Source of the DNA: Syntrophus aciditrophicus
GTDB taxonomy: Bacteria > Desulfobacterota > Syntrophia > Syntrophales > UBA5619
Reading direction: 5' to 3'
Length of the DNA: 53,407 nucleotides
Assembly (NCBI GenBank): GCA_020726025.1
Contig: DYTH01000003.1
Coordinates: 1 to 53,407, forward strand
In this document: piece after piece, positions 1-53,407 of the stretch
Numbering within the stretch: the first letter of the stretch is position 1
Layout: every line of letters begins with the position of its first letter
Notes under the pieces: model-generated
The model's input: only the letters and a program-made list of their open reading frames with translations
Told to the model about the DNA's origin: nothing
Databases searched by the model: none
Program-made: the position numbers and the translations under genes

Positions 1-48
1 AGCACGGAATGACAAAAAGGGGCAAAATCGACTTTTGACGAGTTCATC
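1..48 (-). mobile_element. Partial MITE (family A, GATG...CATC ends), cut by the window edge
   Basis: Reverse complement of 1-50 matches 21055-21103 almost exactly (TTGATGAACTCGTCAAAAGTCGATTTTG...GTCATTCCGTGCT). Flanked by AAGCTT (49-54), an AANNTT target like the AATGTT at the other copy. Confidence 0.8.
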
Positions 49-301
49 AAGCTTACAAGCAAGCAACTAAACTGAACCGCGTTGATCCTCATCCGCAAAA
101 GCGGGAGGCATTTTGAATTAAATAGACTACGTGAAAAGAACTTTTCCGCTAACAAAAGACGGTTGCTGGATAACAGGCATTTTTTACAATGTCAACAGAA
201 AAAATGAAAAAGTGTGACGCATTTCACAACTGAGTTCACAACAGCGGTTGACGGGTAAGAGGCAGGAACGGCCAACCCCCTCCACGTACATGCATTCGCA
301 C

Positions 302-2290
302 CTACATTTCTCCTCCCGACCCGGCGAAGGAAAGGGCTTCCTCCAGCCACGTATCCATCTTCAACACCTCCCGGCGCTGACGGTAAGCGAGCCGCTGGGC
401 GGTTCTCTGCGCCTGGAAAAGCGCGATTCTGGCCAGCACGTCCACACCCGGCGTCTTTCCCTGAAGCGCCGCGGCAAGTCTTTTCCTGAGCAGGGGCGAG
501 ACAAAACGCCGGATCAATTCGTCTTCCACGCTCATGAAGGCCTGGGCGGCGCCAGGGTCTCCCTGTCTCGCGCAACGGCCGAAGAGCTGGCGGTCGATGC
601 GCCCCGATTCATGGCGCTCGGTGGCTATCACATGGAGACCACCCATCTCCGCGACGCCGTGTCCGAGCTTGATGTCGGTGCCTCGTCCGGCCATGTTCGT
701 GGAAATGGTTACCCTCCCCTTTTCACCCGCAGCGGCCACGATCCTCGCTTCCTCGCTGTGGCGGACGGCGTTGAGAAGATTATAGTCGAGACCTCTGGCG
801 GCAAGCATGAGGGCGAGTTTTTCACTGACCGTGACGCTTCTTGTTCCTACAAGCACCGGACGTCCGGTATTCCGCAGCATCTCGATTTCATCGACCACGG
901 CCTCGAACTTCTCCCGCTCCGTGGAAAATATCCGGTCGGGCATGCTTACCCTTATGCAGGGGCGATTGGTAGGAATCGTCATGACAGGGAGGCGGTAAAT
1001 ATGCCAGAACTCCGCAGATGCCTCTTTTGCGGTGCCGGTCATTCCGCTCAATTTCCTGAAAAACCGGAAAAACCTCTGGAAGCTCAGTCTCGCCAGTGTC
1101 TCGCTCGGGTCGTTCACGGTAATGCCTTCCTTTGCCTCGATCGCCTGGTGCAATCCGTGCCGCCATGTCCTGTTCGGCATCAATCTACCGGTAAACTCAT
1201 CGACAATCGCAACCTTGCCGTCCTGGACGACATACTGCTGATCCCGCTTGTAGAACTCCCTTGCCGTCAGAGCCTGCTTTACCAGTTCCTCCCGCCTGGC
1301 CGACCCGCGCCATATTCCATTGAGCATCACCGACTGTTCGTCAACCTTTCGCTCCCCCTCCTTCGTGAGCGAAATCTCCTTATATCGCTGGTTGATTAAA
1401 TAATCCCGACCGGCGTCCAGTGGCTCAACGAGCCGGTGGGTTATTTCGCACGCCTCGACCAGCGAGGAGTTCTTCTGAGGACGGGAGATGATAAGCGGGG
1501 TTACCGCCTCGTCGATCAGGACGCTGTCCGCCTCATCGACAATGGCCGTGTCCAGCCCCCGCAGCACCGTATTGTCGGCGGCTGTCGGGGGACGCAGAAG
1601 CTGGCGGAGCTGCCGTCTTGAAGCGTTGTGCAGCTCTCCGATTATCAGCCTGTCCCGGAGAAAATCGGCCACCAGTTCCTTGAGCGTCGTATAAACAACA
1701 CCTTTCTCATAATTGGCACGCCTATCCTTCGGCTCCATCTGCGAGGTCACACAGCCTACGGAAACACCGCAGAACGAATAAAAGTCCTTCATCTCCAAGG
1801 CATCCCGGTCGGCAAGATAGTCGTTCACCGTGACAAAATGGAAGGGTCGCCCCGTCCAGGCGGCCAGCACCGCCGGCAGACAGGCGGTAAGACTCTTGCC
1901 TTCACCGGTGGCCATCTCGGCAAGGTAGCCGTGGTAGAGGGCGAGCGCCCCCATCACCTGAACCGGATAGGGGAGCATGCCGGTGGTTCGGTTGGACGCC
2001 TCGATCATATACGCCAGGGCCTCGGGCAAAAGCTGGTCAACCTCCTTCCCCCGGCGGCGAAACTCTGTTTGAAGTTCGCCGAGGTTCCCCCTCAGTCTGC
2101 TGTCGGATAAATAAACAAGCTTCCTGGCGTCTTCACTAATTTTGTCCGCATCTGCCTTCAACAAACGGGCGACGGAGGGACGTCGTTTGTTCCACCCCTC
2201 AAACCCGTGGATAAGCGCGTCCATCCCCTGATGGAGCTTTTCAGGAATCACAATGCGGGTACGGTGATAATCCTGGGACGGGACTCTCAT
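302..2290 (-). CDS. Secondary SecA-like ATPase (SecA DEAD/NBD1-NBD2), C-terminally shortened
   Basis: SecA motifs EMATGEGKS, VTVNDYLA, IVDEADSVLIDEA, GLHQAIEAKE, GMTGTA, TNMAGRGTDI, TERHESGRIDRQLFGRCARQGDPG. Start placed at ATG 2290 (MRVPSQD), overlapping the upstream stop (TGATG); 662 aa. Confidence 0.9.
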   Translation of the reverse strand: MRVPSQDYHRTRIVIPEKLHQGMDALIHGFEGWNKRRPSVARLLKADADKISEDARKLVYLSDSRLRGNLGELQTEFRRRGKEVDQLLPEALAYMIEASNRTTGMLPYPVQVMGALALYHGYLAEMATGEGKSLTACLPAVLAAWTGRPFHFVTVNDYLADRDALEMKDFYSFCGVSVGCVTSQMEPKDRRANYEKGVVYTTLKELVADFLRDRLIIGELHNASRRQLRQLLRPPTAADNTVLRGLDTAIVDEADSVLIDEAVTPLIISRPQKNSSLVEACEITHRLVEPLDAGRDYLINQRYKEISLTKEGERKVDEQSVMLNGIWRGSARREELVKQALTAREFYKRDQQYVVQDGKVAIVDEFTGRLMPNRTWRHGLHQAIEAKEGITVNDPSETLARLSFQRFFRFFRKLSGMTGTAKEASAEFWHIYRLPVMTIPTNRPCIRVSMPDRIFSTEREKFEAVVDEIEMLRNTGRPVLVGTRSVTVSEKLALMLAARGLDYNLLNAVRHSEEARIVAAAGEKGRVTISTNMAGRGTDIKLGHGVAEMGGLHVIATERHESGRIDRQLFGRCARQGDPGAAQAFMSVEDELIRRFVSPLLRKRLAAALQGKTPGVDVLARIALFQAQRTAQRLAYRQRREVLKMDTWLEEALSFAGSGGEM

Positions 2291-4446
2291 CAAAGCTGGT
2301 ACCTCTTCTGCAACATCTGGCGGAACAGATGGCCCCACTGGAAAAGCAGCGGCCGTGGCTTGAGGGTGAAACGGAGTTTCCCCGACATTCCATGCAGCAG
2401 TAGTACTTCCGGCGTCGGCACGATATCGGCATAAATCTGGAAAAAAGGCTCGGAGGCCCGGGTACCGGTTTCGTCTTTCACGGAGACGGCAAGGTCCCCG
2501 CCTCCCCGCCATCCCAGCGCGGCGGAGGGCAATTTCTCCTGCCGATAAGGAATGATCCGGAATTTCGATACGGCAAGATTTGTCTCGCCCTGCCCGTATA
2601 TCCTCACCTCGACTTTGCTAATACCGCCGACGAAAAGTTCCGCAGCCTCATCCTGGGAGACAACCGCCGAAAAGCGGAAGGAGCGCTCATTAACGATCTG
2701 TCCTATCACGCCCCCCCTGTCCAGCCAGGAACCGACCAGGTCGTTTATCCTGGGGGCCACCCAGATTCCCGCTTCTCTTGCCCTTACGGTGAGAGAAGCC
2801 CGTTGGAGTTCCAGATCCTTAAGTTTCGCGTCAATGGACTCAAGACGTTTTTGAAGCGGCTCAAGATCGGCGGTTTCCTTGTTGAGCGCCTTGAGAATGA
2901 GCGCCTCAGTTTCTTTCTTTTGGCCGATTACCGCCTCAGTTTCCAGTTCGAGCTCGCGGTCATGCATCTCCAGAAGCGCCATACCGGGGCTCACCTGTCG
3001 GCCCGAAGGAACGATCACCTTTTTCAGGTAGCCGGGGGCGTCGTTCACCACCTGGACGTACTGCATCGTTTCCATCACGCCCGGGGCGCGAAATCTGTCG
3101 GGAAACGGGATAAGGGCAAGAAAAAGAACCAGAAGCGAGAGGAACCCCGCAGAAACGAGGACGGCCCTCATTCTCGTCCGGGCCAGACGGGGGTTCGTGG
3201 AAAGGTAAATGAAAAACTTGTAAAGAGGAACCACCACCCAGGTCACGACGCCGATCAGCGCCATGATCATCCCGGCGAGCAGAAACTTGTCCGCTACGAA
3301 AAAGATGATCCCCGAAAAGACGATGACCCGGTAAATACCGCTCAGAATCGCGAAGATGGTCAGATAAACGGTTTCCCTGCGCCCCTGCGCCGGGCTGAAT
3401 GACTCCTTGTAGCCGAAGGCATACCTTTCCACGAGATGGCGGAGGTGCTTCATCGCCCGCGAGCTGAGGTTAGGAATGTCAAGTAAATCCGAGAGTATGT
3501 AGTAGCCGTCAAAGCGCAGAAGCGGGTTTCCGTTGAACAGGACAGTCGAGACGGAGGCAATGAACATGATGTTGTAGGCGAGGCTGTGGAGGGTCCCCTC
3601 CCCGGAGTAGGCCCAGACAAACGTGGCGATCGCCGCCACGAAAATCTCCATGATCATTCCGGCGGCGCCGACAAGCGCCCTCTCCCAACGGCTCCGGAAG
3701 GCCCAGCTCGATGTCGCGTCCATGTACGGCAACGGGGTAAAAACCAGCAGCATCACACCCATCGTATGCACCTCTCCGCCATAGCGGCGGCACACCAGGG
3801 CATGACCGAACTCGTGAATCGTCTTGACGACGATCAGCCCCAGATACAGCAGAAAGAGGTTGTCCGGGGCAAGTATCCCCTGCACCTGATCGAAGGCCAT
3901 ATCGAAACGATCCACTACCAGCTTGATCGCCCAGCCTGTTGAAACAAGCCACAACAGCGCCCCCAGCGGCGAGATAAGCAGCCGGAAAATCGGCATCAAC
4001 TGTTTAAGGAGATTATCAGGATCGAAAAGGGGCAGCCGCATGAACAGAATACTCATGAGTTTCGACTGCATCTCCCGCTGGCGGCGCTTCCGGTAACGCT
4101 CGAAAAGCTTGGCGCTGTCCGCAGGTTTTTCGAAATGGAGAAGGTTGGCGAAATAGAGCTGGGTCAGCAACTGAATCACGTCTTCCTGTCCCGGCGCGTT
4201 GTCGGGATCCCGATTGAGGCACTCCTCCCAGACTTCCGAGACGGTACGATCCGACCGGAGCCGGATCACGAAATCGTGCGCCTCCGACCGCAGACGAAAG
4301 AACTGGTTGTTAAAGGGGTCGCGGAACATGTACCATATCTCGCCGCGAAAGCGCCTTTTGCTTACCTGGACGGACGGGTGGAGGCTGACCTTGAGATCTG
4401 CCACGCGATACCACGACTCACTGAATGTTTTTCCAGCCTTTTGCAT
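2290..4446 (-). CDS. PqqD-like domain + M50 (site-2) membrane metalloprotease + HlyD-type adaptor fusion
   Basis: HEFGH zinc motif and NGNPLLRFDGYY (NPDG-type third ligand); multiple hydrophobic helices; C-terminal lipoyl/coiled-coil adaptor region. The N-terminal ~100 aa resemble a PqqD winged helix. Start MQKAGK at 4446. Confidence 0.85.
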   Translation of the reverse strand: MQKAGKTFSESWYRVADLKVSLHPSVQVSKRRFRGEIWYMFRDPFNNQFFRLRSEAHDFVIRLRSDRTVSEVWEECLNRDPDNAPGQEDVIQLLTQLYFANLLHFEKPADSAKLFERYRKRRQREMQSKLMSILFMRLPLFDPDNLLKQLMPIFRLLISPLGALLWLVSTGWAIKLVVDRFDMAFDQVQGILAPDNLFLLYLGLIVVKTIHEFGHALVCRRYGGEVHTMGVMLLVFTPLPYMDATSSWAFRSRWERALVGAAGMIMEIFVAAIATFVWAYSGEGTLHSLAYNIMFIASVSTVLFNGNPLLRFDGYYILSDLLDIPNLSSRAMKHLRHLVERYAFGYKESFSPAQGRRETVYLTIFAILSGIYRVIVFSGIIFFVADKFLLAGMIMALIGVVTWVVVPLYKFFIYLSTNPRLARTRMRAVLVSAGFLSLLVLFLALIPFPDRFRAPGVMETMQYVQVVNDAPGYLKKVIVPSGRQVSPGMALLEMHDRELELETEAVIGQKKETEALILKALNKETADLEPLQKRLESIDAKLKDLELQRASLTVRAREAGIWVAPRINDLVGSWLDRGGVIGQIVNERSFRFSAVVSQDEAAELFVGGISKVEVRIYGQGETNLAVSKFRIIPYRQEKLPSAALGWRGGGDLAVSVKDETGTRASEPFFQIYADIVPTPEVLLLHGMSGKLRFTLKPRPLLFQWGHLFRQMLQKRYQL

Positions 4447-4447
4447 A

Positions 4448-6304
4448 TCACCACCACAAAAGGATGCGGAGGAAGTCGATGGTCCTGTGAGCGAAAATCC
4501 AGAGGATGTTCCTCTTGCCGACGTTGATTTTCGCAACCCCGCTCATCCCGGGACGCCACCACGTCTCGGGTTTATCCGGAAGCAGGGCGCGGGCAAGATA
4601 GACGTTCCTTTCGTCTTGCGTGACGGCCACCGGATCCACGCGGTCAACCCGCACCGGAAATTTCAGATCCGGCCTCCCCACAAAGGCTATCTCACCGGCG
4701 CTTTTCACGGCTACTTCGTGAACGTCCCGTTCGTCAACCTTCATCTCGACGTACATATTTCCAAGTCGGGCCACCTTGAAAAGGATGTCTCCCTTTTTCA
4801 CCGGCGCGCCCAACAACTCTTTAAGGTCTCCCTCGACGACAATACCTTCAAAAGGCGCCCTCACGTCTGCATGATTCAGATGGTAGTGCACCATCTTGAG
4901 ACGGGCATCCGCCTGTTCTTCAAGCGCACGGGCGACCTTCATATCGGCCAGCGCCTTCTGGGCATAAGCCTTGGCGGCCTCCCTGACGTAACGGTTCTGA
5001 TTTGCCACCGCCGTCGCTTCCTCAAGAAGCAACTCGCGGGTGTCCAGTGAAAGGAGCGGACTCTCTTTCCTGACGCGGTCGCCTATCTTTACGTGCACCT
5101 GGTGAATATAACCATCAAAAGGCGCCGGAAGATACGAAAGATCATCCGTTTTCAAAATGAAAGGCGCCTCGACGCGGTACTCCATCTTTCCAAAAATCAA
5201 AACCGCCAGGGCGATTGCGACCAGAACGCCCAGCAACTTGGCGAAGGTGTGTTCAACACCGAGAAGTTTGCCCAGCGCCTCCCGCACAGAAGCAAAAATT
5301 CGCGCCCCGAACCAGCGGTCAAGACGTTTCAGGTCTCCGAGACGACGTGCCGCCTGGTCGCAGAAGACGCGCAGACCCCGGACATCCTCTTCAGAAAATG
5401 GTTCCTCGGAGCGCTCACAGGTAAGCACCGCCTCCGGATTGTCGTCAAGTCGGAGCGTAAGCGATGCGAGGTACCGCGCCCCCTGCTCCCGGGAATACTT
5501 TTCGTGGTCGCGGACAACCGAAAGAGCACCCTCCGGACGGGGCCAGATGATCTCCTCGTCCTGGTCAAGCGCCTCTTCCATCGCCGCCTCGATGGCCTGA
5601 ACTGCCGTCATTTTCTTCTCGAACTTCTCGATATGGCTGATAGCCTGCACCCGGACATAGCCGTCCTGCACCCAGCCAAGACTGACTCGATCGCATCGAT
5701 AGCGGGAGGCGATCTCGTTGCAGAAGGTCATCGCTGCGGCAACGTATCTTTTTTCGGCATTGAGAAGCACCATCAGGTCGAGCGCTTCGGAAAACTTCGC
5801 CACGTCGTTTCGGGCGCGGACAACCACATTTCCCAACTGGTAAACCGAGGGAGTGTCCGCAACCAGCTCAAGGCGGGTTTTGGCCTCAACAGCGGAGATA
5901 CGGGCGCCCTGGGAGATCAAAAACGTGGCAGCGCTGTTCCTTGCGTCTTCAGTTACAAGCTTGACCGCCACGACAAGACCTTCGGCGGGGATCGGCCCTT
6001 CCCATCCGACTGGTTCAGTGACAAACCCTTCACTCATCGCCATACCAGCCGCCAGCTCCATCCTTTTTATTATGTCGGCGCTTTTGGAAACCTTCACGGC
6101 GGGGTCCTGCCAGAGGGAAAGCTTTCGCCAGCCTTCGTTATTTTCCTGACGGAGAAGCAGCAACCCCATGTCCGCCTCTACCAGTCTCGCCGCCTCTTCG
6201 AGAAAGGCTGGCCAGAATTCGGAGGGGGCTCCAGTGAAGCGGCGAATCTGCGTTATCCTCTTCCCGACAGCTTCTCTGTGTTCACTTTCTTTTACGTTTT
6301 CCAT
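4448..6304 (-). CDS. GAF-domain-containing HlyD/RND periplasmic adaptor
   Basis: N-terminal GAF-like region (CDRVSLG...AMEEALDQ), one TM helix, then adaptor hallmarks (APFDGYI..V.VK.GD.V, RAPFEGIV, RPGMSG.AKI). Confidence 0.8.
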   Translation of the reverse strand: MENVKESEHREAVGKRITQIRRFTGAPSEFWPAFLEEAARLVEADMGLLLLRQENNEGWRKLSLWQDPAVKVSKSADIIKRMELAAGMAMSEGFVTEPVGWEGPIPAEGLVVAVKLVTEDARNSAATFLISQGARISAVEAKTRLELVADTPSVYQLGNVVVRARNDVAKFSEALDLMVLLNAEKRYVAAAMTFCNEIASRYRCDRVSLGWVQDGYVRVQAISHIEKFEKKMTAVQAIEAAMEEALDQDEEIIWPRPEGALSVVRDHEKYSREQGARYLASLTLRLDDNPEAVLTCERSEEPFSEEDVRGLRVFCDQAARRLGDLKRLDRWFGARIFASVREALGKLLGVEHTFAKLLGVLVAIALAVLIFGKMEYRVEAPFILKTDDLSYLPAPFDGYIHQVHVKIGDRVRKESPLLSLDTRELLLEEATAVANQNRYVREAAKAYAQKALADMKVARALEEQADARLKMVHYHLNHADVRAPFEGIVVEGDLKELLGAPVKKGDILFKVARLGNMYVEMKVDERDVHEVAVKSAGEIAFVGRPDLKFPVRVDRVDPVAVTQDERNVYLARALLPDKPETWWRPGMSGVAKINVGKRNILWIFAHRTIDFLRILLWW

Positions 6305-6374
6305 AGATCCTGCCCGTGATGGTTGTCTGGATTCTTTTTCGGCGCCTATTGAACAGAAGGTCGACCGGTATATC

Positions 6375-7253
6375 TCATCTTCCTAATAGCAGGAAACCGG
6401 CTACGCCAGGTCTCACCACACCGTCTTTGTTGTCAAATTCAACTTTTACCTCAAGCAGTCCACTCGCAGGATCGACCACAGGGGAGACAAACACCGTCTT
6501 ACCCTTGATAGGCATCGCGCTTTTTCCCGTGTTAATCTTGAGATTGACCATCTGGCCTGTGTGGAGACTTCGTCCGATCCATTCTTCCACGTTACAGACA
6601 AAAATGGACCGGCTGGTATCCACGAGGTGAACAAGGGGTTGATTCACTTCGACCCCCTCACCCTCATCAAAAAACAGTTTGATTACAGTACCGTCGATCG
6701 GCGATGCAAGACTTCTTCGGGAAAGGGCCTCAATGGCCATCCGGTACTCAATCTCCTCCCGTTCTTCCTGAGCTGTCAGCCGTTTCTGCTCGGCCACGGC
6801 CAGGTCGTACTCCAGCTTTAACTTCTCAAGTTCTTCCCGGCTTACCGAGGCGGTTGTATTGAAAAGCTCCTGATTCGAGTCCAAAATCCACTTGAGTGTT
6901 CGTACCCGGAATGCAGCCGCTTCCAACTCGGATGTGGCGTCCCGAATGAGTTTTCTTCTTTCGGTTTCCAGTTCATCCAGTTGTTTTTCCATCTCCAGAA
7001 GAACGGTTCCTTTGCTGACAACATCCCCTTCCCTGACGAGGATTTCAGAAACCACGCCGGCCATCGTTGCACTCAAATTGACATCCCGAAAGGGCTCCGT
7101 GATCCCGGCGACTGATATCCCCTCACCCGCCCGCACCATACACGGGAAAAACAGCGCGACAATCAGAAAAAACGTAATTCCAACAATCGCGGGAATCCGC
7201 ACCTTCCGGTGCGGCCTCACTTTCGGTTTGTTGTTGAGATGTATCATGGTCAT
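6375..7253 (-). CDS. Efflux RND/T1SS periplasmic adaptor subunit (MFP)
   Basis: N-terminal hydrophobic segment; GVVSEILVREGDVV, coiled coil, SPIDGTV, SPVVDPASG, RPG motifs. Confidence 0.85.
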   Translation of the reverse strand: MTMIHLNNKPKVRPHRKVRIPAIVGITFFLIVALFFPCMVRAGEGISVAGITEPFRDVNLSATMAGVVSEILVREGDVVSKGTVLLEMEKQLDELETERRKLIRDATSELEAAAFRVRTLKWILDSNQELFNTTASVSREELEKLKLEYDLAVAEQKRLTAQEEREEIEYRMAIEALSRRSLASPIDGTVIKLFFDEGEGVEVNQPLVHLVDTSRSIFVCNVEEWIGRSLHTGQMVNLKINTGKSAMPIKGKTVFVSPVVDPASGLLEVKVEFDNKDGVVRPGVAGFLLLGR

Positions 7254-8944
7254 TGTCGTTCGACCTCCTTGATTTCTACTCCTCTGTTCATCAGCAGAGC
7301 CCCTTCCGCCAAATCAAGCTGGTGGAGAGCTTTCATGAATTTGACAAGGGTTTCCGCCTCGCCCTCCCGTGCGTTGATCAGATTTTGCTCCCGTTCAAAC
7401 AGCATCCGGCTGTTGCTTTTTCCAATACGGAATCTTTCCGTTTCCGTATCGAGCAGTTTTCTGGTCATCTCGACAACCCCTGATTGTTCTTTGACCTGTT
7501 CCAGACTATTGTCCACATTCCGCAACGCGGTCTCAATAGAATTGGCGAGGGAGACTTCCACTGCCTTTACCTCCAGCAAAACCTGACGTCTGCGTTGCAA
7601 CGCGGCTGCATGTTCGCTCGAAGCCTTTTTATTCCCCCCCAACGGTATTTTTAATTCAAGTCCGACCATCCAGGATGGATGCTTCGCCTTCGTCGCGTCG
7701 TTGAATGGATCGGCGTATCTGTCGGTCAGTCCATTCAAGAAGTAACTGCCCTTCAAGTCAATTTGCGGCCATAACTGGTTTTTGGCATAGGCAAGCCGGA
7801 CATCCTCACGTTCGACTTTTTTTCGTACCGCCAGATACTCGCCGCGGAGTTTAAAAGATCGGTTGAGACTCTCTGCAAAATCTCGGTGGGTAACCTCTAT
7901 CGACGGACGATCCACTGTTTCGATCTCTTCTCCTGCCAGAGCCACTGAGGTGGAAAGGAATGTTCGAACCATGTTCATGGCGGCCACCACGGCCTGTTTA
8001 GCCTCGCTGACCAGCGACCGGCGGGCGGCGAGCGCTGCTTTGGCCTCGATAACCTCGGTCTCGGCCATTTTTCCCGTCTTGAGCCGGACAAAATTGTCAT
8101 GAAGAATTTTTTCGGCAGTCCGCGCCGAATCCCGACGCAGCAATAATTTTTCACGGGCGAGAAACAGATCCCAGTAAGCGGACATCGCCTCGGCAACCAC
8201 CCGCATGGCCTGCATCCGGTAGTTCTGGAAGGCGATGTCCCTATCCGCTTCGGCAATGCGTATCGGCGCCATTGTCGGCGCAACACCGGCATCTTTCAGA
8301 AGTGGCTGGCTGATGCTGGCCCCGAGCGTTGTCTGTTTGTACTTGTCGAATCCGTAGCCTTCATTCACGCTATCGGAAAAATCACGGTACGAATATGCCA
8401 GCTTGACCCTCCCGCCTACCGGGAGCAGTTCCTCGACGGCAAGTTGCTGGCTGTAACTGTCTTCCCAGAACTCCGGCAGAACAAAACCTCCGTTATTGAA
8501 AGTTGACATCATCTGTTGGGCGGTATTTTTTCTTTTATCGTACTGGAGCTGATAAGTCCCGAGCATCACAGGTTCAAAAACAGCCTTCGCGCCCCTGACA
8601 GCCTCACGGGTAACCGCCCACTCCGCATCTTGAAACGCGATCTGCTCGTTGTTTCTCATGACGCTGACGACATAGTCGTTCAAACTGACCAAAAGAGTTC
8701 GGGGAACCTTTGTGACTTGCGACGGCTTTCCGGCAATCCCGGCGACAGATTCTTTCGGTGATCCTTTCATCTCATCCGCTGCCGTAATGATTCCGGGGAA
8801 GCCCATACAAATCATTGCGGCAATCAGACAATGAGCAAATCGTCCCATCCCGGGGACGCTCCGTGATACGGCTCCGCTTCTATTTGCGGGCAAACGCCCC
8901 GATCGTAAAGACAAACCATCGCTCATAAGATACTCCACCACCAT
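7250..8944 (-). CDS. TolC-family outer membrane channel
   Basis: Two OEP-like repeats (AYWDL...; KNQLWPQIDL...ERFRIGKS). A signal-peptide-like segment after Met33 suggests the true start may be 8848. Confidence 0.85.
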   Translation of the reverse strand: MVVEYLMSDGLSLRSGRLPANRSGAVSRSVPGMGRFAHCLIAAMICMGFPGIITAADEMKGSPKESVAGIAGKPSQVTKVPRTLLVSLNDYVVSVMRNNEQIAFQDAEWAVTREAVRGAKAVFEPVMLGTYQLQYDKRKNTAQQMMSTFNNGGFVLPEFWEDSYSQQLAVEELLPVGGRVKLAYSYRDFSDSVNEGYGFDKYKQTTLGASISQPLLKDAGVAPTMAPIRIAEADRDIAFQNYRMQAMRVVAEAMSAYWDLFLAREKLLLRRDSARTAEKILHDNFVRLKTGKMAETEVIEAKAALAARRSLVSEAKQAVVAAMNMVRTFLSTSVALAGEEIETVDRPSIEVTHRDFAESLNRSFKLRGEYLAVRKKVEREDVRLAYAKNQLWPQIDLKGSYFLNGLTDRYADPFNDATKAKHPSWMVGLELKIPLGGNKKASSEHAAALQRRRQVLLEVKAVEVSLANSIETALRNVDNSLEQVKEQSGVVEMTRKLLDTETERFRIGKSNSRMLFEREQNLINAREGEAETLVKFMKALHQLDLAEGALLMNRGVEIKEVERQ

Positions 8945-9596
8945 CCTTTATTCATGTTATTCCGAAGAACCAACGATCATCGGAAGATAAGGACATTACA
9001 GGTCAACGACGCATCCCTGCTGTTTTCTGACATGAGCGTGTCGTCGATCTGCTTATGCAATCCGAATCCAGCTGCGCATGACAGGCCAATCTGTAAAGCC
9101 CGTGAAGGAAACGGCCCTGGTGGCAAGTCCAACCATGGCCGCCCGCGAAACACGCGTAAATCTATATGTGAAAAAGAAATGGTTGTCAATAGAAGGACCC
9201 ACTGATGAAGCATCATCTGCCACCATAATTATGAACTCTTCGCTGTGCGCCATGCTGACTTGCTCCAGATAAAGGGATATGCTCACTGTGTTCATCATCT
9301 CCGTGGTCATGAAATCAGTATAGCCATCCCATGGGCTGACCGCCGCATATTTATAACGGAATTTGGGTCCCGTGATTTTATATTTATTTTTCGTGAACGG
9401 GGTTAAACGAATATTTACATTCCAAATTGAATCAGGCTTGCATTGCATCTACATAACGGCGAGTAAGATAAAGAAAATCCAGTTTGGGAATGACAGGGAC
9501 GTAAAAGAGCAACGATCATCTTTTTTTAACTGCCTGTCCGGCGGGGCAAAATTTTTTTCAAGTCGCTTATTATCAAATAATATCAACCACATTACC

Positions 9597-9616
9597 TATG
9601 TCGGTGCACCGACATA
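9597..9616. promoter_or_regulatory. Perfect 20-bp palindrome TATGTCGGTGCACCGACATA; candidate parS-like site or operator
   Basis: Read directly from sequence. The 16-bp core TGTCGGTG-CACCGACA has the length and TGT...ACA ends of parS and lies 160 bp upstream of the parB-like gene. Function is inferred. Confidence 0.6.
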
Positions 9617-9776
9617 CCCCTTCAGTAACGGATGAATTGAATCCCCCTGAGCGGCGTCTGATTACGGCTTCGGGACATTGTCAAAAAAACTAAATATTGC
9701 AAATATTATCGAAATAATGGATATAGCGGGCAAAATGTCGCGTCCCCCAACCACCAAATTTTGAAAGGAGCCTCCC

Positions 9777-10565
9777 ATGGCAACAATGACCCCGCCTCCC
9801 TCGTCAACCTATCAGAAAGGACAATTCTACCAAATTCCCATCACGGACTTTAGACCGGACCCCGACCAGCCTCGCAAGTTCGTCGATCCCGGCCCTCTCG
9901 CCGAGCTTGCCGCCTCAATCGCCAAACACGGCATTGTCCAGCCGCTCCTTTTTCGCGATGCGGGGCAGGGTTGGCTCTATATCGTCTCCGGCGAACGCCG
10001 CTATCTCGCCGCCCAGCAGGTGGGTTTGACCGTGCTTCCGGCGATCTGCGTCGAGGGAAACCACGCCGAGATCGCCCTGGTCGAAAATTTACAGCGTCAG
10101 GATCTCACTGCCGTTGAGGAAGCGGAGGCGCTCCAGCGGCTTATGGACGAACAGAATTATACACAGGAACAGTTGGGAGACATACTCGGGAAAGCCCGCA
10201 CAACCATCACCGAGATAATGCTCCTGAACCGCCTTCCCCTGCAAATTCGCGACGAATGCCGTGGAGATCGCTCAATTTCCCGGGCTGCCCTGATCGAAAT
10301 TGCCCGTAAAAAACAGGAGCGTTCGATGTTCACCGCCTACACCGCCTTTCGGGACAAACAGCAACAGGGAAAGCGGGAAGTTAAGAAAAAAGACCCCAAC
10401 AATCCCGTTTACGCGCTGAGCACAGTGGAAAGGACCACGGCCAAAATCAGCACGATCGACACATCGGCATGGGCAGAAGACGACCGGGAGAGTTTCCGCG
10501 TCTCCCTCGTTAATCTCCAAACCGGGATAGAAAATTATCTGAATCCGCACCCGGAACTGGCATGA
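9777..10565 (+). CDS. Orphan ParB/Spo0J-family CTPase DNA-binding protein
   Basis: QPRK box, GIVQPL, SGERR CTP-binding motif, ENLQRQDL, HTH YTQEQLGDILGKARTTI; RBS AAGGAG. No adjacent parA. Confidence 0.9.
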   Translation: MATMTPPPSSTYQKGQFYQIPITDFRPDPDQPRKFVDPGPLAELAASIAKHGIVQPLLFRDAGQGWLYIVSGERRYLAAQQVGLTVLPAICVEGNHAEIALVENLQRQDLTAVEEAEALQRLMDEQNYTQEQLGDILGKARTTITEIMLLNRLPLQIRDECRGDRSISRAALIEIARKKQERSMFTAYTAFRDKQQQGKREVKKKDPNNPVYALSTVERTTAKISTIDTSAWAEDDRESFRVSLVNLQTGIENYLNPHPELA

Positions 10566-10770
10566 CGGCGCCTGAAGGGTAAACAGGAGTCATTCAGGGG
10601 TCAATCCGATGCCGGGAGGCGTTCATCCGGGAAAATGACGGGGCGGTCCGTGAAGAACACGGATTCGGGGACGCGGCAATCACTGAACATCGCCTCGCCA
10701 TGCCTTCGTGAAAAACTTAATCCCCTTGTATTTGCTTGCATCTATCAATAGTATCGGCCTGCATGGATAT

Positions 10771-10813
10771 GTGGCATCGATACGTGGCATTGACAAGTGG
10801 CATTGATGTTGCT
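10771..10813 (+). promoter_or_regulatory. Sigma54 (-24/-12) promoter of the pilin gene, with tandem 13-bp repeats of the -24 box
   Basis: TGGCATTGATGTTGCT at 10798-10813 fits GG-N10-GC. GTGGCATyGA starts at 10771, 10784 and 10797. Type IVa pilin genes are commonly RpoN-dependent. Confidence 0.75.
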
Positions 10814-10931
10814 TTACGATAGTGCAGTCAACGACGAGGAAAGGAGGGACGCCGGGAAAACAAAAATTCGGTTAATCCAGGGGAAACAGTTAGACAACAA
10901 CCTACACTAAATAGAAAAGGAGAAAAAAATC

Positions 10932-11312
10932 ATGTTTAGTACATTTCACAAAAAAAACAGCAAGGGCTTCACGTTGATCGAACTCATGATCGTTATCGCC
11001 ATTATCGGCATCCTGGCGGCTATCGCCATCCCGCAGTTCACCTCCTACAAGACGAGAGGCTACAATACCGCGGCGAAATCCGACCTGAAAAATGCCTACA
11101 CGGCCGCGCAGGCCTATTTCAGCGACTACCCGGCTGCTACGATGGTCGTGGGGAATCTTACCTCGTACGGTTACAAAGCGTCATCGACAGTTACCCTTAC
11201 CGTTACGACCGGCACGCAGGCGGCTCTTGGCATGAGGGCTATTGGCTCCGCCGGAGGCGGCACAGGCAATATCACCTATTCCGTGAACAGCGCCGGAACG
11301 ATAACGCCTTAA
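10932..11312 (+). CDS. pilA: Type IVa major pilin
   Basis: Prepilin cleavage motif KG|[22 protein letters not shown] with E5; 114-aa mature protein; RBS AAGGAG. Confidence 0.95.
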
Positions 11313-11331
11313 TTATCCCCGTTTCAATGGG

Positions 11332-11363
11332 AAAAGGGCGAGGATTTTCCCTCGCCCTTTTTT
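11332..11363 (+). terminator. Intrinsic terminator after the pilin gene
   Basis: AAAAGGGCGAGG-loop-CCTCGCCCTTTTTT hairpin with U-tract. Confidence 0.8.
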
Positions 11364-11435
11364 ATGGCTGGGCCTTCGCTTCGAAAATATTGTAACCAGA
11401 CGCAAATCAGCAGGGTAAAAAGCAGGCGACTCCCG

Positions 11436-13211
11436 ATGGGAACAATTCCACGACAAAATAAAACATTTTTGATCTGCGCACTCCTTTCTCTGGCAGTCCT
11501 TGTCGTCTTCCGGCAGACGCTCACTTTCGATTTCATCGATTATGACGACGCGTTGTATGTCGTAAAAAACCCCTCTCTTCTCTATGGATTGACCAAAGAG
11601 GGGTTGGCGTGGGCCGCAGGCTCGCTGTACGCCGCGAACTGGCACCCCCTGACGCTGCTTTCTTTTCTGGTTGATTACGAGCTGTACGGCATGAATCCGG
11701 GCGGGTATCACCTGACAAACACGCTCATTCACCTTCTCGGCGGCCTGTTTTTGTTTTTCGCCTTCCGGGAGATGACCGGAAATAGCTGGAAAAGCTGCCT
11801 CGTTGCGGCAATTTTTCTTCTCCATCCCCTCCATGTGGAACCAGTCGCCTCGGTGGCGGGGCGAAAGGATGTTTTAAGCGGTTTTTTCTGGGCGCTGACG
11901 ATTCTCGCCTATGCCCGCTACACGAGAAAACCTGTTTTATGGGCTTATTTATTGACATGTTTCTTTTTTATCCTCGGGCTTATGTCAAAGGCGACCGTGG
12001 TTACACTGCCCCTCGTCCTTCTTCTCCTCGATTACTGGCCATTGAACCGATTTAACGAAATTTCCGAAGAACATTCAGCGCCTTTCGATAACCGTTTATT
12101 CTTCCCGAAGGCATCCCCTGCGCGACTGCTGACAGAGAAGATACCCTTCCTGCTTCTATCTGGCGTTGCGGGCCTGCTGACCTGGAAGGCCCAAACCGGC
12201 GCCGCGGCAATCGCCCCGCTGTTCGAGCTTGATTTCACCACCCGCGTCGGCAACGTGGCCCATTCCTTTCTCATGTACATCGGAAAGACCATCCGGCCGG
12301 TTGATCTTTCCTTCTTCTACCCGTATCATCCAGCCGGTAAAACCGGCTGGATTCTTCCGGCTGTGCTGCTTTTTACGGCCGTCGGCGCCCTCGGCCTGCG
12401 TCTGAGAAAATCCGCCCCCTGGTTTATCGTCGGCTGGCTGTGGTTTGTCCTGACGATGCTGCCGACAATCGGAATTGTCCAGGCAGGCTCGCAGTCCATG
12501 GCGGATCGTTACACCTATATCCCCATGATCGGCCTTTCCGTCATTGCCGTGTGGGGCAGCGGCATCTACAAACCATCCCGAAAGGGCAACATGATATTTG
12601 CCGCAACCTGGCTTGTCGTTTTATCGCTGCTTATCGCCGACAGCAAATGCCAGACAACATACTGGCAGAACAGCCGCACCCTTTTTGAACACGCGCTTTC
12701 CACAACAGAGGGCAATTATCTTGCCCACAATAATCTGGGGGCGTTCTTTATGAAACAGAATCAATACGATTCGGCCGAACGCCATTTTCGCGAGGCGCTG
12801 CGGATTAAGCCCGGCTATGCCGATGCGGGAATCAATCTGGCGCAGATTATGCTCATAAAAGGTAAAACCGTCGAAGCCGAGACCTCGTTTCGCAATGTAC
12901 TGAACTTCCATCCCGATAACGACCGCGCCAGAAGACTGCTCTGCGATTTCCTGCTGACAACGGGAAAAAACAGGGAGGCGATTGTGTGCTATGATAAGGC
13001 CGCAGCGGCAAGCCCCGACAATCCGGAACTGCAAAACAACCTCGCTGTGGCGCTCGCGGGAAACAACCAGATCGATGAGGCGATTATTCATCTCGAACGG
13101 GCGCTGCGCCTGCAACCGGGCTTCAAGGACGCAAAGAGAAATCTCGACCTGCTCCGGACGAAAAATGAAACCACCGGCAAAAAGACAGCCGCTTCCCCGA
13201 AAACCCCCTGA
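11436..13211 (+). CDS. TMTC-like GT-C membrane glycosyltransferase with C-terminal TPRs
   Basis: FIDYDD acidic loop, NWHPLT, HPLHVEPVASVAGRKDVL and ADRYTYIP parallel TMTC O-mannosyltransferase motifs; many TM helices; TPR repeats (AHNNLG, LQNNLA). Start uncertain (11364 or 11436). Confidence 0.8.
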   Translation: MGTIPRQNKTFLICALLSLAVLVVFRQTLTFDFIDYDDALYVVKNPSLLYGLTKEGLAWAAGSLYAANWHPLTLLSFLVDYELYGMNPGGYHLTNTLIHLLGGLFLFFAFREMTGNSWKSCLVAAIFLLHPLHVEPVASVAGRKDVLSGFFWALTILAYARYTRKPVLWAYLLTCFFFILGLMSKATVVTLPLVLLLLDYWPLNRFNEISEEHSAPFDNRLFFPKASPARLLTEKIPFLLLSGVAGLLTWKAQTGAAAIAPLFELDFTTRVGNVAHSFLMYIGKTIRPVDLSFFYPYHPAGKTGWILPAVLLFTAVGALGLRLRKSAPWFIVGWLWFVLTMLPTIGIVQAGSQSMADRYTYIPMIGLSVIAVWGSGIYKPSRKGNMIFAATWLVVLSLLIADSKCQTTYWQNSRTLFEHALSTTEGNYLAHNNLGAFFMKQNQYDSAERHFREALRIKPGYADAGINLAQIMLIKGKTVEAETSFRNVLNFHPDNDRARRLLCDFLLTTGKNREAIVCYDKAAAASPDNPELQNNLAVALAGNNQIDEAIIHLERALRLQPGFKDAKRNLDLLRTKNETTGKKTAASPKTP

Positions 13212-13253
13212 TCGCCGCAACAGCGGCAAACATACCAAAAGGCGTGATTCCTT

Positions 13254-14981
13254 ATGGACAAACAAGAGACGACAGTGCCAGACAGAAAAAGAAACCTTGC
13301 GCTGCTTGCGGTTTTTGCGGCTTCCGCAGCGATAAAATCCGCCATCTGCATTCTTGCGACCGATCCGATCATATTCAACAAATATCCATATTTTGCCCAG
13401 AAGCTGAGCTCAGGGGCGGATATCGGCGAAAGAATCCTCGATCTGAGCCCGCTTTACCTCTTTCTCGTTACGATATTTTTTGAAATTTTCGGCCCCAACT
13501 GGGATATTCTGACGGCGCTGCAGATAATCCTCGGCAGTTTCAATTGCGTCATCGTGGGGCTTGTCGGGACAAGACTATTCAACCCGGCGGTCGGGATACT
13601 CTCCGCACTCATCCTCATGCTTTACGGAAACATGACCCTGATCGAATGCGCCATCGAGCCGGAGGGCCTCTTTGTTTTCCTCAATTCACTGACGGTTCTT
13701 GCCCTGCTGTGGGCCGCCGGTGATAAAACATCGCCACCGCACCCGGCAAAATGGCTCCCCGGGGGGATATTGATTGGTCTTGCGGCTGTCGCAAAGGCGA
13801 ATGCGCTTTTGATAATCCCCGGCGCGGCCGTCTGGATATGGCTATCCACGAAGGAAAGACGCATCCGGTCTTTGACGCTGCTTCTTCTGGGGGCAGCGCT
13901 CGTAATTGCTCCGGTAACAATCAGGAATTTCTGTCTGTTTGACGATTTTGTCCTTTTGACCGCCGACGGCGGCAAGGTGTTTTTTCATGGCAACGGCCCC
14001 GGCGCAACCGGCATGGAAAGGGCGGACATGCCCGACCAGGGCCTTATCGAAGAGGGGCAAACCGAGCCTGATTACGCCCATGCACTGTTCCGTCAAAAGG
14101 CCCGCGAGGCGACAAAGACCAGCCTCAAACCATCGGAATGTTCATCTTACTGGTTTTCACAAACCCAAAGGCATCTACTCGCCGCTCCAAAGGCCGCACT
14201 TTCCGGTTTTCTGAAGAAATTCCTTCTATTCTGGAACAATTACGAGGTGCACGACCTCGATACAACCTATAAGAGCTATAAAATAATCGGGAAATGGCCG
14301 TTTCTTACTGCGGGGATAATTGCCGCCGCGGGCATCCTCGGCATGATCTTTTCCGCAGGCATGCTCAGGCGGTTTTTTCTTTTGTACTGGATGGTTGCGA
14401 TATACATCGTTTCGGTCGTTGTCTTTTTTGCCGCTTCGCGTTACCGCCTGCCCGCCTTCAATTTTCTCGCAATCTTTGCCGCTGGTTTTCTGTATGAACT
14501 GTACGTTGCCATCAGCGGCAAAAAGCTTGAAAAAACCATCGTCGCCTTTCTGTTGATCCTGGTTTTCCTGGCATTCACCCACCTGCCCTTACGTGACGAA
14601 ATCAGAAAATACGACCTCTGGCAACACATTTCCCGGATAGATTACAGCCTCGGCGGAAGAATGCTGTTCAAAAAAGGAAATTTCCCGGAAGCAGCCCGTG
14701 AATTTGAGAAGGTTGTTTCTGCGGCCCCCGATTTTGTTCCGGCAGTCAACTACCTCGGCAAGACCTGCGCCATTCTCGGCAACTACGACTGCGCGTCGGA
14801 CTGTTTCCGGAAAGTCATCCGGTTAGCGCCCGCTTCCGACGAGGGCTACCTGAATGCCGGCCTTCTGCTTGAACTCCGGGGAAATAAAAGGGAGGCAAGG
14901 CGCTATTTTGAAAAAGCGCAGGCGTTAAACCCCAGAAACGTAAAGACCAGAGATCATCTGAACACCATAAGCCGCGAATGA
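13254..14981 (+). CDS. ArnT/PMT-like (GT39/GT83-type) membrane glycosyltransferase with TPRs
   Basis: Polytopic membrane protein with SPLY, IAPVTIRN, FFHGNGPGATG and SRYRLP motifs; C-terminal TPRs. Confidence 0.75.
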   Translation: MDKQETTVPDRKRNLALLAVFAASAAIKSAICILATDPIIFNKYPYFAQKLSSGADIGERILDLSPLYLFLVTIFFEIFGPNWDILTALQIILGSFNCVIVGLVGTRLFNPAVGILSALILMLYGNMTLIECAIEPEGLFVFLNSLTVLALLWAAGDKTSPPHPAKWLPGGILIGLAAVAKANALLIIPGAAVWIWLSTKERRIRSLTLLLLGAALVIAPVTIRNFCLFDDFVLLTADGGKVFFHGNGPGATGMERADMPDQGLIEEGQTEPDYAHALFRQKAREATKTSLKPSECSSYWFSQTQRHLLAAPKAALSGFLKKFLLFWNNYEVHDLDTTYKSYKIIGKWPFLTAGIIAAAGILGMIFSAGMLRRFFLLYWMVAIYIVSVVVFFAASRYRLPAFNFLAIFAAGFLYELYVAISGKKLEKTIVAFLLILVFLAFTHLPLRDEIRKYDLWQHISRIDYSLGGRMLFKKGNFPEAAREFEKVVSAAPDFVPAVNYLGKTCAILGNYDCASDCFRKVIRLAPASDEGYLNAGLLLELRGNKREARRYFEKAQALNPRNVKTRDHLNTISRE

Positions 14982-15059
14982 TTGCCGCCCGTCGCCATTT
15001 GACTATTAGCAGCGCTCAGGATAAGAGGCTGCCCGACAAAGAACAGTGAGCCCGTTGAG

Positions 15060-16703
15060 ATGGACGATATGAAGGCAAAACCCGAAGATGAGCAAAAAGT
15101 TACCTTGATGCGGCTGGCGATCATGGCTGGTCTGGCGTTTCTTGTTATCTCCGTGTATTGGCCTGCGGCATGGTTTGATTTTATCGAACTGGACGACAAC
15201 CTCTACCTCCTCGAAAATCCGAATATTAAAATGGGGCTGTCGCCGGCGGGAATCAAATGGGCTTTTACCACCTTCCATACAACAAACTGGCATCCCCTGA
15301 CGTGGATTTTGCTGCTTGCCGAATTCAGCCTCTCTGGCCTCAATCCGGCAGGTTTTCACATTGTCGGCGTCCTTCTGCACATTATTAATACGGCGTTGCT
15401 TTTTCTGGTCATGGTGCGGATAACGGGCGGGAAATGGAAGGCAATGGCCGCAGCGGCCCTGTTTGCCGTTCACCCCATGAATATCGAATCCGTGGCATGG
15501 ATCGCGGAGCAAAAGAATCTCCTCAGCACGCTGTTCTGGTTTCTGACGATATTGGCCTATCTGCGTTATGCCAAAAAACCTGGGCCGTCAATTTATCTGG
15601 CAACGCTCGGGCTTTTTGCGCTGGGTCTGATGGCCAAACCGATGCTGGTGAGTCTTCCCTTCATTCTGCTGCTTTTCGATTACTGGCCGCTCGGCCGTCT
15701 TTACCCCGTTCATTTTGTCGAAGGCGCGGAGGCCAACAAAAAAACGGGCATAAAAAAACTGCTAATCGAAAAAATCCCGTTTTTCTCCCTGGCGTTTTTT
15801 TCCGTCCTGCTGACGCTTTACGCGGCCCATGCCGGCGGCGCCATGAAATCACTTGAGACGTTTCCTCTTTACGGTCGCATGGCAAACGCACTGCTCTCCT
15901 ATTCGGCCTACGTTGCCATGCTGCTCTGGCCGTTTGATCTTTCCATCTTTTACCCGCATTCCTCCTTAAAGCCGCTCGGAGACATTTCCGCCGCCTTTTT
16001 CGCCCTATCGGCGACATCCGGGCTGGTTGTATGGAAAGGCTCGAAATACCGATATCTTACGGTCGGATGGCTCTGGTATCTGGTAACGCTTCTGCCGGTC
16101 ATCGGGCTCGTCCAGGTCGGTTTCCAGGAGATGGCCAATCGGTACATGTACGTCCCGTCTATCGGCATTTTTTTGATTTTTGCAATGGGACTTCCGGATA
16201 TCGCAAAACGGTTCAGTAAGATGAAACCCTTTCTGCCGGCGCTGATGGCCCTCCCGGTTGTACTTTTTACCGTCAGCTCGGCTTTTGAGCTTCCCCACTG
16301 GCAAAACACCGAAACGGCATTTACGAGGGCGCTGGAGGTTACAAAAGACAATCATGTCGCCCTGCTCGGCCTCGGCAATCTCTACCAGAAAAAAGGGGAT
16401 ATCAAGGCGGCAGAGACGCATTTCCGCGCGGCCCTCCGTGTAAAGCCGGATTACGCGGAGGCGCACAACAACCTTGCCGTGCTCCTGATGCGAAGCAATC
16501 GCGGCAAGGAGGCGGAGTTCCACCTGCGGGAGGCGATAAGGCATCTCCCGCGTGCGGCCAGGTCCCACAACAACCTTGGCGCCCTGCTCGCCGGACAGGG
16601 AAGATTGCAGGAGGCGCGCCCCTGCTTTGAAAAGGCGCTTGAGATAAACCCGGATTACGCGGAGGCCCGTGCGAACCTCTCTTTGTTACTGGCGGGCAAA
16701 TAG
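15060..16703 (+). CDS. Second TMTC-like GT-C glycosyltransferase with TPRs (paralog of 11436-13211)
   Basis: FIELDD, NWHPLT, HPMNIESVAWIAEQKNLL, LLFDYWPL, EKIPF, ANRYMYVP; TPR repeats AEAHNNLA, SHNNLG. Confidence 0.8.
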   Translation: MDDMKAKPEDEQKVTLMRLAIMAGLAFLVISVYWPAAWFDFIELDDNLYLLENPNIKMGLSPAGIKWAFTTFHTTNWHPLTWILLLAEFSLSGLNPAGFHIVGVLLHIINTALLFLVMVRITGGKWKAMAAAALFAVHPMNIESVAWIAEQKNLLSTLFWFLTILAYLRYAKKPGPSIYLATLGLFALGLMAKPMLVSLPFILLLFDYWPLGRLYPVHFVEGAEANKKTGIKKLLIEKIPFFSLAFFSVLLTLYAAHAGGAMKSLETFPLYGRMANALLSYSAYVAMLLWPFDLSIFYPHSSLKPLGDISAAFFALSATSGLVVWKGSKYRYLTVGWLWYLVTLLPVIGLVQVGFQEMANRYMYVPSIGIFLIFAMGLPDIAKRFSKMKPFLPALMALPVVLFTVSSAFELPHWQNTETAFTRALEVTKDNHVALLGLGNLYQKKGDIKAAETHFRAALRVKPDYAEAHNNLAVLLMRSNRGKEAEFHLREAIRHLPRAARSHNNLGALLAGQGRLQEARPCFEKALEINPDYAEARANLSLLLAGK

Positions 16704-16787
16704 TTTTCAAATTCATTGAGGACGACGACAATCTCTCTTTTTCGAAAATCGCAAACTCGAGCTGGAACTCTTGCTGAAAGGGATAAC

Positions 16788-18821
16788 ATGGGAGCCGATC
16801 ACCTTCCTTGCAATAAACTGACATTCGCTGAAGCGACTGTTCCTGCCGGCAGAATGCCATCTTCAGGGAATGTGATCGAAAATCGACGGGGTTCGGCAAA
16901 AATTTATCTCCTCGTCCTTGCAGTCGCGTCCATCCTTATCACGGCGGCGATATGGCATTTTCACGGCAATACGCAACTGCTTGTCAATGAAAAAGACGCC
17001 CAGTGGATACGGTTCCCCGAGCCGTTTCAACTCAGGATTCATCACGCCCGAAAGATCAAAACCAGTTTCAGAACTATTGTAAAAGCCCCTGTTATCCGCA
17101 GAACGACCGTTTTGACCTTTCGTTCGGTCGGGGAGGCAACCGTGTTTCTCGACCAGAAAGAGCTGGTTGCCACTCCTTCTTCCCTCACGAAAGCCATCGG
17201 AGAAAGACAGCGGGTGGATCTGACTCCGTTTCTTACGCCGGGCAGTCATGTGCTCCGTATTGACGTATCGAACACAACGGGCCATCCGCTCCTCATCGCC
17301 TGGTCAGAGAGTCCGGGATTGTTTACCGGGGAAAGCTGGGAGGTCAGCAAAGACGGATATCACTGGCTTTTTGCCGTCGCTGCCGAAAAAAACCGCCGCC
17401 TCAACATCTCGCAGACATTCCCCCGCCTGGGTCCGAGCATTCGCTCCCTGGCCCCGTTTTACATATCCGTTTTCTTTCTTTTTTTCTTCTGGAGTCTCCG
17501 GAAAGACAAAAATGCGGAAGGAACATCTTTAATAAAACCTGTCAATGCCCGATCAGTCCGGTGGTTTGTCATGCTGGCGTGGCTGTTTATGGCCATCAAC
17601 AATTTCTGGAAACTTCCCGTGGATATGGGAATGGACTTCAAAGGACACATGCAATACATCAGCTACGTGGCGCAATACGGCCGCATCCCTCTGGCGACCG
17701 ATGGATGGCAGATGTTTCAGCAGCCGCTTTATTACCTTCTTGCCGCAGGTCTCTACAATCTTTCACACATTTTTTTCAATGACGACGTTTCAATCAGGGT
17801 TATAAAACTCATCTCCGTTCTCTGCGGGATGCTCCAGGTAGAGATAGCGTACCGCGCTGTTAAACTGCTCTATCCACGCCGAGAGTCAATACAGATATTC
17901 GGCGTCGTACTGGCTGGATTCATGCCGATGAACCTGTACATGTCCCAGTCAATCGGGAACGAACCTCTTGCCGCCCTTCTCACCTCCCTTGCGATTCTGG
18001 CAGCGATAAGAATGGCCCTGACGGATAACGCTGCCACCCGGGAGCGATTGCTGCTGCTCGGTTTTTTACTCGGGCTTGCGCTTTTGGCCAAGGTATCGGC
18101 AATCTTGATCTTCCCGCCGCTCCTTCTTTTCATCTCTTTTGAAGTGCTCGCCTCAAGCGGAACAATCCGGGTCAGGGCTAAACTGGCAGCAAGTTCAGTG
18201 ACGGTGGCGTTGTTGACCGCTTTTTTGGCGAGTGGATGGTACTACATCCACAACTACATGGAAATGGGACATTTTTTCATAGGTGGATGGGACATTGCGC
18301 GGAAGATAGTCTGGTGGCAGGACCCGGGATATCGCACCCTCCGGCAACTCTACTTTTTTGGCGAATCGCTGTTTTATCCCGTTTTTTCCTCGCTCTACGG
18401 ATTCTGGGATTCCATCTACTCGTCTCTATGGGCGGACGGCTATTTGAGCGCCTACAACCGGCCCCCATGGAATTACCCGCTCATGATAACGGGGATGTGG
18501 CTGGCGCTTTTCCCTTCAGCGGGGATTCTCGTCGGCATCGGGGCGGCGCTGCGGATGGCTGCGGGAAAGTTGCGGCGTATTCTTCTGATGTCGGCAGGAA
18601 GTGTTCTACTCTATCTTTCCGCAATCTTGTACATATTTATAACCGTCCCTTTCTTAAGCTCCGCCAAGGCAAGCTACGCGCTGGGCCTTCTTCCCTGCTT
18701 TGCGCTGCTTGCCGCCGCCGGATTTGATGTCCTGACTAAAAACAGATATCTGGAAGCGGCTTCCCAAGCTCTTTTTGCCTGCTGGGCGATCGGCTCGTAT
18801 CTTTGCTGCTTCGCGCTATAG
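16788..18821 (+). CDS. GT-C (GT39-like) membrane glycosyltransferase with an N-terminal soluble beta-sandwich-like domain
   Basis: D.KGH..YI and QQPLYY loop motifs, NEPLA, GLALLAK, GWYYIHN. The N-terminal segment (AQWI...DLTPFLTPGSHVLRIDVSN...W) resembles glycosidase sugar-binding domains. Start taken at ATG 16788 after GAAAGGGA. Confidence 0.65.
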   Translation: MGADHLPCNKLTFAEATVPAGRMPSSGNVIENRRGSAKIYLLVLAVASILITAAIWHFHGNTQLLVNEKDAQWIRFPEPFQLRIHHARKIKTSFRTIVKAPVIRRTTVLTFRSVGEATVFLDQKELVATPSSLTKAIGERQRVDLTPFLTPGSHVLRIDVSNTTGHPLLIAWSESPGLFTGESWEVSKDGYHWLFAVAAEKNRRLNISQTFPRLGPSIRSLAPFYISVFFLFFFWSLRKDKNAEGTSLIKPVNARSVRWFVMLAWLFMAINNFWKLPVDMGMDFKGHMQYISYVAQYGRIPLATDGWQMFQQPLYYLLAAGLYNLSHIFFNDDVSIRVIKLISVLCGMLQVEIAYRAVKLLYPRRESIQIFGVVLAGFMPMNLYMSQSIGNEPLAALLTSLAILAAIRMALTDNAATRERLLLLGFLLGLALLAKVSAILIFPPLLLFISFEVLASSGTIRVRAKLAASSVTVALLTAFLASGWYYIHNYMEMGHFFIGGWDIARKIVWWQDPGYRTLRQLYFFGESLFYPVFSSLYGFWDSIYSSLWADGYLSAYNRPPWNYPLMITGMWLALFPSAGILVGIGAALRMAAGKLRRILLMSAGSVLLYLSAILYIFITVPFLSSAKASYALGLLPCFALLAAAGFDVLTKNRYLEAASQALFACWAIGSYLCCFAL

Positions 18822-19050
18822 CGTCGCGTCTCTTATTTTGCATGACGATCCCGCCCTTGCCCACGGCAGGCGCGTCTTACAGTCTGTTTAGCTTCAGAAG
18901 GCGCAACACGAGGAAAATCATGACCACGGCAAAAAAGACGGCAAACGACGCGAAACCCGATACTTAACGGCGCTGTTTACAAAAGTCGCGGGTTGATGCA
19001 TGCAACGTGAAAAATAAAAGCGACCTCTTTAAAATGATATAGAGAAAACC

Positions 19051-20988
19051 ATGTTCGAAATATTTGTTCAACACACCTTATCGATCCTCTCCACCGTCAT
19101 CTGGTGGCTGCTGATTACGGGCATCGGACTGCTCTGCCTGGGGCGCTTATCCATACCCATAACCTCGCGGTGCGAGATGCTTTTCGTTTCTTTCGGAATT
19201 GGGCTGGTCATTGTCGGACACTCGGTGTTTCTTTTCGGCGTTGCCGACGCGCTACAGCCCTTTTGGATTGCATGCATGCTTTCATTTCTGGCGATCCTGG
19301 CGCTCAGTGGGTGGCTGCGGCTGCCCGCAGTCATACTTCCCCTGTCTGCGACGCCTTTGAACCAAACGTCGGGCCCCGGTGTTCAACGTTTTACACGCGA
19401 CTCACCGGGAATCCATTCCGGCCGCGGAAATTCAGTGGAACGTGTCGCTGGGATTGCGCTCTCGCTTTTGCTCGCTGCGGCTTTTCTGTTGACTGTAACG
19501 CCTGAGTCGGGAAAGGATGCGCTCATCTATCACCTTGCCGTGCCGAAGCTTTTTCTTCAGCATGGCGGGTTTTACACAATCCCCGGAAATATCTTTGCCG
19601 ATTATCCACTTCTGGCAGAGATGCACTACCTTCTTGCCCTTTTCGTCGGAAACGACATTACGGCAAAGACGATGAATTACGTTGTATTAATCGAAATACT
19701 TGCCGCAATTTACCTTATATCCCGCAATCTGGCCAAAAATCATGCTGTTCCAGCCCTGAGCATGCTGGTATTTTTGTCCATCCCGTCCGTTTTTGCCGTT
19801 TCGCATACCGCCTACAACGACCTTTTTGTCGCATTTTTTACTCTTGGGGCCTTTTACGCTTTTCTGCGCTGGTCGGAGGGAGGCCTGAACGGCTGGCTTG
19901 TTCTCTCCGGTATTTTCACCGGGGGGGCCATCGCCTGCAAGTACACGGCGTTGCTGATCATTCCACTGGGGTGTCTTGGCATTCTGTTTTTTGCATACAG
20001 GGACAAACGAACCGTTTGCGTAACCTTGAAGACGCTTCTCGTATTCGGGGCGACGGCTTTCGTATCGGGAAGCGCGTTTTACCTGAAAAACTGGCTCGTT
20101 ACAGGCAATCCGTTTCATCCTTTCCTCTACGCCGTCTTCGGCGGCCGGGGATGGGATGCCGACCAGGCCAGACTCTACGACATTATGGTGCAGAGTCTCG
20201 GCATGGGAAGGGAACTGATGGATTATATTCTGCTTCCCTTTAACCTGAGCTTCCGGGCAAAAATGGACAGCATCGCCTTCGACGGCTCCATAGGGCCGGT
20301 CTTTTTCCTCGTCCTCCCCTTTCTTGCCTTCATCCGCCGCGAAACATCCATCTTGCTGATTGTTTTCTTTTCGTTCTTTTCCTTTCTGTTCTGGGCATCA
20401 TCGGCCCAGCAGATACGCTACCTCATCCATTTATTCCCGCTTCTGGCGATTCTCGTCGGCGCGACAGTTTCCCGCGTCCGGGACCGGAAGATCGTTTATC
20501 CCCTGTTGCTGCTTATGATCGGTGGAGGCATCGCCTTCAACTGCCTTCCTATCGCCCGGGATTTCATCAGGACGTCCCCGCTCAAGGTGGCAGTCGGCCT
20601 TGAATCCCGCGAAGATTTTCTCTCCCGGATGGTTCCAGTCTATCCTATGTACCGATTCGCCAACGAAAACCTCCCCGCCGACGCAAAGATCTTTCTCATT
20701 TACATGAAGAATCACACCTTTTTCTGCAAACGCGACTGCTACAGCGACGCGATGTTCGAGACCCATACGATCGAAAAAATCCTCCGTCATTTTTCAACGC
20801 CGGAGGACGTCGCCGCGGCCCTGAGAAAGGACGGCTTCACCCATCTGATGTACGATAAACGATACCTCGCAGGGCCTGTGAGCCCGCTTTCAGCGAAAGA
20901 GCAGGGGCTGTTTTTGCGTTTTCAGAAACAATGCCTGTCCGTTGTCGCCGCAAGAGGCCCCTGGCATCTGAGCGCCATTTGCCGATAA
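19051..20988 (+). CDS. GT-C (GT39-like) membrane glycosyltransferase
   Basis: DALIYHLAVPK, YNDL, ACKYTAL, YLKNWLVTGNPFHPF and QIRYL motifs; many hydrophobic segments. Confidence 0.7.
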   Translation: MFEIFVQHTLSILSTVIWWLLITGIGLLCLGRLSIPITSRCEMLFVSFGIGLVIVGHSVFLFGVADALQPFWIACMLSFLAILALSGWLRLPAVILPLSATPLNQTSGPGVQRFTRDSPGIHSGRGNSVERVAGIALSLLLAAAFLLTVTPESGKDALIYHLAVPKLFLQHGGFYTIPGNIFADYPLLAEMHYLLALFVGNDITAKTMNYVVLIEILAAIYLISRNLAKNHAVPALSMLVFLSIPSVFAVSHTAYNDLFVAFFTLGAFYAFLRWSEGGLNGWLVLSGIFTGGAIACKYTALLIIPLGCLGILFFAYRDKRTVCVTLKTLLVFGATAFVSGSAFYLKNWLVTGNPFHPFLYAVFGGRGWDADQARLYDIMVQSLGMGRELMDYILLPFNLSFRAKMDSIAFDGSIGPVFFLVLPFLAFIRRETSILLIVFFSFFSFLFWASSAQQIRYLIHLFPLLAILVGATVSRVRDRKIVYPLLLLMIGGGIAFNCLPIARDFIRTSPLKVAVGLESREDFLSRMVPVYPMYRFANENLPADAKIFLIYMKNHTFFCKRDCYSDAMFETHTIEKILRHFSTPEDVAAALRKDGFTHLMYDKRYLAGPVSPLSAKEQGLFLRFQKQCLSVVAARGPWHLSAICR

Positions 20989-21056
20989 CTTTAGAGCCAA
21001 TTGCAAAAGTCCTTCTTCGTCATTCCGGCAAAAGCCGGAAAACGAAGTTTAATGTT

Positions 21057-21188
21057 GATGAACTCGTCAAAAGTCGATTTTGTCCCCTTTTGTCATTCCG
21101 TGCTTGACACGGAATCCAGTGAATTTAGTCACTTATGGATTCCGGCTTTCGCCGGAATGACGGTTTTTGGACTTTTGACGAAAGCATC
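21057..21188 (+). mobile_element. Complete MITE (family A), 132 bp, with 6-bp target-site duplication
   Basis: Imperfect terminal IRs GATGAACTCGTCAAAAGTC / GACTTTTGACGAAAGCATC. AATGTT is duplicated at 21051-21056 and 21189-21194. Internal REP-like hairpins ATTCCGTGCTTGACACGGAAT and ATTCCGGCTTTCGCCGGAAT. Confidence 0.85.
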
Positions 21189-21217
21189 AATGTTCTCGTA
21201 AAAAGTCGTCACACCGG

Positions 21218-21239
21218 TGAAAGCGAAGCTTCATGTTCA
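21218..21239 (+). repeat. 22-bp repeat TGAAAGCGAAGCTTCATGTTCA (inverted copy at 24438-24459)
   Basis: Exact reverse complement at 24438-24459; degenerate copies at 24414-24436 and 21038-21056. Confidence 0.85.
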
Positions 21240-21258
21240 TAATCCAGTCTTTTCAGTC

Positions 21259-21348
21259 CATTCCGGGCTGGCCTTGACAGGAGCTTTGCTCAACCGGACG
21301 GGACTTGCGCAAAGAGCAGATTCCATTGTTCTGCCGGGGCGCCAGGAA
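21259..21348 (+). pseudogene. IS1380-family transposase N-terminal remnant
   Basis: Translation HSGLALTGALLNRTGLAQR resembles the (T/S)H(A/S)GL start of IS1380-type DDE transposases; only ~30 codons remain. Confidence 0.5.
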
Positions 21349-21455
21349 CTTGTATGGAGCAGCCAGCACGACTACCGCATTGATGGGATCATGCTTGCAA
21401 ATTGTCAAGTTCTTCCTGACAGATGTCTTTCCCTCGCAGTCCCCTTTTTCTTCGC

Positions 21456-21484
21456 TTGACAAAAGAATAGTCTCTTTGTAGATT
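21456..21484 (+). promoter_or_regulatory. Sigma70 promoter of the RHH-RelE module with overlapping imperfect palindrome
   Basis: TTGACA-17bp-TAGATT; the spacer contains an ACAAA...TTTGT inverted repeat, typical of antitoxin operators. Confidence 0.65.
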
Positions 21485-21503
21485 AGTGTCAGGAGGTGGC
21501 GCT

Positions 21504-21752
21504 ATGGCAACGACGACCGTACGAATTCCTGAAGACAAACGAGATATGCTGAAAATTGTGGCGAGCATAGAAAAAAAGGATATGCAGATGATCCTTTCGG
21601 AACTCATTGACGAATACCTGGAACGGCACAAAGAGACGCTGGAAATTCTTTCCAATCCTCAATGGGTAGATACAATACAAGAAGGGCTGAGGGCATCGGA
21701 AAGGGGTGAGGCGATTCGATGGCGAGACAAGAAAGCTGGAATATTTTCCTGA
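21504..21752 (+). CDS. Ribbon-helix-helix antitoxin
   Basis: TTTVRIP beta-strand plus two helices; ETLEILSNP tail; AGGAGG RBS; overlaps the toxin gene. Confidence 0.8.
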   Translation: MATTTVRIPEDKRDMLKIVASIEKKDMQMILSELIDEYLERHKETLEILSNPQWVDTIQEGLRASERGEAIRWRDKKAGIFS

Positions 21753-21994
21753 CCAAACCGGCTGAAAAGGATTACGACCATGTGACCGGCGAACTGCAGG
21801 AACAGTTTGATCATTGCTTTGCAGCTCTGGAAGACAATCCCCTGTACGGGACAAATATAAGACCGCTAACCGGATCACTCAAGGGAATGTTTCGTTACAG
21901 AACCGGCGATTGGCGGATTATTTACCGGCCGCTACGAAACAAAAGGATAGTTGAAATCATTGCCATTTTACCAAGAGGGGATGCTTATAAATAG
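21719..21994 (+). CDS. RelE/ParE-family toxin
   Basis: 91 aa; NP...IRPLTG, FRYRTGDWRIIY, ILPRGDAYK. Confidence 0.9.
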   Translation: MARQESWNIFLTKPAEKDYDHVTGELQEQFDHCFAALEDNPLYGTNIRPLTGSLKGMFRYRTGDWRIIYRPLRNKRIVEIIAILPRGDAYK

Positions 21995-22000
21995 AGTAGA

Positions 22001-22016
22001 TGGGGTCAGGTCTTGC
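22001..22016 (+). repeat. 16-bp arm TGGGGTCAGGTCTTGC (perfect inverted copy at 23253-23268)
   Basis: GCAAGACCTGACCCCA at 23253-23268 is the exact reverse complement. Confidence 0.85.
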
Positions 22017-22067
22017 GTGCGGACGGGCAAGGTCGCGCAATCAAGCGGGTGAAAGTCCTGTCCCGGT
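22017..22067 (+). mobile_element. 5' stub of a group II intron (IIC-like)
   Basis: Starts with GTGCG, followed by a GAC-GGGCAAG-GTC hairpin and a GGGTGAAAGTCC GNRA stem, the layout of class C intron 5' ends. No RT ORF or domain V follows. Confidence 0.6.
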
Positions 22068-22187
22068 TCTTGGATGTTCAATCAGTTCCCTGGTTAAATC
22101 AAATGATTTGATATAGCTGCTTTTGTCATTTTTCCTGAACCAGTTTAAATCCTCTTCAGCCTTCTTCACAATGATAATTCTATACAT
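22041..22187 (-). pseudogene. Truncated Txe/YoeB-family toxin
   Basis: MYRIIIVKKAEEDLNWFRKNDK...LIEHPRTGTG, then runs into the intron stub and stops. The expected KPE.L continuation and catalytic C-terminal half are absent. Not in the ORF track. Confidence 0.7.
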
Positions 22188-22360
22188 CGGCGAAGGCCTT
22201 CTCTAAATTGATCCCGGTCGGCCTTTTTCCCCTGGCTCTTGCAGCATGCGATTCGAACAAGGAGGTCAGCGCATCCTTGTCGCTCAGCAGGCGAAGGGTT
22301 TCCTTTATGTGCGACCATTCACTTTCATCAAGGATAACGACAGCCCCGGTAATTTTTCAT
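22180..22360 (-). pseudogene. Internally deleted/frameshifted Phd/YefM-family antitoxin
   Basis: C-terminal frame GAVVILDESEWSHIKETLRLLSD...AFADV* overlaps the yoeB start. The ATG at 22360 (MKNY) is in another frame. Confidence 0.65.
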
Positions 22361-22568
22361 GACTATGGTATTACACAAAATAGTATTACATTGTAAATAA
22401 ATCCCGAAGAAATAATCAGGGACGCCGTTCGGCAACGGAAGTGCGTTCCCCTTGCGGTTTCAAACGGAGCCATGGCGCCTCTTTTACTTTCGCAGTCGAT
22501 ACGCTGAGGGAGCGCATCTTATCCTGGAGCGCAGATGCTGCCCCGCAAATTGCCCGGCGATTCATCTT

Positions 22569-22910
22569 TTAGATATCGTAGTGCAGACGGAGCGCCGCCT
22601 TTACTTTTGCCATCAATTCAGCGGGCAGGCTGCCGACTAATTGCACCAACCGGACCTTGTCAACGGCTCTTGTCTGGTTGACCATAACTTTGGAGAGGCT
22701 GGTCAAACTTGATGTCCCCGCTGGAATTTCGACTTCAAATGAGTAAACGCGGGTCACGTTGGAAGTGATGGGAGCGATGGATACGATTGGGGAATGTTCA
22801 TTGTTGATATCATTGGAAACCACGACGGCAGGGCGGACTTTCCTGACTTCAGCGCCCACTGAAGGGTCGAAATTGACCCGGAATACGTCTCCCTGTTTAA
22901 TCGATTCCAT
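22569..22910 (-). CDS. MazF/PemK-family endoribonuclease toxin
   Basis: QGDVFRVNFDPSVGAEVRKVRPAVVVSND, APITS, NQTRAVDKVRL. Confidence 0.92.
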   Translation of the reverse strand: MESIKQGDVFRVNFDPSVGAEVRKVRPAVVVSNDINNEHSPIVSIAPITSNVTRVYSFEVEIPAGTSSLTSLSKVMVNQTRAVDKVRLVQLVGSLPAELMAKVKAALRLHYDI

Positions 22911-23121
22911 CGGCAATGGCTCCTTCCAGATCGGCGCTTATCCGTTTGATCTCCTGGCCTGCTTCACGGTATTCAGCCGCAAGCCTCAGGTTGCGTCTTT
23001 TCGTGAGGGCGTCGCGGATTGCCTCGCTGATAAAGCGGCTTCTCCCTCTGGATTCAACCTCTTCAGTGAGCTCCTGGTAGGTTTCCCTGGGCAGACTCAT
23101 ATTGATTCTAACAACATTCAT
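22897..23121 (-). CDS. Ribbon-helix-helix antitoxin for the MazF toxin
   Basis: RINMSLP...RSRFISEAI...LAAEYRE...ADGID; GAGGTG RBS; overlaps the toxin start; 74 aa. Confidence 0.85.
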   Translation of the reverse strand: MNVVRINMSLPRETYQELTEEVESRGRSRFISEAIRDALTKRRNLRLAAEYREAGQEIKRISADLEGAIADGID

Positions 23122-23252
23122 AATGCACCTCATTCGTGTGTTTTCGTTTGATGAATAAAATAAAACATTTTTATTGTCAACTTTTTCGTGACAAGTCTCT
23201 TGTAAATTCGCGCAAAAAGATTGTGTCCGGAATAACAAACGAAAGTGGCAAG

Positions 23253-23268
23253 GCAAGACCTGACCCCA
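23253..23268 (-). repeat. Right 16-bp arm pairing with 22001-22016
   Basis: GCAAGACCTGACCCCA read directly. Confidence 0.85.
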
Positions 23269-23365
23269 CATTACAATATCCATTTCCTTCTTCGGGATAA
23301 TTTGCTAAACGATTCCAGCGATTGAGATCAATAGGTCTAACACATTTTTTAGAGGGGGAGAAGTT

Positions 23366-24370
23366 ATGAGAAAACTTGCCGCAATCAGGAAGGTTGACGA
23401 GATACGGCCGATCGAGGGCGCCGATGCGATTGAGCTTGCCGTCTTCGGCGGCTGGCAGGTGGTCGTCAGAAAGGCGCAGGAAATAAGGCCGGGCATGGCC
23501 GTCGTCTATTGCGAGATCGATTCTGTCTTTCCCGAGGAAAAGCGCTATGAATTCCTGCGCCAGGACAAGTTTCGCCTGAGGAGCAAGAAGTTTCGCGGCG
23601 CCCTGTCGCAGGGGGTAGTTTTCAGGATCGACGAGGCGCTGCCGCCCGGCAGGTATGAAGATGGCGACGATGTTACTGAAATTCTTGGCATCACTCTCTA
23701 TGAACCGCCGATACCCGCGGCCATCGCGGGCGATATCGCTGCCCCCTATCCGGGGCATGTCCCGAAAACAGACGAGGAGCGGGCGCAAAATCTCGATCTC
23801 GCCGCCTTCTCCGGGATTCCCTTTTTTGTCACGGAAAAGCTCGACGGCACATCGGCGTCATTCATCCTCGACGAGGCGGGTTTTCACGTCTGCGGCAGGA
23901 ACTGGGAGTTTCGGAACACGCCCGGCCAGACCTTCTGCAAGCTTGCCGCCGATTATGACGTCGAGGCGCGGCTGCGCGACTTCCATGACCGGACGGGGAG
24001 CTATCTCGCGCTGCAGGGCGAGGTCGTCGGCAACGGCATCCAGTCCAACACTTACGCCTTGAAAGGACAGGATATCTTTATTTTCAACATCTTCGACATT
24101 GGCCGACAGCGCTGGTTATCCGCCCGCGCCTACCGCGCCCTGCTCGACGACTTCGGCCTCAAAGGGGTTCCCATTGTCGAAGAGAGTCTTTCGATCGACG
24201 GCCTTGACCACGCCCAACTGCTCGCCTTTGCCGAAGGCAGGTCGCTCCTCAACCCGCAGGCTGAGCGCGAGGGGGTGGTTTTCCGTTCCGTTTCCGTAAC
24301 GGAGTCCGGTCAGGGGAAAATATCCTTCAAGGCGATCTCCAACCGCTACCTGCTGAAGCACGGCGGATGA
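23366..24370 (+). CDS. ATP-dependent RNA ligase, DRB0094 family
   Basis: N-terminal RKLA.I....PIEGADAIE...GWQVVV...VYCEIDS module; nucleotidyltransferase motifs TEKLDGTS (I), LQGE (III), FNIFD (IIIa), EREGVVF (IV), FKAISN.YLLK (V). Confidence 0.9.
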   Translation: MRKLAAIRKVDEIRPIEGADAIELAVFGGWQVVVRKAQEIRPGMAVVYCEIDSVFPEEKRYEFLRQDKFRLRSKKFRGALSQGVVFRIDEALPPGRYEDGDDVTEILGITLYEPPIPAAIAGDIAAPYPGHVPKTDEERAQNLDLAAFSGIPFFVTEKLDGTSASFILDEAGFHVCGRNWEFRNTPGQTFCKLAADYDVEARLRDFHDRTGSYLALQGEVVGNGIQSNTYALKGQDIFIFNIFDIGRQRWLSARAYRALLDDFGLKGVPIVEESLSIDGLDHAQLLAFAEGRSLLNPQAEREGVVFRSVSVTESGQGKISFKAISNRYLLKHGG

Positions 24371-24413
24371 AAATTCGATAATTATGCATCCGTTGTGACC
24401 CCGTATCCGGATT

Positions 24414-24459
24414 TTATGATCATGAAGCTCCGCTTTGTGAACATGAAGCTTCGCTTTCA
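24414..24459 (-). repeat. Two tandem copies of the AAAGCGAAGCTTCATGTTCA repeat
   Basis: Minus strand reads TGAAAGCGAAGCTTCATGTTCAC-AAAGCGGAGCTTCATGATCATAA. Confidence 0.8.
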
Positions 24460-24544
24460 TCGTTCGTTGTGCCCGCCCGGGCATGGAGGTTTATATAAAG
24501 CCGCACACCCCTGTTATGACAGTACGGCTTCAGATAAATACCTG

Positions 24545-26203
24545 CTACTCGATGACCGCGCCACGAGCGCCGGAGGTGACGACCCGGCGGTAACGGTTCA
24601 GGTAGGGACTGTCAACCTGCTGCATATACGGTTTCCATAACCCGCGGCGGCGCTCCAGTTCCTTTTCATCAACGAGGAGATCGAGTTTCTTGGACGGGAT
24701 GTCCACGAGGACCATATCTCCCTCTTCCACCAGCGCAATGGGGCCGCCGGCAGCGGCCTCCGGCGAGACATGGCCGATCGAGGCCCCCCGGCTGGCGCCG
24801 CTGAAGCGGCCGTCGGTGATAAGCGCCACGGTCTTGTCCATCCCCATCCCGGCAAGAGCGGAGGTGGGGCTCAACATCTCGCGCATGCCGGGGCCGCCTT
24901 TGGGCCCTTCGTAGCGGATGACAACAACATCGCCTTCCCTGATTTCCTTTGCCTGAATGGCTGCGTAAGCCTCCTCTTCGGAATTGAAGACGCGGGCAGG
25001 GCCCCTGTGGACGAGCATCTCCTCGGCCACGGCCGACTGCTTGACGATGGCGCCCTCAGGGGCAAGCGATCCCTTCAGCACAGCCAGCCCTCCTTGGGCA
25101 TGGTAGGGGTTGGAAAGAGGACGGATGACGGTTTCATCCTTCACCGCTGCATCGGCAAGGTTTTCCTTCACCGTTTTCCCCGATGCGGTGATGAGGCCTG
25201 TCTTGATCAGCCCCCCCTCGACCAGGCGCGCCATGACCGCATGCACTCCCCCGGCCCGGTAAAGGTCCTGGATATGATGATTTCCCCCGGGGCTCATGTT
25301 GCACAGATGGGGGACTTTTTCCCCGATGGCATTGAAAAGCTCGATGGGGAGTTCCAGGCCTGCCGCATGGGCAATCGCGGGAAGGTGCAGGGTGGTGTTG
25401 GTGGAACCGCCCAAGGCCAGATCGACGGCGATCGCATTTTCAAATGCCTCCCGGCTCAAAATATCGCGGGGCAGGATCTTCTTATCCAGAAGTTCCATGA
25501 TTTTCAGCCCCGCTTCTTTTGCCAGCCTCTCCCTCTCCGAATAAACGGCGGGGATCGTGCCGTTTCCAGGCAGGCCGAGCCCCAGCGCCTCGATCATGCA
25601 GTTCATCGTATTGGCGGTGAACATCCCGGCACAGGAGCCGTAGGTCGGGCAGGCGACGTTTTCTATCTCAATGAGTTCCTCTTCGGCAAGCGTTCCCGCC
25701 ATCACCTTTCCCACCGACTCGAACACGGTGGAAAGATCAATGTCCTGCCCTTTATGAACGCCAGCCAGCATGGGGCCGCCGCTGATAACGATTGCCGGAA
25801 TGTTGAGCGACGCCGCGGCCATTGCCATGCCGGGAATAATCTTGTCGCAGTTTGTCACCAGAACCAGTGCGTCAAAGGCATGAGCCTGGGTCATGATCTC
25901 GATTGAATCCATGATCAGTTCCCGACTCGGAAGCGAAAACTTCATCCCCGGATGGTTCATGGCGATGCCGTCGCAGACGCCGATTACGGGAAACTCTATC
26001 GGCAGTCCACCGGCCGCATTCACGCCGGCCTTGACCGCGTCTGTTATTGTCCGTAAATGGACATGTCCGGGGATAATGGCGTTATACGAATTGACAACCC
26101 CTATCCAGGGCCGTCTGATTTCTTTATCCGTGAAACCTGAGGCCTTCATCAACGACCGGTGCGGCGCCCGGTCTATTCCGTTTTTTGCCTTGTCGCTTCT
26201 CAT
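24545..26203 (-). CDS. ilvD: Dihydroxy-acid dehydratase
   Basis: [67 protein letters not shown]. Start MRSD at 26203 after AAGGAGG. Confidence 0.95.
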
Positions 26204-26454
26204 GTCAATCCTCCTTAAGTTAGAGCTTGTCGGCTGTGTGCGTATTTCAACGCCGATAAACAACCGTGACGTTTTCTGTCTATACAAGCATCGCATTTTT
26301 TTCAAGAAATTTTTACCGGAGAATTTTCGACGGACAAGCGCCGAAAAAATCCAACATCTGTCCTTTCAGACAATGGAAGCGGGCGCCATTTTTCCGTTAT
26401 CGTCGTCGGCGTTTTTGTGATATAGGGCGGCCAAAATAGTCAAGGAGATGTTTC

Positions 26455-26823
26455 ATGTTTGAAATTACCATAAAAAAGAGCTTTGCAGCCGCCCATCAAC
26501 TGCTCGATATCGGCGGGAAATGCGAAGAGCTGCACGGTCACAACTTTACCGTTGAGGTTTCGGCGGGAGGGGAAAAGCTCAACGACGAGGGTCTCCTGCT
26601 CGATTTCCGCCAGTTGAAAAAATGGACCAACGAACTGCTGGAAGAACTCGACCATAAATATCTGAATGACCTGCCTTTTTTTAAAGACATGAACCCGTCG
26701 TCGGAAAATATCGCCCGCTTCATGTTTGAAAGATTGTCCGAAAAAACAAAAACCCTTCATACACCCATCACCCGCGTGACTGTCTGGGAATCGGAGGACG
26801 CACGGGTATCATACAGCCTATGA
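26455..26823 (+). CDS. queD: 6-carboxytetrahydropterin synthase
   Basis: FAAAHQL, KCEELHGHN, LDHKYLND, NPSSENIA, VWES. Confidence 0.93.
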   Translation: MFEITIKKSFAAAHQLLDIGGKCEELHGHNFTVEVSAGGEKLNDEGLLLDFRQLKKWTNELLEELDHKYLNDLPFFKDMNPSSENIARFMFERLSEKTKTLHTPITRVTVWESEDARVSYSL

Positions 26824-27587
26824 TAGACATACAGAACCTGAAAGACGACCGCAACGTCAACATCCAGAAGGTGGGTGTCAAGGGACTAAAATACCCGATA
26901 ACCGTCCTCGACAAGGCCCGCAAAACCCAGCAGGTCAACGCGACCATCAGCATGTACGTGAGCCTTCTGCACCACTTCAAGGGGACCCACATGAGCCGCT
27001 TTGTCGAGGTGCTCAACGAAATCAGGGAACAGGTCAACATCCGTACCTTTCATGGCATCCTGGAAAAGATACGGACGAAGCTTCACGCTGAGTCGGCCCA
27101 TATCGAAATCGAATTCACCTATTTCATCGAAAAAACGGCGCCCCGTTCGGGGGCAAAAAGTATGATGGACTACCGCTGCCGCTTTATCGGCGTCTGCGAC
27201 AACACGGGGATGGATTTTATCGTCGGGGTGGATGTTCCGGTGACAACGGTCTGCCCCTGTTCCCGGGCGATAAGCCTCGTCGGCGCCCACAATCAGCGAA
27301 GTATTGTCACGGTGCTGGTGCGCTTCCAGAAATTCTTCTGGATCGAAGATCTCATCAAACTGATTGAATCCTCCGCCAGCAGCGAGGTTTATTCGCTGCT
27401 CAAGAGGGTGGATGAAAAATACGTCACCGAACAGGGCTACAATAACCCGATGTTTGTCGAGGACGTGGTGCGCAACGTGGCCGTGCGCCTGAAAGACGAC
27501 GCCAATTACGCATGGTTCAAGGTGGAGGCGGAAAACTTCGAAAGCATTCACAACCACAGCGCCTACGCGTGCGTTGAGAAGGAATGA
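26820..27587 (+). CDS. folE2: GTP cyclohydrolase IB
   Basis: [48 protein letters not shown]. Confidence 0.93.
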
Positions 27588-29656
27588 CGATGGAAAGCGC
27601 AGACGGATTCTTCAATCTTTACAATCATGGATTCATAAGAACCGCCGTCTGCCTTCCCGAAGTGCGGGTGGCCGACGTCTCCTTCAATACGGCCGAAACG
27701 ATCGCCCTGGTAAAAAAGGCAGCGGCTGAAAAGGCCATTTTCGCGCTTTTCCCGGAGTTGGGAATCTCGGCTTACTCCAATGACGACCTCTTTCAGCAGG
27801 AGGCGCTCCTCGACGGGGTTCTGGCGTCGATCCGGGAAATTGCCTCTGAAACGGGCGGTCTCAACATCGTGGTCGCCGTCGGCGCCCCGCTTCGGATTGA
27901 TTTCCGTCTTTTCAACGCCGGGGTTGTCATCTACCGGGGGAAAATCATCGGCGCGGCGCTGAAATCCTATCTCCCCAACTATAGGGAATTCTACGAGGTC
28001 CGGCAGTTCTGCCCCGCCGAGGAGGCGGTTTCAAAAACGATCATGCTCTGCGGACAAAAGGATGTTCCCTGCGGCGCCGACCTTATTTTTACCGTCGAAA
28101 ACATTCCCCACTTCCGTCTTTTTCTGGAGATGTGCGAGGATCTCTGGGTGCCGGTTCCCCCGTCATCCTTCGCGGCGCTGGCCGGAGCGACCGTGATCGG
28201 GAATCTTTCCGCCTCGAACGCCACCATCGGGAAAGCGGAATACCGCCGCAGCCTGGCCTCGAATCAGTCTGCCCGCTGCCTTGCCGCTTATCTCTATGCG
28301 GCGGCCGGCCCCGGGGAATCGACAACCGACCTGGCCTGGGACGGCCACGCCATGATTTACGAAAATGGCAATCTGCTTGCCCAGTCGGAGCGCTTCTCCG
28401 ACCACTCCCGGATCATCATCGCCGACATAGACCTGGACCGTCTCGCACAGGACCGGATGCGGCAGACAACCTTCAGCAAAAACGCCTTCACCCATAAAGA
28501 TAAAGTCGCTGACTTCCGCACGATTCGAATCCAGACCGAACCGATCACGGGGCGTCTCCCCCTCCAGCGCGAATTCGGACGGTTTCCCTACATCCCGGCC
28601 AACCCGGAAAAACGCAACGAGCGCTGTTACGAAGCCTACAATATCCAGGTACAGGGGCTTTCGCAGCGGTTGAAATCCTCGGGGATTGAGAAGGTCGTGA
28701 TCGGCATCTCCGGAGGGCTTGACTCCACGCACGCCCTGATCGTAGCCGCACGCACGATGGACCTCCTGAAGCTGCCCCGCACCCATGTTCTTGCCTACAC
28801 CATGCCGGGATTCGCGACCTCCGACAAAACGCACAGAAACGCGCTCAAGCTGATGCAGGCGCTGGGCGTAGAGGCCAACGAAATCGACATACGACCGAGC
28901 TGCATGCAGATGCTGAAGGATATCGGCCACCCGTTCGCGGACGGGAGGGCGGTTTACGACGTGACCTTTGAAAACATCCAGGCCGGAGAGAGAACCTCGC
29001 ACCTCTTTCGCATCGCCAACAACAGAAACGCGCTTGTTGTCGGCACCGGCGATCTGAGCGAACTGGCGCTCGGCTGGTGTACTTACGGGGTCGGCGACCA
29101 TATTTCCCACTACAACGTCAACGCCAGCGTTCCCAAAACGCTCATCCAGCACCTGATCCGCTGGGTTGCAAAATCAGACGACTGCCCACCGGAAACATCG
29201 GCAGTCCTGCTCGACATCCTCGAGACGGGAATCAGCCCGGAGCTGATTCCCGGGGAAAAAGGCGCGCAGCCCTTCCAGAAGACCGAGGAGATCGTCGGCC
29301 CTTACGAACTCCAGGATTTCAACACCTTTTACGCGACACGGTACGGTTATCTTCCGACAAAGATCGCCTTCATGGCCTGGTGCGCCTGGAGCGACATAAC
29401 GAAGGGCGACTGGCCGGACGTCCCTTCGGATAAGAGGAACCATTACTCTATCAACGAGATTCGCCACTGGCTGCACATCTTTCTGTTCCGCTTTTTTCAG
29501 ACCAGCCAGTTCAAGCGCTCCTGCATTCCCAACGGCCCCAAGGTCGGCTCCGGCGGCTCGCTGTCGCCGCGTGGCGACTACCGCGCCCCCAGCGACTCGC
29601 AGGCCGCCGTCTGGCTGGAAAATGCCAGAAATATCCCGGAGAATGACGAAGAATGA
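27584..29656 (+). CDS. nadE: Glutamine-dependent NAD+ synthetase
   Basis: Nitrilase domain ([20 protein letters not shown]) fused to a synthetase domain ([28 protein letters not shown]). Confidence 0.95.
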
Positions 29657-29856
29657 AACCAAGACCCCAATACGACGATTTCAACGCGACCGAACTCTTC
29701 TGTCCGAAATGCAAACGGGCCGTTCCGGTCAGAAAGCGTCTGCTGCTGATCCTGCCGGAAGGCGACAAGTACGACTACTACTGCCCCTACTGCGGCACCT
29801 CCGTCGGGGAAAAACTCGTCACCGAGCGCGACAAGCCCTTTTCGCTGCTCCGATAA
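29653..29856 (+). CDS. Small zinc-ribbon protein
   Basis: CPKC...CPYC; ATGA overlap with the nadE stop. Confidence 0.75.
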
Positions 29857-29895
29857 ATAAAGAAAGGGCGGGAACCATCCCGCCCTTTCTTTATT
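29856..29895. terminator. Bidirectional intrinsic terminator
   Basis: AATAAAGAAAGGGCGGGA-acca-TCCCGCCCTTTCTTTATT perfect 18-bp stem between convergent genes. Confidence 0.85.
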
Positions 29896-29915
29896 ACAAA
29901 CCATCAAAAAACATC

Positions 29916-31871
<1,956 letters not shown>

Positions 31872-31910
31872 GTTGTCTCTCCTTTTTTAATTGCTGAACT
31901 ATGACTCTGT

Positions 31911-32363
31911 TTATCTCTTCTTTTCCATTGCTTTCTTAAGTTTCTCAGCCAGGGCGCCCATACCCTCCCGGGCGCCCGGATCGGCATAAAATACAACCTG
32001 TTCCCTGGGGGCGGTTGTTCCCTCGAAATAATCGCCCAGAAGCTCGCGACTGTGAACATCCTCGTGACAGTAGGCGCAGAGGTTTTCCCAGTTGCTTCCA
32101 TCCGGCGGATTGTTGTGATGATTGCCGTCTTTATGATGCACGGTAAGAAGATGCCGGTTGGAAGCGTCAAACTCTCTGCCGCAGCGGGCGCAGACCAGCC
32201 CGTGCATGGCGAGAGCTTTTTCCCGGTAATCCTCCTCGCCGGGCGCTTGCGCCGCCTTCATCTGGCGCACGATATCTTCTGCGGAACGGGATGAAGATGC
32301 CTTCTCGGGCGTCTTTTTGACAACGACATGCCCCCCTCTTTTACCGTAGGTTACTGCGGCCAT
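31911..32363 (-). CDS. YajD-family HNH nuclease
   Basis: YREKAL..CARCGREF..LTVHHKDGNHHNNPPDGSNWENLCAYCH. Confidence 0.85.
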   Translation of the reverse strand: MAAVTYGKRGGHVVVKKTPEKASSSRSAEDIVRQMKAAQAPGEEDYREKALAMHGLVCARCGREFDASNRHLLTVHHKDGNHHNNPPDGSNWENLCAYCHEDVHSRELLGDYFEGTTAPREQVVFYADPGAREGMGALAEKLKKAMEKKR

Positions 32364-32372
32364 CCAAAGACC

Positions 32373-32759
32373 TCATTTATTTTTCAGGGAATCCCAAAAA
32401 GCCCTGACTCCTTTGATAACCGCTCCGTACTTCCAAAAGGCGTTAGCAAAAGGAAGGGCGACCTGTTCCCGAAAAATCTTCTCCCTGTCCAGATAAAAAT
32501 TCATGGACGAGTTGATTTTTTCTACTGTCAAAACAATATCTTCCGTTTGCCGTTCTACGGCGCCGGCAACCCTGTTCGTACGGGCCGTGATCTCTTCGAG
32601 GTTTTTCATCACAGCGGGAAGGCTCTGATTGATACTGCAAAGGGTCTCTTCGGCCTTCGCCGCCGTTTTTTTGATCTGAATCAAAAGCGGGACGGCCCAG
32701 GCAGCCAGGGCAAGAAAGGCCACGCCAATAACCAGCAGGATGATTTCCATCTTCGTCAT
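32373..32759 (-). CDS. DUF948 (YoxC-like) membrane-anchored coiled-coil protein
   Basis: N-terminal TM helix followed by heptad-rich helix; typical partner of YtxH proteins. Confidence 0.7.
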   Translation of the reverse strand: MTKMEIILLVIGVAFLALAAWAVPLLIQIKKTAAKAEETLCSINQSLPAVMKNLEEITARTNRVAGAVERQTEDIVLTVEKINSSMNFYLDREKIFREQVALPFANAFWKYGAVIKGVRAFWDSLKNK

Positions 32760-32793
32760 GGCAAACTCCTTTTCGATACCACGGGATCATCCC

Positions 32794-33168
32794 CTAAACC
32801 TTTTTCTGCTCTTCCTTGAAGGCCTCCACGCCGGCTGTAAGGGCGTTTTTCAGACGGCTCTTGCCGTCCGTCAGTGTATCTTTGCCCTGTTCCTTCAATT
32901 CCGCGACCTTCTCTTCCACTGCGTCAACCTTCTGCTGGGTCTGCTCTTCCAGTTTTTTCAGCTTTGCCAGCGTCGCTTCGTAGGCCTTCCTGCTTTTCTC
33001 GACGGCAATTTCGTATTCGTCCTTTGCCCTGGAAAGAAGCTCGTCCGTCTTTCTGCTTATATCCTCGCGCGTCTCTCTTCCGCTTTTTGGCGCATAAATA
33101 ATCCCCACCAGGGCGCCCAAAAAACCACCGATAACAATACCCGCAATCAAATCACCGCGATTACTCAT
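32794..33168 (-). CDS. YtxH-domain protein
   Basis: GIVIGGFLGALVGIIYAPKSGRETR motif plus coiled coil. Confidence 0.88.
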   Translation of the reverse strand: MSNRGDLIAGIVIGGFLGALVGIIYAPKSGRETREDISRKTDELLSRAKDEYEIAVEKSRKAYEATLAKLKKLEEQTQQKVDAVEEKVAELKEQGKDTLTDGKSRLKNALTAGVEAFKEEQKKV

Positions 33169-33251
33169 GGTTGCACCTCCATTATCGTTTTTTTATCGAA
33201 ATGACCCGTCGTTTATATAATAGATTGGGGAAGATAGTCAAAAATTAAGAT

Positions 33252-33284
33252 AAAAAAAGGCTGGAACAATGTCCCAGCCTTTTT
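33252..33284 (-). terminator. Intrinsic terminator after the small lipoprotein gene
   Basis: AAAAAAAGGCTGG...CCAGCCTTTTT hairpin with A/T tracts on both sides. Confidence 0.75.
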
Positions 33285-33299
33285 GAGCGTGATACAGAA

Positions 33300-33494
33300 T
33301 TACTTTGTTGCCGGAGCTGCTGCGGGGGTAGCCGGAGCTGCCGGGGCTGCTTCGGGGGTAGCCGGAGCCGGAGCCGGAGCCGGGGCTGCTGTCTCCGCGG
33401 GTTTCGGCTCTTCTTTCTTGCTGCAGCCTACAACCGCGAAGGAAATCGTTGCCAGAAATAAAATAGAAATAATCATTGCAATTGCCTTCTTCAT
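33300..33494 (-). CDS. Small Pro/Ala-rich lipoprotein
   Basis: MKK-hydrophobic-VVGC lipobox, then APAPAP low-complexity tail; AAGGAGG RBS. Confidence 0.8.
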   Translation of the reverse strand: MKKAIAMIISILFLATISFAVVGCSKKEEPKPAETAAPAPAPAPATPEAAPAAPATPAAAPATK

Positions 33495-33637
33495 TTAATG
33501 TCTCCTCCTTTCGTAGAATGTGATCCTGCAAGTCATCAAAACAATCACTGCAAGTTGGCGGCTATTTACTCTTTTTTTTCAGCTTGTCAAGAGAATTTTA
33601 TCAAGATATAAGAAGCAGGGTATAAGGAGATCAGGTT

Positions 33638-35314
33638 ATGATTCTTGGCATAGACGTAGGCGGAACGCACACCGATGCAGCGCTGATCGATGGCTGCCGG
33701 GTTGTTAAGAAGGCTAAGGTCCCCACGGACAATGACAGCATCCTTCTTTCCCTGCTGGAGGTCACAAAAGAAATCATCGACAACTCCGTAATCCCTCTAC
33801 TCGAGCGGGTTGTCCTGAGCACGACAATCTCCACCAACGCGATCGTGCAAAATAAGATAGAGCGCGTCGGCATGTTGATTTCAAGCGGTCCGGGCGTCTC
33901 TTTCGATTCACTGAATGTCTGCCCGGACACCCATTTTCTGTCGGGTTCCATCAATCACCGCGGCAAGGAGATGGAGACGTTGAACGCAGAAGAGGCAAAA
34001 AGGGCTCTTGCGCATTTGACTTCCAGTGGAATCAAAAATATTGGAATCGTTGGAAAGTTCTCGATCCGCAATCCCAAACATGAGTTTGAGCTCATGGAAC
34101 TTGCCCGCAACCAGGCGGATCACGTCACCATCGGCCACAACATGTCCGGACGGCTTAATTTTCCCAGACGCATCTCCACAACCTTTCTCAACGAGGCGGT
34201 CTGGCGAATCTACCGGGAGTTTGTCCACAATGTCTCCGATTTTATCAGCAGACGGGGAGTGAACGTCCCCATCTACATACTGAAAGCGGACGGCGGCGTC
34301 ATGGAACTTTCCGGCTCCGCCGAATTTCCGGTGCAGACAATACTATCCGGGCCGGCGGCCAGCATCATGGGAATCATGGCAACAACGCGCTGTAAAACGG
34401 ACTCCTTCGCCCTTGACATCGGAGGCACAACCACCGATATTTCCGTATTTGCCGAGGGGGTTCCCCTGCTCGAACCCTTTGGCGTTACCATAGAAAATAA
34501 AAAAACATTGATCCGGGGATTGCGCACCCGCTCAATCGGTGTCGGCGGCGATAGCGTCGTCCGCATGGAAAAAGGCGCACTCGCAATCGGCCCTGACCGC
34601 GAGGGACCGGCAGCGGGACTGGGCGGATTGTTTCCCACGCCAACCGATGCGATGATCGTTCTCGGCCTGACAACCATCGGGGATTTTCAGAAGGCCTGCA
34701 ACGCACTCGCACCTTTGGCCGAATCGCTCTGTTGCGGGGTAAAGGATGCGGCCATGAAGATATATACGGAAACCTGCCGGAAAATTGCCTCGGCGTCGGT
34801 TGAGTTTCTCAATGAAATCAACGACGCCCCTGTTTATACGATTCATGAGATGCTCGACAACCGGAAGCTTGAACCGGAAAATCTCTTCGCTGTCGGCGGC
34901 CCGGCGAGGGAAATGGCCGGGGAGATCGCCAGACTGCTAAAAACGGAATTTGACATACCGTGCGATCCGCAAATCCCCGTCAATTACGAAATAGCCAATG
35001 CGATCGGGGCGGCGCTTTCCCGGACAACCGCGGAGCTGACCGTCCTTGCGGATACGGAAAGACGCCTTCTGACGATTGCGGAAGAAGGCTCGCAATCCCC
35101 GATTCCCGCCACGTTTACCCTTGCGCAAACCGCCGGGGTCTGCCGTGAACGATTGAGGGCCCGTATGGTTAACACGGACAATTTTAACGTGGAGCCGGAG
35201 ATTGAGATTGTCGAATCCCAGGAATTCAACATTGTCGATGAATTTTACACAGTCGGCAGGAACATCCGGGTAAAGGGACAGATTAAGCCGGGGATTATTA
35301 AAGAATGCCGATAG
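33638..35314 (+). CDS. Hydantoinase/oxoprolinase A-type ATPase family protein
   Basis: GIDVGGTHTD, STTISTNA, TILSGPAAS, DIGGTTTD, SIGVGGDS, PTPTDA, ANAIGAA. Confidence 0.88.
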   Translation: MILGIDVGGTHTDAALIDGCRVVKKAKVPTDNDSILLSLLEVTKEIIDNSVIPLLERVVLSTTISTNAIVQNKIERVGMLISSGPGVSFDSLNVCPDTHFLSGSINHRGKEMETLNAEEAKRALAHLTSSGIKNIGIVGKFSIRNPKHEFELMELARNQADHVTIGHNMSGRLNFPRRISTTFLNEAVWRIYREFVHNVSDFISRRGVNVPIYILKADGGVMELSGSAEFPVQTILSGPAASIMGIMATTRCKTDSFALDIGGTTTDISVFAEGVPLLEPFGVTIENKKTLIRGLRTRSIGVGGDSVVRMEKGALAIGPDREGPAAGLGGLFPTPTDAMIVLGLTTIGDFQKACNALAPLAESLCCGVKDAAMKIYTETCRKIASASVEFLNEINDAPVYTIHEMLDNRKLEPENLFAVGGPAREMAGEIARLLKTEFDIPCDPQIPVNYEIANAIGAALSRTTAELTVLADTERRLLTIAEEGSQSPIPATFTLAQTAGVCRERLRARMVNTDNFNVEPEIEIVESQEFNIVDEFYTVGRNIRVKGQIKPGIIKECR

Positions 35315-35345
35315 AGAGGCCGCAAAAGTCAGGGGTTCATGGTCA

Positions 35346-36659
35346 ATGACAACAAAAAAGCTGAAAAAAACCGGTTTGATATTCTTTCCCGCCTTCGACT
35401 GGGCGATATCTCCCACCCACCCGGAGAGGGAGGAGCGCCTGCTCTACACGCAGGATCAGGTCTTCGAGGAAGGGCTTTTGGATTTTGACAACATCCGCGA
35501 ATACAAACCGGAAGTAGCCGCAGCCGAAGACATCAACCGAGCCCACATCTGCGTGCCCGATGCCGGGTCCGTCGTTACCGAATCCCATCTTATTTCGGCC
35601 GGAGGGGCCATCACAGCGGCAAGGAAGGTTCTTTCCGGGGAGGTTGACAACGCCTTCGCCCTTGTCAGACCGCCCGGCCATCATGCCATGCTCGTCGTTC
35701 ATGGGGCCAGGGGTTTCTGCAACGTGAATATCGAAGCCATCATGATCGAGTACATTCGCCGCCATTACGGCCACAAAAGAATCGCCGTCGTGGATACCGA
35801 CTGCCATCACGGAGACGGAACCCAGGATATCTTCTGGAACGACCCTGATACCCTCTGCATCTCCATGCACCAGGATGGGCGGACGCTTTATCCGGGCACA
35901 GGATTCATCAACGACTTCGGCGGCCCCAACGCCCTCGGTGCGACCATCAACATCCCGCTCCCGCCCGAAACCGGCGACGAGGGCTATCTGAGCGTTGTCG
36001 AACGGGTCGTTCTGCCGATACTGGACGCGTTCAAACCCGATATCGTCATCAACTCGGCCGGTCAGGACAACCACTACTCCGACCCGTTGACCAACATGCT
36101 GGTTTCCGCGCAGGGATACGCCAGACTCAACGAATTGCTCGCCCCCGACATCGCCGTTCTTGAGGGGGGCTATTCGATTGAACGGGCTCTTCCCTACACC
36201 AATGTCGGGATCATCCTCGCAATGGCCGGGCTCGATTACAGCCATGTCCGGGAACCCGATTACAATCCGGAAAAACTCCGTCAAAGCTCCTCCGTCACCA
36301 GGGCAATAGACGGGGAAATCGATGAGATACTGGATCTCTGGAAACACCGGCACAGCATGAAAAAAAAGGTCGCCGGCGATGCACGTTACTTCAAACGCAA
36401 AAAATCCATTTATTACGACACCGACAACATCCGGGAGACACAGACCGAGACGGTGCGCATCTGTGATGACTGCGGCGGAATGGTGATGATCGAATCCTTT
36501 GCCAGCACCGGCAACAACATCTTTGCCGTTGTTCTTCCCCCCCGCTGCTGTCCGGAGTGCCGGGCGGAGGGAGAGGAATTTTACGCCTGCACCGATCACG
36601 GCAGGTACAACCACATCTATTTTCAGGACAGAGACAGGGGAATTTTCCTGTCTAAATAA
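35346..36659 (+). CDS. Histone deacetylase-family amidohydrolase with Cys-rich C-terminal extension
   Basis: HPE, RPPGHHA, GFC, DTDCHHGDGT, SAGQD, EGGY; C-terminal CDDC and CCPEC. Confidence 0.9.
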   Translation: MTTKKLKKTGLIFFPAFDWAISPTHPEREERLLYTQDQVFEEGLLDFDNIREYKPEVAAAEDINRAHICVPDAGSVVTESHLISAGGAITAARKVLSGEVDNAFALVRPPGHHAMLVVHGARGFCNVNIEAIMIEYIRRHYGHKRIAVVDTDCHHGDGTQDIFWNDPDTLCISMHQDGRTLYPGTGFINDFGGPNALGATINIPLPPETGDEGYLSVVERVVLPILDAFKPDIVINSAGQDNHYSDPLTNMLVSAQGYARLNELLAPDIAVLEGGYSIERALPYTNVGIILAMAGLDYSHVREPDYNPEKLRQSSSVTRAIDGEIDEILDLWKHRHSMKKKVAGDARYFKRKKSIYYDTDNIRETQTETVRICDDCGGMVMIESFASTGNNIFAVVLPPRCCPECRAEGEEFYACTDHGRYNHIYFQDRDRGIFLSK

Positions 36660-36677
36660 AAAACAAAGGAGTGATTC

Positions 36678-37067
36678 ATGGCAGACGCGATTGACGAAAA
36701 AACAAAAGAAACAGCAAAGAAGCTTTTTGATGGCGGTGCGAAACTTGAGCCGTCGTACCTCATCTGGAAGGCCTTCGACAAGGACCTGGCCAAGGATTTT
36801 TCCCGTTTTATTACCGGAAATCTCTACTCGCGGACGGTGCTGACCCCGCAGGAACGGCAGATGGCGGCATGCGCAATCCTTGCCTCAATCCGCGCGGGTG
36901 AGGAATTGAAGCTTCACGTCAACGCCGCGCTCAATGTCGGCTGCGACCCCAAAAAGCTTGCGGAAGTCTTCTTCCAGGTGGCCACCTACGCGGGGATGCC
37001 CGCCGTCAATGAAGCGCTGGCGGTCTTCCGGTCTGTCCTCGTCGAGCGGGGAGAGTGGCCGGTGTAG
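36678..37067 (+). CDS. Carboxymuconolactone decarboxylase (CMD/AhpD-like) family protein
   Basis: LYSR..L...ERQ, ELKLHVNAALNVG, YAGMPA. Confidence 0.85.
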   Translation: MADAIDEKTKETAKKLFDGGAKLEPSYLIWKAFDKDLAKDFSRFITGNLYSRTVLTPQERQMAACAILASIRAGEELKLHVNAALNVGCDPKKLAEVFFQVATYAGMPAVNEALAVFRSVLVERGEWPV

Positions 37068-37078
37068 AAAAAAGGGTG

Positions 37079-37876
37079 TTACTCGCCGCGGAAAACCGGT
37101 TTTCGCTTTTCCGCGAAGGCGGCAAGCGCCTCCATGCGGTCTTTGGTCGGAATCGTCACATCATACGCCTTCGACTCAAGGGGCAGGCCCACCCCCAGGG
37201 ATGCCTCCATCCCGTAATTTACCGCGAACTTCGCCTGGGCAACCCCGATCGGGCCGTTTTTGGCTATCTCCCGCGCCATTTCCAGAGAGGCCGCCATCAG
37301 TTCCTCCGGCTCGACAACCTTGTTGACAAGCCCTATCTGGAGGGCGGTCTGCGCATCGATCCTGCGTGCGGTAAAGAGAAGCTCCTTGGCTTTGGCGATT
37401 CCCACGATTCTGGGCAGCCGCTGGGTGCCTCCGCCGCCCGGGATAATGCCAAGGCTGGTTTCGGTAAGCCCCATGATGACGCTGGAAGAGGCGATCCGGA
37501 TATCGCAGGCAAGGGCAATCTCCGTGCCGCCGCCAAAGGCGTAGCCGTTGATTGCGGCGATAACCGGCACGCGCACCTGCTCGACCGCGGTAAAGGTGTT
37601 TCGGATCGTGAAGATGAAGCGGCGCACCTGATCGTCGCTCAGCGTCCGGCGCTCCTTCAGATCGGCGCCGGTTGAAAACGATGATTTCTTCGGGTCGTCG
37701 CCCGCCGCGCCGGTGATAATGATGCAGCGGAGCGCCATGTCAAAGTTGGCCTCACGGATGACGTCCGAAAGTTCAGCCAGCAGGTCAAAGTTGAAGCAGT
37801 TCATCGCCTCGGGGCGATTGAGTGTGAGGATCAGGATCCCTTCGTCGGTTCTTTCCTTCAATAGAACATCAGCCAT
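37079..37876 (-). CDS. Enoyl-CoA hydratase/isomerase (crotonase) family
   Basis: LNRPEAMN, FSTGADLKER, AINGYAFGGGTEIALACD, LTETSLGIIPGGGGTQRLPR. Confidence 0.92.
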   Translation of the reverse strand: MADVLLKERTDEGILILTLNRPEAMNCFNFDLLAELSDVIREANFDMALRCIIITGAAGDDPKKSSFSTGADLKERRTLSDDQVRRFIFTIRNTFTAVEQVRVPVIAAINGYAFGGGTEIALACDIRIASSSVIMGLTETSLGIIPGGGGTQRLPRIVGIAKAKELLFTARRIDAQTALQIGLVNKVVEPEELMAASLEMAREIAKNGPIGVAQAKFAVNYGMEASLGVGLPLESKAYDVTIPTKDRMEALAAFAEKRKPVFRGE

Positions 37877-37937
37877 TTCAATACCTTTCAATCAATTAAA
37901 ATGAAGTCGCCTGGAGAAGCCGGGGCATCCGGACGCA

Positions 37938-39746
37938 TTAATCCCCACCTTTGTACATCGATTCAATCAGATCCGCGTATTGCGCATTGATGAACTTGCG
38001 CTTGACCTTCATGGTTGGCGTTACCTCGCCGTCTTCGGTATAGAGCTTCTTGTCGAGGATCCGGAACTTGCGGATATTTTCAACCCGGGCCACCTGGGCG
38101 TTCACCTTGTTGATCTCTTCCTGTATCAGACTAATCACCTCTTCCGTGTGCGTCAGGCTGGCAAATGTGGTGAATTGAACCTTCATATCCTGGGCGTACT
38201 TGACAACATTTTCCTCGTCGATCACGATGATGGCGCTGACAAACTTGCGTTTGTCGCCGATGACCACCGCGTCATTGATATAGGGCGAGAATTTAAGCAG
38301 GTTTTCAATGAACTGCGGGGCGATGTTCTTGCCGCCGGCGGTGATGATCAGATCCTTCTTGCGGTCGGTGATCTTCAGGAAACCTTCCGCGTCGATCTCG
38401 CCGACATCCCCCGTATGCATCCATCCGTCCTGCAGGGCCTCGCGGGTTGTCTCCTCATCCTTGAAATAGCCCTTGAATATTCCCTTGTGGCGGACAAGAA
38501 TTTCACCGTCTTCGGCTATCTTGACATCTGTTTCGGGAAGGGCCCTGCCGACCGTCCCGATCTTGAAGTGTTTCTCTTCGGACATGTGGGTGATGCCGGT
38601 GGTTTCCGTCATCCCGTACCCTTCCCGGATCGGGATGCCGATGCTCTGGAAATATTTCAATATGCTTGCGGATATTGGCGCGGCCCCGGAAAAACCGATC
38701 TTGACCCGGTCAAAACCGAGCCGCTCCTTGAGTTTTCTGAATGTGACGAAATAGGCAAGCTGGTAGGCCAGATACAGCCCCAGGGGAACCGGCCTGCCGG
38801 CAAGTTTGTCGTTGTTGTACCGCTCGCCGATCTTGATCGATACGCCGTAAACAAACTGCTTGAACGGGGTGGCGTCCTTCATCTTCAGGACAATGCCAGA
38901 GTAGTACTTTTCCCAGATTCTCGGCACCGCGTGGAACAGCGTTGGCGAGACGTCCTTCATGTCCGCCATGACAGTGTCGGTGTTCTCGGTGAAATTCACC
39001 GTATGACCGACCGTCATGTGGACCATCATGTCGAAAATCTGTTCGTACACATGATTCAACGGCAGAAACGAGATCGTCTCATCCTCGGGATGCCCCTGGG
39101 TAACGATCGTGGCCTTCTCACCGACCCAGAGATACCCTTCCTGGCAGAGCATGGCGCCCTTGGGGGGACCGGTCGTTCCGGATGTGTAAATAATTCCGGC
39201 GATGTCCTCACCCTTTCCCTGGGCGACAAGCTCATCGAAAAGTTTCGGCTCCTCTTGATCGGTCTTCTCACCGAGCGCGAGCAACTCGTCAAAGCTCATC
39301 ACCATCGGGTCATGGAAATCGCGCAGCCCCTCCATATCCCACACGATCAGCTTCTTCAGGGCAGGGGTGTTCTGACGAAAGGTCAACGCCTTGTCGAGCT
39401 GTTCCTCGTCTTCACAGAGATAGACCACCGAATCGGAATGGCCCACCACGTACTCGCACTCCTTGACCGGGTTGGTCGTGTAAACGCCGACAAAAGTGCC
39501 GCCCGCAGCCATTGCCCCAAAGGCGCAGTAGAGCCATTCCGGCTTGTTTTCACCGATGATCGAGACGTGATCATTCTTCCGCACGCCCAGTTTGTGGAGC
39601 CCCAAAGCCACATAGCGGACCTTCCGCAGATATTCCGACCAGTGAACATCCCGCCAGATGCCGAAATCCTTGTATCTCAGCGCAACCCGTTCGGGCTGTT
39701 TTTCCGTCATCCTGATCAAGGCCTTGGGCATTGTATCTATAAGCAT
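37938..39746 (-). CDS. Long-chain fatty acid--CoA ligase (AMP-binding)
   Basis: IYTSGTTGPPKGAM, VPRIWEK, EGYGMTE, HTGDVG, DRKKDLIITAGGKNIAP, TPTMKVKR. Confidence 0.9.
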   Translation of the reverse strand: MLIDTMPKALIRMTEKQPERVALRYKDFGIWRDVHWSEYLRKVRYVALGLHKLGVRKNDHVSIIGENKPEWLYCAFGAMAAGGTFVGVYTTNPVKECEYVVGHSDSVVYLCEDEEQLDKALTFRQNTPALKKLIVWDMEGLRDFHDPMVMSFDELLALGEKTDQEEPKLFDELVAQGKGEDIAGIIYTSGTTGPPKGAMLCQEGYLWVGEKATIVTQGHPEDETISFLPLNHVYEQIFDMMVHMTVGHTVNFTENTDTVMADMKDVSPTLFHAVPRIWEKYYSGIVLKMKDATPFKQFVYGVSIKIGERYNNDKLAGRPVPLGLYLAYQLAYFVTFRKLKERLGFDRVKIGFSGAAPISASILKYFQSIGIPIREGYGMTETTGITHMSEEKHFKIGTVGRALPETDVKIAEDGEILVRHKGIFKGYFKDEETTREALQDGWMHTGDVGEIDAEGFLKITDRKKDLIITAGGKNIAPQFIENLLKFSPYINDAVVIGDKRKFVSAIIVIDEENVVKYAQDMKVQFTTFASLTHTEEVISLIQEEINKVNAQVARVENIRKFRILDKKLYTEDGEVTPTMKVKRKFINAQYADLIESMYKGGD

Positions 39747-39857
39747 GCCTTTTTTCTCCCCGTTGGCATAGTATTGTCGCCTCTGCTGCCCTCCCCGGTC
39801 GGGGAGAGAAAATCGTGAGAGGTTTTTTAATCTTGAGCTTTGACGGCTCTTACGTCT

Positions 39858-40640
39858 CTACCGGAAACGCACCTTGCGGCGATACCGTTTATAGCCCTTC
39901 ACCGAAACCTCTTTGGCAATCCCGAGGTAGAACTCCTTGACGTCCTCATCCTCGCGGAGCGCCTCCGGCTTGTCGGCGCGGACAATCCGTCCGTTTTCCA
40001 TCAGAAAGGCAAAATTGGAATATTTAAGCGCCATGTTGACATTCTGCTCGACAACCAGAATCGTCACCCCTTCTTCCCGGTTTATATTGGAGATGATTGT
40101 GAATATCTCCTTCGTCAGAAGAGGCGAAAGACCAAGGGAGGGCTCGTCAAGCATGAGCAGCCTGGGTCGGCTCATCAGGGCCCTTCCGATTGCAAGCATC
40201 TGCTGCTCGCCGCCGCTTAGATGGCCTGCTTCCTGATCGTGCCTTTTTTTGAGGATCGGAAAATAAGTGAATATCCTTTCGACGTCGTCGTTTATCCCCT
40301 TGCGATCCCTTCTGGTATAGGCCCCCATCATGATGTTTTCCATGACGGAAAGCTCCGGGAAAACCTCGCGTCCCTCCGGCACGTAGCTGATGCCCATCCG
40401 GACGATCTCGTCGGTGTTTTTGCGGTCAATCCGCTCCCCGAGAAATTCGATCGTCCCCTTTTCAGGCTGCTCCTCCTTCGAGTCGTAGAGCAGCCGCATG
40501 ATCGTCTTGAGCGTCGTGGTCTTGCCGGCGCCGTTTGCTCCCAGAAGGGCGACGATGTCCCCCTGCTTGACTTCGAAAGAGATGCCGTGAAGGGCCCTTA
40601 TCAAATCATACCAGGTTTCGATATTGTTTACCTTCAGCAT
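39858..40640 (-). CDS. ABC transporter ATP-binding subunit (LivF-like)
   Basis: GANGAGKTT, LSGGEQQM, LDEPSLGL, VEQN. Confidence 0.92.
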   Translation of the reverse strand: MLKVNNIETWYDLIRALHGISFEVKQGDIVALLGANGAGKTTTLKTIMRLLYDSKEEQPEKGTIEFLGERIDRKNTDEIVRMGISYVPEGREVFPELSVMENIMMGAYTRRDRKGINDDVERIFTYFPILKKRHDQEAGHLSGGEQQMLAIGRALMSRPRLLMLDEPSLGLSPLLTKEIFTIISNINREEGVTILVVEQNVNMALKYSNFAFLMENGRIVRADKPEALREDEDVKEFYLGIAKEVSVKGYKRYRRKVRFR

Positions 40641-41413
40641 CAGCTCTCCTCCCCAAGATACGCCTTGATGACCTCAGGGTGGCTCTGGACAACTGCCGCT
40701 GTTCCTTCAACAATTTTCTGTCCCTGATTAACCGCCAGTATGCGGTCGGAAATGCCCATGATCATCTTCATATCGTGCTCGATCAGCAAAATGGTCACTT
40801 TATAGTCGGCCTGAATGTCCTTTATCCAGATGTTGAGGTCTTCCTTTTCCTCGGTATTCATCCCGGCTGACGGTTCATCGAGAAGAAGCACCTGCGGCTC
40901 CAGGGCCAGCGCCCTGCCCAGTTCGACAAGTTTTCTTTTTCCATAGGGAAGACTGCCCACAAAGGTGTTGCGAACGGACTGAAGATCAAGAAAGTCGATG
41001 ATTCCCTCCACCAGTTCACGGTTGGCTATCTCCTCCCGTGCGGCGGAGGAGCCCCTTCCCCACATGAAGGCGCCTTTGAATATCCCCGTTTTCATGTGGA
41101 GGTGTCTTCCCAGCATCAGGTTATCCATCACCGACGCATTTCCAAAAAGCTCGATGTTCTGGAAGGTGCGGGCAACCCCCCGGCGGGCGATCCGATCCGG
41201 GGTGAGCCCCACCAGATTTTCTCCGTTGAAGACAATGCTGCCATGATTCGGCTGGTATATTCCGCTGATCATGTTGAAAATCGTGGTTTTGCCGGAACCG
41301 TTTGGCCCGATGATGGAAAAGATCGTATTCTTCTCGACGCTGAAGCTGATATCGTTGACCGCCTTCAGGCCGCCGAAGCTGATGCTTAAATTTTCTACCT
41401 TAAAATGATCCAT
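40640..41413 (-). CDS. ABC transporter ATP-binding subunit (LivG-like)
   Basis: GPNGSGKTT, ARTFQN, LPYG, LDEPSAG, IEHDM, AYLG. Confidence 0.92.
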   Translation of the reverse strand: MDHFKVENLSISFGGLKAVNDISFSVEKNTIFSIIGPNGSGKTTIFNMISGIYQPNHGSIVFNGENLVGLTPDRIARRGVARTFQNIELFGNASVMDNLMLGRHLHMKTGIFKGAFMWGRGSSAAREEIANRELVEGIIDFLDLQSVRNTFVGSLPYGKRKLVELGRALALEPQVLLLDEPSAGMNTEEKEDLNIWIKDIQADYKVTILLIEHDMKMIMGISDRILAVNQGQKIVEGTAAVVQSHPEVIKAYLGEES

Positions 41414-41527
41414 TTCGAGGAATTTCCATGTATTGAATTCGGTATCGGTGGGTAATCACCATCTCCATGCAAAGAAGGCAGCCCCCGGGCGCATGCCGAT
41501 TGCCGGGAAGCTGCCTGAAAAGTTCTC

Positions 41528-42724
41528 TTATTTGTTCCAGGTGGCCAGGTCGTTTTTCGTCCAGCCCTGAAGCTCGATGTAGCTGCCGTTCGGACCGCAC
41601 TTCTGAATCATGACCGAATCGGTGCCCTGATGCTGTTTTTCCGACCAGGTGACAGGGGGACCAAGTGTCTGGTGACCCTTCACGGAATTCAACGCTTTGA
41701 GCAGCGACTCGGTGCTCAGGTTTCTTCCGGCCTTTTTCAGCGCGTCAACGATCGGATCGGCGAAGAGAAGTCCCGCCATATAGAAGGTGCCCCAGCGCTC
41801 CTGCGGGGCAAGCCTCTTGGCCGCCTCACGGTACTTCACCACATATTTGTTGGTGGTGGAAGTGGGGATATCGCCGAAGGCGCCGGTGATAACGCCTTCC
41901 CAGAGGCCGCCGGTGATCTTGAACATCAGCGGATAATCAGAAAGGGTATCCGAGGAAACCCACTGCGGTTTGAAGCCGACATTGGCGCTTGTCTTGAGCG
42001 CGATGGCGGCCGTCGTGGGACCGACATACATCAGAACGGTATCCGCGCCGGAATTCTTTAGACGCAGAATCTGTGAGCCCAGATCCTTTTCCGTCGGCTC
42101 CACGGAAATTTCGGCGACAAACTGCATCCTGTAAGTGGCCAGCCTGTCCTTTGCCCCGTCAAGACCATCCTTCCCATAGGCGTCGTTCTGATACAATATG
42201 GCAATCTTTTTTGATTTCAGATTTTCAACGATGTACTTCGCCAGAATGCTCGCCTCATCCTTGTAGAGAGGATAGACGGCAAACAGATAGGGATTAAGGG
42301 GCTTGATGAAGTTGTCATCGGCGGCGGAAGGTCCCACCCAGACGATTTTGTTCTGGGCAAGGTAATCCTTGACCGCCATGCCGGTGGCAGACCCAACGCC
42401 GCCGACGAAGGCGAAGACGCCCTGACGCTCGACCAGTTCCTTCACCACGGCCGATGTCTGGGCGGGATTGTACATGTCATCCCGAATGAAATACTTTATT
42501 TTCCGACCGTTGATGCCGCCTTCCTCGTTTACGATATCAAAGAGAAGCTTGCTTCCCCGGGCCACCGAACCCCAGGGCGCGGCCGGCCCGGTCTGGGGGC
42601 CCCACTGGCCGATGCGGATTTCGTTATCGTCAAACCCCGGCGGATTGGCTGCCAGGGACACGCCTGACCACGCCACCGTCGCCGCCAGTACAACCATTGC
42701 GACAAACAATTTCTTCTTGTCCAT
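41528..42724 (-). CDS. ABC transporter substrate-binding protein (Liv-type)
   Basis: Signal peptide; GP.TGPAA, GGINGRKI, DDMYNP, YQNDAYGKDG. Confidence 0.9.
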   Translation of the reverse strand: MDKKKLFVAMVVLAATVAWSGVSLAANPPGFDDNEIRIGQWGPQTGPAAPWGSVARGSKLLFDIVNEEGGINGRKIKYFIRDDMYNPAQTSAVVKELVERQGVFAFVGGVGSATGMAVKDYLAQNKIVWVGPSAADDNFIKPLNPYLFAVYPLYKDEASILAKYIVENLKSKKIAILYQNDAYGKDGLDGAKDRLATYRMQFVAEISVEPTEKDLGSQILRLKNSGADTVLMYVGPTTAAIALKTSANVGFKPQWVSSDTLSDYPLMFKITGGLWEGVITGAFGDIPTSTTNKYVVKYREAAKRLAPQERWGTFYMAGLLFADPIVDALKKAGRNLSTESLLKALNSVKGHQTLGPPVTWSEKQHQGTDSVMIQKCGPNGSYIELQGWTKNDLATWNK

Positions 42725-42824
42725 AATCTACCCTCCTCATCTGTGGTTTTCAGGATTTACCTTCTTGGACGCCCTACCTCCGCGGTTCAGTAAAATACTG
42801 AACAATATCAGTAATTTCGTGTCG

Positions 42825-43700
42825 CTAAACCTTTTTGACATAATGTTTTGCAAAAAGACCGCTCGGCTTTATACAGAGTACCAGGACAATGACGATGAAA
42901 GCGACAATCGGCTTCCACTCAGGCCAGATATAACCGAAATAATTTTCGATAAGCCCCATAAGTCCCCCCCCGATGATCACACCGGGAATGCTCATCAGTC
43001 CCCCAAGAACCGCTGCGGCAAAGGCGCGCAAAAAGGGCTCCATCATAAACGCGGGATCAAGCGTCGCCCGGGAGGCGAAGAACATGCCGGCAATCGCCCC
43101 GATCAAAGAGCTGAACCCCCACGCGAACGAAAAGACCCGCTCGGTCCTTATCCCCATGATTTTGGCTGCATTTTTATTCTGCTGAGTGGCCCGCATCGCG
43201 GTTCCCAGCCGGGTATATTTGAAAAAGACAAAAAGGATTAGCATGATCAGCGAAGAAACGGAAAGAACGGCGATGGACCAGTTGTTGATGATCATCCCTT
43301 TGATCGGTTCATAGGTGACGGAAGGATTGATGGGAAGGGCAAAAAACTGCTGCTCGGCGCCCCATTTCCAGCTTGCCAGCCCCATCAGAAACATCTCCGC
43401 CCCCAGCGTGATGACGATCATCCCCAGGATCGTCGGGTGTTTGGCAGGGCGCAGAAACAAAAATTCGATCAGAACGCCCATCGCTATCGAAAAGAGCATC
43501 GTGATCAAAAAGGCCATCCAGAAGGGGTAGCCGTAGAAATTGAGGATATGAAAGGCGACAAACGTGGAAAACATCGCCATCTCCCCCTGGGCAAAATTGA
43601 CAACTTCCGATGTCTTGTAAATGATCACCACCGCCGTGGCGAAAAGACCATAGCAGGCGCCGATCGCCAATCCTTCCACAAAAAGCTGACCAAAGGGCAT
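42825..43700 (-). CDS. ABC transporter permease (LivH-like)
   Basis: GLAIG..YGL, VNFAQGE, TRLGTAMRA, AAVLGGL. Confidence 0.9.
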   Translation of the reverse strand: MPFGQLFVEGLAIGACYGLFATAVVIIYKTSEVVNFAQGEMAMFSTFVAFHILNFYGYPFWMAFLITMLFSIAMGVLIEFLFLRPAKHPTILGMIVITLGAEMFLMGLASWKWGAEQQFFALPINPSVTYEPIKGMIINNWSIAVLSVSSLIMLILFVFFKYTRLGTAMRATQQNKNAAKIMGIRTERVFSFAWGFSSLIGAIAGMFFASRATLDPAFMMEPFLRAFAAAVLGGLMSIPGVIIGGGLMGLIENYFGYIWPEWKPIVAFIVIVLVLCIKPSGLFAKHYVKKV

Positions 43701-43749
43701 ATCTACCACCTTCCCGAAAGTGTATTTCTTTCCATTATGAATGCATTCT

Positions 43750-44820
43750 TTAAAATGGCCAGGTCATCCAGTATTTCTTGAAGCGTATCCATATCCCGAA
43801 CATCCCGAGCGGCTCGAAGATGATGATGCCGATCATGATCAGCCCGATGGCCATGCTGCTGAAATTCTCCAGGCCGACTGTGGTGAACCACTTGTCGGAT
43901 ATGTAGAGCATGAACTTGCCGAAATAGGGAACTTCGGCAATATTCTTGAAAAGATCGTATTGCAGATAGGTTATCAGCGTCGCGCCCATGATGCTCCCCG
44001 AGACCGTGCCGAGACCGCCGACCACGACCATGACCAAAAACATGATCGACAGAATCATGTTGAAGGTGAACGGGTCGAAGAATCCGAGAATAAAGCCGAA
44101 GAGCCCCCCGGCGATTCCCGCATAGAAGGCGCTTACTGCAAAGGCCAGCGTTTTGTAGATGGTCAGATTTACCCCGATGACCTCCGCAGCGATATCGCTG
44201 TCCCGGATTGCAACGAATGAACGACCGACGCGCGTTTTCAGGATATTGACCGCACCCACGACCATGATCACCGCAATAATGAGTATAAGGTAGTATTTCT
44301 GAAGATCATTTGTAACCGGGAGACTCAACCCAAGCTGCGGAATTCCCAGATCGAGGACGGGGGTCTTGAGCCCCATGCGCCCGCCGAAGATTTTCATGGC
44401 GCCGATGATATGCATGATCGTCAGGCCGAAACCGAGCGAGGCAATGGCCAGATAGGGACCTTCAAGCCGCAGGGCGGGCAGCCCCAGAATAAAGCCGAAA
44501 AAGGCGGCGACAAAAGCGGCAATGATGATGGCGGCGACAAAGGGGATGTGAAATGTTGACATGAGCATGGCCGTTCCATAAGCTCCTATGGCAAAAAAAC
44601 CGGCATGGCCCAGGGATATCTGTCCGGTGGAACCGACAAGAATATTGAGACCGACGGCCAGTATCACATGCACCATGATAACATTCAGCAGGTATATGTA
44701 GTAGTTTGGCGCGTAAAGAGGAAAGGTGAACAGTCCCAAAAGAAGCGCCGCCGACCAGAAGAGAACCACCCCGCTCTTGAAAAGCTGAACGTCCTCATAG
44801 TACTCGCGTTTCATATCCAT
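43750..44820 (-). CDS. ABC transporter permease (LivM-like)
   Basis: GLNILVG.TGQISLGHAGF..IGAY, RLEGPYLAI, GRSFVAIRD, VVGGLG. Confidence 0.9.
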   Translation of the reverse strand: MDMKREYYEDVQLFKSGVVLFWSAALLLGLFTFPLYAPNYYIYLLNVIMVHVILAVGLNILVGSTGQISLGHAGFFAIGAYGTAMLMSTFHIPFVAAIIIAAFVAAFFGFILGLPALRLEGPYLAIASLGFGLTIMHIIGAMKIFGGRMGLKTPVLDLGIPQLGLSLPVTNDLQKYYLILIIAVIMVVGAVNILKTRVGRSFVAIRDSDIAAEVIGVNLTIYKTLAFAVSAFYAGIAGGLFGFILGFFDPFTFNMILSIMFLVMVVVGGLGTVSGSIMGATLITYLQYDLFKNIAEVPYFGKFMLYISDKWFTTVGLENFSSMAIGLIMIGIIIFEPLGMFGIWIRFKKYWMTWPF

Positions 44821-45147
44821 AAAAGACAACCCCTTGTTTGAGTATTAAGCTGCCAGAACCAGCCCGGACATCACAGAAAACAGAACACTAAACCAGAATA
44901 TGAAAATCCGCAAAGATGAATCCCTGTAAAACAGCGGCATCGAGGACTCATCAAGAAATATATGCAGGCAACCACATGGCGGGCGATCCATAAACCCGCA
45001 TAGAATCCAACAAGGTGATAGATTTAACAGCAACCCGGCAAAGCTGTCAAGGACTTTTTGCCGTCTGTCTTTCACACACCCCCGCATTTATCTTGACACG
45101 CCATTGCGAACCAATTATCCTTACAAAAAAAAGGAAGGCATGCCAAT

Positions 45148-45280
45148 GAGCCGATTGCAAAAGTCCCGAAGAGAAAAGAATTTGTCATTTCAGCGAACGT
45201 GGGAATCCAGTCCTTTCAGTACTTTACAAAAATTTCTGGATTTCCGTTTACACGGGAATGACGACTTTTGCTGTTGGCTC
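45148..45280. mobile_element. Complete, degenerate MITE (family B), 133 bp, with 4-bp target-site duplication
   Basis: Terminal IRs GAGCCGATTGCAAAAGTC / GACTTTTGCTGTTGGCTC (15/18). CAAT duplicated at 45144-45147 and 45281-45284. Internal GTCATT...GGAATCCAG and CTGGATT...GGAATGAC arms. Confidence 0.8.
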
Positions 45281-45286
45281 CAATAA

Positions 45287-45472
45287 ATGAAATATTTTAT
45301 CTGCGTCATTGGAATGGTTCTGGTCATCGAAGGGCTCCCCTATATGACCTATCCGGAGTGGACAAAGGCCTGCCTTCGCAAACTCATGGAAATATCGAAT
45401 GCCTCCCTGCGCGTAACGGGGCTCCTGGCCGTCTCGATCGGGCTCCTTCTTGTCTATTTTGGAACAAGGTAG
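45287..45472 (+). CDS. DUF2065-family small membrane protein
   Basis: IGMVLVIEGLPY..P..., LR..GL motif; 61 aa. Confidence 0.8.
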   Translation: MKYFICVIGMVLVIEGLPYMTYPEWTKACLRKLMEISNASLRVTGLLAVSIGLLLVYFGTR

Positions 45473-45563
45473 TCTGATTTCTCCCTATTGCCTTTTATTC
45501 GTTGACTTTCGGGAAGCTTTCTGTTTATCTCCCGCAACTTTATCAAAGGCGGCGTCGGTAGGA

Positions 45564-47733
<2,170 letters not shown>

Positions 47734-47775
47734 CTGACAACAAAGACATTACAGAAACAAAAGGAGGTATGTACA

Positions 47776-48108
47776 ATGATTGATTCAGCATTTGCAATGG
47801 CCCCGCCCGGCGGCGGCGGAGGAGCCGCTGGTGGAGGAGATATCAGCTTCATCATCATGATGGCGGTGCTTTTTGGGATTTTCTATTTTTTGATGATCAG
47901 ACCGCAGCAGAAAAAGCAGAAGGAAATTAAAAGCATGATTGCCAACCTGGCCCACGGGGATACGGTAATGACCTCCGGCGGCATTCAGGGCAAGGTAGCC
48001 GGCCTGACGGAAACAGTCGTCACGCTGGAAATAGCCGACAAGGTGAAGATCAAGGTGAACAGGAACTTCATTTCAGCCGTCCTACAGAAGGGAACCTCCG
48101 GAGAGTAA
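47776..48108 (+). CDS. yajC: Preprotein translocase subunit YajC
   Basis: FYFLMIRPQQKKQK, GD.V.TSGGI.G; lies between tgt and secD. Confidence 0.95.
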   Translation: MIDSAFAMAPPGGGGGAAGGGDISFIIMMAVLFGIFYFLMIRPQQKKQKEIKSMIANLAHGDTVMTSGGIQGKVAGLTETVVTLEIADKVKIKVNRNFISAVLQKGTSGE

Positions 48109-48234
48109 CCGGTTTCACCGTCTTCTACCGGAATTCTCTGGAACGGCAACGGCAAATTATTTAACCATAAACGGCTTGCAGGTCCTGCAGACGATACCTG
48201 ATTGGCGGCAGCCGACAATCGAAAGGGGTTAAAC

Positions 48235-49836
48235 ATGTTGAAAAGCATCAGAATAAGGGCCGCCATTGTGGTTTTGATCTGCTTGGCGGCGCTTGTCTAT
48301 CTGGCGCCCTCCCTCACCACCAATCTTCCCGAAAGCTGGAAAAAATACCTCCCCATGGACAAAATCCACCTTGGTCTCGATTTGCAGGGGGGAATGCACC
48401 TTGTCCTGGAAGTGGATACGGAAAAGGCTGTGGAAAGCACGCTGGCAAGATCGATAAACGACCTGAAGGAAACCATGATGGACAAAAGGATACGCTTCAG
48501 GATAACCACAAATGCCGCCGGAGGAAACGCGGTCTTTGAATTCCCCGATACACCCTCCCGTGAGGCGTTTGATTCCCTTCTTGCCAAACAGTACCCCGAT
48601 CTGGAGGTTGCCTCTTCCGGAGCCGTGGCAGGCAAAGGAACGGCAACGGTTAAAATCAAGGACAAACGCGCCCTTGAAATCAAAAAGATGGCGGTGGAAC
48701 AGAGCCTCGAGACCATCCGCAACCGGGTTGACCAGTTCGGCGTAACCGAACCGGAAATCATTCCCCAGGGCGATGACCGCATCATCGTTCAGCTTCCCGG
48801 CATCAAAGACACGACCCGCGCCAAAAACCTGATCGGCCGCACGGCCATGCTGGAGTTCAAACTCGTTGACGACGAAAACAGCATTGAAGAGGCGCTGAAA
48901 GGCAATGTCCCCGAAGGCGATGTCGTCGCCTATGAATCGCGTCTTGACAGAGCATCCGGTCGGAAAAACGAAATTCCCCTCCTTCTCAAAAGCAGAACCC
49001 TGATGACCGGGGACGCGCTTGAAACCGCCAAGGTGCAAATCGGGGACCGCTTCGGCGAGCCCCATGTCTCGATCAAATTCAACGCACAGGGGGCAACCGA
49101 ATTTGACCGGATCACCGGAGAAAACGTCAAAAAACGGCTCGCCATTGTCCTTGACGGCGTCGTTCATTCAGCGCCGGTCATTCAGGAGAGGATTTCCGGA
49201 GGAGACGCCCAGATCACCGGATCATTCACGATGGAGGAGGCCACCGACCTCGCAATTGTGCTGCGCGCAGGCGCCCTTCCCGCGCCGGTTACCATTCTCG
49301 AAGAGAGAACCGTAGGCCCGTCGCTTGGTCAGGATTCCATCGACAAAGGAACCCGGGCCAGCCTTATTGCCGGGATTCTGGTTCTTTTATTCATGCTGGC
49401 CTACTACAGACTGACGGGTATTGTCGCCGACGTCGCGCTGACAATGAACATGCTGCTTCTTCTGGGGGTAATGGTCATCTTCAAGGCAACCCTGACCCTC
49501 CCCGGCATCGCCGGCATCGTCCTCACCATAGGCATGGCGGTTGACGCCAACGTCCTGATCAATGAGAGGATTAAAGAAGAACTCAGCCTGAAAAAGACGC
49601 CCCGGGCGGCGATCGAGGCAGGTTATCAAAAGGCCTTTCTGACCATTTTTGACTCCAATGTTACAACCCTGGTTGCCGCGCTTTTTCTGTTCGGCTTTGG
49701 AACCGGCCCCATCAAAGGATTCGCCGTGACGCTCACCATCGGCATATTGGTCAGCATGTTTACTGCGGTCTTTGTTACGAGGATCATCTTCGATTATTTC
49801 ATCTGGAATCGTAAGATAGAAAAGATAAGCATCTAA
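48235..49836 (+). CDS. secD: Protein translocase subunit SecD
   Basis: LGLDLQGG, IRNRVDQFGV.EP, LRAGALPAP, VGPSLGQDSI, GMAVDANVLI.ERI. Confidence 0.96.
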   Translation: MLKSIRIRAAIVVLICLAALVYLAPSLTTNLPESWKKYLPMDKIHLGLDLQGGMHLVLEVDTEKAVESTLARSINDLKETMMDKRIRFRITTNAAGGNAVFEFPDTPSREAFDSLLAKQYPDLEVASSGAVAGKGTATVKIKDKRALEIKKMAVEQSLETIRNRVDQFGVTEPEIIPQGDDRIIVQLPGIKDTTRAKNLIGRTAMLEFKLVDDENSIEEALKGNVPEGDVVAYESRLDRASGRKNEIPLLLKSRTLMTGDALETAKVQIGDRFGEPHVSIKFNAQGATEFDRITGENVKKRLAIVLDGVVHSAPVIQERISGGDAQITGSFTMEEATDLAIVLRAGALPAPVTILEERTVGPSLGQDSIDKGTRASLIAGILVLLFMLAYYRLTGIVADVALTMNMLLLLGVMVIFKATLTLPGIAGIVLTIGMAVDANVLINERIKEELSLKKTPRAAIEAGYQKAFLTIFDSNVTTLVAALFLFGFGTGPIKGFAVTLTIGILVSMFTAVFVTRIIFDYFIWNRKIEKISI

Positions 49837-49897
49837 TACAGCGACGCGATGCTCGAGTGGAAGAAAAAGTGAGGAGATTGTTTACAAGGAGAATTGA

Positions 49898-50809
49898 ATG
49901 GAAATAATAAAATCGGAAACCCGTTATAACTTCGTAAGGCTGATGAAGCCGGCGACCATTGTGTCGCTTGCGGTTATTATAATCGGGATTGTTTCACTGA
50001 TATGGCATGGAGGCCCCAACTACGGCATTGATTTTGCCGGAGGCACCCTGATTCAGATAAAATTTAAAAACGCCACCCACACCGATAAGATACGCGGCGC
50101 CTTTCAGGAGGCTGGCTTCGCGGGAAGCATCATCCAGGACTACGGACCGCTGGAGGCGCTGGTTAGAACCACCGAACCAGGCAAGAATGCTGCCGAATTG
50201 TCGTCCGATGTAGAAAAGGCCGCGACGACTGCTTTCGGCGCCGGCAGCTACGAGATCCGGCGCATCGAGATGGTCGGCCCCAAGGTAGGCAAAGACCTGA
50301 CCCGCAAGGCAATTCTGGCGATCATCTTTTCGTGGCTGGGGATTCTCGTTTACGTGGGGGTAAGATTCGAATTCCGCTACGCCCTCGGAGGAATCGTCGC
50401 CCTTGTTCACGACGTGCTGGTCACGATCACCTTCCTGTCGCTCTTCGGCAAGGAGTTCGATCTCAATATCGTTGCCGCGCTGCTTACAATCGTCGGGTAT
50501 TCGATCAACGACACCATCGTCATTTTTGACAGGATACGGGAAAATGCACGCAAAAACATCAAGCAATCCTTAAACGACATCATCAATGCCAGCGTCAACC
50601 AGACGTTAAGCCGGACAATTCTAACCTCGCTTACCGTTCTGATCGTCCTTCTGGTTCTGTTTTTCTTCGGCGGCCAGGTGATTCACGATTTCGCCTTCGC
50701 TCTGATTATCGGAACAATATCGGGTGTCTATTCAACCGTGTTCATTGCCAGTCCGATTGTCCTGCTTTTTGAGAAGATCCGGCCCTCCGGGCTCAAAAGG
50801 AAAAAATAG
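49898..50809 (+). CDS. secF: Protein translocase subunit SecF
   Basis: GIDFAGG, VGPKVG, HDV, GYSINDTIVIFDRIRE, QTLSRT. Confidence 0.96.
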   Translation: MEIIKSETRYNFVRLMKPATIVSLAVIIIGIVSLIWHGGPNYGIDFAGGTLIQIKFKNATHTDKIRGAFQEAGFAGSIIQDYGPLEALVRTTEPGKNAAELSSDVEKAATTAFGAGSYEIRRIEMVGPKVGKDLTRKAILAIIFSWLGILVYVGVRFEFRYALGGIVALVHDVLVTITFLSLFGKEFDLNIVAALLTIVGYSINDTIVIFDRIRENARKNIKQSLNDIINASVNQTLSRTILTSLTVLIVLLVLFFFGGQVIHDFAFALIIGTISGVYSTVFIASPIVLLFEKIRPSGLKRKK

Positions 50810-50811
50810 CC

Positions 50812-51324
50812 TTGAGCCCGCTTGAAATTTTGGGAACCGGTTTTTTCATTCTCATTTTGCTGCTTGGTATCTTCTCGATACTCTTCGGCATTCCCGGAAC
50901 GGTGATCATCCTGATCGACGCGGCCCTTTACGCCGCGTTGACAGGATTTGACAGAATCGGCTGGAAAACTCTGGCAACACTCCTCGTTCTCTCGATTCTT
51001 GCCGAATTGTCGGATTTCGCCATCGGTATGGCCGGCGCAGTAAAATTCGGCGCATCGAAACAGTCGCTCATTGCTTCAGTCGCCGGAAGCATCGTTGGCG
51101 CCGCAATGCTGGCGCCTTTTTTACTGGGAATAGGAGCTGTCATGGGGGCCTTCATCGGCGGTTTCGCCGCTGTTTTTATAGTCGAGACACTCAAACAGTT
51201 CAACATGAAACCGGCGTTAAGGGCCGCCTGGGGAACTTTTATCGGCAGGGCGGCCGGCATCTGCGTAAAAGGGGCGTTCGCTCTGGCAATGACGGCGATA
51301 ACACTCTCGGGAGTCTATGGTTAA
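50812..51324 (+). CDS. DUF456-family membrane protein
   Basis: Gly-rich hydrophobic helices with IPG and KFGASK motifs; TTG start. Confidence 0.75.
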   Translation: MSPLEILGTGFFILILLLGIFSILFGIPGTVIILIDAALYAALTGFDRIGWKTLATLLVLSILAELSDFAIGMAGAVKFGASKQSLIASVAGSIVGAAMLAPFLLGIGAVMGAFIGGFAAVFIVETLKQFNMKPALRAAWGTFIGRAAGICVKGAFALAMTAITLSGVYG

Positions 51325-51406
51325 ACCATCTGCGGACAGTCTCATCCGGCGTGGTAAAACCAGTTTCACCACGCATAACATTCAGGACATCATGTAAGGG
51401 AGATCA

Positions 51407-52018
51407 ATGACCCAGCAAAAATCAAAATTCAGGGAATACGTTGAAGCGATCGTTCTGGCCGTTGTCATCGCCTTTTTCGTAAGGACATTCATTATTCAGG
51501 CTTACAAAATTCCATCCGGTTCGATGAAGCCGACTCTTCTGATTGGAGACCACCTGCTGGTGACCAAATTCAACTACGGGGTCAAGCTCCCTTTGCTGCG
51601 CTCCATGCTGATCCCTTTAGGCGAGCCCAAGCGGGGGGATATAGTTGTCTTCATTTATCCGGAAGACCGCTCCAAGGATTTCATCAAACGGATGGTCGGC
51701 CTTCCCGGAGACACGATAGAGGTCCGAGACAAGAAGGTGTTCATCAACAACCTCCCCTGGAACGACCCGTACGGCAGGCATGTTGACAGCCTTATGATTC
51801 CCGGCGCCGTACAGCCGCGCGACAACTTCGGCCCGGTCACCGTCCCCGCCGGTTCCTTCTTCGTCATGGGAGACAACCGCGACGAAAGCTACGACAGCCG
51901 TTTCTGGGGATTTGTCAAGCAGCAGGACATACTCGGAAAGGCGCTGATCATTTACTGGTCATGGAACAGCGAAGAAAGCGGCGTCCGCTGGAGCAGAATC
52001 GGAAAAATTCTCAACTGA
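51407..52018 (+). CDS. lepB: Signal peptidase I
   Basis: IPSGSMKPTL (Ser), FIKR (Lys), MGDNRDESYDSRFWG. Confidence 0.95.
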   Translation: MTQQKSKFREYVEAIVLAVVIAFFVRTFIIQAYKIPSGSMKPTLLIGDHLLVTKFNYGVKLPLLRSMLIPLGEPKRGDIVVFIYPEDRSKDFIKRMVGLPGDTIEVRDKKVFINNLPWNDPYGRHVDSLMIPGAVQPRDNFGPVTVPAGSFFVMGDNRDESYDSRFWGFVKQQDILGKALIIYWSWNSEESGVRWSRIGKILN

Positions 52019-52033
52019 TTCGGGGTGACTCGC

Positions 52034-53335
52034 CTAAGCGGTCAGCGAAAAGAAGATCATCGCCAGAGACAGTACCGTCAATACGGCAACGGTCGCCCAT
52101 GAAATGACATTCATCACGGGTCCGTTGACGTATTTTCCCATAATGCGCTTGTCGTTCACAAGAATCAGCATGAAAAACAGAATGACCGGCAAAAGCGCGC
52201 CGTTTATAACCTGCGAATAATACATGATCCGCACCAGCGGCATATCCGGCAGAAGAATGATTCCGGCGCCCAGAAAAATCATCAGGGTGTAGAGGCTGTA
52301 AAACTGGGGGGCCTCCATAAACTTCCTGTCGAGGCTCGATTCCCAGCCGAAAGCCTCGCAGATCGTGTATGAGGTGGATATGGGAAGAATGGACGCCGCG
52401 AAAAGGGATGCGTTCAGGAGACCAAACGCGAAAAGCAAAGCGGCGTATTGGCCCGCGAGCGGGGCCAGCGCCTGGGCCGCATCGACGGCGCTTTCTATGC
52501 GAATCCCATTTTTAAAGAGCGTCATCGCGCACAGCAGGATGATAAAAAAGGCAATCACGTTGACCATGATTGAGCCGACGATCACATCGATACGGGTGAA
52601 GGGGTAGTCTTTAATTTTCAGCCCCTTGTCAACAACGGAAGACTGGAGATAGAACTGCATCCAGGGAGCAATGGTCGTCCCGACCAGAGCCACGACCATC
52701 GCGATAAATCCGGGCTCCATCCTGAATGAGGGGGTGAGAAACGAGGTTCCCACCTCATTCCAGTCGGGATTTCCCATAAAACCTGAAAAAATATACGAAA
52801 AATAAACTACGCAGGCGAAGAGAAACACCTTTTCGACCGACTTGTAATTGCCCTTCACGACGAGCCACCAGACAAAGGCCGCGCTCACCGGAACGGACAG
52901 GCGCCGACTCACCCCGAAAATCTCCATGCTCGCCGCGATGCCCGCAAATTCCGAAATGGTATTTCCCAGGTTGGTCAGAAAAAGGGCGATCATCAGATAG
53001 AAGGTGACCCGCGCCCCGAATTTCTCCCGTATCAGGTCGGACAATCCTTTGCCTGAGACGACCCCCATCCGGGCGCACATCTCCTGAATGATGATCAGAA
53101 CCCCCGTGATCGGGATCAGGGTCCACAGAAGGGAAAGTCCATATTCGGAGCCGGCCAGCGAATAGGTTGTTATGCCGCCTGCATCGTTATCCACATTGGA
53201 CGTGATGATTCCGGGCCCGATCAAAGCGAGAATCAGCCAGAGTCTCCTCCAGCGGCCGGCGCCGACAAGACGGAGCTTCGAGGGAAAAATCGACTGCGCA
53301 AACCCCTGTAACTTTTCACCCAATGTCTTGCCCAT
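52034..53335 (-). CDS. Nramp/SLC11-related divalent metal transporter (NRMT-like)
   Basis: GPGII...DNDAGGITTY, QEMCARMG, GTTIAPW; the canonical DPGN and MPH motifs are replaced. Confidence 0.85.
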   Translation of the reverse strand: MGKTLGEKLQGFAQSIFPSKLRLVGAGRWRRLWLILALIGPGIITSNVDNDAGGITTYSLAGSEYGLSLLWTLIPITGVLIIIQEMCARMGVVSGKGLSDLIREKFGARVTFYLMIALFLTNLGNTISEFAGIAASMEIFGVSRRLSVPVSAAFVWWLVVKGNYKSVEKVFLFACVVYFSYIFSGFMGNPDWNEVGTSFLTPSFRMEPGFIAMVVALVGTTIAPWMQFYLQSSVVDKGLKIKDYPFTRIDVIVGSIMVNVIAFFIILLCAMTLFKNGIRIESAVDAAQALAPLAGQYAALLFAFGLLNASLFAASILPISTSYTICEAFGWESSLDRKFMEAPQFYSLYTLMIFLGAGIILLPDMPLVRIMYYSQVINGALLPVILFFMLILVNDKRIMGKYVNGPVMNVISWATVAVLTVLSLAMIFFSLTA

Positions 53336-53365
53336 CCTTCAGCGCCTTCCTCGTCCATACAGTCC

Positions 53366-53407
53366 CTATCGTCCCAGTTTTGCCGCAACCACTTCAAGGA
53401 GATTCTT
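53366..53407 (-). CDS. 3' end of an upstream gene, cut by the window edge (possibly a CBS/MgtE-N protein)
   Basis: Frame ...KNLLEVVAAKLGR* ends 30 bp before the transporter start; identity guessed from context only. Confidence 0.35.
   Translation of the reverse strand, partial: KNLLEVVAAKLGR

Follow-up and report, generated by a model that had tools for sequence, protein, structure and literature searches.

What powers export from an operon that encodes a TolC-like channel and three adaptors together with a SecA-like ATPase, and which protein does it export? The locus that raises this question stands at the start of the window, by which we mean the whole 53,407-nt stretch of DNA analysed. 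The initial annotation proposed an uncharacterised one-step secretion machine in which SecA supplies the motor and the membrane domain of an M50 protease fusion supplies the inner-membrane portal or a processing step.

A probable export operon with a channel, adaptors and a SecA-like ATPase

The open reading frame list and translations confirm all five genes on the minus strand at the positions first given to them. The first encodes a TolC-family outer-membrane factor (OMF; 7250..8944, 564 aa from the first ATG; Pfam OEP PF02321, 7.6e-30, in two stretches). It is followed by a small periplasmic adaptor of the MFP type (6375..7253, 292 aa; HlyD_D23, HlyD_3 and Biotin_lipoyl in Pfam), a GAF-adaptor (4448..6304, 618 aa; Pfam GAF 5.4e-07, HlyD_D23 7.5e-17), an M50 protease-adaptor fusion (2290..4446, 718 aa; Peptidase_M50 PF02163 plus an RND_mfp-like tail in NCBIfam) and the SecA-like ATPase (302..2290, 662 aa; SecA_DEAD 6.7e-94, SecA_PP_bind and P-loop_SecA in Pfam). 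The sequence reads as an ATGA overlap at 7250-7253 between OMF and adaptor, a 1-nt gap at 4447 between GAF-adaptor and M50 fusion, and a 1-nt overlap (TGATG) at 2290 between M50 fusion and SecA-like gene. The description of the locus as five tightly coupled genes therefore holds for gene set, strand and these three junctions, but a 70-nt gap (6305-6374) separates the small adaptor from the GAF-adaptor, and so not all junctions are tight. For the last two genes, the open reading frame list gives long TTG/ATG frames that begin upstream of the likely ATG starts. Upstream neighbours of the operon include a ParB-like gene, a pilin-like gene, five PMT_2/TPR glycosyltransferases and three small ORFs with no family assigned, and 3' of the SecA-like gene there is a non-coding tail (1..301) up to the contig end, which is a dispersed repeat (first 41-55 nt); exact copies of the first 41 nt occur at at least nine other places in the genome.

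The earlier statement that the operon contains neither an ABC ATPase nor an RND pump is borne out by a scan of the window. No frame reaches 800 aa, and therefore no RND-size gene is present; the ABC motif scan of the window frames found no ABC transporter among the operon genes or up to 30 kb from them, and the sole frame with such motifs (39861-40673) lies ~31 kb away. In the genome, which is 92% complete, a profile search likewise found no HlyB- or PrtD-type ABC transporter above cut-off, the best scores being 359.8 against 725.55 for HlyB and 242.1 against 510.15 for PrtD.

The genome has six OEP genes, the OMF among them. The OMF scores 93.6 bits against NCBIfam type_I_sec_TolC, below the cut-off of 225. 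By hydropathy it has a hydrophobic signal-like stretch at residues 35-57, just after Met33, and this internal methionine, rather than the first ATG, may be the true start. The small adaptor exceeds the NCBIfam cut-off for RND_mfp TIGR01730 (115.8 bits against 94.9) and has an N-terminal membrane anchor or signal at residues 16-48 in its hydropathy profile. For the GAF-adaptor, Pfam and hydropathy together give a cytoplasmic N-terminal region with the GAF domain at residues 192-322, a single transmembrane helix at ~350-376 and then a periplasmic MFP part at 388-600.

A shortened SecA paralog beside the housekeeping enzyme

A separate housekeeping secA, which the initial annotation had asked to see confirmed, is indeed present on contig C133: a full-length 847-aa frame with a Cys-rich C-terminal tail and a SecA_DEAD score of 451.7 bits, against 316.4 bits for the SecA-like gene of the operon. 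The operon protein has no such tail. It aligns to residues 44-640 of the housekeeping frame at 42% identity, and against B. subtilis SecA chains (783-844 aa) the alignment covers their residues 38-607. It thus retains both nucleotide-binding domains, with the Walker A motif GEGKS at 1906..1892, and the preprotein cross-linking domain, and has nothing past the start of the scaffold helix. We take the missing region to include the two-helix finger that enters SecY. The truncation is kept in 69/69 full-length relatives, whose C-termini lie 0-19 residues past the end of the alignment; 62 of the 69 retain Walker A and 67 retain GRG[TS]DI. Against the NCBIfam models for SecA and SecA2 the protein stays under all cut-offs. 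We also considered membership of the accessory SecA2 family, and there the scores against cut-offs are 521.9/930 (TIGR03714), 466.6/725 (TIGR04221), 557.9/1085 (TIGR04397) and 402.6/1100 (NF012136).

A giant RTX protein as the likely cargo

Two LEPR-XLL tags (NCBIfam NF012209, cut-off 17) occur in the genome, on contigs C5 and C86 and both outside the window, scoring 29.7 and 28.4 bits in the genome search and 24.5 and 23.5 in the protein search, and none of 14 control genomes has a tag above the cut-off. The leaders seen follow the consensus ExLEPRxLL behind a basic stretch and have no hydrophobic core of the kind found in Sec signals. Over 1306 aa, the C5 protein shares 74.6% identity with the product of a gene in a related locus, L132, that begins ~260 nt downstream of the SecA-like gene. 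In L132 and in another relative, L141, the LEPR-tagged gene lies ~260 nt past the SecA-like stop; the sequences on either side of this junction match the tail of the operon contig (C46) and the head of C5. C46 and C5 themselves both end in repeats, without an exact overlap. Farther along, C5b and C58 form a colinear continuation along the cargo of a third relative, L139, the C5-to-C58 join being just a 54-nt match at 89%. C58 carries 16 RTX stretches (369.6 bits), and C58 and C86 are the only places in the genome with RTX repeats. Cysteine content of the cargo is 0-0.09%, and C58 is open at its 3' end, which places the C-terminus of the cargo outside the assembly.

The likely cargo is an LEPR-XLL-tagged, nearly cysteine-free RTX-repeat protein whose gene is split over C5 and C58, and which is probably longer than 8,000 residues. 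We would expect the gene to begin just beyond the contig end, after the SecA-like gene, with which it is presumably contiguous in this genome as well. The window holds no cargo gene, and a candidate on C5 and C58 was thus invisible to the initial annotation. The protein is most likely a giant calcium-binding surface protein that the operon exports and trims.

The distribution of the tag is consistent with this assignment. In ten close relatives the available sequence reaches at least 1 kb beyond the SecA-like gene; six of them have an LEPR gene there and four have other genes. Across 201 genomes of the same phylum, LEPR tags occur in six, and four of these are among the six genomes with the three-gene core, a co-occurrence with a one-sided Fisher p of 3e-6 that is overstated by kinship and by the inclusion of the seed genome. 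The core includes the GAF-adaptor: relatives of this protein that also match its cytoplasmic part are found in 6/201 genomes, the very ones that hold the close M50 fusion and the second SecA. A fifth LEPR-positive genome carries a second SecA that is partial, at the edge of a contig, and in the LEPR-positive G124 (94% complete) these queries found no part of the module.

Predicted leader recognition by the M50 fusion

How might such a leader be read? The M50 fusion consists of a leader-recognition-like domain, about seven transmembrane helices with the M50 site and, from about residue 447, a periplasmic MFP part. Its AlphaFold2 (AF2) model has a pLDDT of 82.6, and the best PDB fold matches of the whole protein (MacA, MexA and AcrA) correspond to the C-terminal part. 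Although the Peptidase_M50 score is barely above the Pfam cut-off (27.4 against 27.2 bits), the residues of the active site are invariant. The HEFGH zinc-binding/catalytic motif (H211, E212, H215; 3802..3816, minus strand) and the second M50 motif NPLLRFDG (N305, P308, D313; 3505..3528, minus strand), both with coordinates read from the sequence, are conserved at these six residues in 29/29 aligned homologs, SecA-less ones included, and lie within predicted helices 194-221 and 285-322 of the model. The family is a large one, with 7147 of 8000 scored database proteins matching at E<=1e-20.

The N-terminal domain (residues 1-110; 4117..4446, minus strand) has no Pfam match. Modelled with AF2 from 63 sequences (pLDDT 86.8), it has four strands and three helices in an RRE/PqqD-like arrangement. 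In the PDB, the folds that match it best are those of lasso-peptide B1 proteins with bound leaders (6jx3_B, 5v1u, 5v1v), followed by TruD, ThcOx and the PbtF RRE; TM-scores normalised to the target reach 0.69 for RRE structures, with all E-values at or above 0.02 and none at or below 0.001. We modelled residues 1-460 of the fusion in complex with the LEPR peptide of C86 and with three controls. The LEPR peptide scored 0.70 against 0.01 for the best control, where the mark is passed by 58/80 solved complexes and 2/110 mismatched pairs; at least 70% of contacts agree between runs and partner pLDDT is at least 56. In the model, peptide residues 20-37, which hold the tag, lie on strand 48-53 and helix 85-100 of the N-domain, and residues 208, 211-212, 215, 239-248, 304-305 and 311-313 on the protease side also contact the peptide. 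Solved leader-bound RRE structures exist, and the pass may partly reflect likeness to them.

The N-domain is thus predicted to hold the LEPR tag, which the model also places in the protease site. Because the domain is RRE-like and the tag is put both there and at the protease, the M50 part looks like a leader receptor and peptidase and not like a portal. Fold matches and complex model together turn us away from the M50 membrane domain as portal and favour a receptor/peptidase for an N-terminal LEPR-XLL leader.

Conservation of the module

Homologous loci carry the same gene set. We surveyed the 80 best related loci from at least 600 matches, taking one genome per species over many phyla. The arrangement of the operon is not chance: in 66 of these 80 the M50 fusion is followed by the SecA-like gene. 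Of the 14 among them that lack the SecA-like gene, six are cut right after the M50 gene. A GAF-adaptor is present in 68 of the 80, a further adaptor in 54 and an OMF in 20, and the full order OMF-MFP-GAF-M50-SecA is found in 13, as well as in L133, L139 and L141. ABC motifs occur in two of the 80, in both cases away from the module, so that the conserved gene set without an ABC transporter that the initial annotation called for is seen in homologs.

The SecA-like gene is not universal, however. Among distant M50-adaptor modules of the same phylum, 8/8 genomes have one SecA only. Two closer modules also come from genomes with one SecA_DEAD match: L130, and L126 (Marinobacter suaedae), where a 1716-aa LEPR protein accompanies the GAF-adaptor, M50 fusion and adaptor. 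A dedicated SecA, distinct from the C133 secA, is thus present in this operon but not in all related modules. Because some of these, one of them with LEPR cargo, lack a second SecA, the motor role of the SecA-like protein is one that we infer.

Proposed mechanism and alternatives

The operon is a member of the secondary SecA_DEAD/T1SS-like module, and we think it reasonably probable that it builds an ABC-less, envelope-spanning machine for the export and maturation of a giant LEPR-tagged RTX protein. In such a machine the LEPR leader would dock on the cytoplasmic side by adding a strand to the leader-recognition-like domain of the M50 fusion, thread into the M50 active site and be cut off, in parallel with the peptidase domain of bacteriocin-type ABC exporters. 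The shortened SecA, reduced to ATPase core and polypeptide clamp and lacking wing, two-helix finger and C-tail, would hold and feed the unfolded chain. A duct could form from the TolC-like channel and the three adaptors, of which two are anchored in the membrane and have cytoplasmic parts; calcium-driven folding of the RTX repeats outside would make export irreversible, and the GAF domain may gate the process. We infer the leader cleavage, the inner-membrane route and the one-step nature of export. More tentatively, this could be a distinct secretion system, in which an LEPR leader is recognised by an RRE-like domain and cleaved by M50, and a stripped SecA drives N-terminus-first export through a three-adaptor ring and TolC, with no ABC transporter or SecYEG; if true, it would stand apart from T1SS and not be one of its variants.

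It is also conceivable, although we consider it unlikely, that the operon serves processing or retention only: cargo would be exported otherwise, for instance by an unassembled ABC T1SS, the M50 protein would tether or clip the LEPR tag under GAF control in the manner of LapD/LapG-LapA, and the SecA-like protein would be a holdase. RTX repeats are the hallmark of classical T1SS cargo with a C-terminal signal, a GAF sensor domain is present, and the 8% of the genome missing from the assembly could still encode an ABC exporter. LEPR-cargo modules without a dedicated SecA exist, and the complex model speaks for a tag that is bound and placed at the protease site, but not for its transport. Yet three adaptors and a TolC-like channel belong to a duct rather than to a protease switch, the SecA-like protein has kept its ATPase motifs, and neither the HlyB/PrtD search nor the related loci (ABC motifs in just 2/80 of the best) point to a missing ABC transporter. 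Somewhat less probable still is a two-step accessory Sec route, with the SecA-like protein driving the LEPR protein through SecYEG as SecA2 does and the adaptors and TolC taking over in the periplasm, in the way MacAB-TolC handles some peptides. Such a route would suit the retained preprotein cross-linking domain, SecA-less modules could use the housekeeping SecA, and the SecA_DEAD clade is placed next to actinobacterial SecA2 by Kamneva et al. (PMC4452313). What argues against it is that LEPR leaders have a basic stretch without a Sec-like hydrophobic core, that the protein is below every SecA2 cut-off, and that it ends at the scaffold-helix start, presumably without the finger that enters SecY.

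A much more remote reading takes the operon for an exporter and leader peptidase of a small RiPP or bacteriocin, in the manner of daptides or YydH/LiaK and unrelated to giant proteins. The M50 fusion does match the daptide HExxH intramembrane protease family NF041824 (164.1 bits, 5e-48) and the YydH/LiaK family (3e-07), its N-domain is RRE-like, and its homologs are named 'putative peptide zinc metalloprotease protein' at JGI, but both NCBIfam scores are under the family cut-offs (300 for NF041824). No precursor-like or modification genes lie nearby, where we find the ParB, pilin and glycosyltransferase genes and the three family-less small ORFs. In close relatives it is a giant LEPR gene that follows the module, and in the complex model it is the LEPR tag that docks on the N-domain.

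Relation to known systems

Classical type I secretion systems (T1SS) of RTX proteins and giant adhesins are HlyB-HlyD-TolC and LapB-LapC-LapE. The operon shares with them an adaptor and TolC-type duct and a giant, acidic, cysteine-poor cargo with RTX calcium-binding repeats, and transport of an unfolded chain is presumably common to both. It differs in having a SecA paralog as ATPase in place of an ABC transporter and three different adaptors, two with cytoplasmic domains, and its candidate cargo carries a conserved N-terminal leader whereas the classical signal is C-terminal. Tried as a classical T1SS, the operon supplies adaptor and TolC channel and lacks the dedicated ABC transporter. PCAT-type bacteriocin ABC exporters such as ComA and CvaB cut the leader at the cytoplasmic face with a fused protease and export their cargo with ATP. 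Recognition and cutting of a leader by an exporter-fused protease would be the shared logic, by analogy only: PCATs combine a C39 cysteine peptidase with ABC domains, whereas the operon has an M50 intramembrane metalloprotease with an RRE-like domain plus a SecA paralog, and its predicted cargo, unlike theirs, is thousands of residues long. With RiPP systems the operon appears to share the N-domain fold and the predicted leader binding by strand addition (RREs 6jx3/5v1u), and its M50 site is related to that of the daptide and YydH/LiaK HExxH membrane proteases, outside their families as scored above; it differs in the fusion to a periplasmic adaptor, in its SecA paralog and TolC partners and in an apparently giant protein substrate. 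Like the accessory SecA2 of Gram-positives and mycobacteria, the operon protein is a second, shorter SecA beside the essential one with special cargo, but it is much more truncated, occurs in diderm bacteria and is tied to adaptors and TolC, where SecA2 is tied to SecY2/Asp proteins.

The closest precedent is the secondary SecA_DEAD/T1SS-related conserved locus that Kamneva, Poudel and Ward (PLoS One 2015; PMC4452313) described by genome comparison; they proposed that SecA_DEAD acts as ATPase and that the M50 protein may form a membrane pore. This is the report to which the initial annotation referred, and it puts forward the same hypothesis, which is thus not a new idea. Their locus has a second SecA_DEAD without wing and scaffold, M50-HlyD, GAF-HlyD, HlyD/biotin_lipoyl, an optional OEP and no ABC transporter, and the operon has all three defining features, namely the second SecA_DEAD, the loss of wing and scaffold and the neighbour set without an ABC transporter. 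Of the one-step SecA/M50 machine first proposed for this DNA, then, the gene set, the second secA and the absence of an ABC transporter stand, while the evidence points away from the portal. In its account of the locus the paper names no cargo, leader or recognition domain. The kind of module is already known, from genome comparison alone, and what is new here is the likely cargo, with its LEPR-XLL tag, the predicted recognition of the leader by an RRE-like domain and the SecA-less variant. In the re-analysis of Methylobacterium extorquens arrays given by Kamneva et al., the GAF gene alone was expressed.

Results

The export operon occupies positions 302-8944 on the minus strand of contig C46. 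It consists of a TolC-family outer-membrane factor (OMF; 8944..7250, Pfam OEP 7.6e-30), a small periplasmic adaptor (7253..6375, NCBIfam RND_mfp at 115.8 bits, above cut-off), a protein with GAF and adaptor domains (GAF-adaptor; 6304..4448), an M50 protease with an adaptor tail (M50 fusion; 4446..2290) and a SecA-like protein of 662 residues (2290..302; SecA_DEAD 6.7e-94, SecA_PP_bind, P-loop_SecA). At 27.4 bits, the Peptidase_M50 match of the fusion just clears its cut-off of 27.2, and the fusion's match to the daptide HExxH protease family of NCBIfam (5e-48) is below that family's cut-off. All five genes predicted in the initial annotation are open reading frames with the domains it assigned, and the sequence bears out its junctions (neighbouring genes overlap by ATGA at 7250-7253 and by 1 nt at 2290, and stand 1 nt apart at 4447) and its motifs (GEGKS in the SecA-like protein and HEFGH in the M50 fusion); it had passed over the 70 nt that separate the adaptor from the GAF-adaptor. 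It was also right that the operon contains no ABC ATPase or RND pump: neither gene type is found nearby, every frame in the window is shorter than 800 aa, with none of RND size, and the sole frame with ABC motifs lies ~31 kb away. BLAST with the window OMF and adaptors returned no second copy elsewhere in the genome, and a Pfam OEP search added five OMF genes to the window's own, for six in total, so the BLAST blank for the OMF reflects divergence rather than absence.

Upstream of the operon lie a ParB-like gene, a pilin-like gene and five PMT_2/TPR glycosyltransferases. The ParB-like gene (ParB_N and HTH_ParB) has no visible parA partner; next comes a gene for a small protein whose N-terminus bears a prepilin methylation motif. 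This pair (9777-11312) separates the export operon from the glycosyltransferase array, five consecutive plus-strand genes at 11364-20988 (615, 575, 547, 701 and 645 aa) that all carry PMT_2-type domains, three of them also with C-terminal TPR repeats, and are putative paralogous membrane glycosyl or arabinosyl transferases. The 615- and 575-aa frames (11364-14981) were considered as ABC exporters and rejected, being PMT_2/TPR glycosyltransferases, and a peptide-precursor role for the small upstream frames at 8954-9635, which belong to no family, found no support.

The comparative-genomics report of SecA_DEAD/type I clusters that the initial annotation mentioned does exist, and it describes exactly this locus (Kamneva, Poudel and Ward 2015, PLoS One, PMC4452313). 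In the portions of that paper drawn on here, a second SecA_DEAD protein, which lacks the wing/scaffold region, neighbours Peptidase_M50-HlyD, GAF-HlyD and HlyD/biotin_lipoyl proteins, sometimes an OEP protein and never an ABC transporter; the SecA_DEAD protein is proposed as the ATPase and the M50 protein as the membrane pore; no cargo is named, and the sole experimental input is a re-reading of Methylobacterium extorquens arrays. Literature searches returned no experimental study of the module, none later than that paper, and nothing linking it to the LEPR-XLL tag, which two of the listed papers mention. The window operon is therefore one of a gene set published in 2015 and of an experimentally untested kind.

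A separate housekeeping secA, which the initial annotation had asked to see, is present at full length on contig C133 (451.7 bits, 847-aa frame) of the assembly (2.16 Mb, 149 contigs, 92% complete, with the window as C46). Its product ends in the usual Cys-rich tail and is 42% identical to the SecA-like protein, which reaches the cut-off of none of the NCBIfam SecA and SecA2 models. Against B. subtilis SecA chains (783-844 residues) the SecA-like protein aligns to residues 38-607, and against the 847-aa housekeeping frame to residues 44-640; because the alignment ends at 607 and 640, everything past the start of the scaffold helix is missing. On SecA domain maps this missing part corresponds to the wing domain, the two-helix finger and the C-tail. 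The truncation recurs across the family: the 69 near-full-length relatives (83 frames matched, less 14 partial ones) all have their C-terminus 0-19 residues past the alignment end, with Walker A kept in 62 and a GRG[TS]DI motif in 67.

The likely cargo of the operon is encoded off the contig. The window ends 301 nt past the SecA-like stop, within a dispersed repeat (window 1-55), and its first 41 nt recur exactly at at least nine other sites in the genome (contigs C8, C30, C31, C49, C54 twice, C57, C111 and C129); a related copy in the opposite orientation is found at the right end of contig C5. Dispersed repeats probably break this assembly. Two LEPR-XLL tags (NCBIfam NF012209), the N-terminal tag of presumed giant cargo, score above cut-off in the genome, on C5 and C86, as against none in 14 control genomes. 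We examined the 14 closest of 37 metagenome loci (SecA-like identity 61-81%; the 23 more distant were set aside), and among the ten of these close relatives with at least 1 kb of downstream sequence, the SecA-like gene is followed by a LEPR-tagged giant frame in six and by unrelated genes in four. In the two nearest relatives (loci L132 and L141) this frame begins '...PPNQFEMETLEPRILLSGE', and the in-frame start on C5 is almost identical; one flank of their SecA-like/LEPR junction matches the tail of C46 and the other the head of C5. Over 1306 residues, the protein encoded on C5 shares 74.6% identity with the L132 cargo, and C5 beyond its N-run, then C58, a single 6349-codon frame open at both ends, are colinear with the cargo of another relative, L139. 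No exact nucleotide overlap joins C46 to C5 or C5 to C58; dispersed or internal repeats lie at the ends of both C46 and C5. From this alignment of contigs to relatives we infer that the gene after the SecA-like gene would encode a protein of more than ~8,000 residues. Cysteine makes up 0-0.09% of this putative cargo, whose later part carries 16 RTX calcium-binding stretches; C58 and the giant frame on C86 are the only places in the genome with RTX repeats, and no HlyB- or PrtD-type ABC transporter scores above cut-off in the 92% complete assembly.

The tag and the module also tend to occur together. LEPR tags are found in 6 of 201 same-phylum genomes, four of which are among the six genomes with the full three-gene core, and at a contig edge a fifth has a partial second SecA. 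The one-sided Fisher p of 3e-6 is an overstatement, since the genomes include kin and the seed genome itself is counted. The LEPR gene directly follows the SecA-like gene in one genome (G160), and in another (G034) a 9417-codon LEPR gene precedes the module. Genome G124 carries a LEPR tag without any module part, there being no M50 fusion, GAF-adaptor or second SecA with the queries used; its 675-aa LEPR protein (L035, G124:C57:63747-63815), from a genome that is 94% complete, runs against the link between tag and module. The G160 LEPR protein (L043, G160:C21:6536-12064) has a DUF4347 domain (5.4e-49) shortly after the tag, and cadherin-like repeats; Pfam finds no domain in the first 500-odd residues of either LEPR protein of the Syntrophus genome. 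On C86, tandem G-rich repeats of ~26 nt, interrupted by an N run (L005, G000:C86:7128-7640), separate the giant RTX-bearing frame (2376 aa, 5' end open) from the second LEPR-tagged gene, and the genome holds at least two LEPR-tagged large genes and one module only.

How might such a leader be recognized? Modelled with AF2 (pLDDT 82.6), the M50 fusion divides into an N-terminal domain with four strands and three helices, a stretch of about seven predicted membrane helices, the second of which has HEFGH close to its cytoplasmic end, and a C-terminal part whose modelled fold matches MacA, MexA and AcrA. We infer from this model and from hydropathy that the N-terminus would lie inside and the adaptor outside. 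A fold search with the whole model returned adaptor proteins only, so the N-domain (residues 1-110) was modelled separately (63 sequences, pLDDT 86.8). Its best PDB fold matches are lasso-peptide B1 proteins with bound leader peptides, followed by TruD, ThcOx, TglHI and the PbtF RiPP leader-recognition element (RRE), all at E>=0.02 and none at or below 0.001; Pfam has no match for this domain or for the N-terminus of the SecA-like protein. On the cargo side, E, L, E, R and L are invariant in 14 aligned LEPR leaders (ExLE[PQ]RxLL), with a basic stretch before the tag and no hydrophobic core. A complex model that pairs M50 fusion residues 1-460 with a peptide from the C86 LEPR protein (residues 11-45) scores 0.70, the best of three controls scoring 0.01, and passes a mark that 58 of 80 solved complexes attain, as do 2 of 110 mismatched pairs; the runs share at least 70% of their contacts, and partner pLDDT is at least 56. 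In this model the confident interface on the peptide side is exactly the tag (residues 20-37), which is predicted to contact the N-domain at strand 48-53 and helix 85-100 and the M50 site at residues 208, 211-212, 215, 239-248, 304-305 and 311-313. The model supports binding of the LEPR tag by the N-domain and the M50 site, and its passing score may partly reflect likeness, because leader-bound RRE structures have already been solved.

The M50 fusion belongs to a very large family (7147 of 8000 scored database proteins at E<=1e-20), which JGI names 'putative peptide zinc metalloprotease protein' and with the nearest named relatives in Thermodesulfobacteriota MAGs; the catalytic residues H211, E212, H215, N305, P308 and D313 are unchanged in all 29 homologs aligned. 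With one genome scanned per species there are at least 600 matches, and among the matches listed are Desulfobacterota, Lentisphaerota, Verrucomicrobiota, Planctomycetota, Proteobacteria, Fibrobacter, Nitrospira (Nitrospirota), Methylomirabilia and Myxococcota. Around the best 80 of these at least 600 matches, none of the 80 being dropped, we find a GAF-adaptor in 68, a further adaptor in 54, an open frame of at least 1500 aa in 18 and a LEPR-type tag in view in 7. This survey, as proposed in the initial annotation, agrees with it in that ABC motifs appear at just 2 of the 80 loci; a SecA-like gene is present at 66 and an OMF at 20.

Six of the 14 loci that have no SecA-like gene are cut directly after the M50 gene and eight have room for one. 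In five of these eight the genome was checked: three have a second SecA elsewhere and two (L126 and L130) have one SecA only, and in L126, from Marinobacter suaedae, the module is followed by a 1716-aa LEPR protein. Within the phylum, 23 of 201 genomes sampled have an M50-adaptor match. We compared 13 neighbourhoods of near-full-length matches from 11 genomes, setting aside fragmentary contigs and partial matches: the five closest have the order GAF-adaptor, M50 fusion, SecA-like, and the eight more distant have OMF, adaptor, GAF-adaptor and M50 fusion with no SecA-like gene, in genomes that in all eight cases contain a single SecA_DEAD gene. Given L126, L130 and these distant modules, a dedicated SecA is therefore common, not obligatory. 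Two distant relatives of the module, L044 (G145:C61) and L048 (G166:C1), each with OMF, adaptor, GAF-adaptor and M50 fusion, are in genomes without a second SecA, and L048 has as neighbours two frames, of 1730 and >2115 aa, and a two-partner-secretion transporter of ShlB/FhaC type.

Discussion

The interpretation in the initial annotation, of SecA as motor and the M50 protein as membrane portal or processing step, is partly supported here and is not new, as the ATPase/pore idea is already in PMC4452313. New here are the likely off-contig cargo, its RTX nature in a genome without a recognisable type I ABC transporter, the RRE-like domain with a complex model that outscores the controls, and the variants lacking a dedicated SecA, which set limits to the claim that SecA is the motor. 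Most likely, the three adaptors and TolC would form a duct fed from the cytoplasm, in which the M50 fusion would act as both leader receptor and leader peptidase, and the shortened SecA as an ATP-driven handler of the unfolded giant chain. The SecA-like protein may be a motor or a holdase, with or without SecYEG. The logic would resemble that of the peptidase-containing ABC exporters of bacteriocins, which the leader reading and cutting proposed for the M50 fusion recall.

Other readings use the same parts differently. The predicted contacts with the tag would also suit a device that clips or retains tagged proteins beside another exporter, a reading that we consider unlikely for an operon with its own OMF and adaptors. 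As a SecA paralog that retains SecA_PP_bind, the shortened SecA could serve an accessory-Sec two-step route, which is quite improbable in our judgement, the LEPR leaders having no hydrophobic core. The RRE-like fold and the daptide-type match bring to mind a small-peptide exporter, and beside tagged frames of thousands of codons we give that very little credence. If export through the duct is indeed how these modules work, bacteria from many phyla export their largest proteins by a route in no textbook, in which a TolC duct is combined with a motor of SecA type and a membrane protease that cuts leaders, and this would explain how giant RTX-type proteins leave genomes without an ABC type I system. 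The handles gained are a conserved short leader (ExLEPRxLL), a predicted receptor domain, catalytic residues and cultured carriers. Among these carriers are Vreelandella aquamarina QJJ-865 (L087), where an LEPR gene adjoins the module, Pseudomaricurvus alkylphenolicus KCTC 32386, Limnohabitans sp. DCL3 and, according to the 2015 paper, Methylobacterium extorquens AM1. The value for the window alone is more modest, because the gene set has been in print since 2015. A recent preprint (bioRxiv 10.64898/2026.03.19.712371) describes, in the portions cited here, giant proteins of Chlorobium chlorochromatii that 'lack known signals' and are flanked by sapC and tolC homologs, and a horizontally acquired secA (Cag_1676) in the same genome, with no link drawn there between the two; a machine of this kind may have these giants as its cargo.

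Follow-up and report, generated by a model that had tools for sequence, protein, structure and literature searches.

An orphan ParB-like protein and its candidate operator on portable promoter-like modules in Syntrophus

Introduction

ParB-family CTP switches that work beyond DNA segregation have become an active field, which takes in KorB, VirB, BisD, Noc and a 2025 survey of orphan ParBs. To our knowledge, the known regulators of this kind are single proteins on plasmids or ICEs. KorB, a global repressor, binds a single palindrome that recurs at many promoters across its replicon. Encoded by plasmid RK2, it is described as a ParB-family CTPase that acts as a sliding clamp and repressor (PMC11790492). 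VirB of Shigella and BisD of ICEclc are reported to be ParB-like CTP-dependent DNA clamps turned transcription regulators, loading at specific sites (PMC10770331, PMC12409273), and VirB sites lie upstream of the target promoters (PMC10770331). Noc of Firmicutes carries an N-terminal membrane-targeting amphipathic helix (PMC8429893). Positions 173 and 201 are described as the residues that switch specificity in ParB and Noc: R173 of ParB contacts guanine 1 of parS, a contact present in ParB-parS and Noc-NBS co-crystals, and Noc R186, the equivalent of ParB G201, reads NBS base 6 (PMC7383237).

Here we analyse an orphan ParB-like gene and the palindrome next to it in a 53,407-nt stretch of Syntrophus aciditrophicus DNA (GCA_020726025.1, contig DYTH01000003.1), which as a whole we call the window. 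Like KorB, the encoded protein combines a ParB_N CTPase fold with a helix-turn-helix, and the KorB structures 8qa8 and 8qa9 are among its matches. The recurrence of a cognate palindrome at several promoters also has a counterpart here, in five identical dyads that lie within promoter-like modules and in dyad classes of 14, 11 and 6 modules in one relative (G324). Unlike KorB, the window protein is chromosomal and without a ParA/IncC partner, and its sequence resembles chromosomal ParB and Noc far more than it does KorB. Several paralogs with unlike dyads occur per genome, and the dyad is fixed inside a conserved, portable putative promoter. No KorA- or TrbA-like conserved neighbour was found among the neighbouring genes of the homolog and module loci that we inspected, though such a partner may be encoded elsewhere.

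With Noc, the protein has in common its status as an orphan ParB paralog, dispersed 16-bp palindromic sites and apparent specificity at positions 173 and 201 (PMC7383237), but it falls well below the score cut-off of the Noc model, comes from another lineage, has multiple paralogs per genome and has its sites inside promoter-like modules. VirB and BisD, which we set against it by description, activate transcription or counter silencing, and their genes belong to a plasmid or an ICE. Whereas VirB sites are upstream of promoters, the dyad here sits just downstream of a -10-like hexamer, which suggests repression. Canonical ParABS systems share the N-terminal and DNA-binding domains and an Arg at the residue-173 equivalent. 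The 16-bp core of our palindrome also keeps the outer TGT...ACA of canonical parS (TGTTNCACGTGNAACA) at equal distance from the dyad axis, but nothing else is in common, as the inner 10 of 16 bases differ. In contrast to canonical ParB, the window protein has no ParA, LGKGL-type motif or ParB_C domain, and a separate, intact parA-parB pair is present in the genome. It fits the definition of orphan ParBs given in the recent survey (PMC12704722; PNAS 2025), namely clear similarity to ParB, a location outside parAB and frequent linkage to mobile DNA. The main text of that survey contains no occurrence of palindrom*, polysaccharide or toxin-antitoxin; its supplements may list the family.

Results

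An orphan ParB-like protein preceded by a perfect palindrome

The ParB-like gene (9777-10565, plus strand) encodes 262 amino acids and was identified from its open reading frame together with Pfam, NCBIfam and structure matches. Its ParB_N domain of CTPase fold (aa 16-106; 9822-10094; Pfam E 2.5e-21) holds QPRK (box I), GERR (box II; aa 72-75, nt 9990-10001) and ENLQRQDL (box III), whose residues are invariant in an alignment of 32 sequences (A1). A ParB-type helix-turn-helix follows (HTH_ParB, aa 108-164; 10098-10268; Pfam E 1.1e-12), and Foldseek and PDB searches matched it to the DNA-binding domains in complexes of ParB with parS and of Noc with NBS. Position mapping places R141 (codon 10197-10199) at the equivalent of Caulobacter ParB R173, and R169 (codon 10281-10283), which lies 28 residues further on, has the spacing expected of the equivalent of ParB G201 and Noc R186. 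The C-terminal region (about aa 176-262; 10302-10562) is predicted by AF2 to form three helices and has no match to Pfam ParB_C (PF23552); two copies of it, modelled as a complex, scored 0.41 against a mark of 0.42, which speaks neither for nor against dimerisation.

TIGR00180 was matched at 126.3 bits (cut-off 58.45), and the best NCBIfam match was the Noc model TIGR04285 (E 2.2e-40), at 138.6 bits and thus below its cut-off of 315. The AF2 model (mean pLDDT 82.7) had ParB-CDP/CTPgS, Noc and KorB as its top structure matches. In PDB profile searches, it matched ParB and Noc (E 8e-43 to 7e-36) far more strongly than KorB (9e-16).

Nine open reading frames scanned around the gene included no ParA, and direct reading of the protein N-terminal to GERR revealed no (L/F/I)G(K/R)G(L/F/I) motif. 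The canonical ParA-ParB pair is found on another contig of the same genome, with LGKGL at aa 7-11 and a ParB_C domain, and exact canonical parS 16-mers are present at two places (C139:27195 and C48:6034). Upstream of the orphan gene lies the perfect palindrome TATGTCGGTGCACCGACATA (9597-9616), which reads alike on both strands. These results bear out the descriptive part of the original prediction, which had noted a perfect 20-bp palindrome 160 nt 5' of a ParB-like open reading frame, an intact GERR motif, the strings KARTTITE and SRAAL (both found in the translation) and a protein lacking parA and an LG(R/K)GL-type N-terminus.

The palindrome is part of a dispersed promoter-like module

Within the window, TATGTCGGTGCACCGACATA occurs once; a search at up to 3 mismatches returned no second match, and shuffled controls returned none (0/100). 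Across the 2.16-Mb genome, its 16-mer core TGTCGGTGCACCGACA has five exact copies and no copies with 1-2 mismatches, and a reversed control pattern has none, a frequency far beyond chance. In all five exact copies, conservation extends on one side over about 60 additional bases, which identifies the palindrome as part of a dispersed repeat. We therefore speak of a module of about 82 bp (9541-9622, plus strand), matched by covariance model R1 (E 1.5e-13) and, in agreement, by an nhmmer profile. The genome contains 18 R1 copies, among them the five with the identical 16-mer, and relatives contain up to at least 30 (at least 30 each in G324 and G335). As a short, conserved non-coding unit in many copies, the module resembles REP- and MITE-like dispersed repeats.

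Module parts come in a set order: terminator-like hairpin, A/T tract, sigma-70-type promoter, dyad and CCCC tract. In the window, the hairpin (9531-9548), called by a terminator scan, and its A/T run extend over 9531-9558 on the plus strand (consensus GGCAAAACTTTTT), and columns 8-16 of the module alignment (A2), which cover this part, are invariant or nearly so. The same alignment defines the hexamers TTTCAA (9556-9561) and TAATAT (9578-9583), 16 nt apart. A promoter scan called the family consensus, TTGACC-16-TAATAT, in locus L042 and passed over the window copy with its weak -35. The palindrome starts 13 nt past the -10-like hexamer and would span about +7 to +26 if that promoter were used, and the distance between the two is constant within 1 nt across modules. 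A second promoter-like site, TTGTCA-18-AATATT (9678-9707, plus strand), identified by consensus match only, lies past the palindrome and ahead of the start codon of the ParB-like gene.

At many loci, Pfam-supported genes on the same strand begin within about 400 nt 3' of the dyad, and those behind modules include toxin-antitoxin, restriction/defence and surface-glycan genes. We infer from the consensus matches that the modules are promoters. Rfam placed no family on modules or leaders, its sole match being a tRNA on L003, and six dyad 16-mers were absent from the literature searched, in which this portable, putative promoter element of the order is undescribed. Several other assignments were set aside. 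The dyads are perfect and lack the R/L box pattern of integron attC sites, no sigma-54 promoter lies behind the dyad as a NifA-type TGT-N10-ACA upstream activator site would have it, and no T-run follows the dyad as in an intrinsic terminator. Membership in a defence system was likewise dropped, as the only two PADLOC matches, to mad1 (3.7e-5) and to a type II methyltransferase (4.7e-5), were weak. Reading by eye, we also saw a PIN-like remnant 3' of the module copy on contig C45.

The prediction had described the site in this one intergenic region. It is indeed a non-canonical, parS-like palindrome, but it is not unique, being the dyad of an 18-copy module. An unrelated dispersed repeat family had been named as the finding that would count against the proposal. 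The repeat is dispersed, yet it is related to the protein, as we set out below.

Same-design palindromes lie beside many homologs

Relatives have several copies of the ParB-like gene, and a module usually lies 50-130 nt 3' of the ParB-like stop codon and carries a palindrome unlike that of the window. The window layout is atypical in having its dyad upstream of the gene; elsewhere, L169 alone also has an upstream dyad. The window 16-mer itself, exact or with 1 mismatch, has a single site in 60 relatives (in G027), and the link between homologs and palindromes emerged only once palindromes of differing sequence were allowed. A loose criterion (any 8-nt arms with at most 1 mismatch around a 4-nt centre) found 116 cases in 445 random windows, and because of this high background we replaced it with a CGG-type criterion (N5CGG-N4-CCGN5 inverted repeats, at most 1 mismatch). 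From -45 to +460 nt of homolog stops, such repeats occur at 0.74/kb (39 in 53,021 bp), compared with 0.032/kb elsewhere in the same homolog loci (20 in 627,461 bp). Of the 103 homologs for which 300 nt or more were available downstream, 39 have such a repeat and the other 64 show none in the scanned interval.

Motifs are well kept in the subfamily (n=92), with GERR in 88, box III in 80 and box I in 86. A ParA-binding-type motif occurs in three of these proteins, the window protein not among them, and ParA is absent from the homolog loci apart from the distant L037. A metagenome scan with the window protein alone found only 15 loci, and a genome-contig scan with alignment A1 found mostly canonical ParB and Noc.

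Protein and module do not always travel together. Modules were found in 23 of the 37 genomes with the ParB-like subfamily, and R1 matched none in the other 14; in a 151-genome sample, 10 genomes had modules and no subfamily member at E<=1e-45. G335, 100% complete by markers and in 60 contigs, lacks a subfamily ParB-like protein and has its modules nonetheless, all 20 of those fetched carrying TATGCCGG-CGCG, which indicates that modules can persist and spread without the protein. The window genome itself has at least 8 dyad classes against one intact ParB-like protein and one C-terminal fragment. This excess may stem from sequence missing from the MAG (2.16 Mb, compared with 3.1-4.0 Mb in same-genus genomes), an excuse rather than evidence. 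In G002, 10 modules fall into 8 dyad classes.

Palindrome bases covary with ParB specificity residues

We compared bases and residues in 46 gene/palindrome pairs at the two published specificity positions. Base 1 follows residue 173 in all 46 (G with R in 34, A with Q in 4, and T with E, K, P or V in 8). Base 6 follows residue 201 less strictly (T with R in 19, A with K in 11, C with K in 7, and 9 exceptions). Part of this correlation is co-inheritance, because gene and dyad are physically linked; a tree-based test found only 4 independent pairs, all in the same direction (p = 0.125). Within one clade of Q, R proteins with TATCGG-TGCA dyads, a nested member (L030) has R, K and TGTCGG-AGCT.

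G324 (100% complete) has 31 modules, which form the three palindrome classes mentioned above, and encodes four paralogs. Two of the classes each include a module adjoining an R173/K201 paralog. The third (TATCGG-AACT) fits the remaining two paralogs, which are Q173/K201; their Q173 was predicted first and confirmed on checking. Same-design palindromes beside homolog genes and the strict covariation of base 1 with residue 173 thus support the original proposal of a ParB-like protein with its own non-canonical site.

Discussion

Building on the module anatomy, copy numbers, gene-dyad adjacency, covariation and protein fold observed here, we propose, with a probability of roughly 0.6, that these proteins are ParB-like regulators of the KorB/VirB kind, each with its own operator on portable promoters for toxin-antitoxin, defence and glycan genes. 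The window's 20-bp palindrome would be the operator-like dyad of the portable module, and it is most likely what the ParB-like protein recognises. The orphan protein would bind it as a dimer through its ParB-type helix-turn-helix. Counting from the dyad axis, R141 would read the G at position seven, just as parS guanine 1 is read by ParB R173, and R169 would read position two, just as NBS base 6 is read by Noc R186. Because the dyad would lie near the start of the transcript, repression of the module promoter is the most likely effect of binding. CTP-dependent clamp closure and sliding, as in KorB, VirB and BisD, would be possible, given that the protein keeps the residues of boxes I to III; for this step we go by conserved motifs, and nucleotide specificity is described as not reliably predicted by sequence or AlphaFold3 (PMC12704722).

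The target within the window is most likely the protein's own gene. Here the original prediction, which had named the divergent export operon and the pilin locus, does not find support: the module is oriented away from the export operon and faces the ParB-like gene, and a separate sigma-54-type promoter for the pilin gene can be read from the sequence as TGGCAT-N5-TTGCT (10798-10813). Through the window copy the protein would regulate its own gene, and it would act in trans on the four remaining identical copies of the genome. In relatives, each paralog would have its own dyad class, common to 2-14 modules, and the covariation suggests sets of ParB-like regulators in which every protein has a palindrome of its own.

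Several features of the module could also be read without a regulator. It might be the boundary of a mobile or recombinogenic cassette of MITE/REP- or integron-like type, its palindrome serving a recombinase, a transposase or a DNA hairpin, with the ParB-like gene as a frequent neighbour or cargo. The high copy numbers and the near-identical modules of G335 are what such a cassette would produce. Modules also flank toxin-antitoxin cassettes (in L042, twin identical palindromes bracket TumE, ParE and DUF4258 genes) and sit at variable spots, such as the gap between pyrD and hrpA, which measures 0.6 kb in this genome, 1.5 kb in G003 and 27 kb in G002. Some loci have IS110 and DDE transposase genes nearby, and contigs assembled from four metagenomes start or end at the palindrome, where summed depth is raised, which fits a repeat; these contigs, available in assembled form only, gave no joints. 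We nevertheless think this account unlikely. In the homolog and module loci inspected, no family of recombinases or transposases is a constant neighbour, and the account leaves unexplained both the 46/46 covariation at ParB/Noc read-out positions and the Q173 prediction that came true in G324. Between homologous module copies, moreover, the dyad is cleanly swapped inside flanks 87-89% identical, unlike a recombination breakpoint. The cassette and operator readings can both hold, as a portable promoter bearing a ParB-like operator.

A regulator may be dispensable in another way if the protein, like Noc or a centromere-binding ParB, loads onto dispersed palindromes and thereby organises, tethers or marks parts of the chromosome, accessory islands for example, leaving promoters alone. 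The closeness of the protein to Noc in family and PDB profile searches and the NBS-like dispersal of 16-20-bp palindromes speak for such a role, but the sub-threshold Noc score and the presence of several paralogs with unlike dyads in one genome make it rather improbable. The fixed distance between dyad and -10-like hexamer in a conserved module points instead to promoter control. That same placement allows the inverted repeat to be a 5' RNA stem-loop for mRNA stability or translation, unrelated to the ParB-like protein, since a transcript from the hexamer would hold an 8-12-bp stem with a 4-nt loop near its 5' end. Arm covariation is strong, with pairing in 95.4% of arm cells in 30 modules. 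Yet 35 changes are two-sided and a single one, among 240 cells, is one-sided as wobble pairing would allow; the 4-nt centre that would form the loop is self-complementary in 17 of the 28 dyad types, against an expectation of 1 in 16; and single arm mismatches are of G.T type in 2 cases and of other types in 17. The pattern is one of symmetry at the DNA level rather than of an RNA stem. With no Rfam match and a stem sequence that tracks protein residues, we regard an RNA role as very remote.

Extending the operator reading to the whole order is a more tentative step, to which we give somewhat less than an even chance. Across Syntrophus, Syntrophales and Syntrophaceae loci, there may be a chromosomal set of distinct ParB-like CTPase/operator pairs, separated through positions 173 and 201, with each dyad class on 2-14 portable terminator-promoter cassettes for toxin-antitoxin, defence and surface-glycan genes, and together forming parallel insulated regulons for accessory DNA.

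Specificity in this family seems to have diversified repeatedly along the two-residue code worked out experimentally for ParB and Noc, so that natural variants can be used to test the published model of specificity. If the proposal is true, these proteins would be a natural library of separate ParB/parS-like pairs and supply ready, mutually distinct pairs for DNA labelling or synthetic circuits. They would also constitute a chromosomal, multi-paralog case of ParB-like regulators and bring the regulation of toxin-antitoxin, defence and O-antigen-type loci into connection with ParB-like proteins.

An orphan ParB-like gene beside a perfect palindrome

The original prediction described a ParB gene lacking parA and preceded by a palindrome, and since its coordinates, domains and neighbours all agree with our analysis, that observation was correct. 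The 20-bp perfect palindrome TATGTCGGTGCACCGACATA (9597-9616) lies 160 nt before a plus-strand ORF of 262 aa (9777-10565) with Pfam matches to ParB_N (aa 16-106, E 2.5e-21) and HTH_ParB (aa 108-164, E 1.1e-12) and none to ParB_C. NCBIfam places the protein in ParB/RepB/Spo0J at domain level (TIGR00180, 126 bits versus a cut-off of 58), and it stays well short of the Noc model cut-off (138.6 versus 315 bits). The AlphaFold2 model has a mean pLDDT of 82.7. Foldseek and a PDB profile search returned ParB of Myxococcus, Bacillus and Caulobacter with nucleotide or parS as first matches (E 8e-43), followed by Noc (4.5e-39) and, clearly weaker, KorB (9e-16). QPRK, GERR and ENLQRQD do not vary across 32 aligned family sequences. 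ParA is absent from the Pfam-scanned neighbours on both sides. Another contig of this genome carries a canonical parA-parB pair, whose ParB has LGKGL at aa 7-11 and a ParB_C domain, and both exact parS 16-mers in the genome are on contigs other than the window.

Upstream of the palindrome and divergent from the ParB-like gene is a minus-strand ORF of 131 aa (9053-9448) with no Pfam match. The divergent minus-strand operon (302-8944), of which this ORF is also a part, is an unusual export gene set, with Pfam matches to OEP (7250-8944), HlyD-type (6375-7253), GAF-HlyD (4448-6304), M50 peptidase-like (2290-4536) and SecA-like (302-2512) proteins; a divergent OEP-HlyD pair also accompanies the ParB-like gene at a relative's locus (L041), in the same layout. 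On the other side, a plus-strand type IV pilin-like gene (10932-11312) is preceded by three GTGGCAT(C/T)GA repeats (10770-10813) and a sigma-54-type promoter, TGGCAT-N5-TTGCT (10798-10803 and 10809-10813). This arrangement suggests that pilin control would be enhancer-dependent and independent of the ParB-like protein. The proposed role at the flanking export and pilin loci was not borne out, the pilin having a promoter of its own. At least five PMT_2 glycosyltransferase-like paralogs in a row follow on the plus strand (11364-20988), three with TPR matches; they may be a locus for glycosylating the pilin or the surface.

A dispersed promoter-like module contains the palindrome

The palindrome's 16-mer core occurs exactly five times in this genome (2.16 Mb, 149 contigs), on contigs C45, C46 (the window), C133, C141 and C146. 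Neither a variant with one or two mismatches nor the reversed control pattern was found in it. The copies are parts of a dispersed module rather than lone sites: about 60 bases on one side of the dyad are conserved in all five and CCCC on the other, and sequence farther downstream is not common to them. In the module alignment, a terminator-like hairpin is followed by CAAAAYTTTTT, a -35-like hexamer, GTCG, a TAATAT-like hexamer 16 nt further on and then, after some 13 nt, the dyad and CCCC. A promoter scan called TTGACC-16-TAATAT in a relative's copy (L042); in the window copy it called the hairpin and T-run and no promoter, because TTTCAA makes a weak -35. The interval from the dyad to the ParB-like gene holds another promoter-like site (9678-9707).

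An nhmmer profile and a covariance model of the module identified 18 modules in this genome, most bearing other inverted repeats, such as GGGGTGCCGGAGCTCCGGCACCCC on C107 and GGAGTGGCGGAATTCCGCCACTCC on C75. The covariance model detected modules in 18 of 151 sampled genomes of the order, with at least 30 copies in each of G324 and G335, 15 in G337 and 12 in G002. The four non-window copies identical to the window dyad say little: in two cases a contig end is only about 105 nt away, the third is followed by a PIN-like frame that appears decayed by eye, and the fourth sits inside a non-coding repeat of about 490 bp.

Further repeats accompany the modules of this genome. A leader of about 105 nt after the dyad is conserved in three modules with three different dyads (C133:29085-29190, C107:5706-5815 and C98:9680-9791; loci L003, L245 and L248). 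Its predicted nested structure has 30 pairs, 3 with compensatory changes among only 3 sequences, and Rfam holds no match for it. The ~490-bp repeat contains a module and occurs at C141:4201-4692, C3:431-946, C113:48-300 and C41:1-152; copies are 87-96% identical, with dyad TGTCGGTGCACCGACA in C141 versus TGGCGGAATTCCGCCA in C3 and C113, and an inner segment of ~100 nt recurs on C8, C23, C26, C40 and in one same-genus genome. The pyrD-hrpA gap, which holds one module copy (C141:4099-4705), measures 0.6 kb here, ~1.5 kb in G003:C68 and ~27 kb in G002:C15, and looks like a variable insertion spot. A second, unrelated perfect palindrome, GGGCACGGCATGCCGTGCCC, is dispersed in 23 exact and 2 one-mismatch copies (including C8:7011, C8:9475 and C39:12584) and escapes the module profile.

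Dyad symmetry favours a DNA site

Across an alignment of 30 modules, 95.4% of arm cells are paired, falling to 24-41% when partners are slid by 1-3 columns, and arm changes are two-sided in 35 cells and one-sided in 1. At least seven of eight arm pairs are kept in 65 of 72 distinct modules. The 4-nt centre is self-complementary (TGCA, AGCT, CGCG, AATT or ATAT) in 17 of the 28 dyad types, against an expected 1 in 16. Of the single arm mismatches, 2 are of G.T type and 17 of other types. Full dyad symmetry and the lack of wobble intermediates point to a dimer reading the dyad as double-stranded DNA, and away from an RNA hairpin.

Many ParB-like homologs adjoin modules

Close homologs are 36-73% identical across their whole length, and public annotation is no finer than 'ParB family'. 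Of 339 genomes searched in the order, 37 have the subfamily (E<=1e-45), in as many as 7 copies; at E<=0.001, with fragments counted, one genome reaches 11 matches. Related loci are recorded under Syntrophus, Syntrophales, Syntrophaceae and 'Deltaproteobacteria' MAGs. No homolog locus has a ParA partner except the distant L037 (ParA plus a Replic_Relax gene), and a ParA-binding-type motif occurs in 3 of 92 subfamily proteins.

Many homologs have a same-design palindrome 50-130 nt past the stop codon (for example AATGCCGGTGCACCGGCATT, ATAGTGTCGGAGCTCCGACACTAT and AGTATCGGTGCACCGATACT), with the same module ahead of it. We scored N5CGG-N4-CCGN5 with at most one mismatch from -45 to +460 of the stop, using homologs with at least 300 nt downstream. 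Such repeats adjoin 39 of 103 homologs, at a density of 0.74/kb versus 0.032/kb elsewhere in those loci. The palindromes beside homologs share the window's design and differ from it in sequence. The remaining 64 homologs have no CGG-type repeat in this interval, and some of them carry related designs with TCGA, TCAG or TCGC beside the centre. Among the loci examined, the window's upstream dyad is unusual, shared only with L169, which has dyads on both sides.

Of the 37 genomes with the subfamily, 23 have modules, and 10 genomes of the 151-genome sample have modules without the subfamily at E<=1e-45, rates that are approximate because the two covariance-model searches differed in filter strictness. 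Four of these ten (G003, G005, G007 and G009) contain partial ParB-like matches, and a fifth, G086, has a broken ParB-like copy adjoining its module. This C-terminal remnant (G086:C138:870-1250) has three stop codons and lies directly 5' of the module; together they appear to be a decayed gene-module pair.

Putative specificity residues covary with dyad bases

Alignment alone, before any comparison with the literature, singled out two arginines 28 residues apart, in 'GKAR' and 'SISR' (R141 and R169 of the window protein). According to PMC7383237, Caulobacter ParB R173 hydrogen-bonds guanine 1 of parS, the equivalent Gln of Noc contacts adenine 1 of NBS, and base 6 is read 28 residues on by residue 201, Gly in ParB and Arg in Noc. 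We equate R141 with residue 173 and R169 with residue 201 because spacing and flanking motif agree. In the window, the G of TGTCGG holds the seventh position from the dyad axis, like parS G1, and the first base of the 4-nt centre holds the second, like base 6.

Among 46 aligned homologs with a family-type repeat, base 1 and residue 173 were consistent in all 46 (G-R 34, A-Q 4, T-(E, K, P, V) 8). Base 6 and residue 201 paired as T-R 19, T-K 1, T-P 1, A-K 11, A-R 2, C-K 7 and C-R 5. L201 also pairs Q173 with A at base 1; its non-CGG repeat kept it from being counted among the 46. On the tree, L030 (R173, K201; TGTCGG-AGCT) is nested within a Q173, R201, TATCGG-TG(C/T)A clade, the sisters L042 and L043 differ at K/R201 and in their centre (AGCT or TGCA), and L202 is an independent Q-A case. 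All four independent pairs on well-supported branches changed in the same direction (p = 0.125, significance being out of reach with 4 pairs). Gene and site are physically linked, so co-inheritance adds to the correlation.

Dyad classes match paralogs in G324

G324, 100% complete by markers, has 31 modules in three dyad classes: TACGTCGG-CGCG (14 copies, one adjoining the paralog on C56), TATGCCGG-AGCT (11 copies, one adjoining the paralog on C51) and TGTATCGG-AACT (6 copies, none beside a paralog). From the residue-base code, a Q173 paralog was expected for the third class; the remaining paralogs (C38 and C35) are indeed Q173/K201, and the other two R173/K201. In G337, the dyad adjoining the C43 paralog (TGTCGG-AGCT) recurs in six modules. 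Judged from sequence, these patterns represent putative separate regulons with one reader each.

Other observations count against this picture, among them the window's upstream dyad, the promoter-like site at 9678-9707 and the little that the identical copies reveal. All 20 modules fetched from G335 (L216-L241), out of at least 30 matches, share dyad TATGCCGGCGCGCCGGCATA (TATGCCGG-CGCG). G335 has canonical ParB only and no subfamily gene, and some of its modules sit in a longer shared repeat; the element seems to have multiplied recently there. The window's genome has at least eight dyad classes versus one intact ParB-like gene, plus a C-terminal ParB-like fragment where contig C6 begins, with a module of its own after it. 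At 2.16 Mb versus 3.1-4.0 Mb in same-genus genomes, this MAG may lack some paralogs.

A proposed regulator of a portable promoter module

Soon after the dyad, the strand that carries it holds a range of genes with Pfam support. They include glycan genes (ABC-2/Wzt, three DegT-type aminotransferases, a Polysacc_synt flippase, epimerases, Bac_transf, a hexapeptide transferase and GT9), toxin-antitoxin pairs (HicAB, MNT-HepT, DUF433-PIN, RHH, ParE, TumE, YafQ and DUF2442), and defence and other genes (type I restriction-modification, GmrSD, proteins of Fic/Schlafen type and PAS regulators). The ParB-like homologs themselves have Wzy_C, epimerase and glycosyltransferase genes upstream. Contig C75 of this genome carries Wzy_C, module, MNT-HepT and ABC-2-Wzt in that order without a ParB-like gene, and its counterpart in a relative (L031) has one just ahead of the module.

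Six dyad 16-mers had no occurrence in the literature searched, and none of the matches listed linked ParB with Syntrophus, Smithella or Syntrophales. The main text of a 2025 orphan-ParB survey (PMC12704722) is silent on palindromes, polysaccharide and toxin-antitoxin.

The finding is real and goes beyond a single orphan ParB with one site. The leading rival reading, in which the module is mainly the boundary of a mobile cassette, is compatible with regulation. The best-supported model is that the ParB-like protein would be a regulator, probably CTP-dependent, matched specifically to the operator that a portable promoter module carries, and that the window copy of the module would serve autoregulation of the ParB-like gene.
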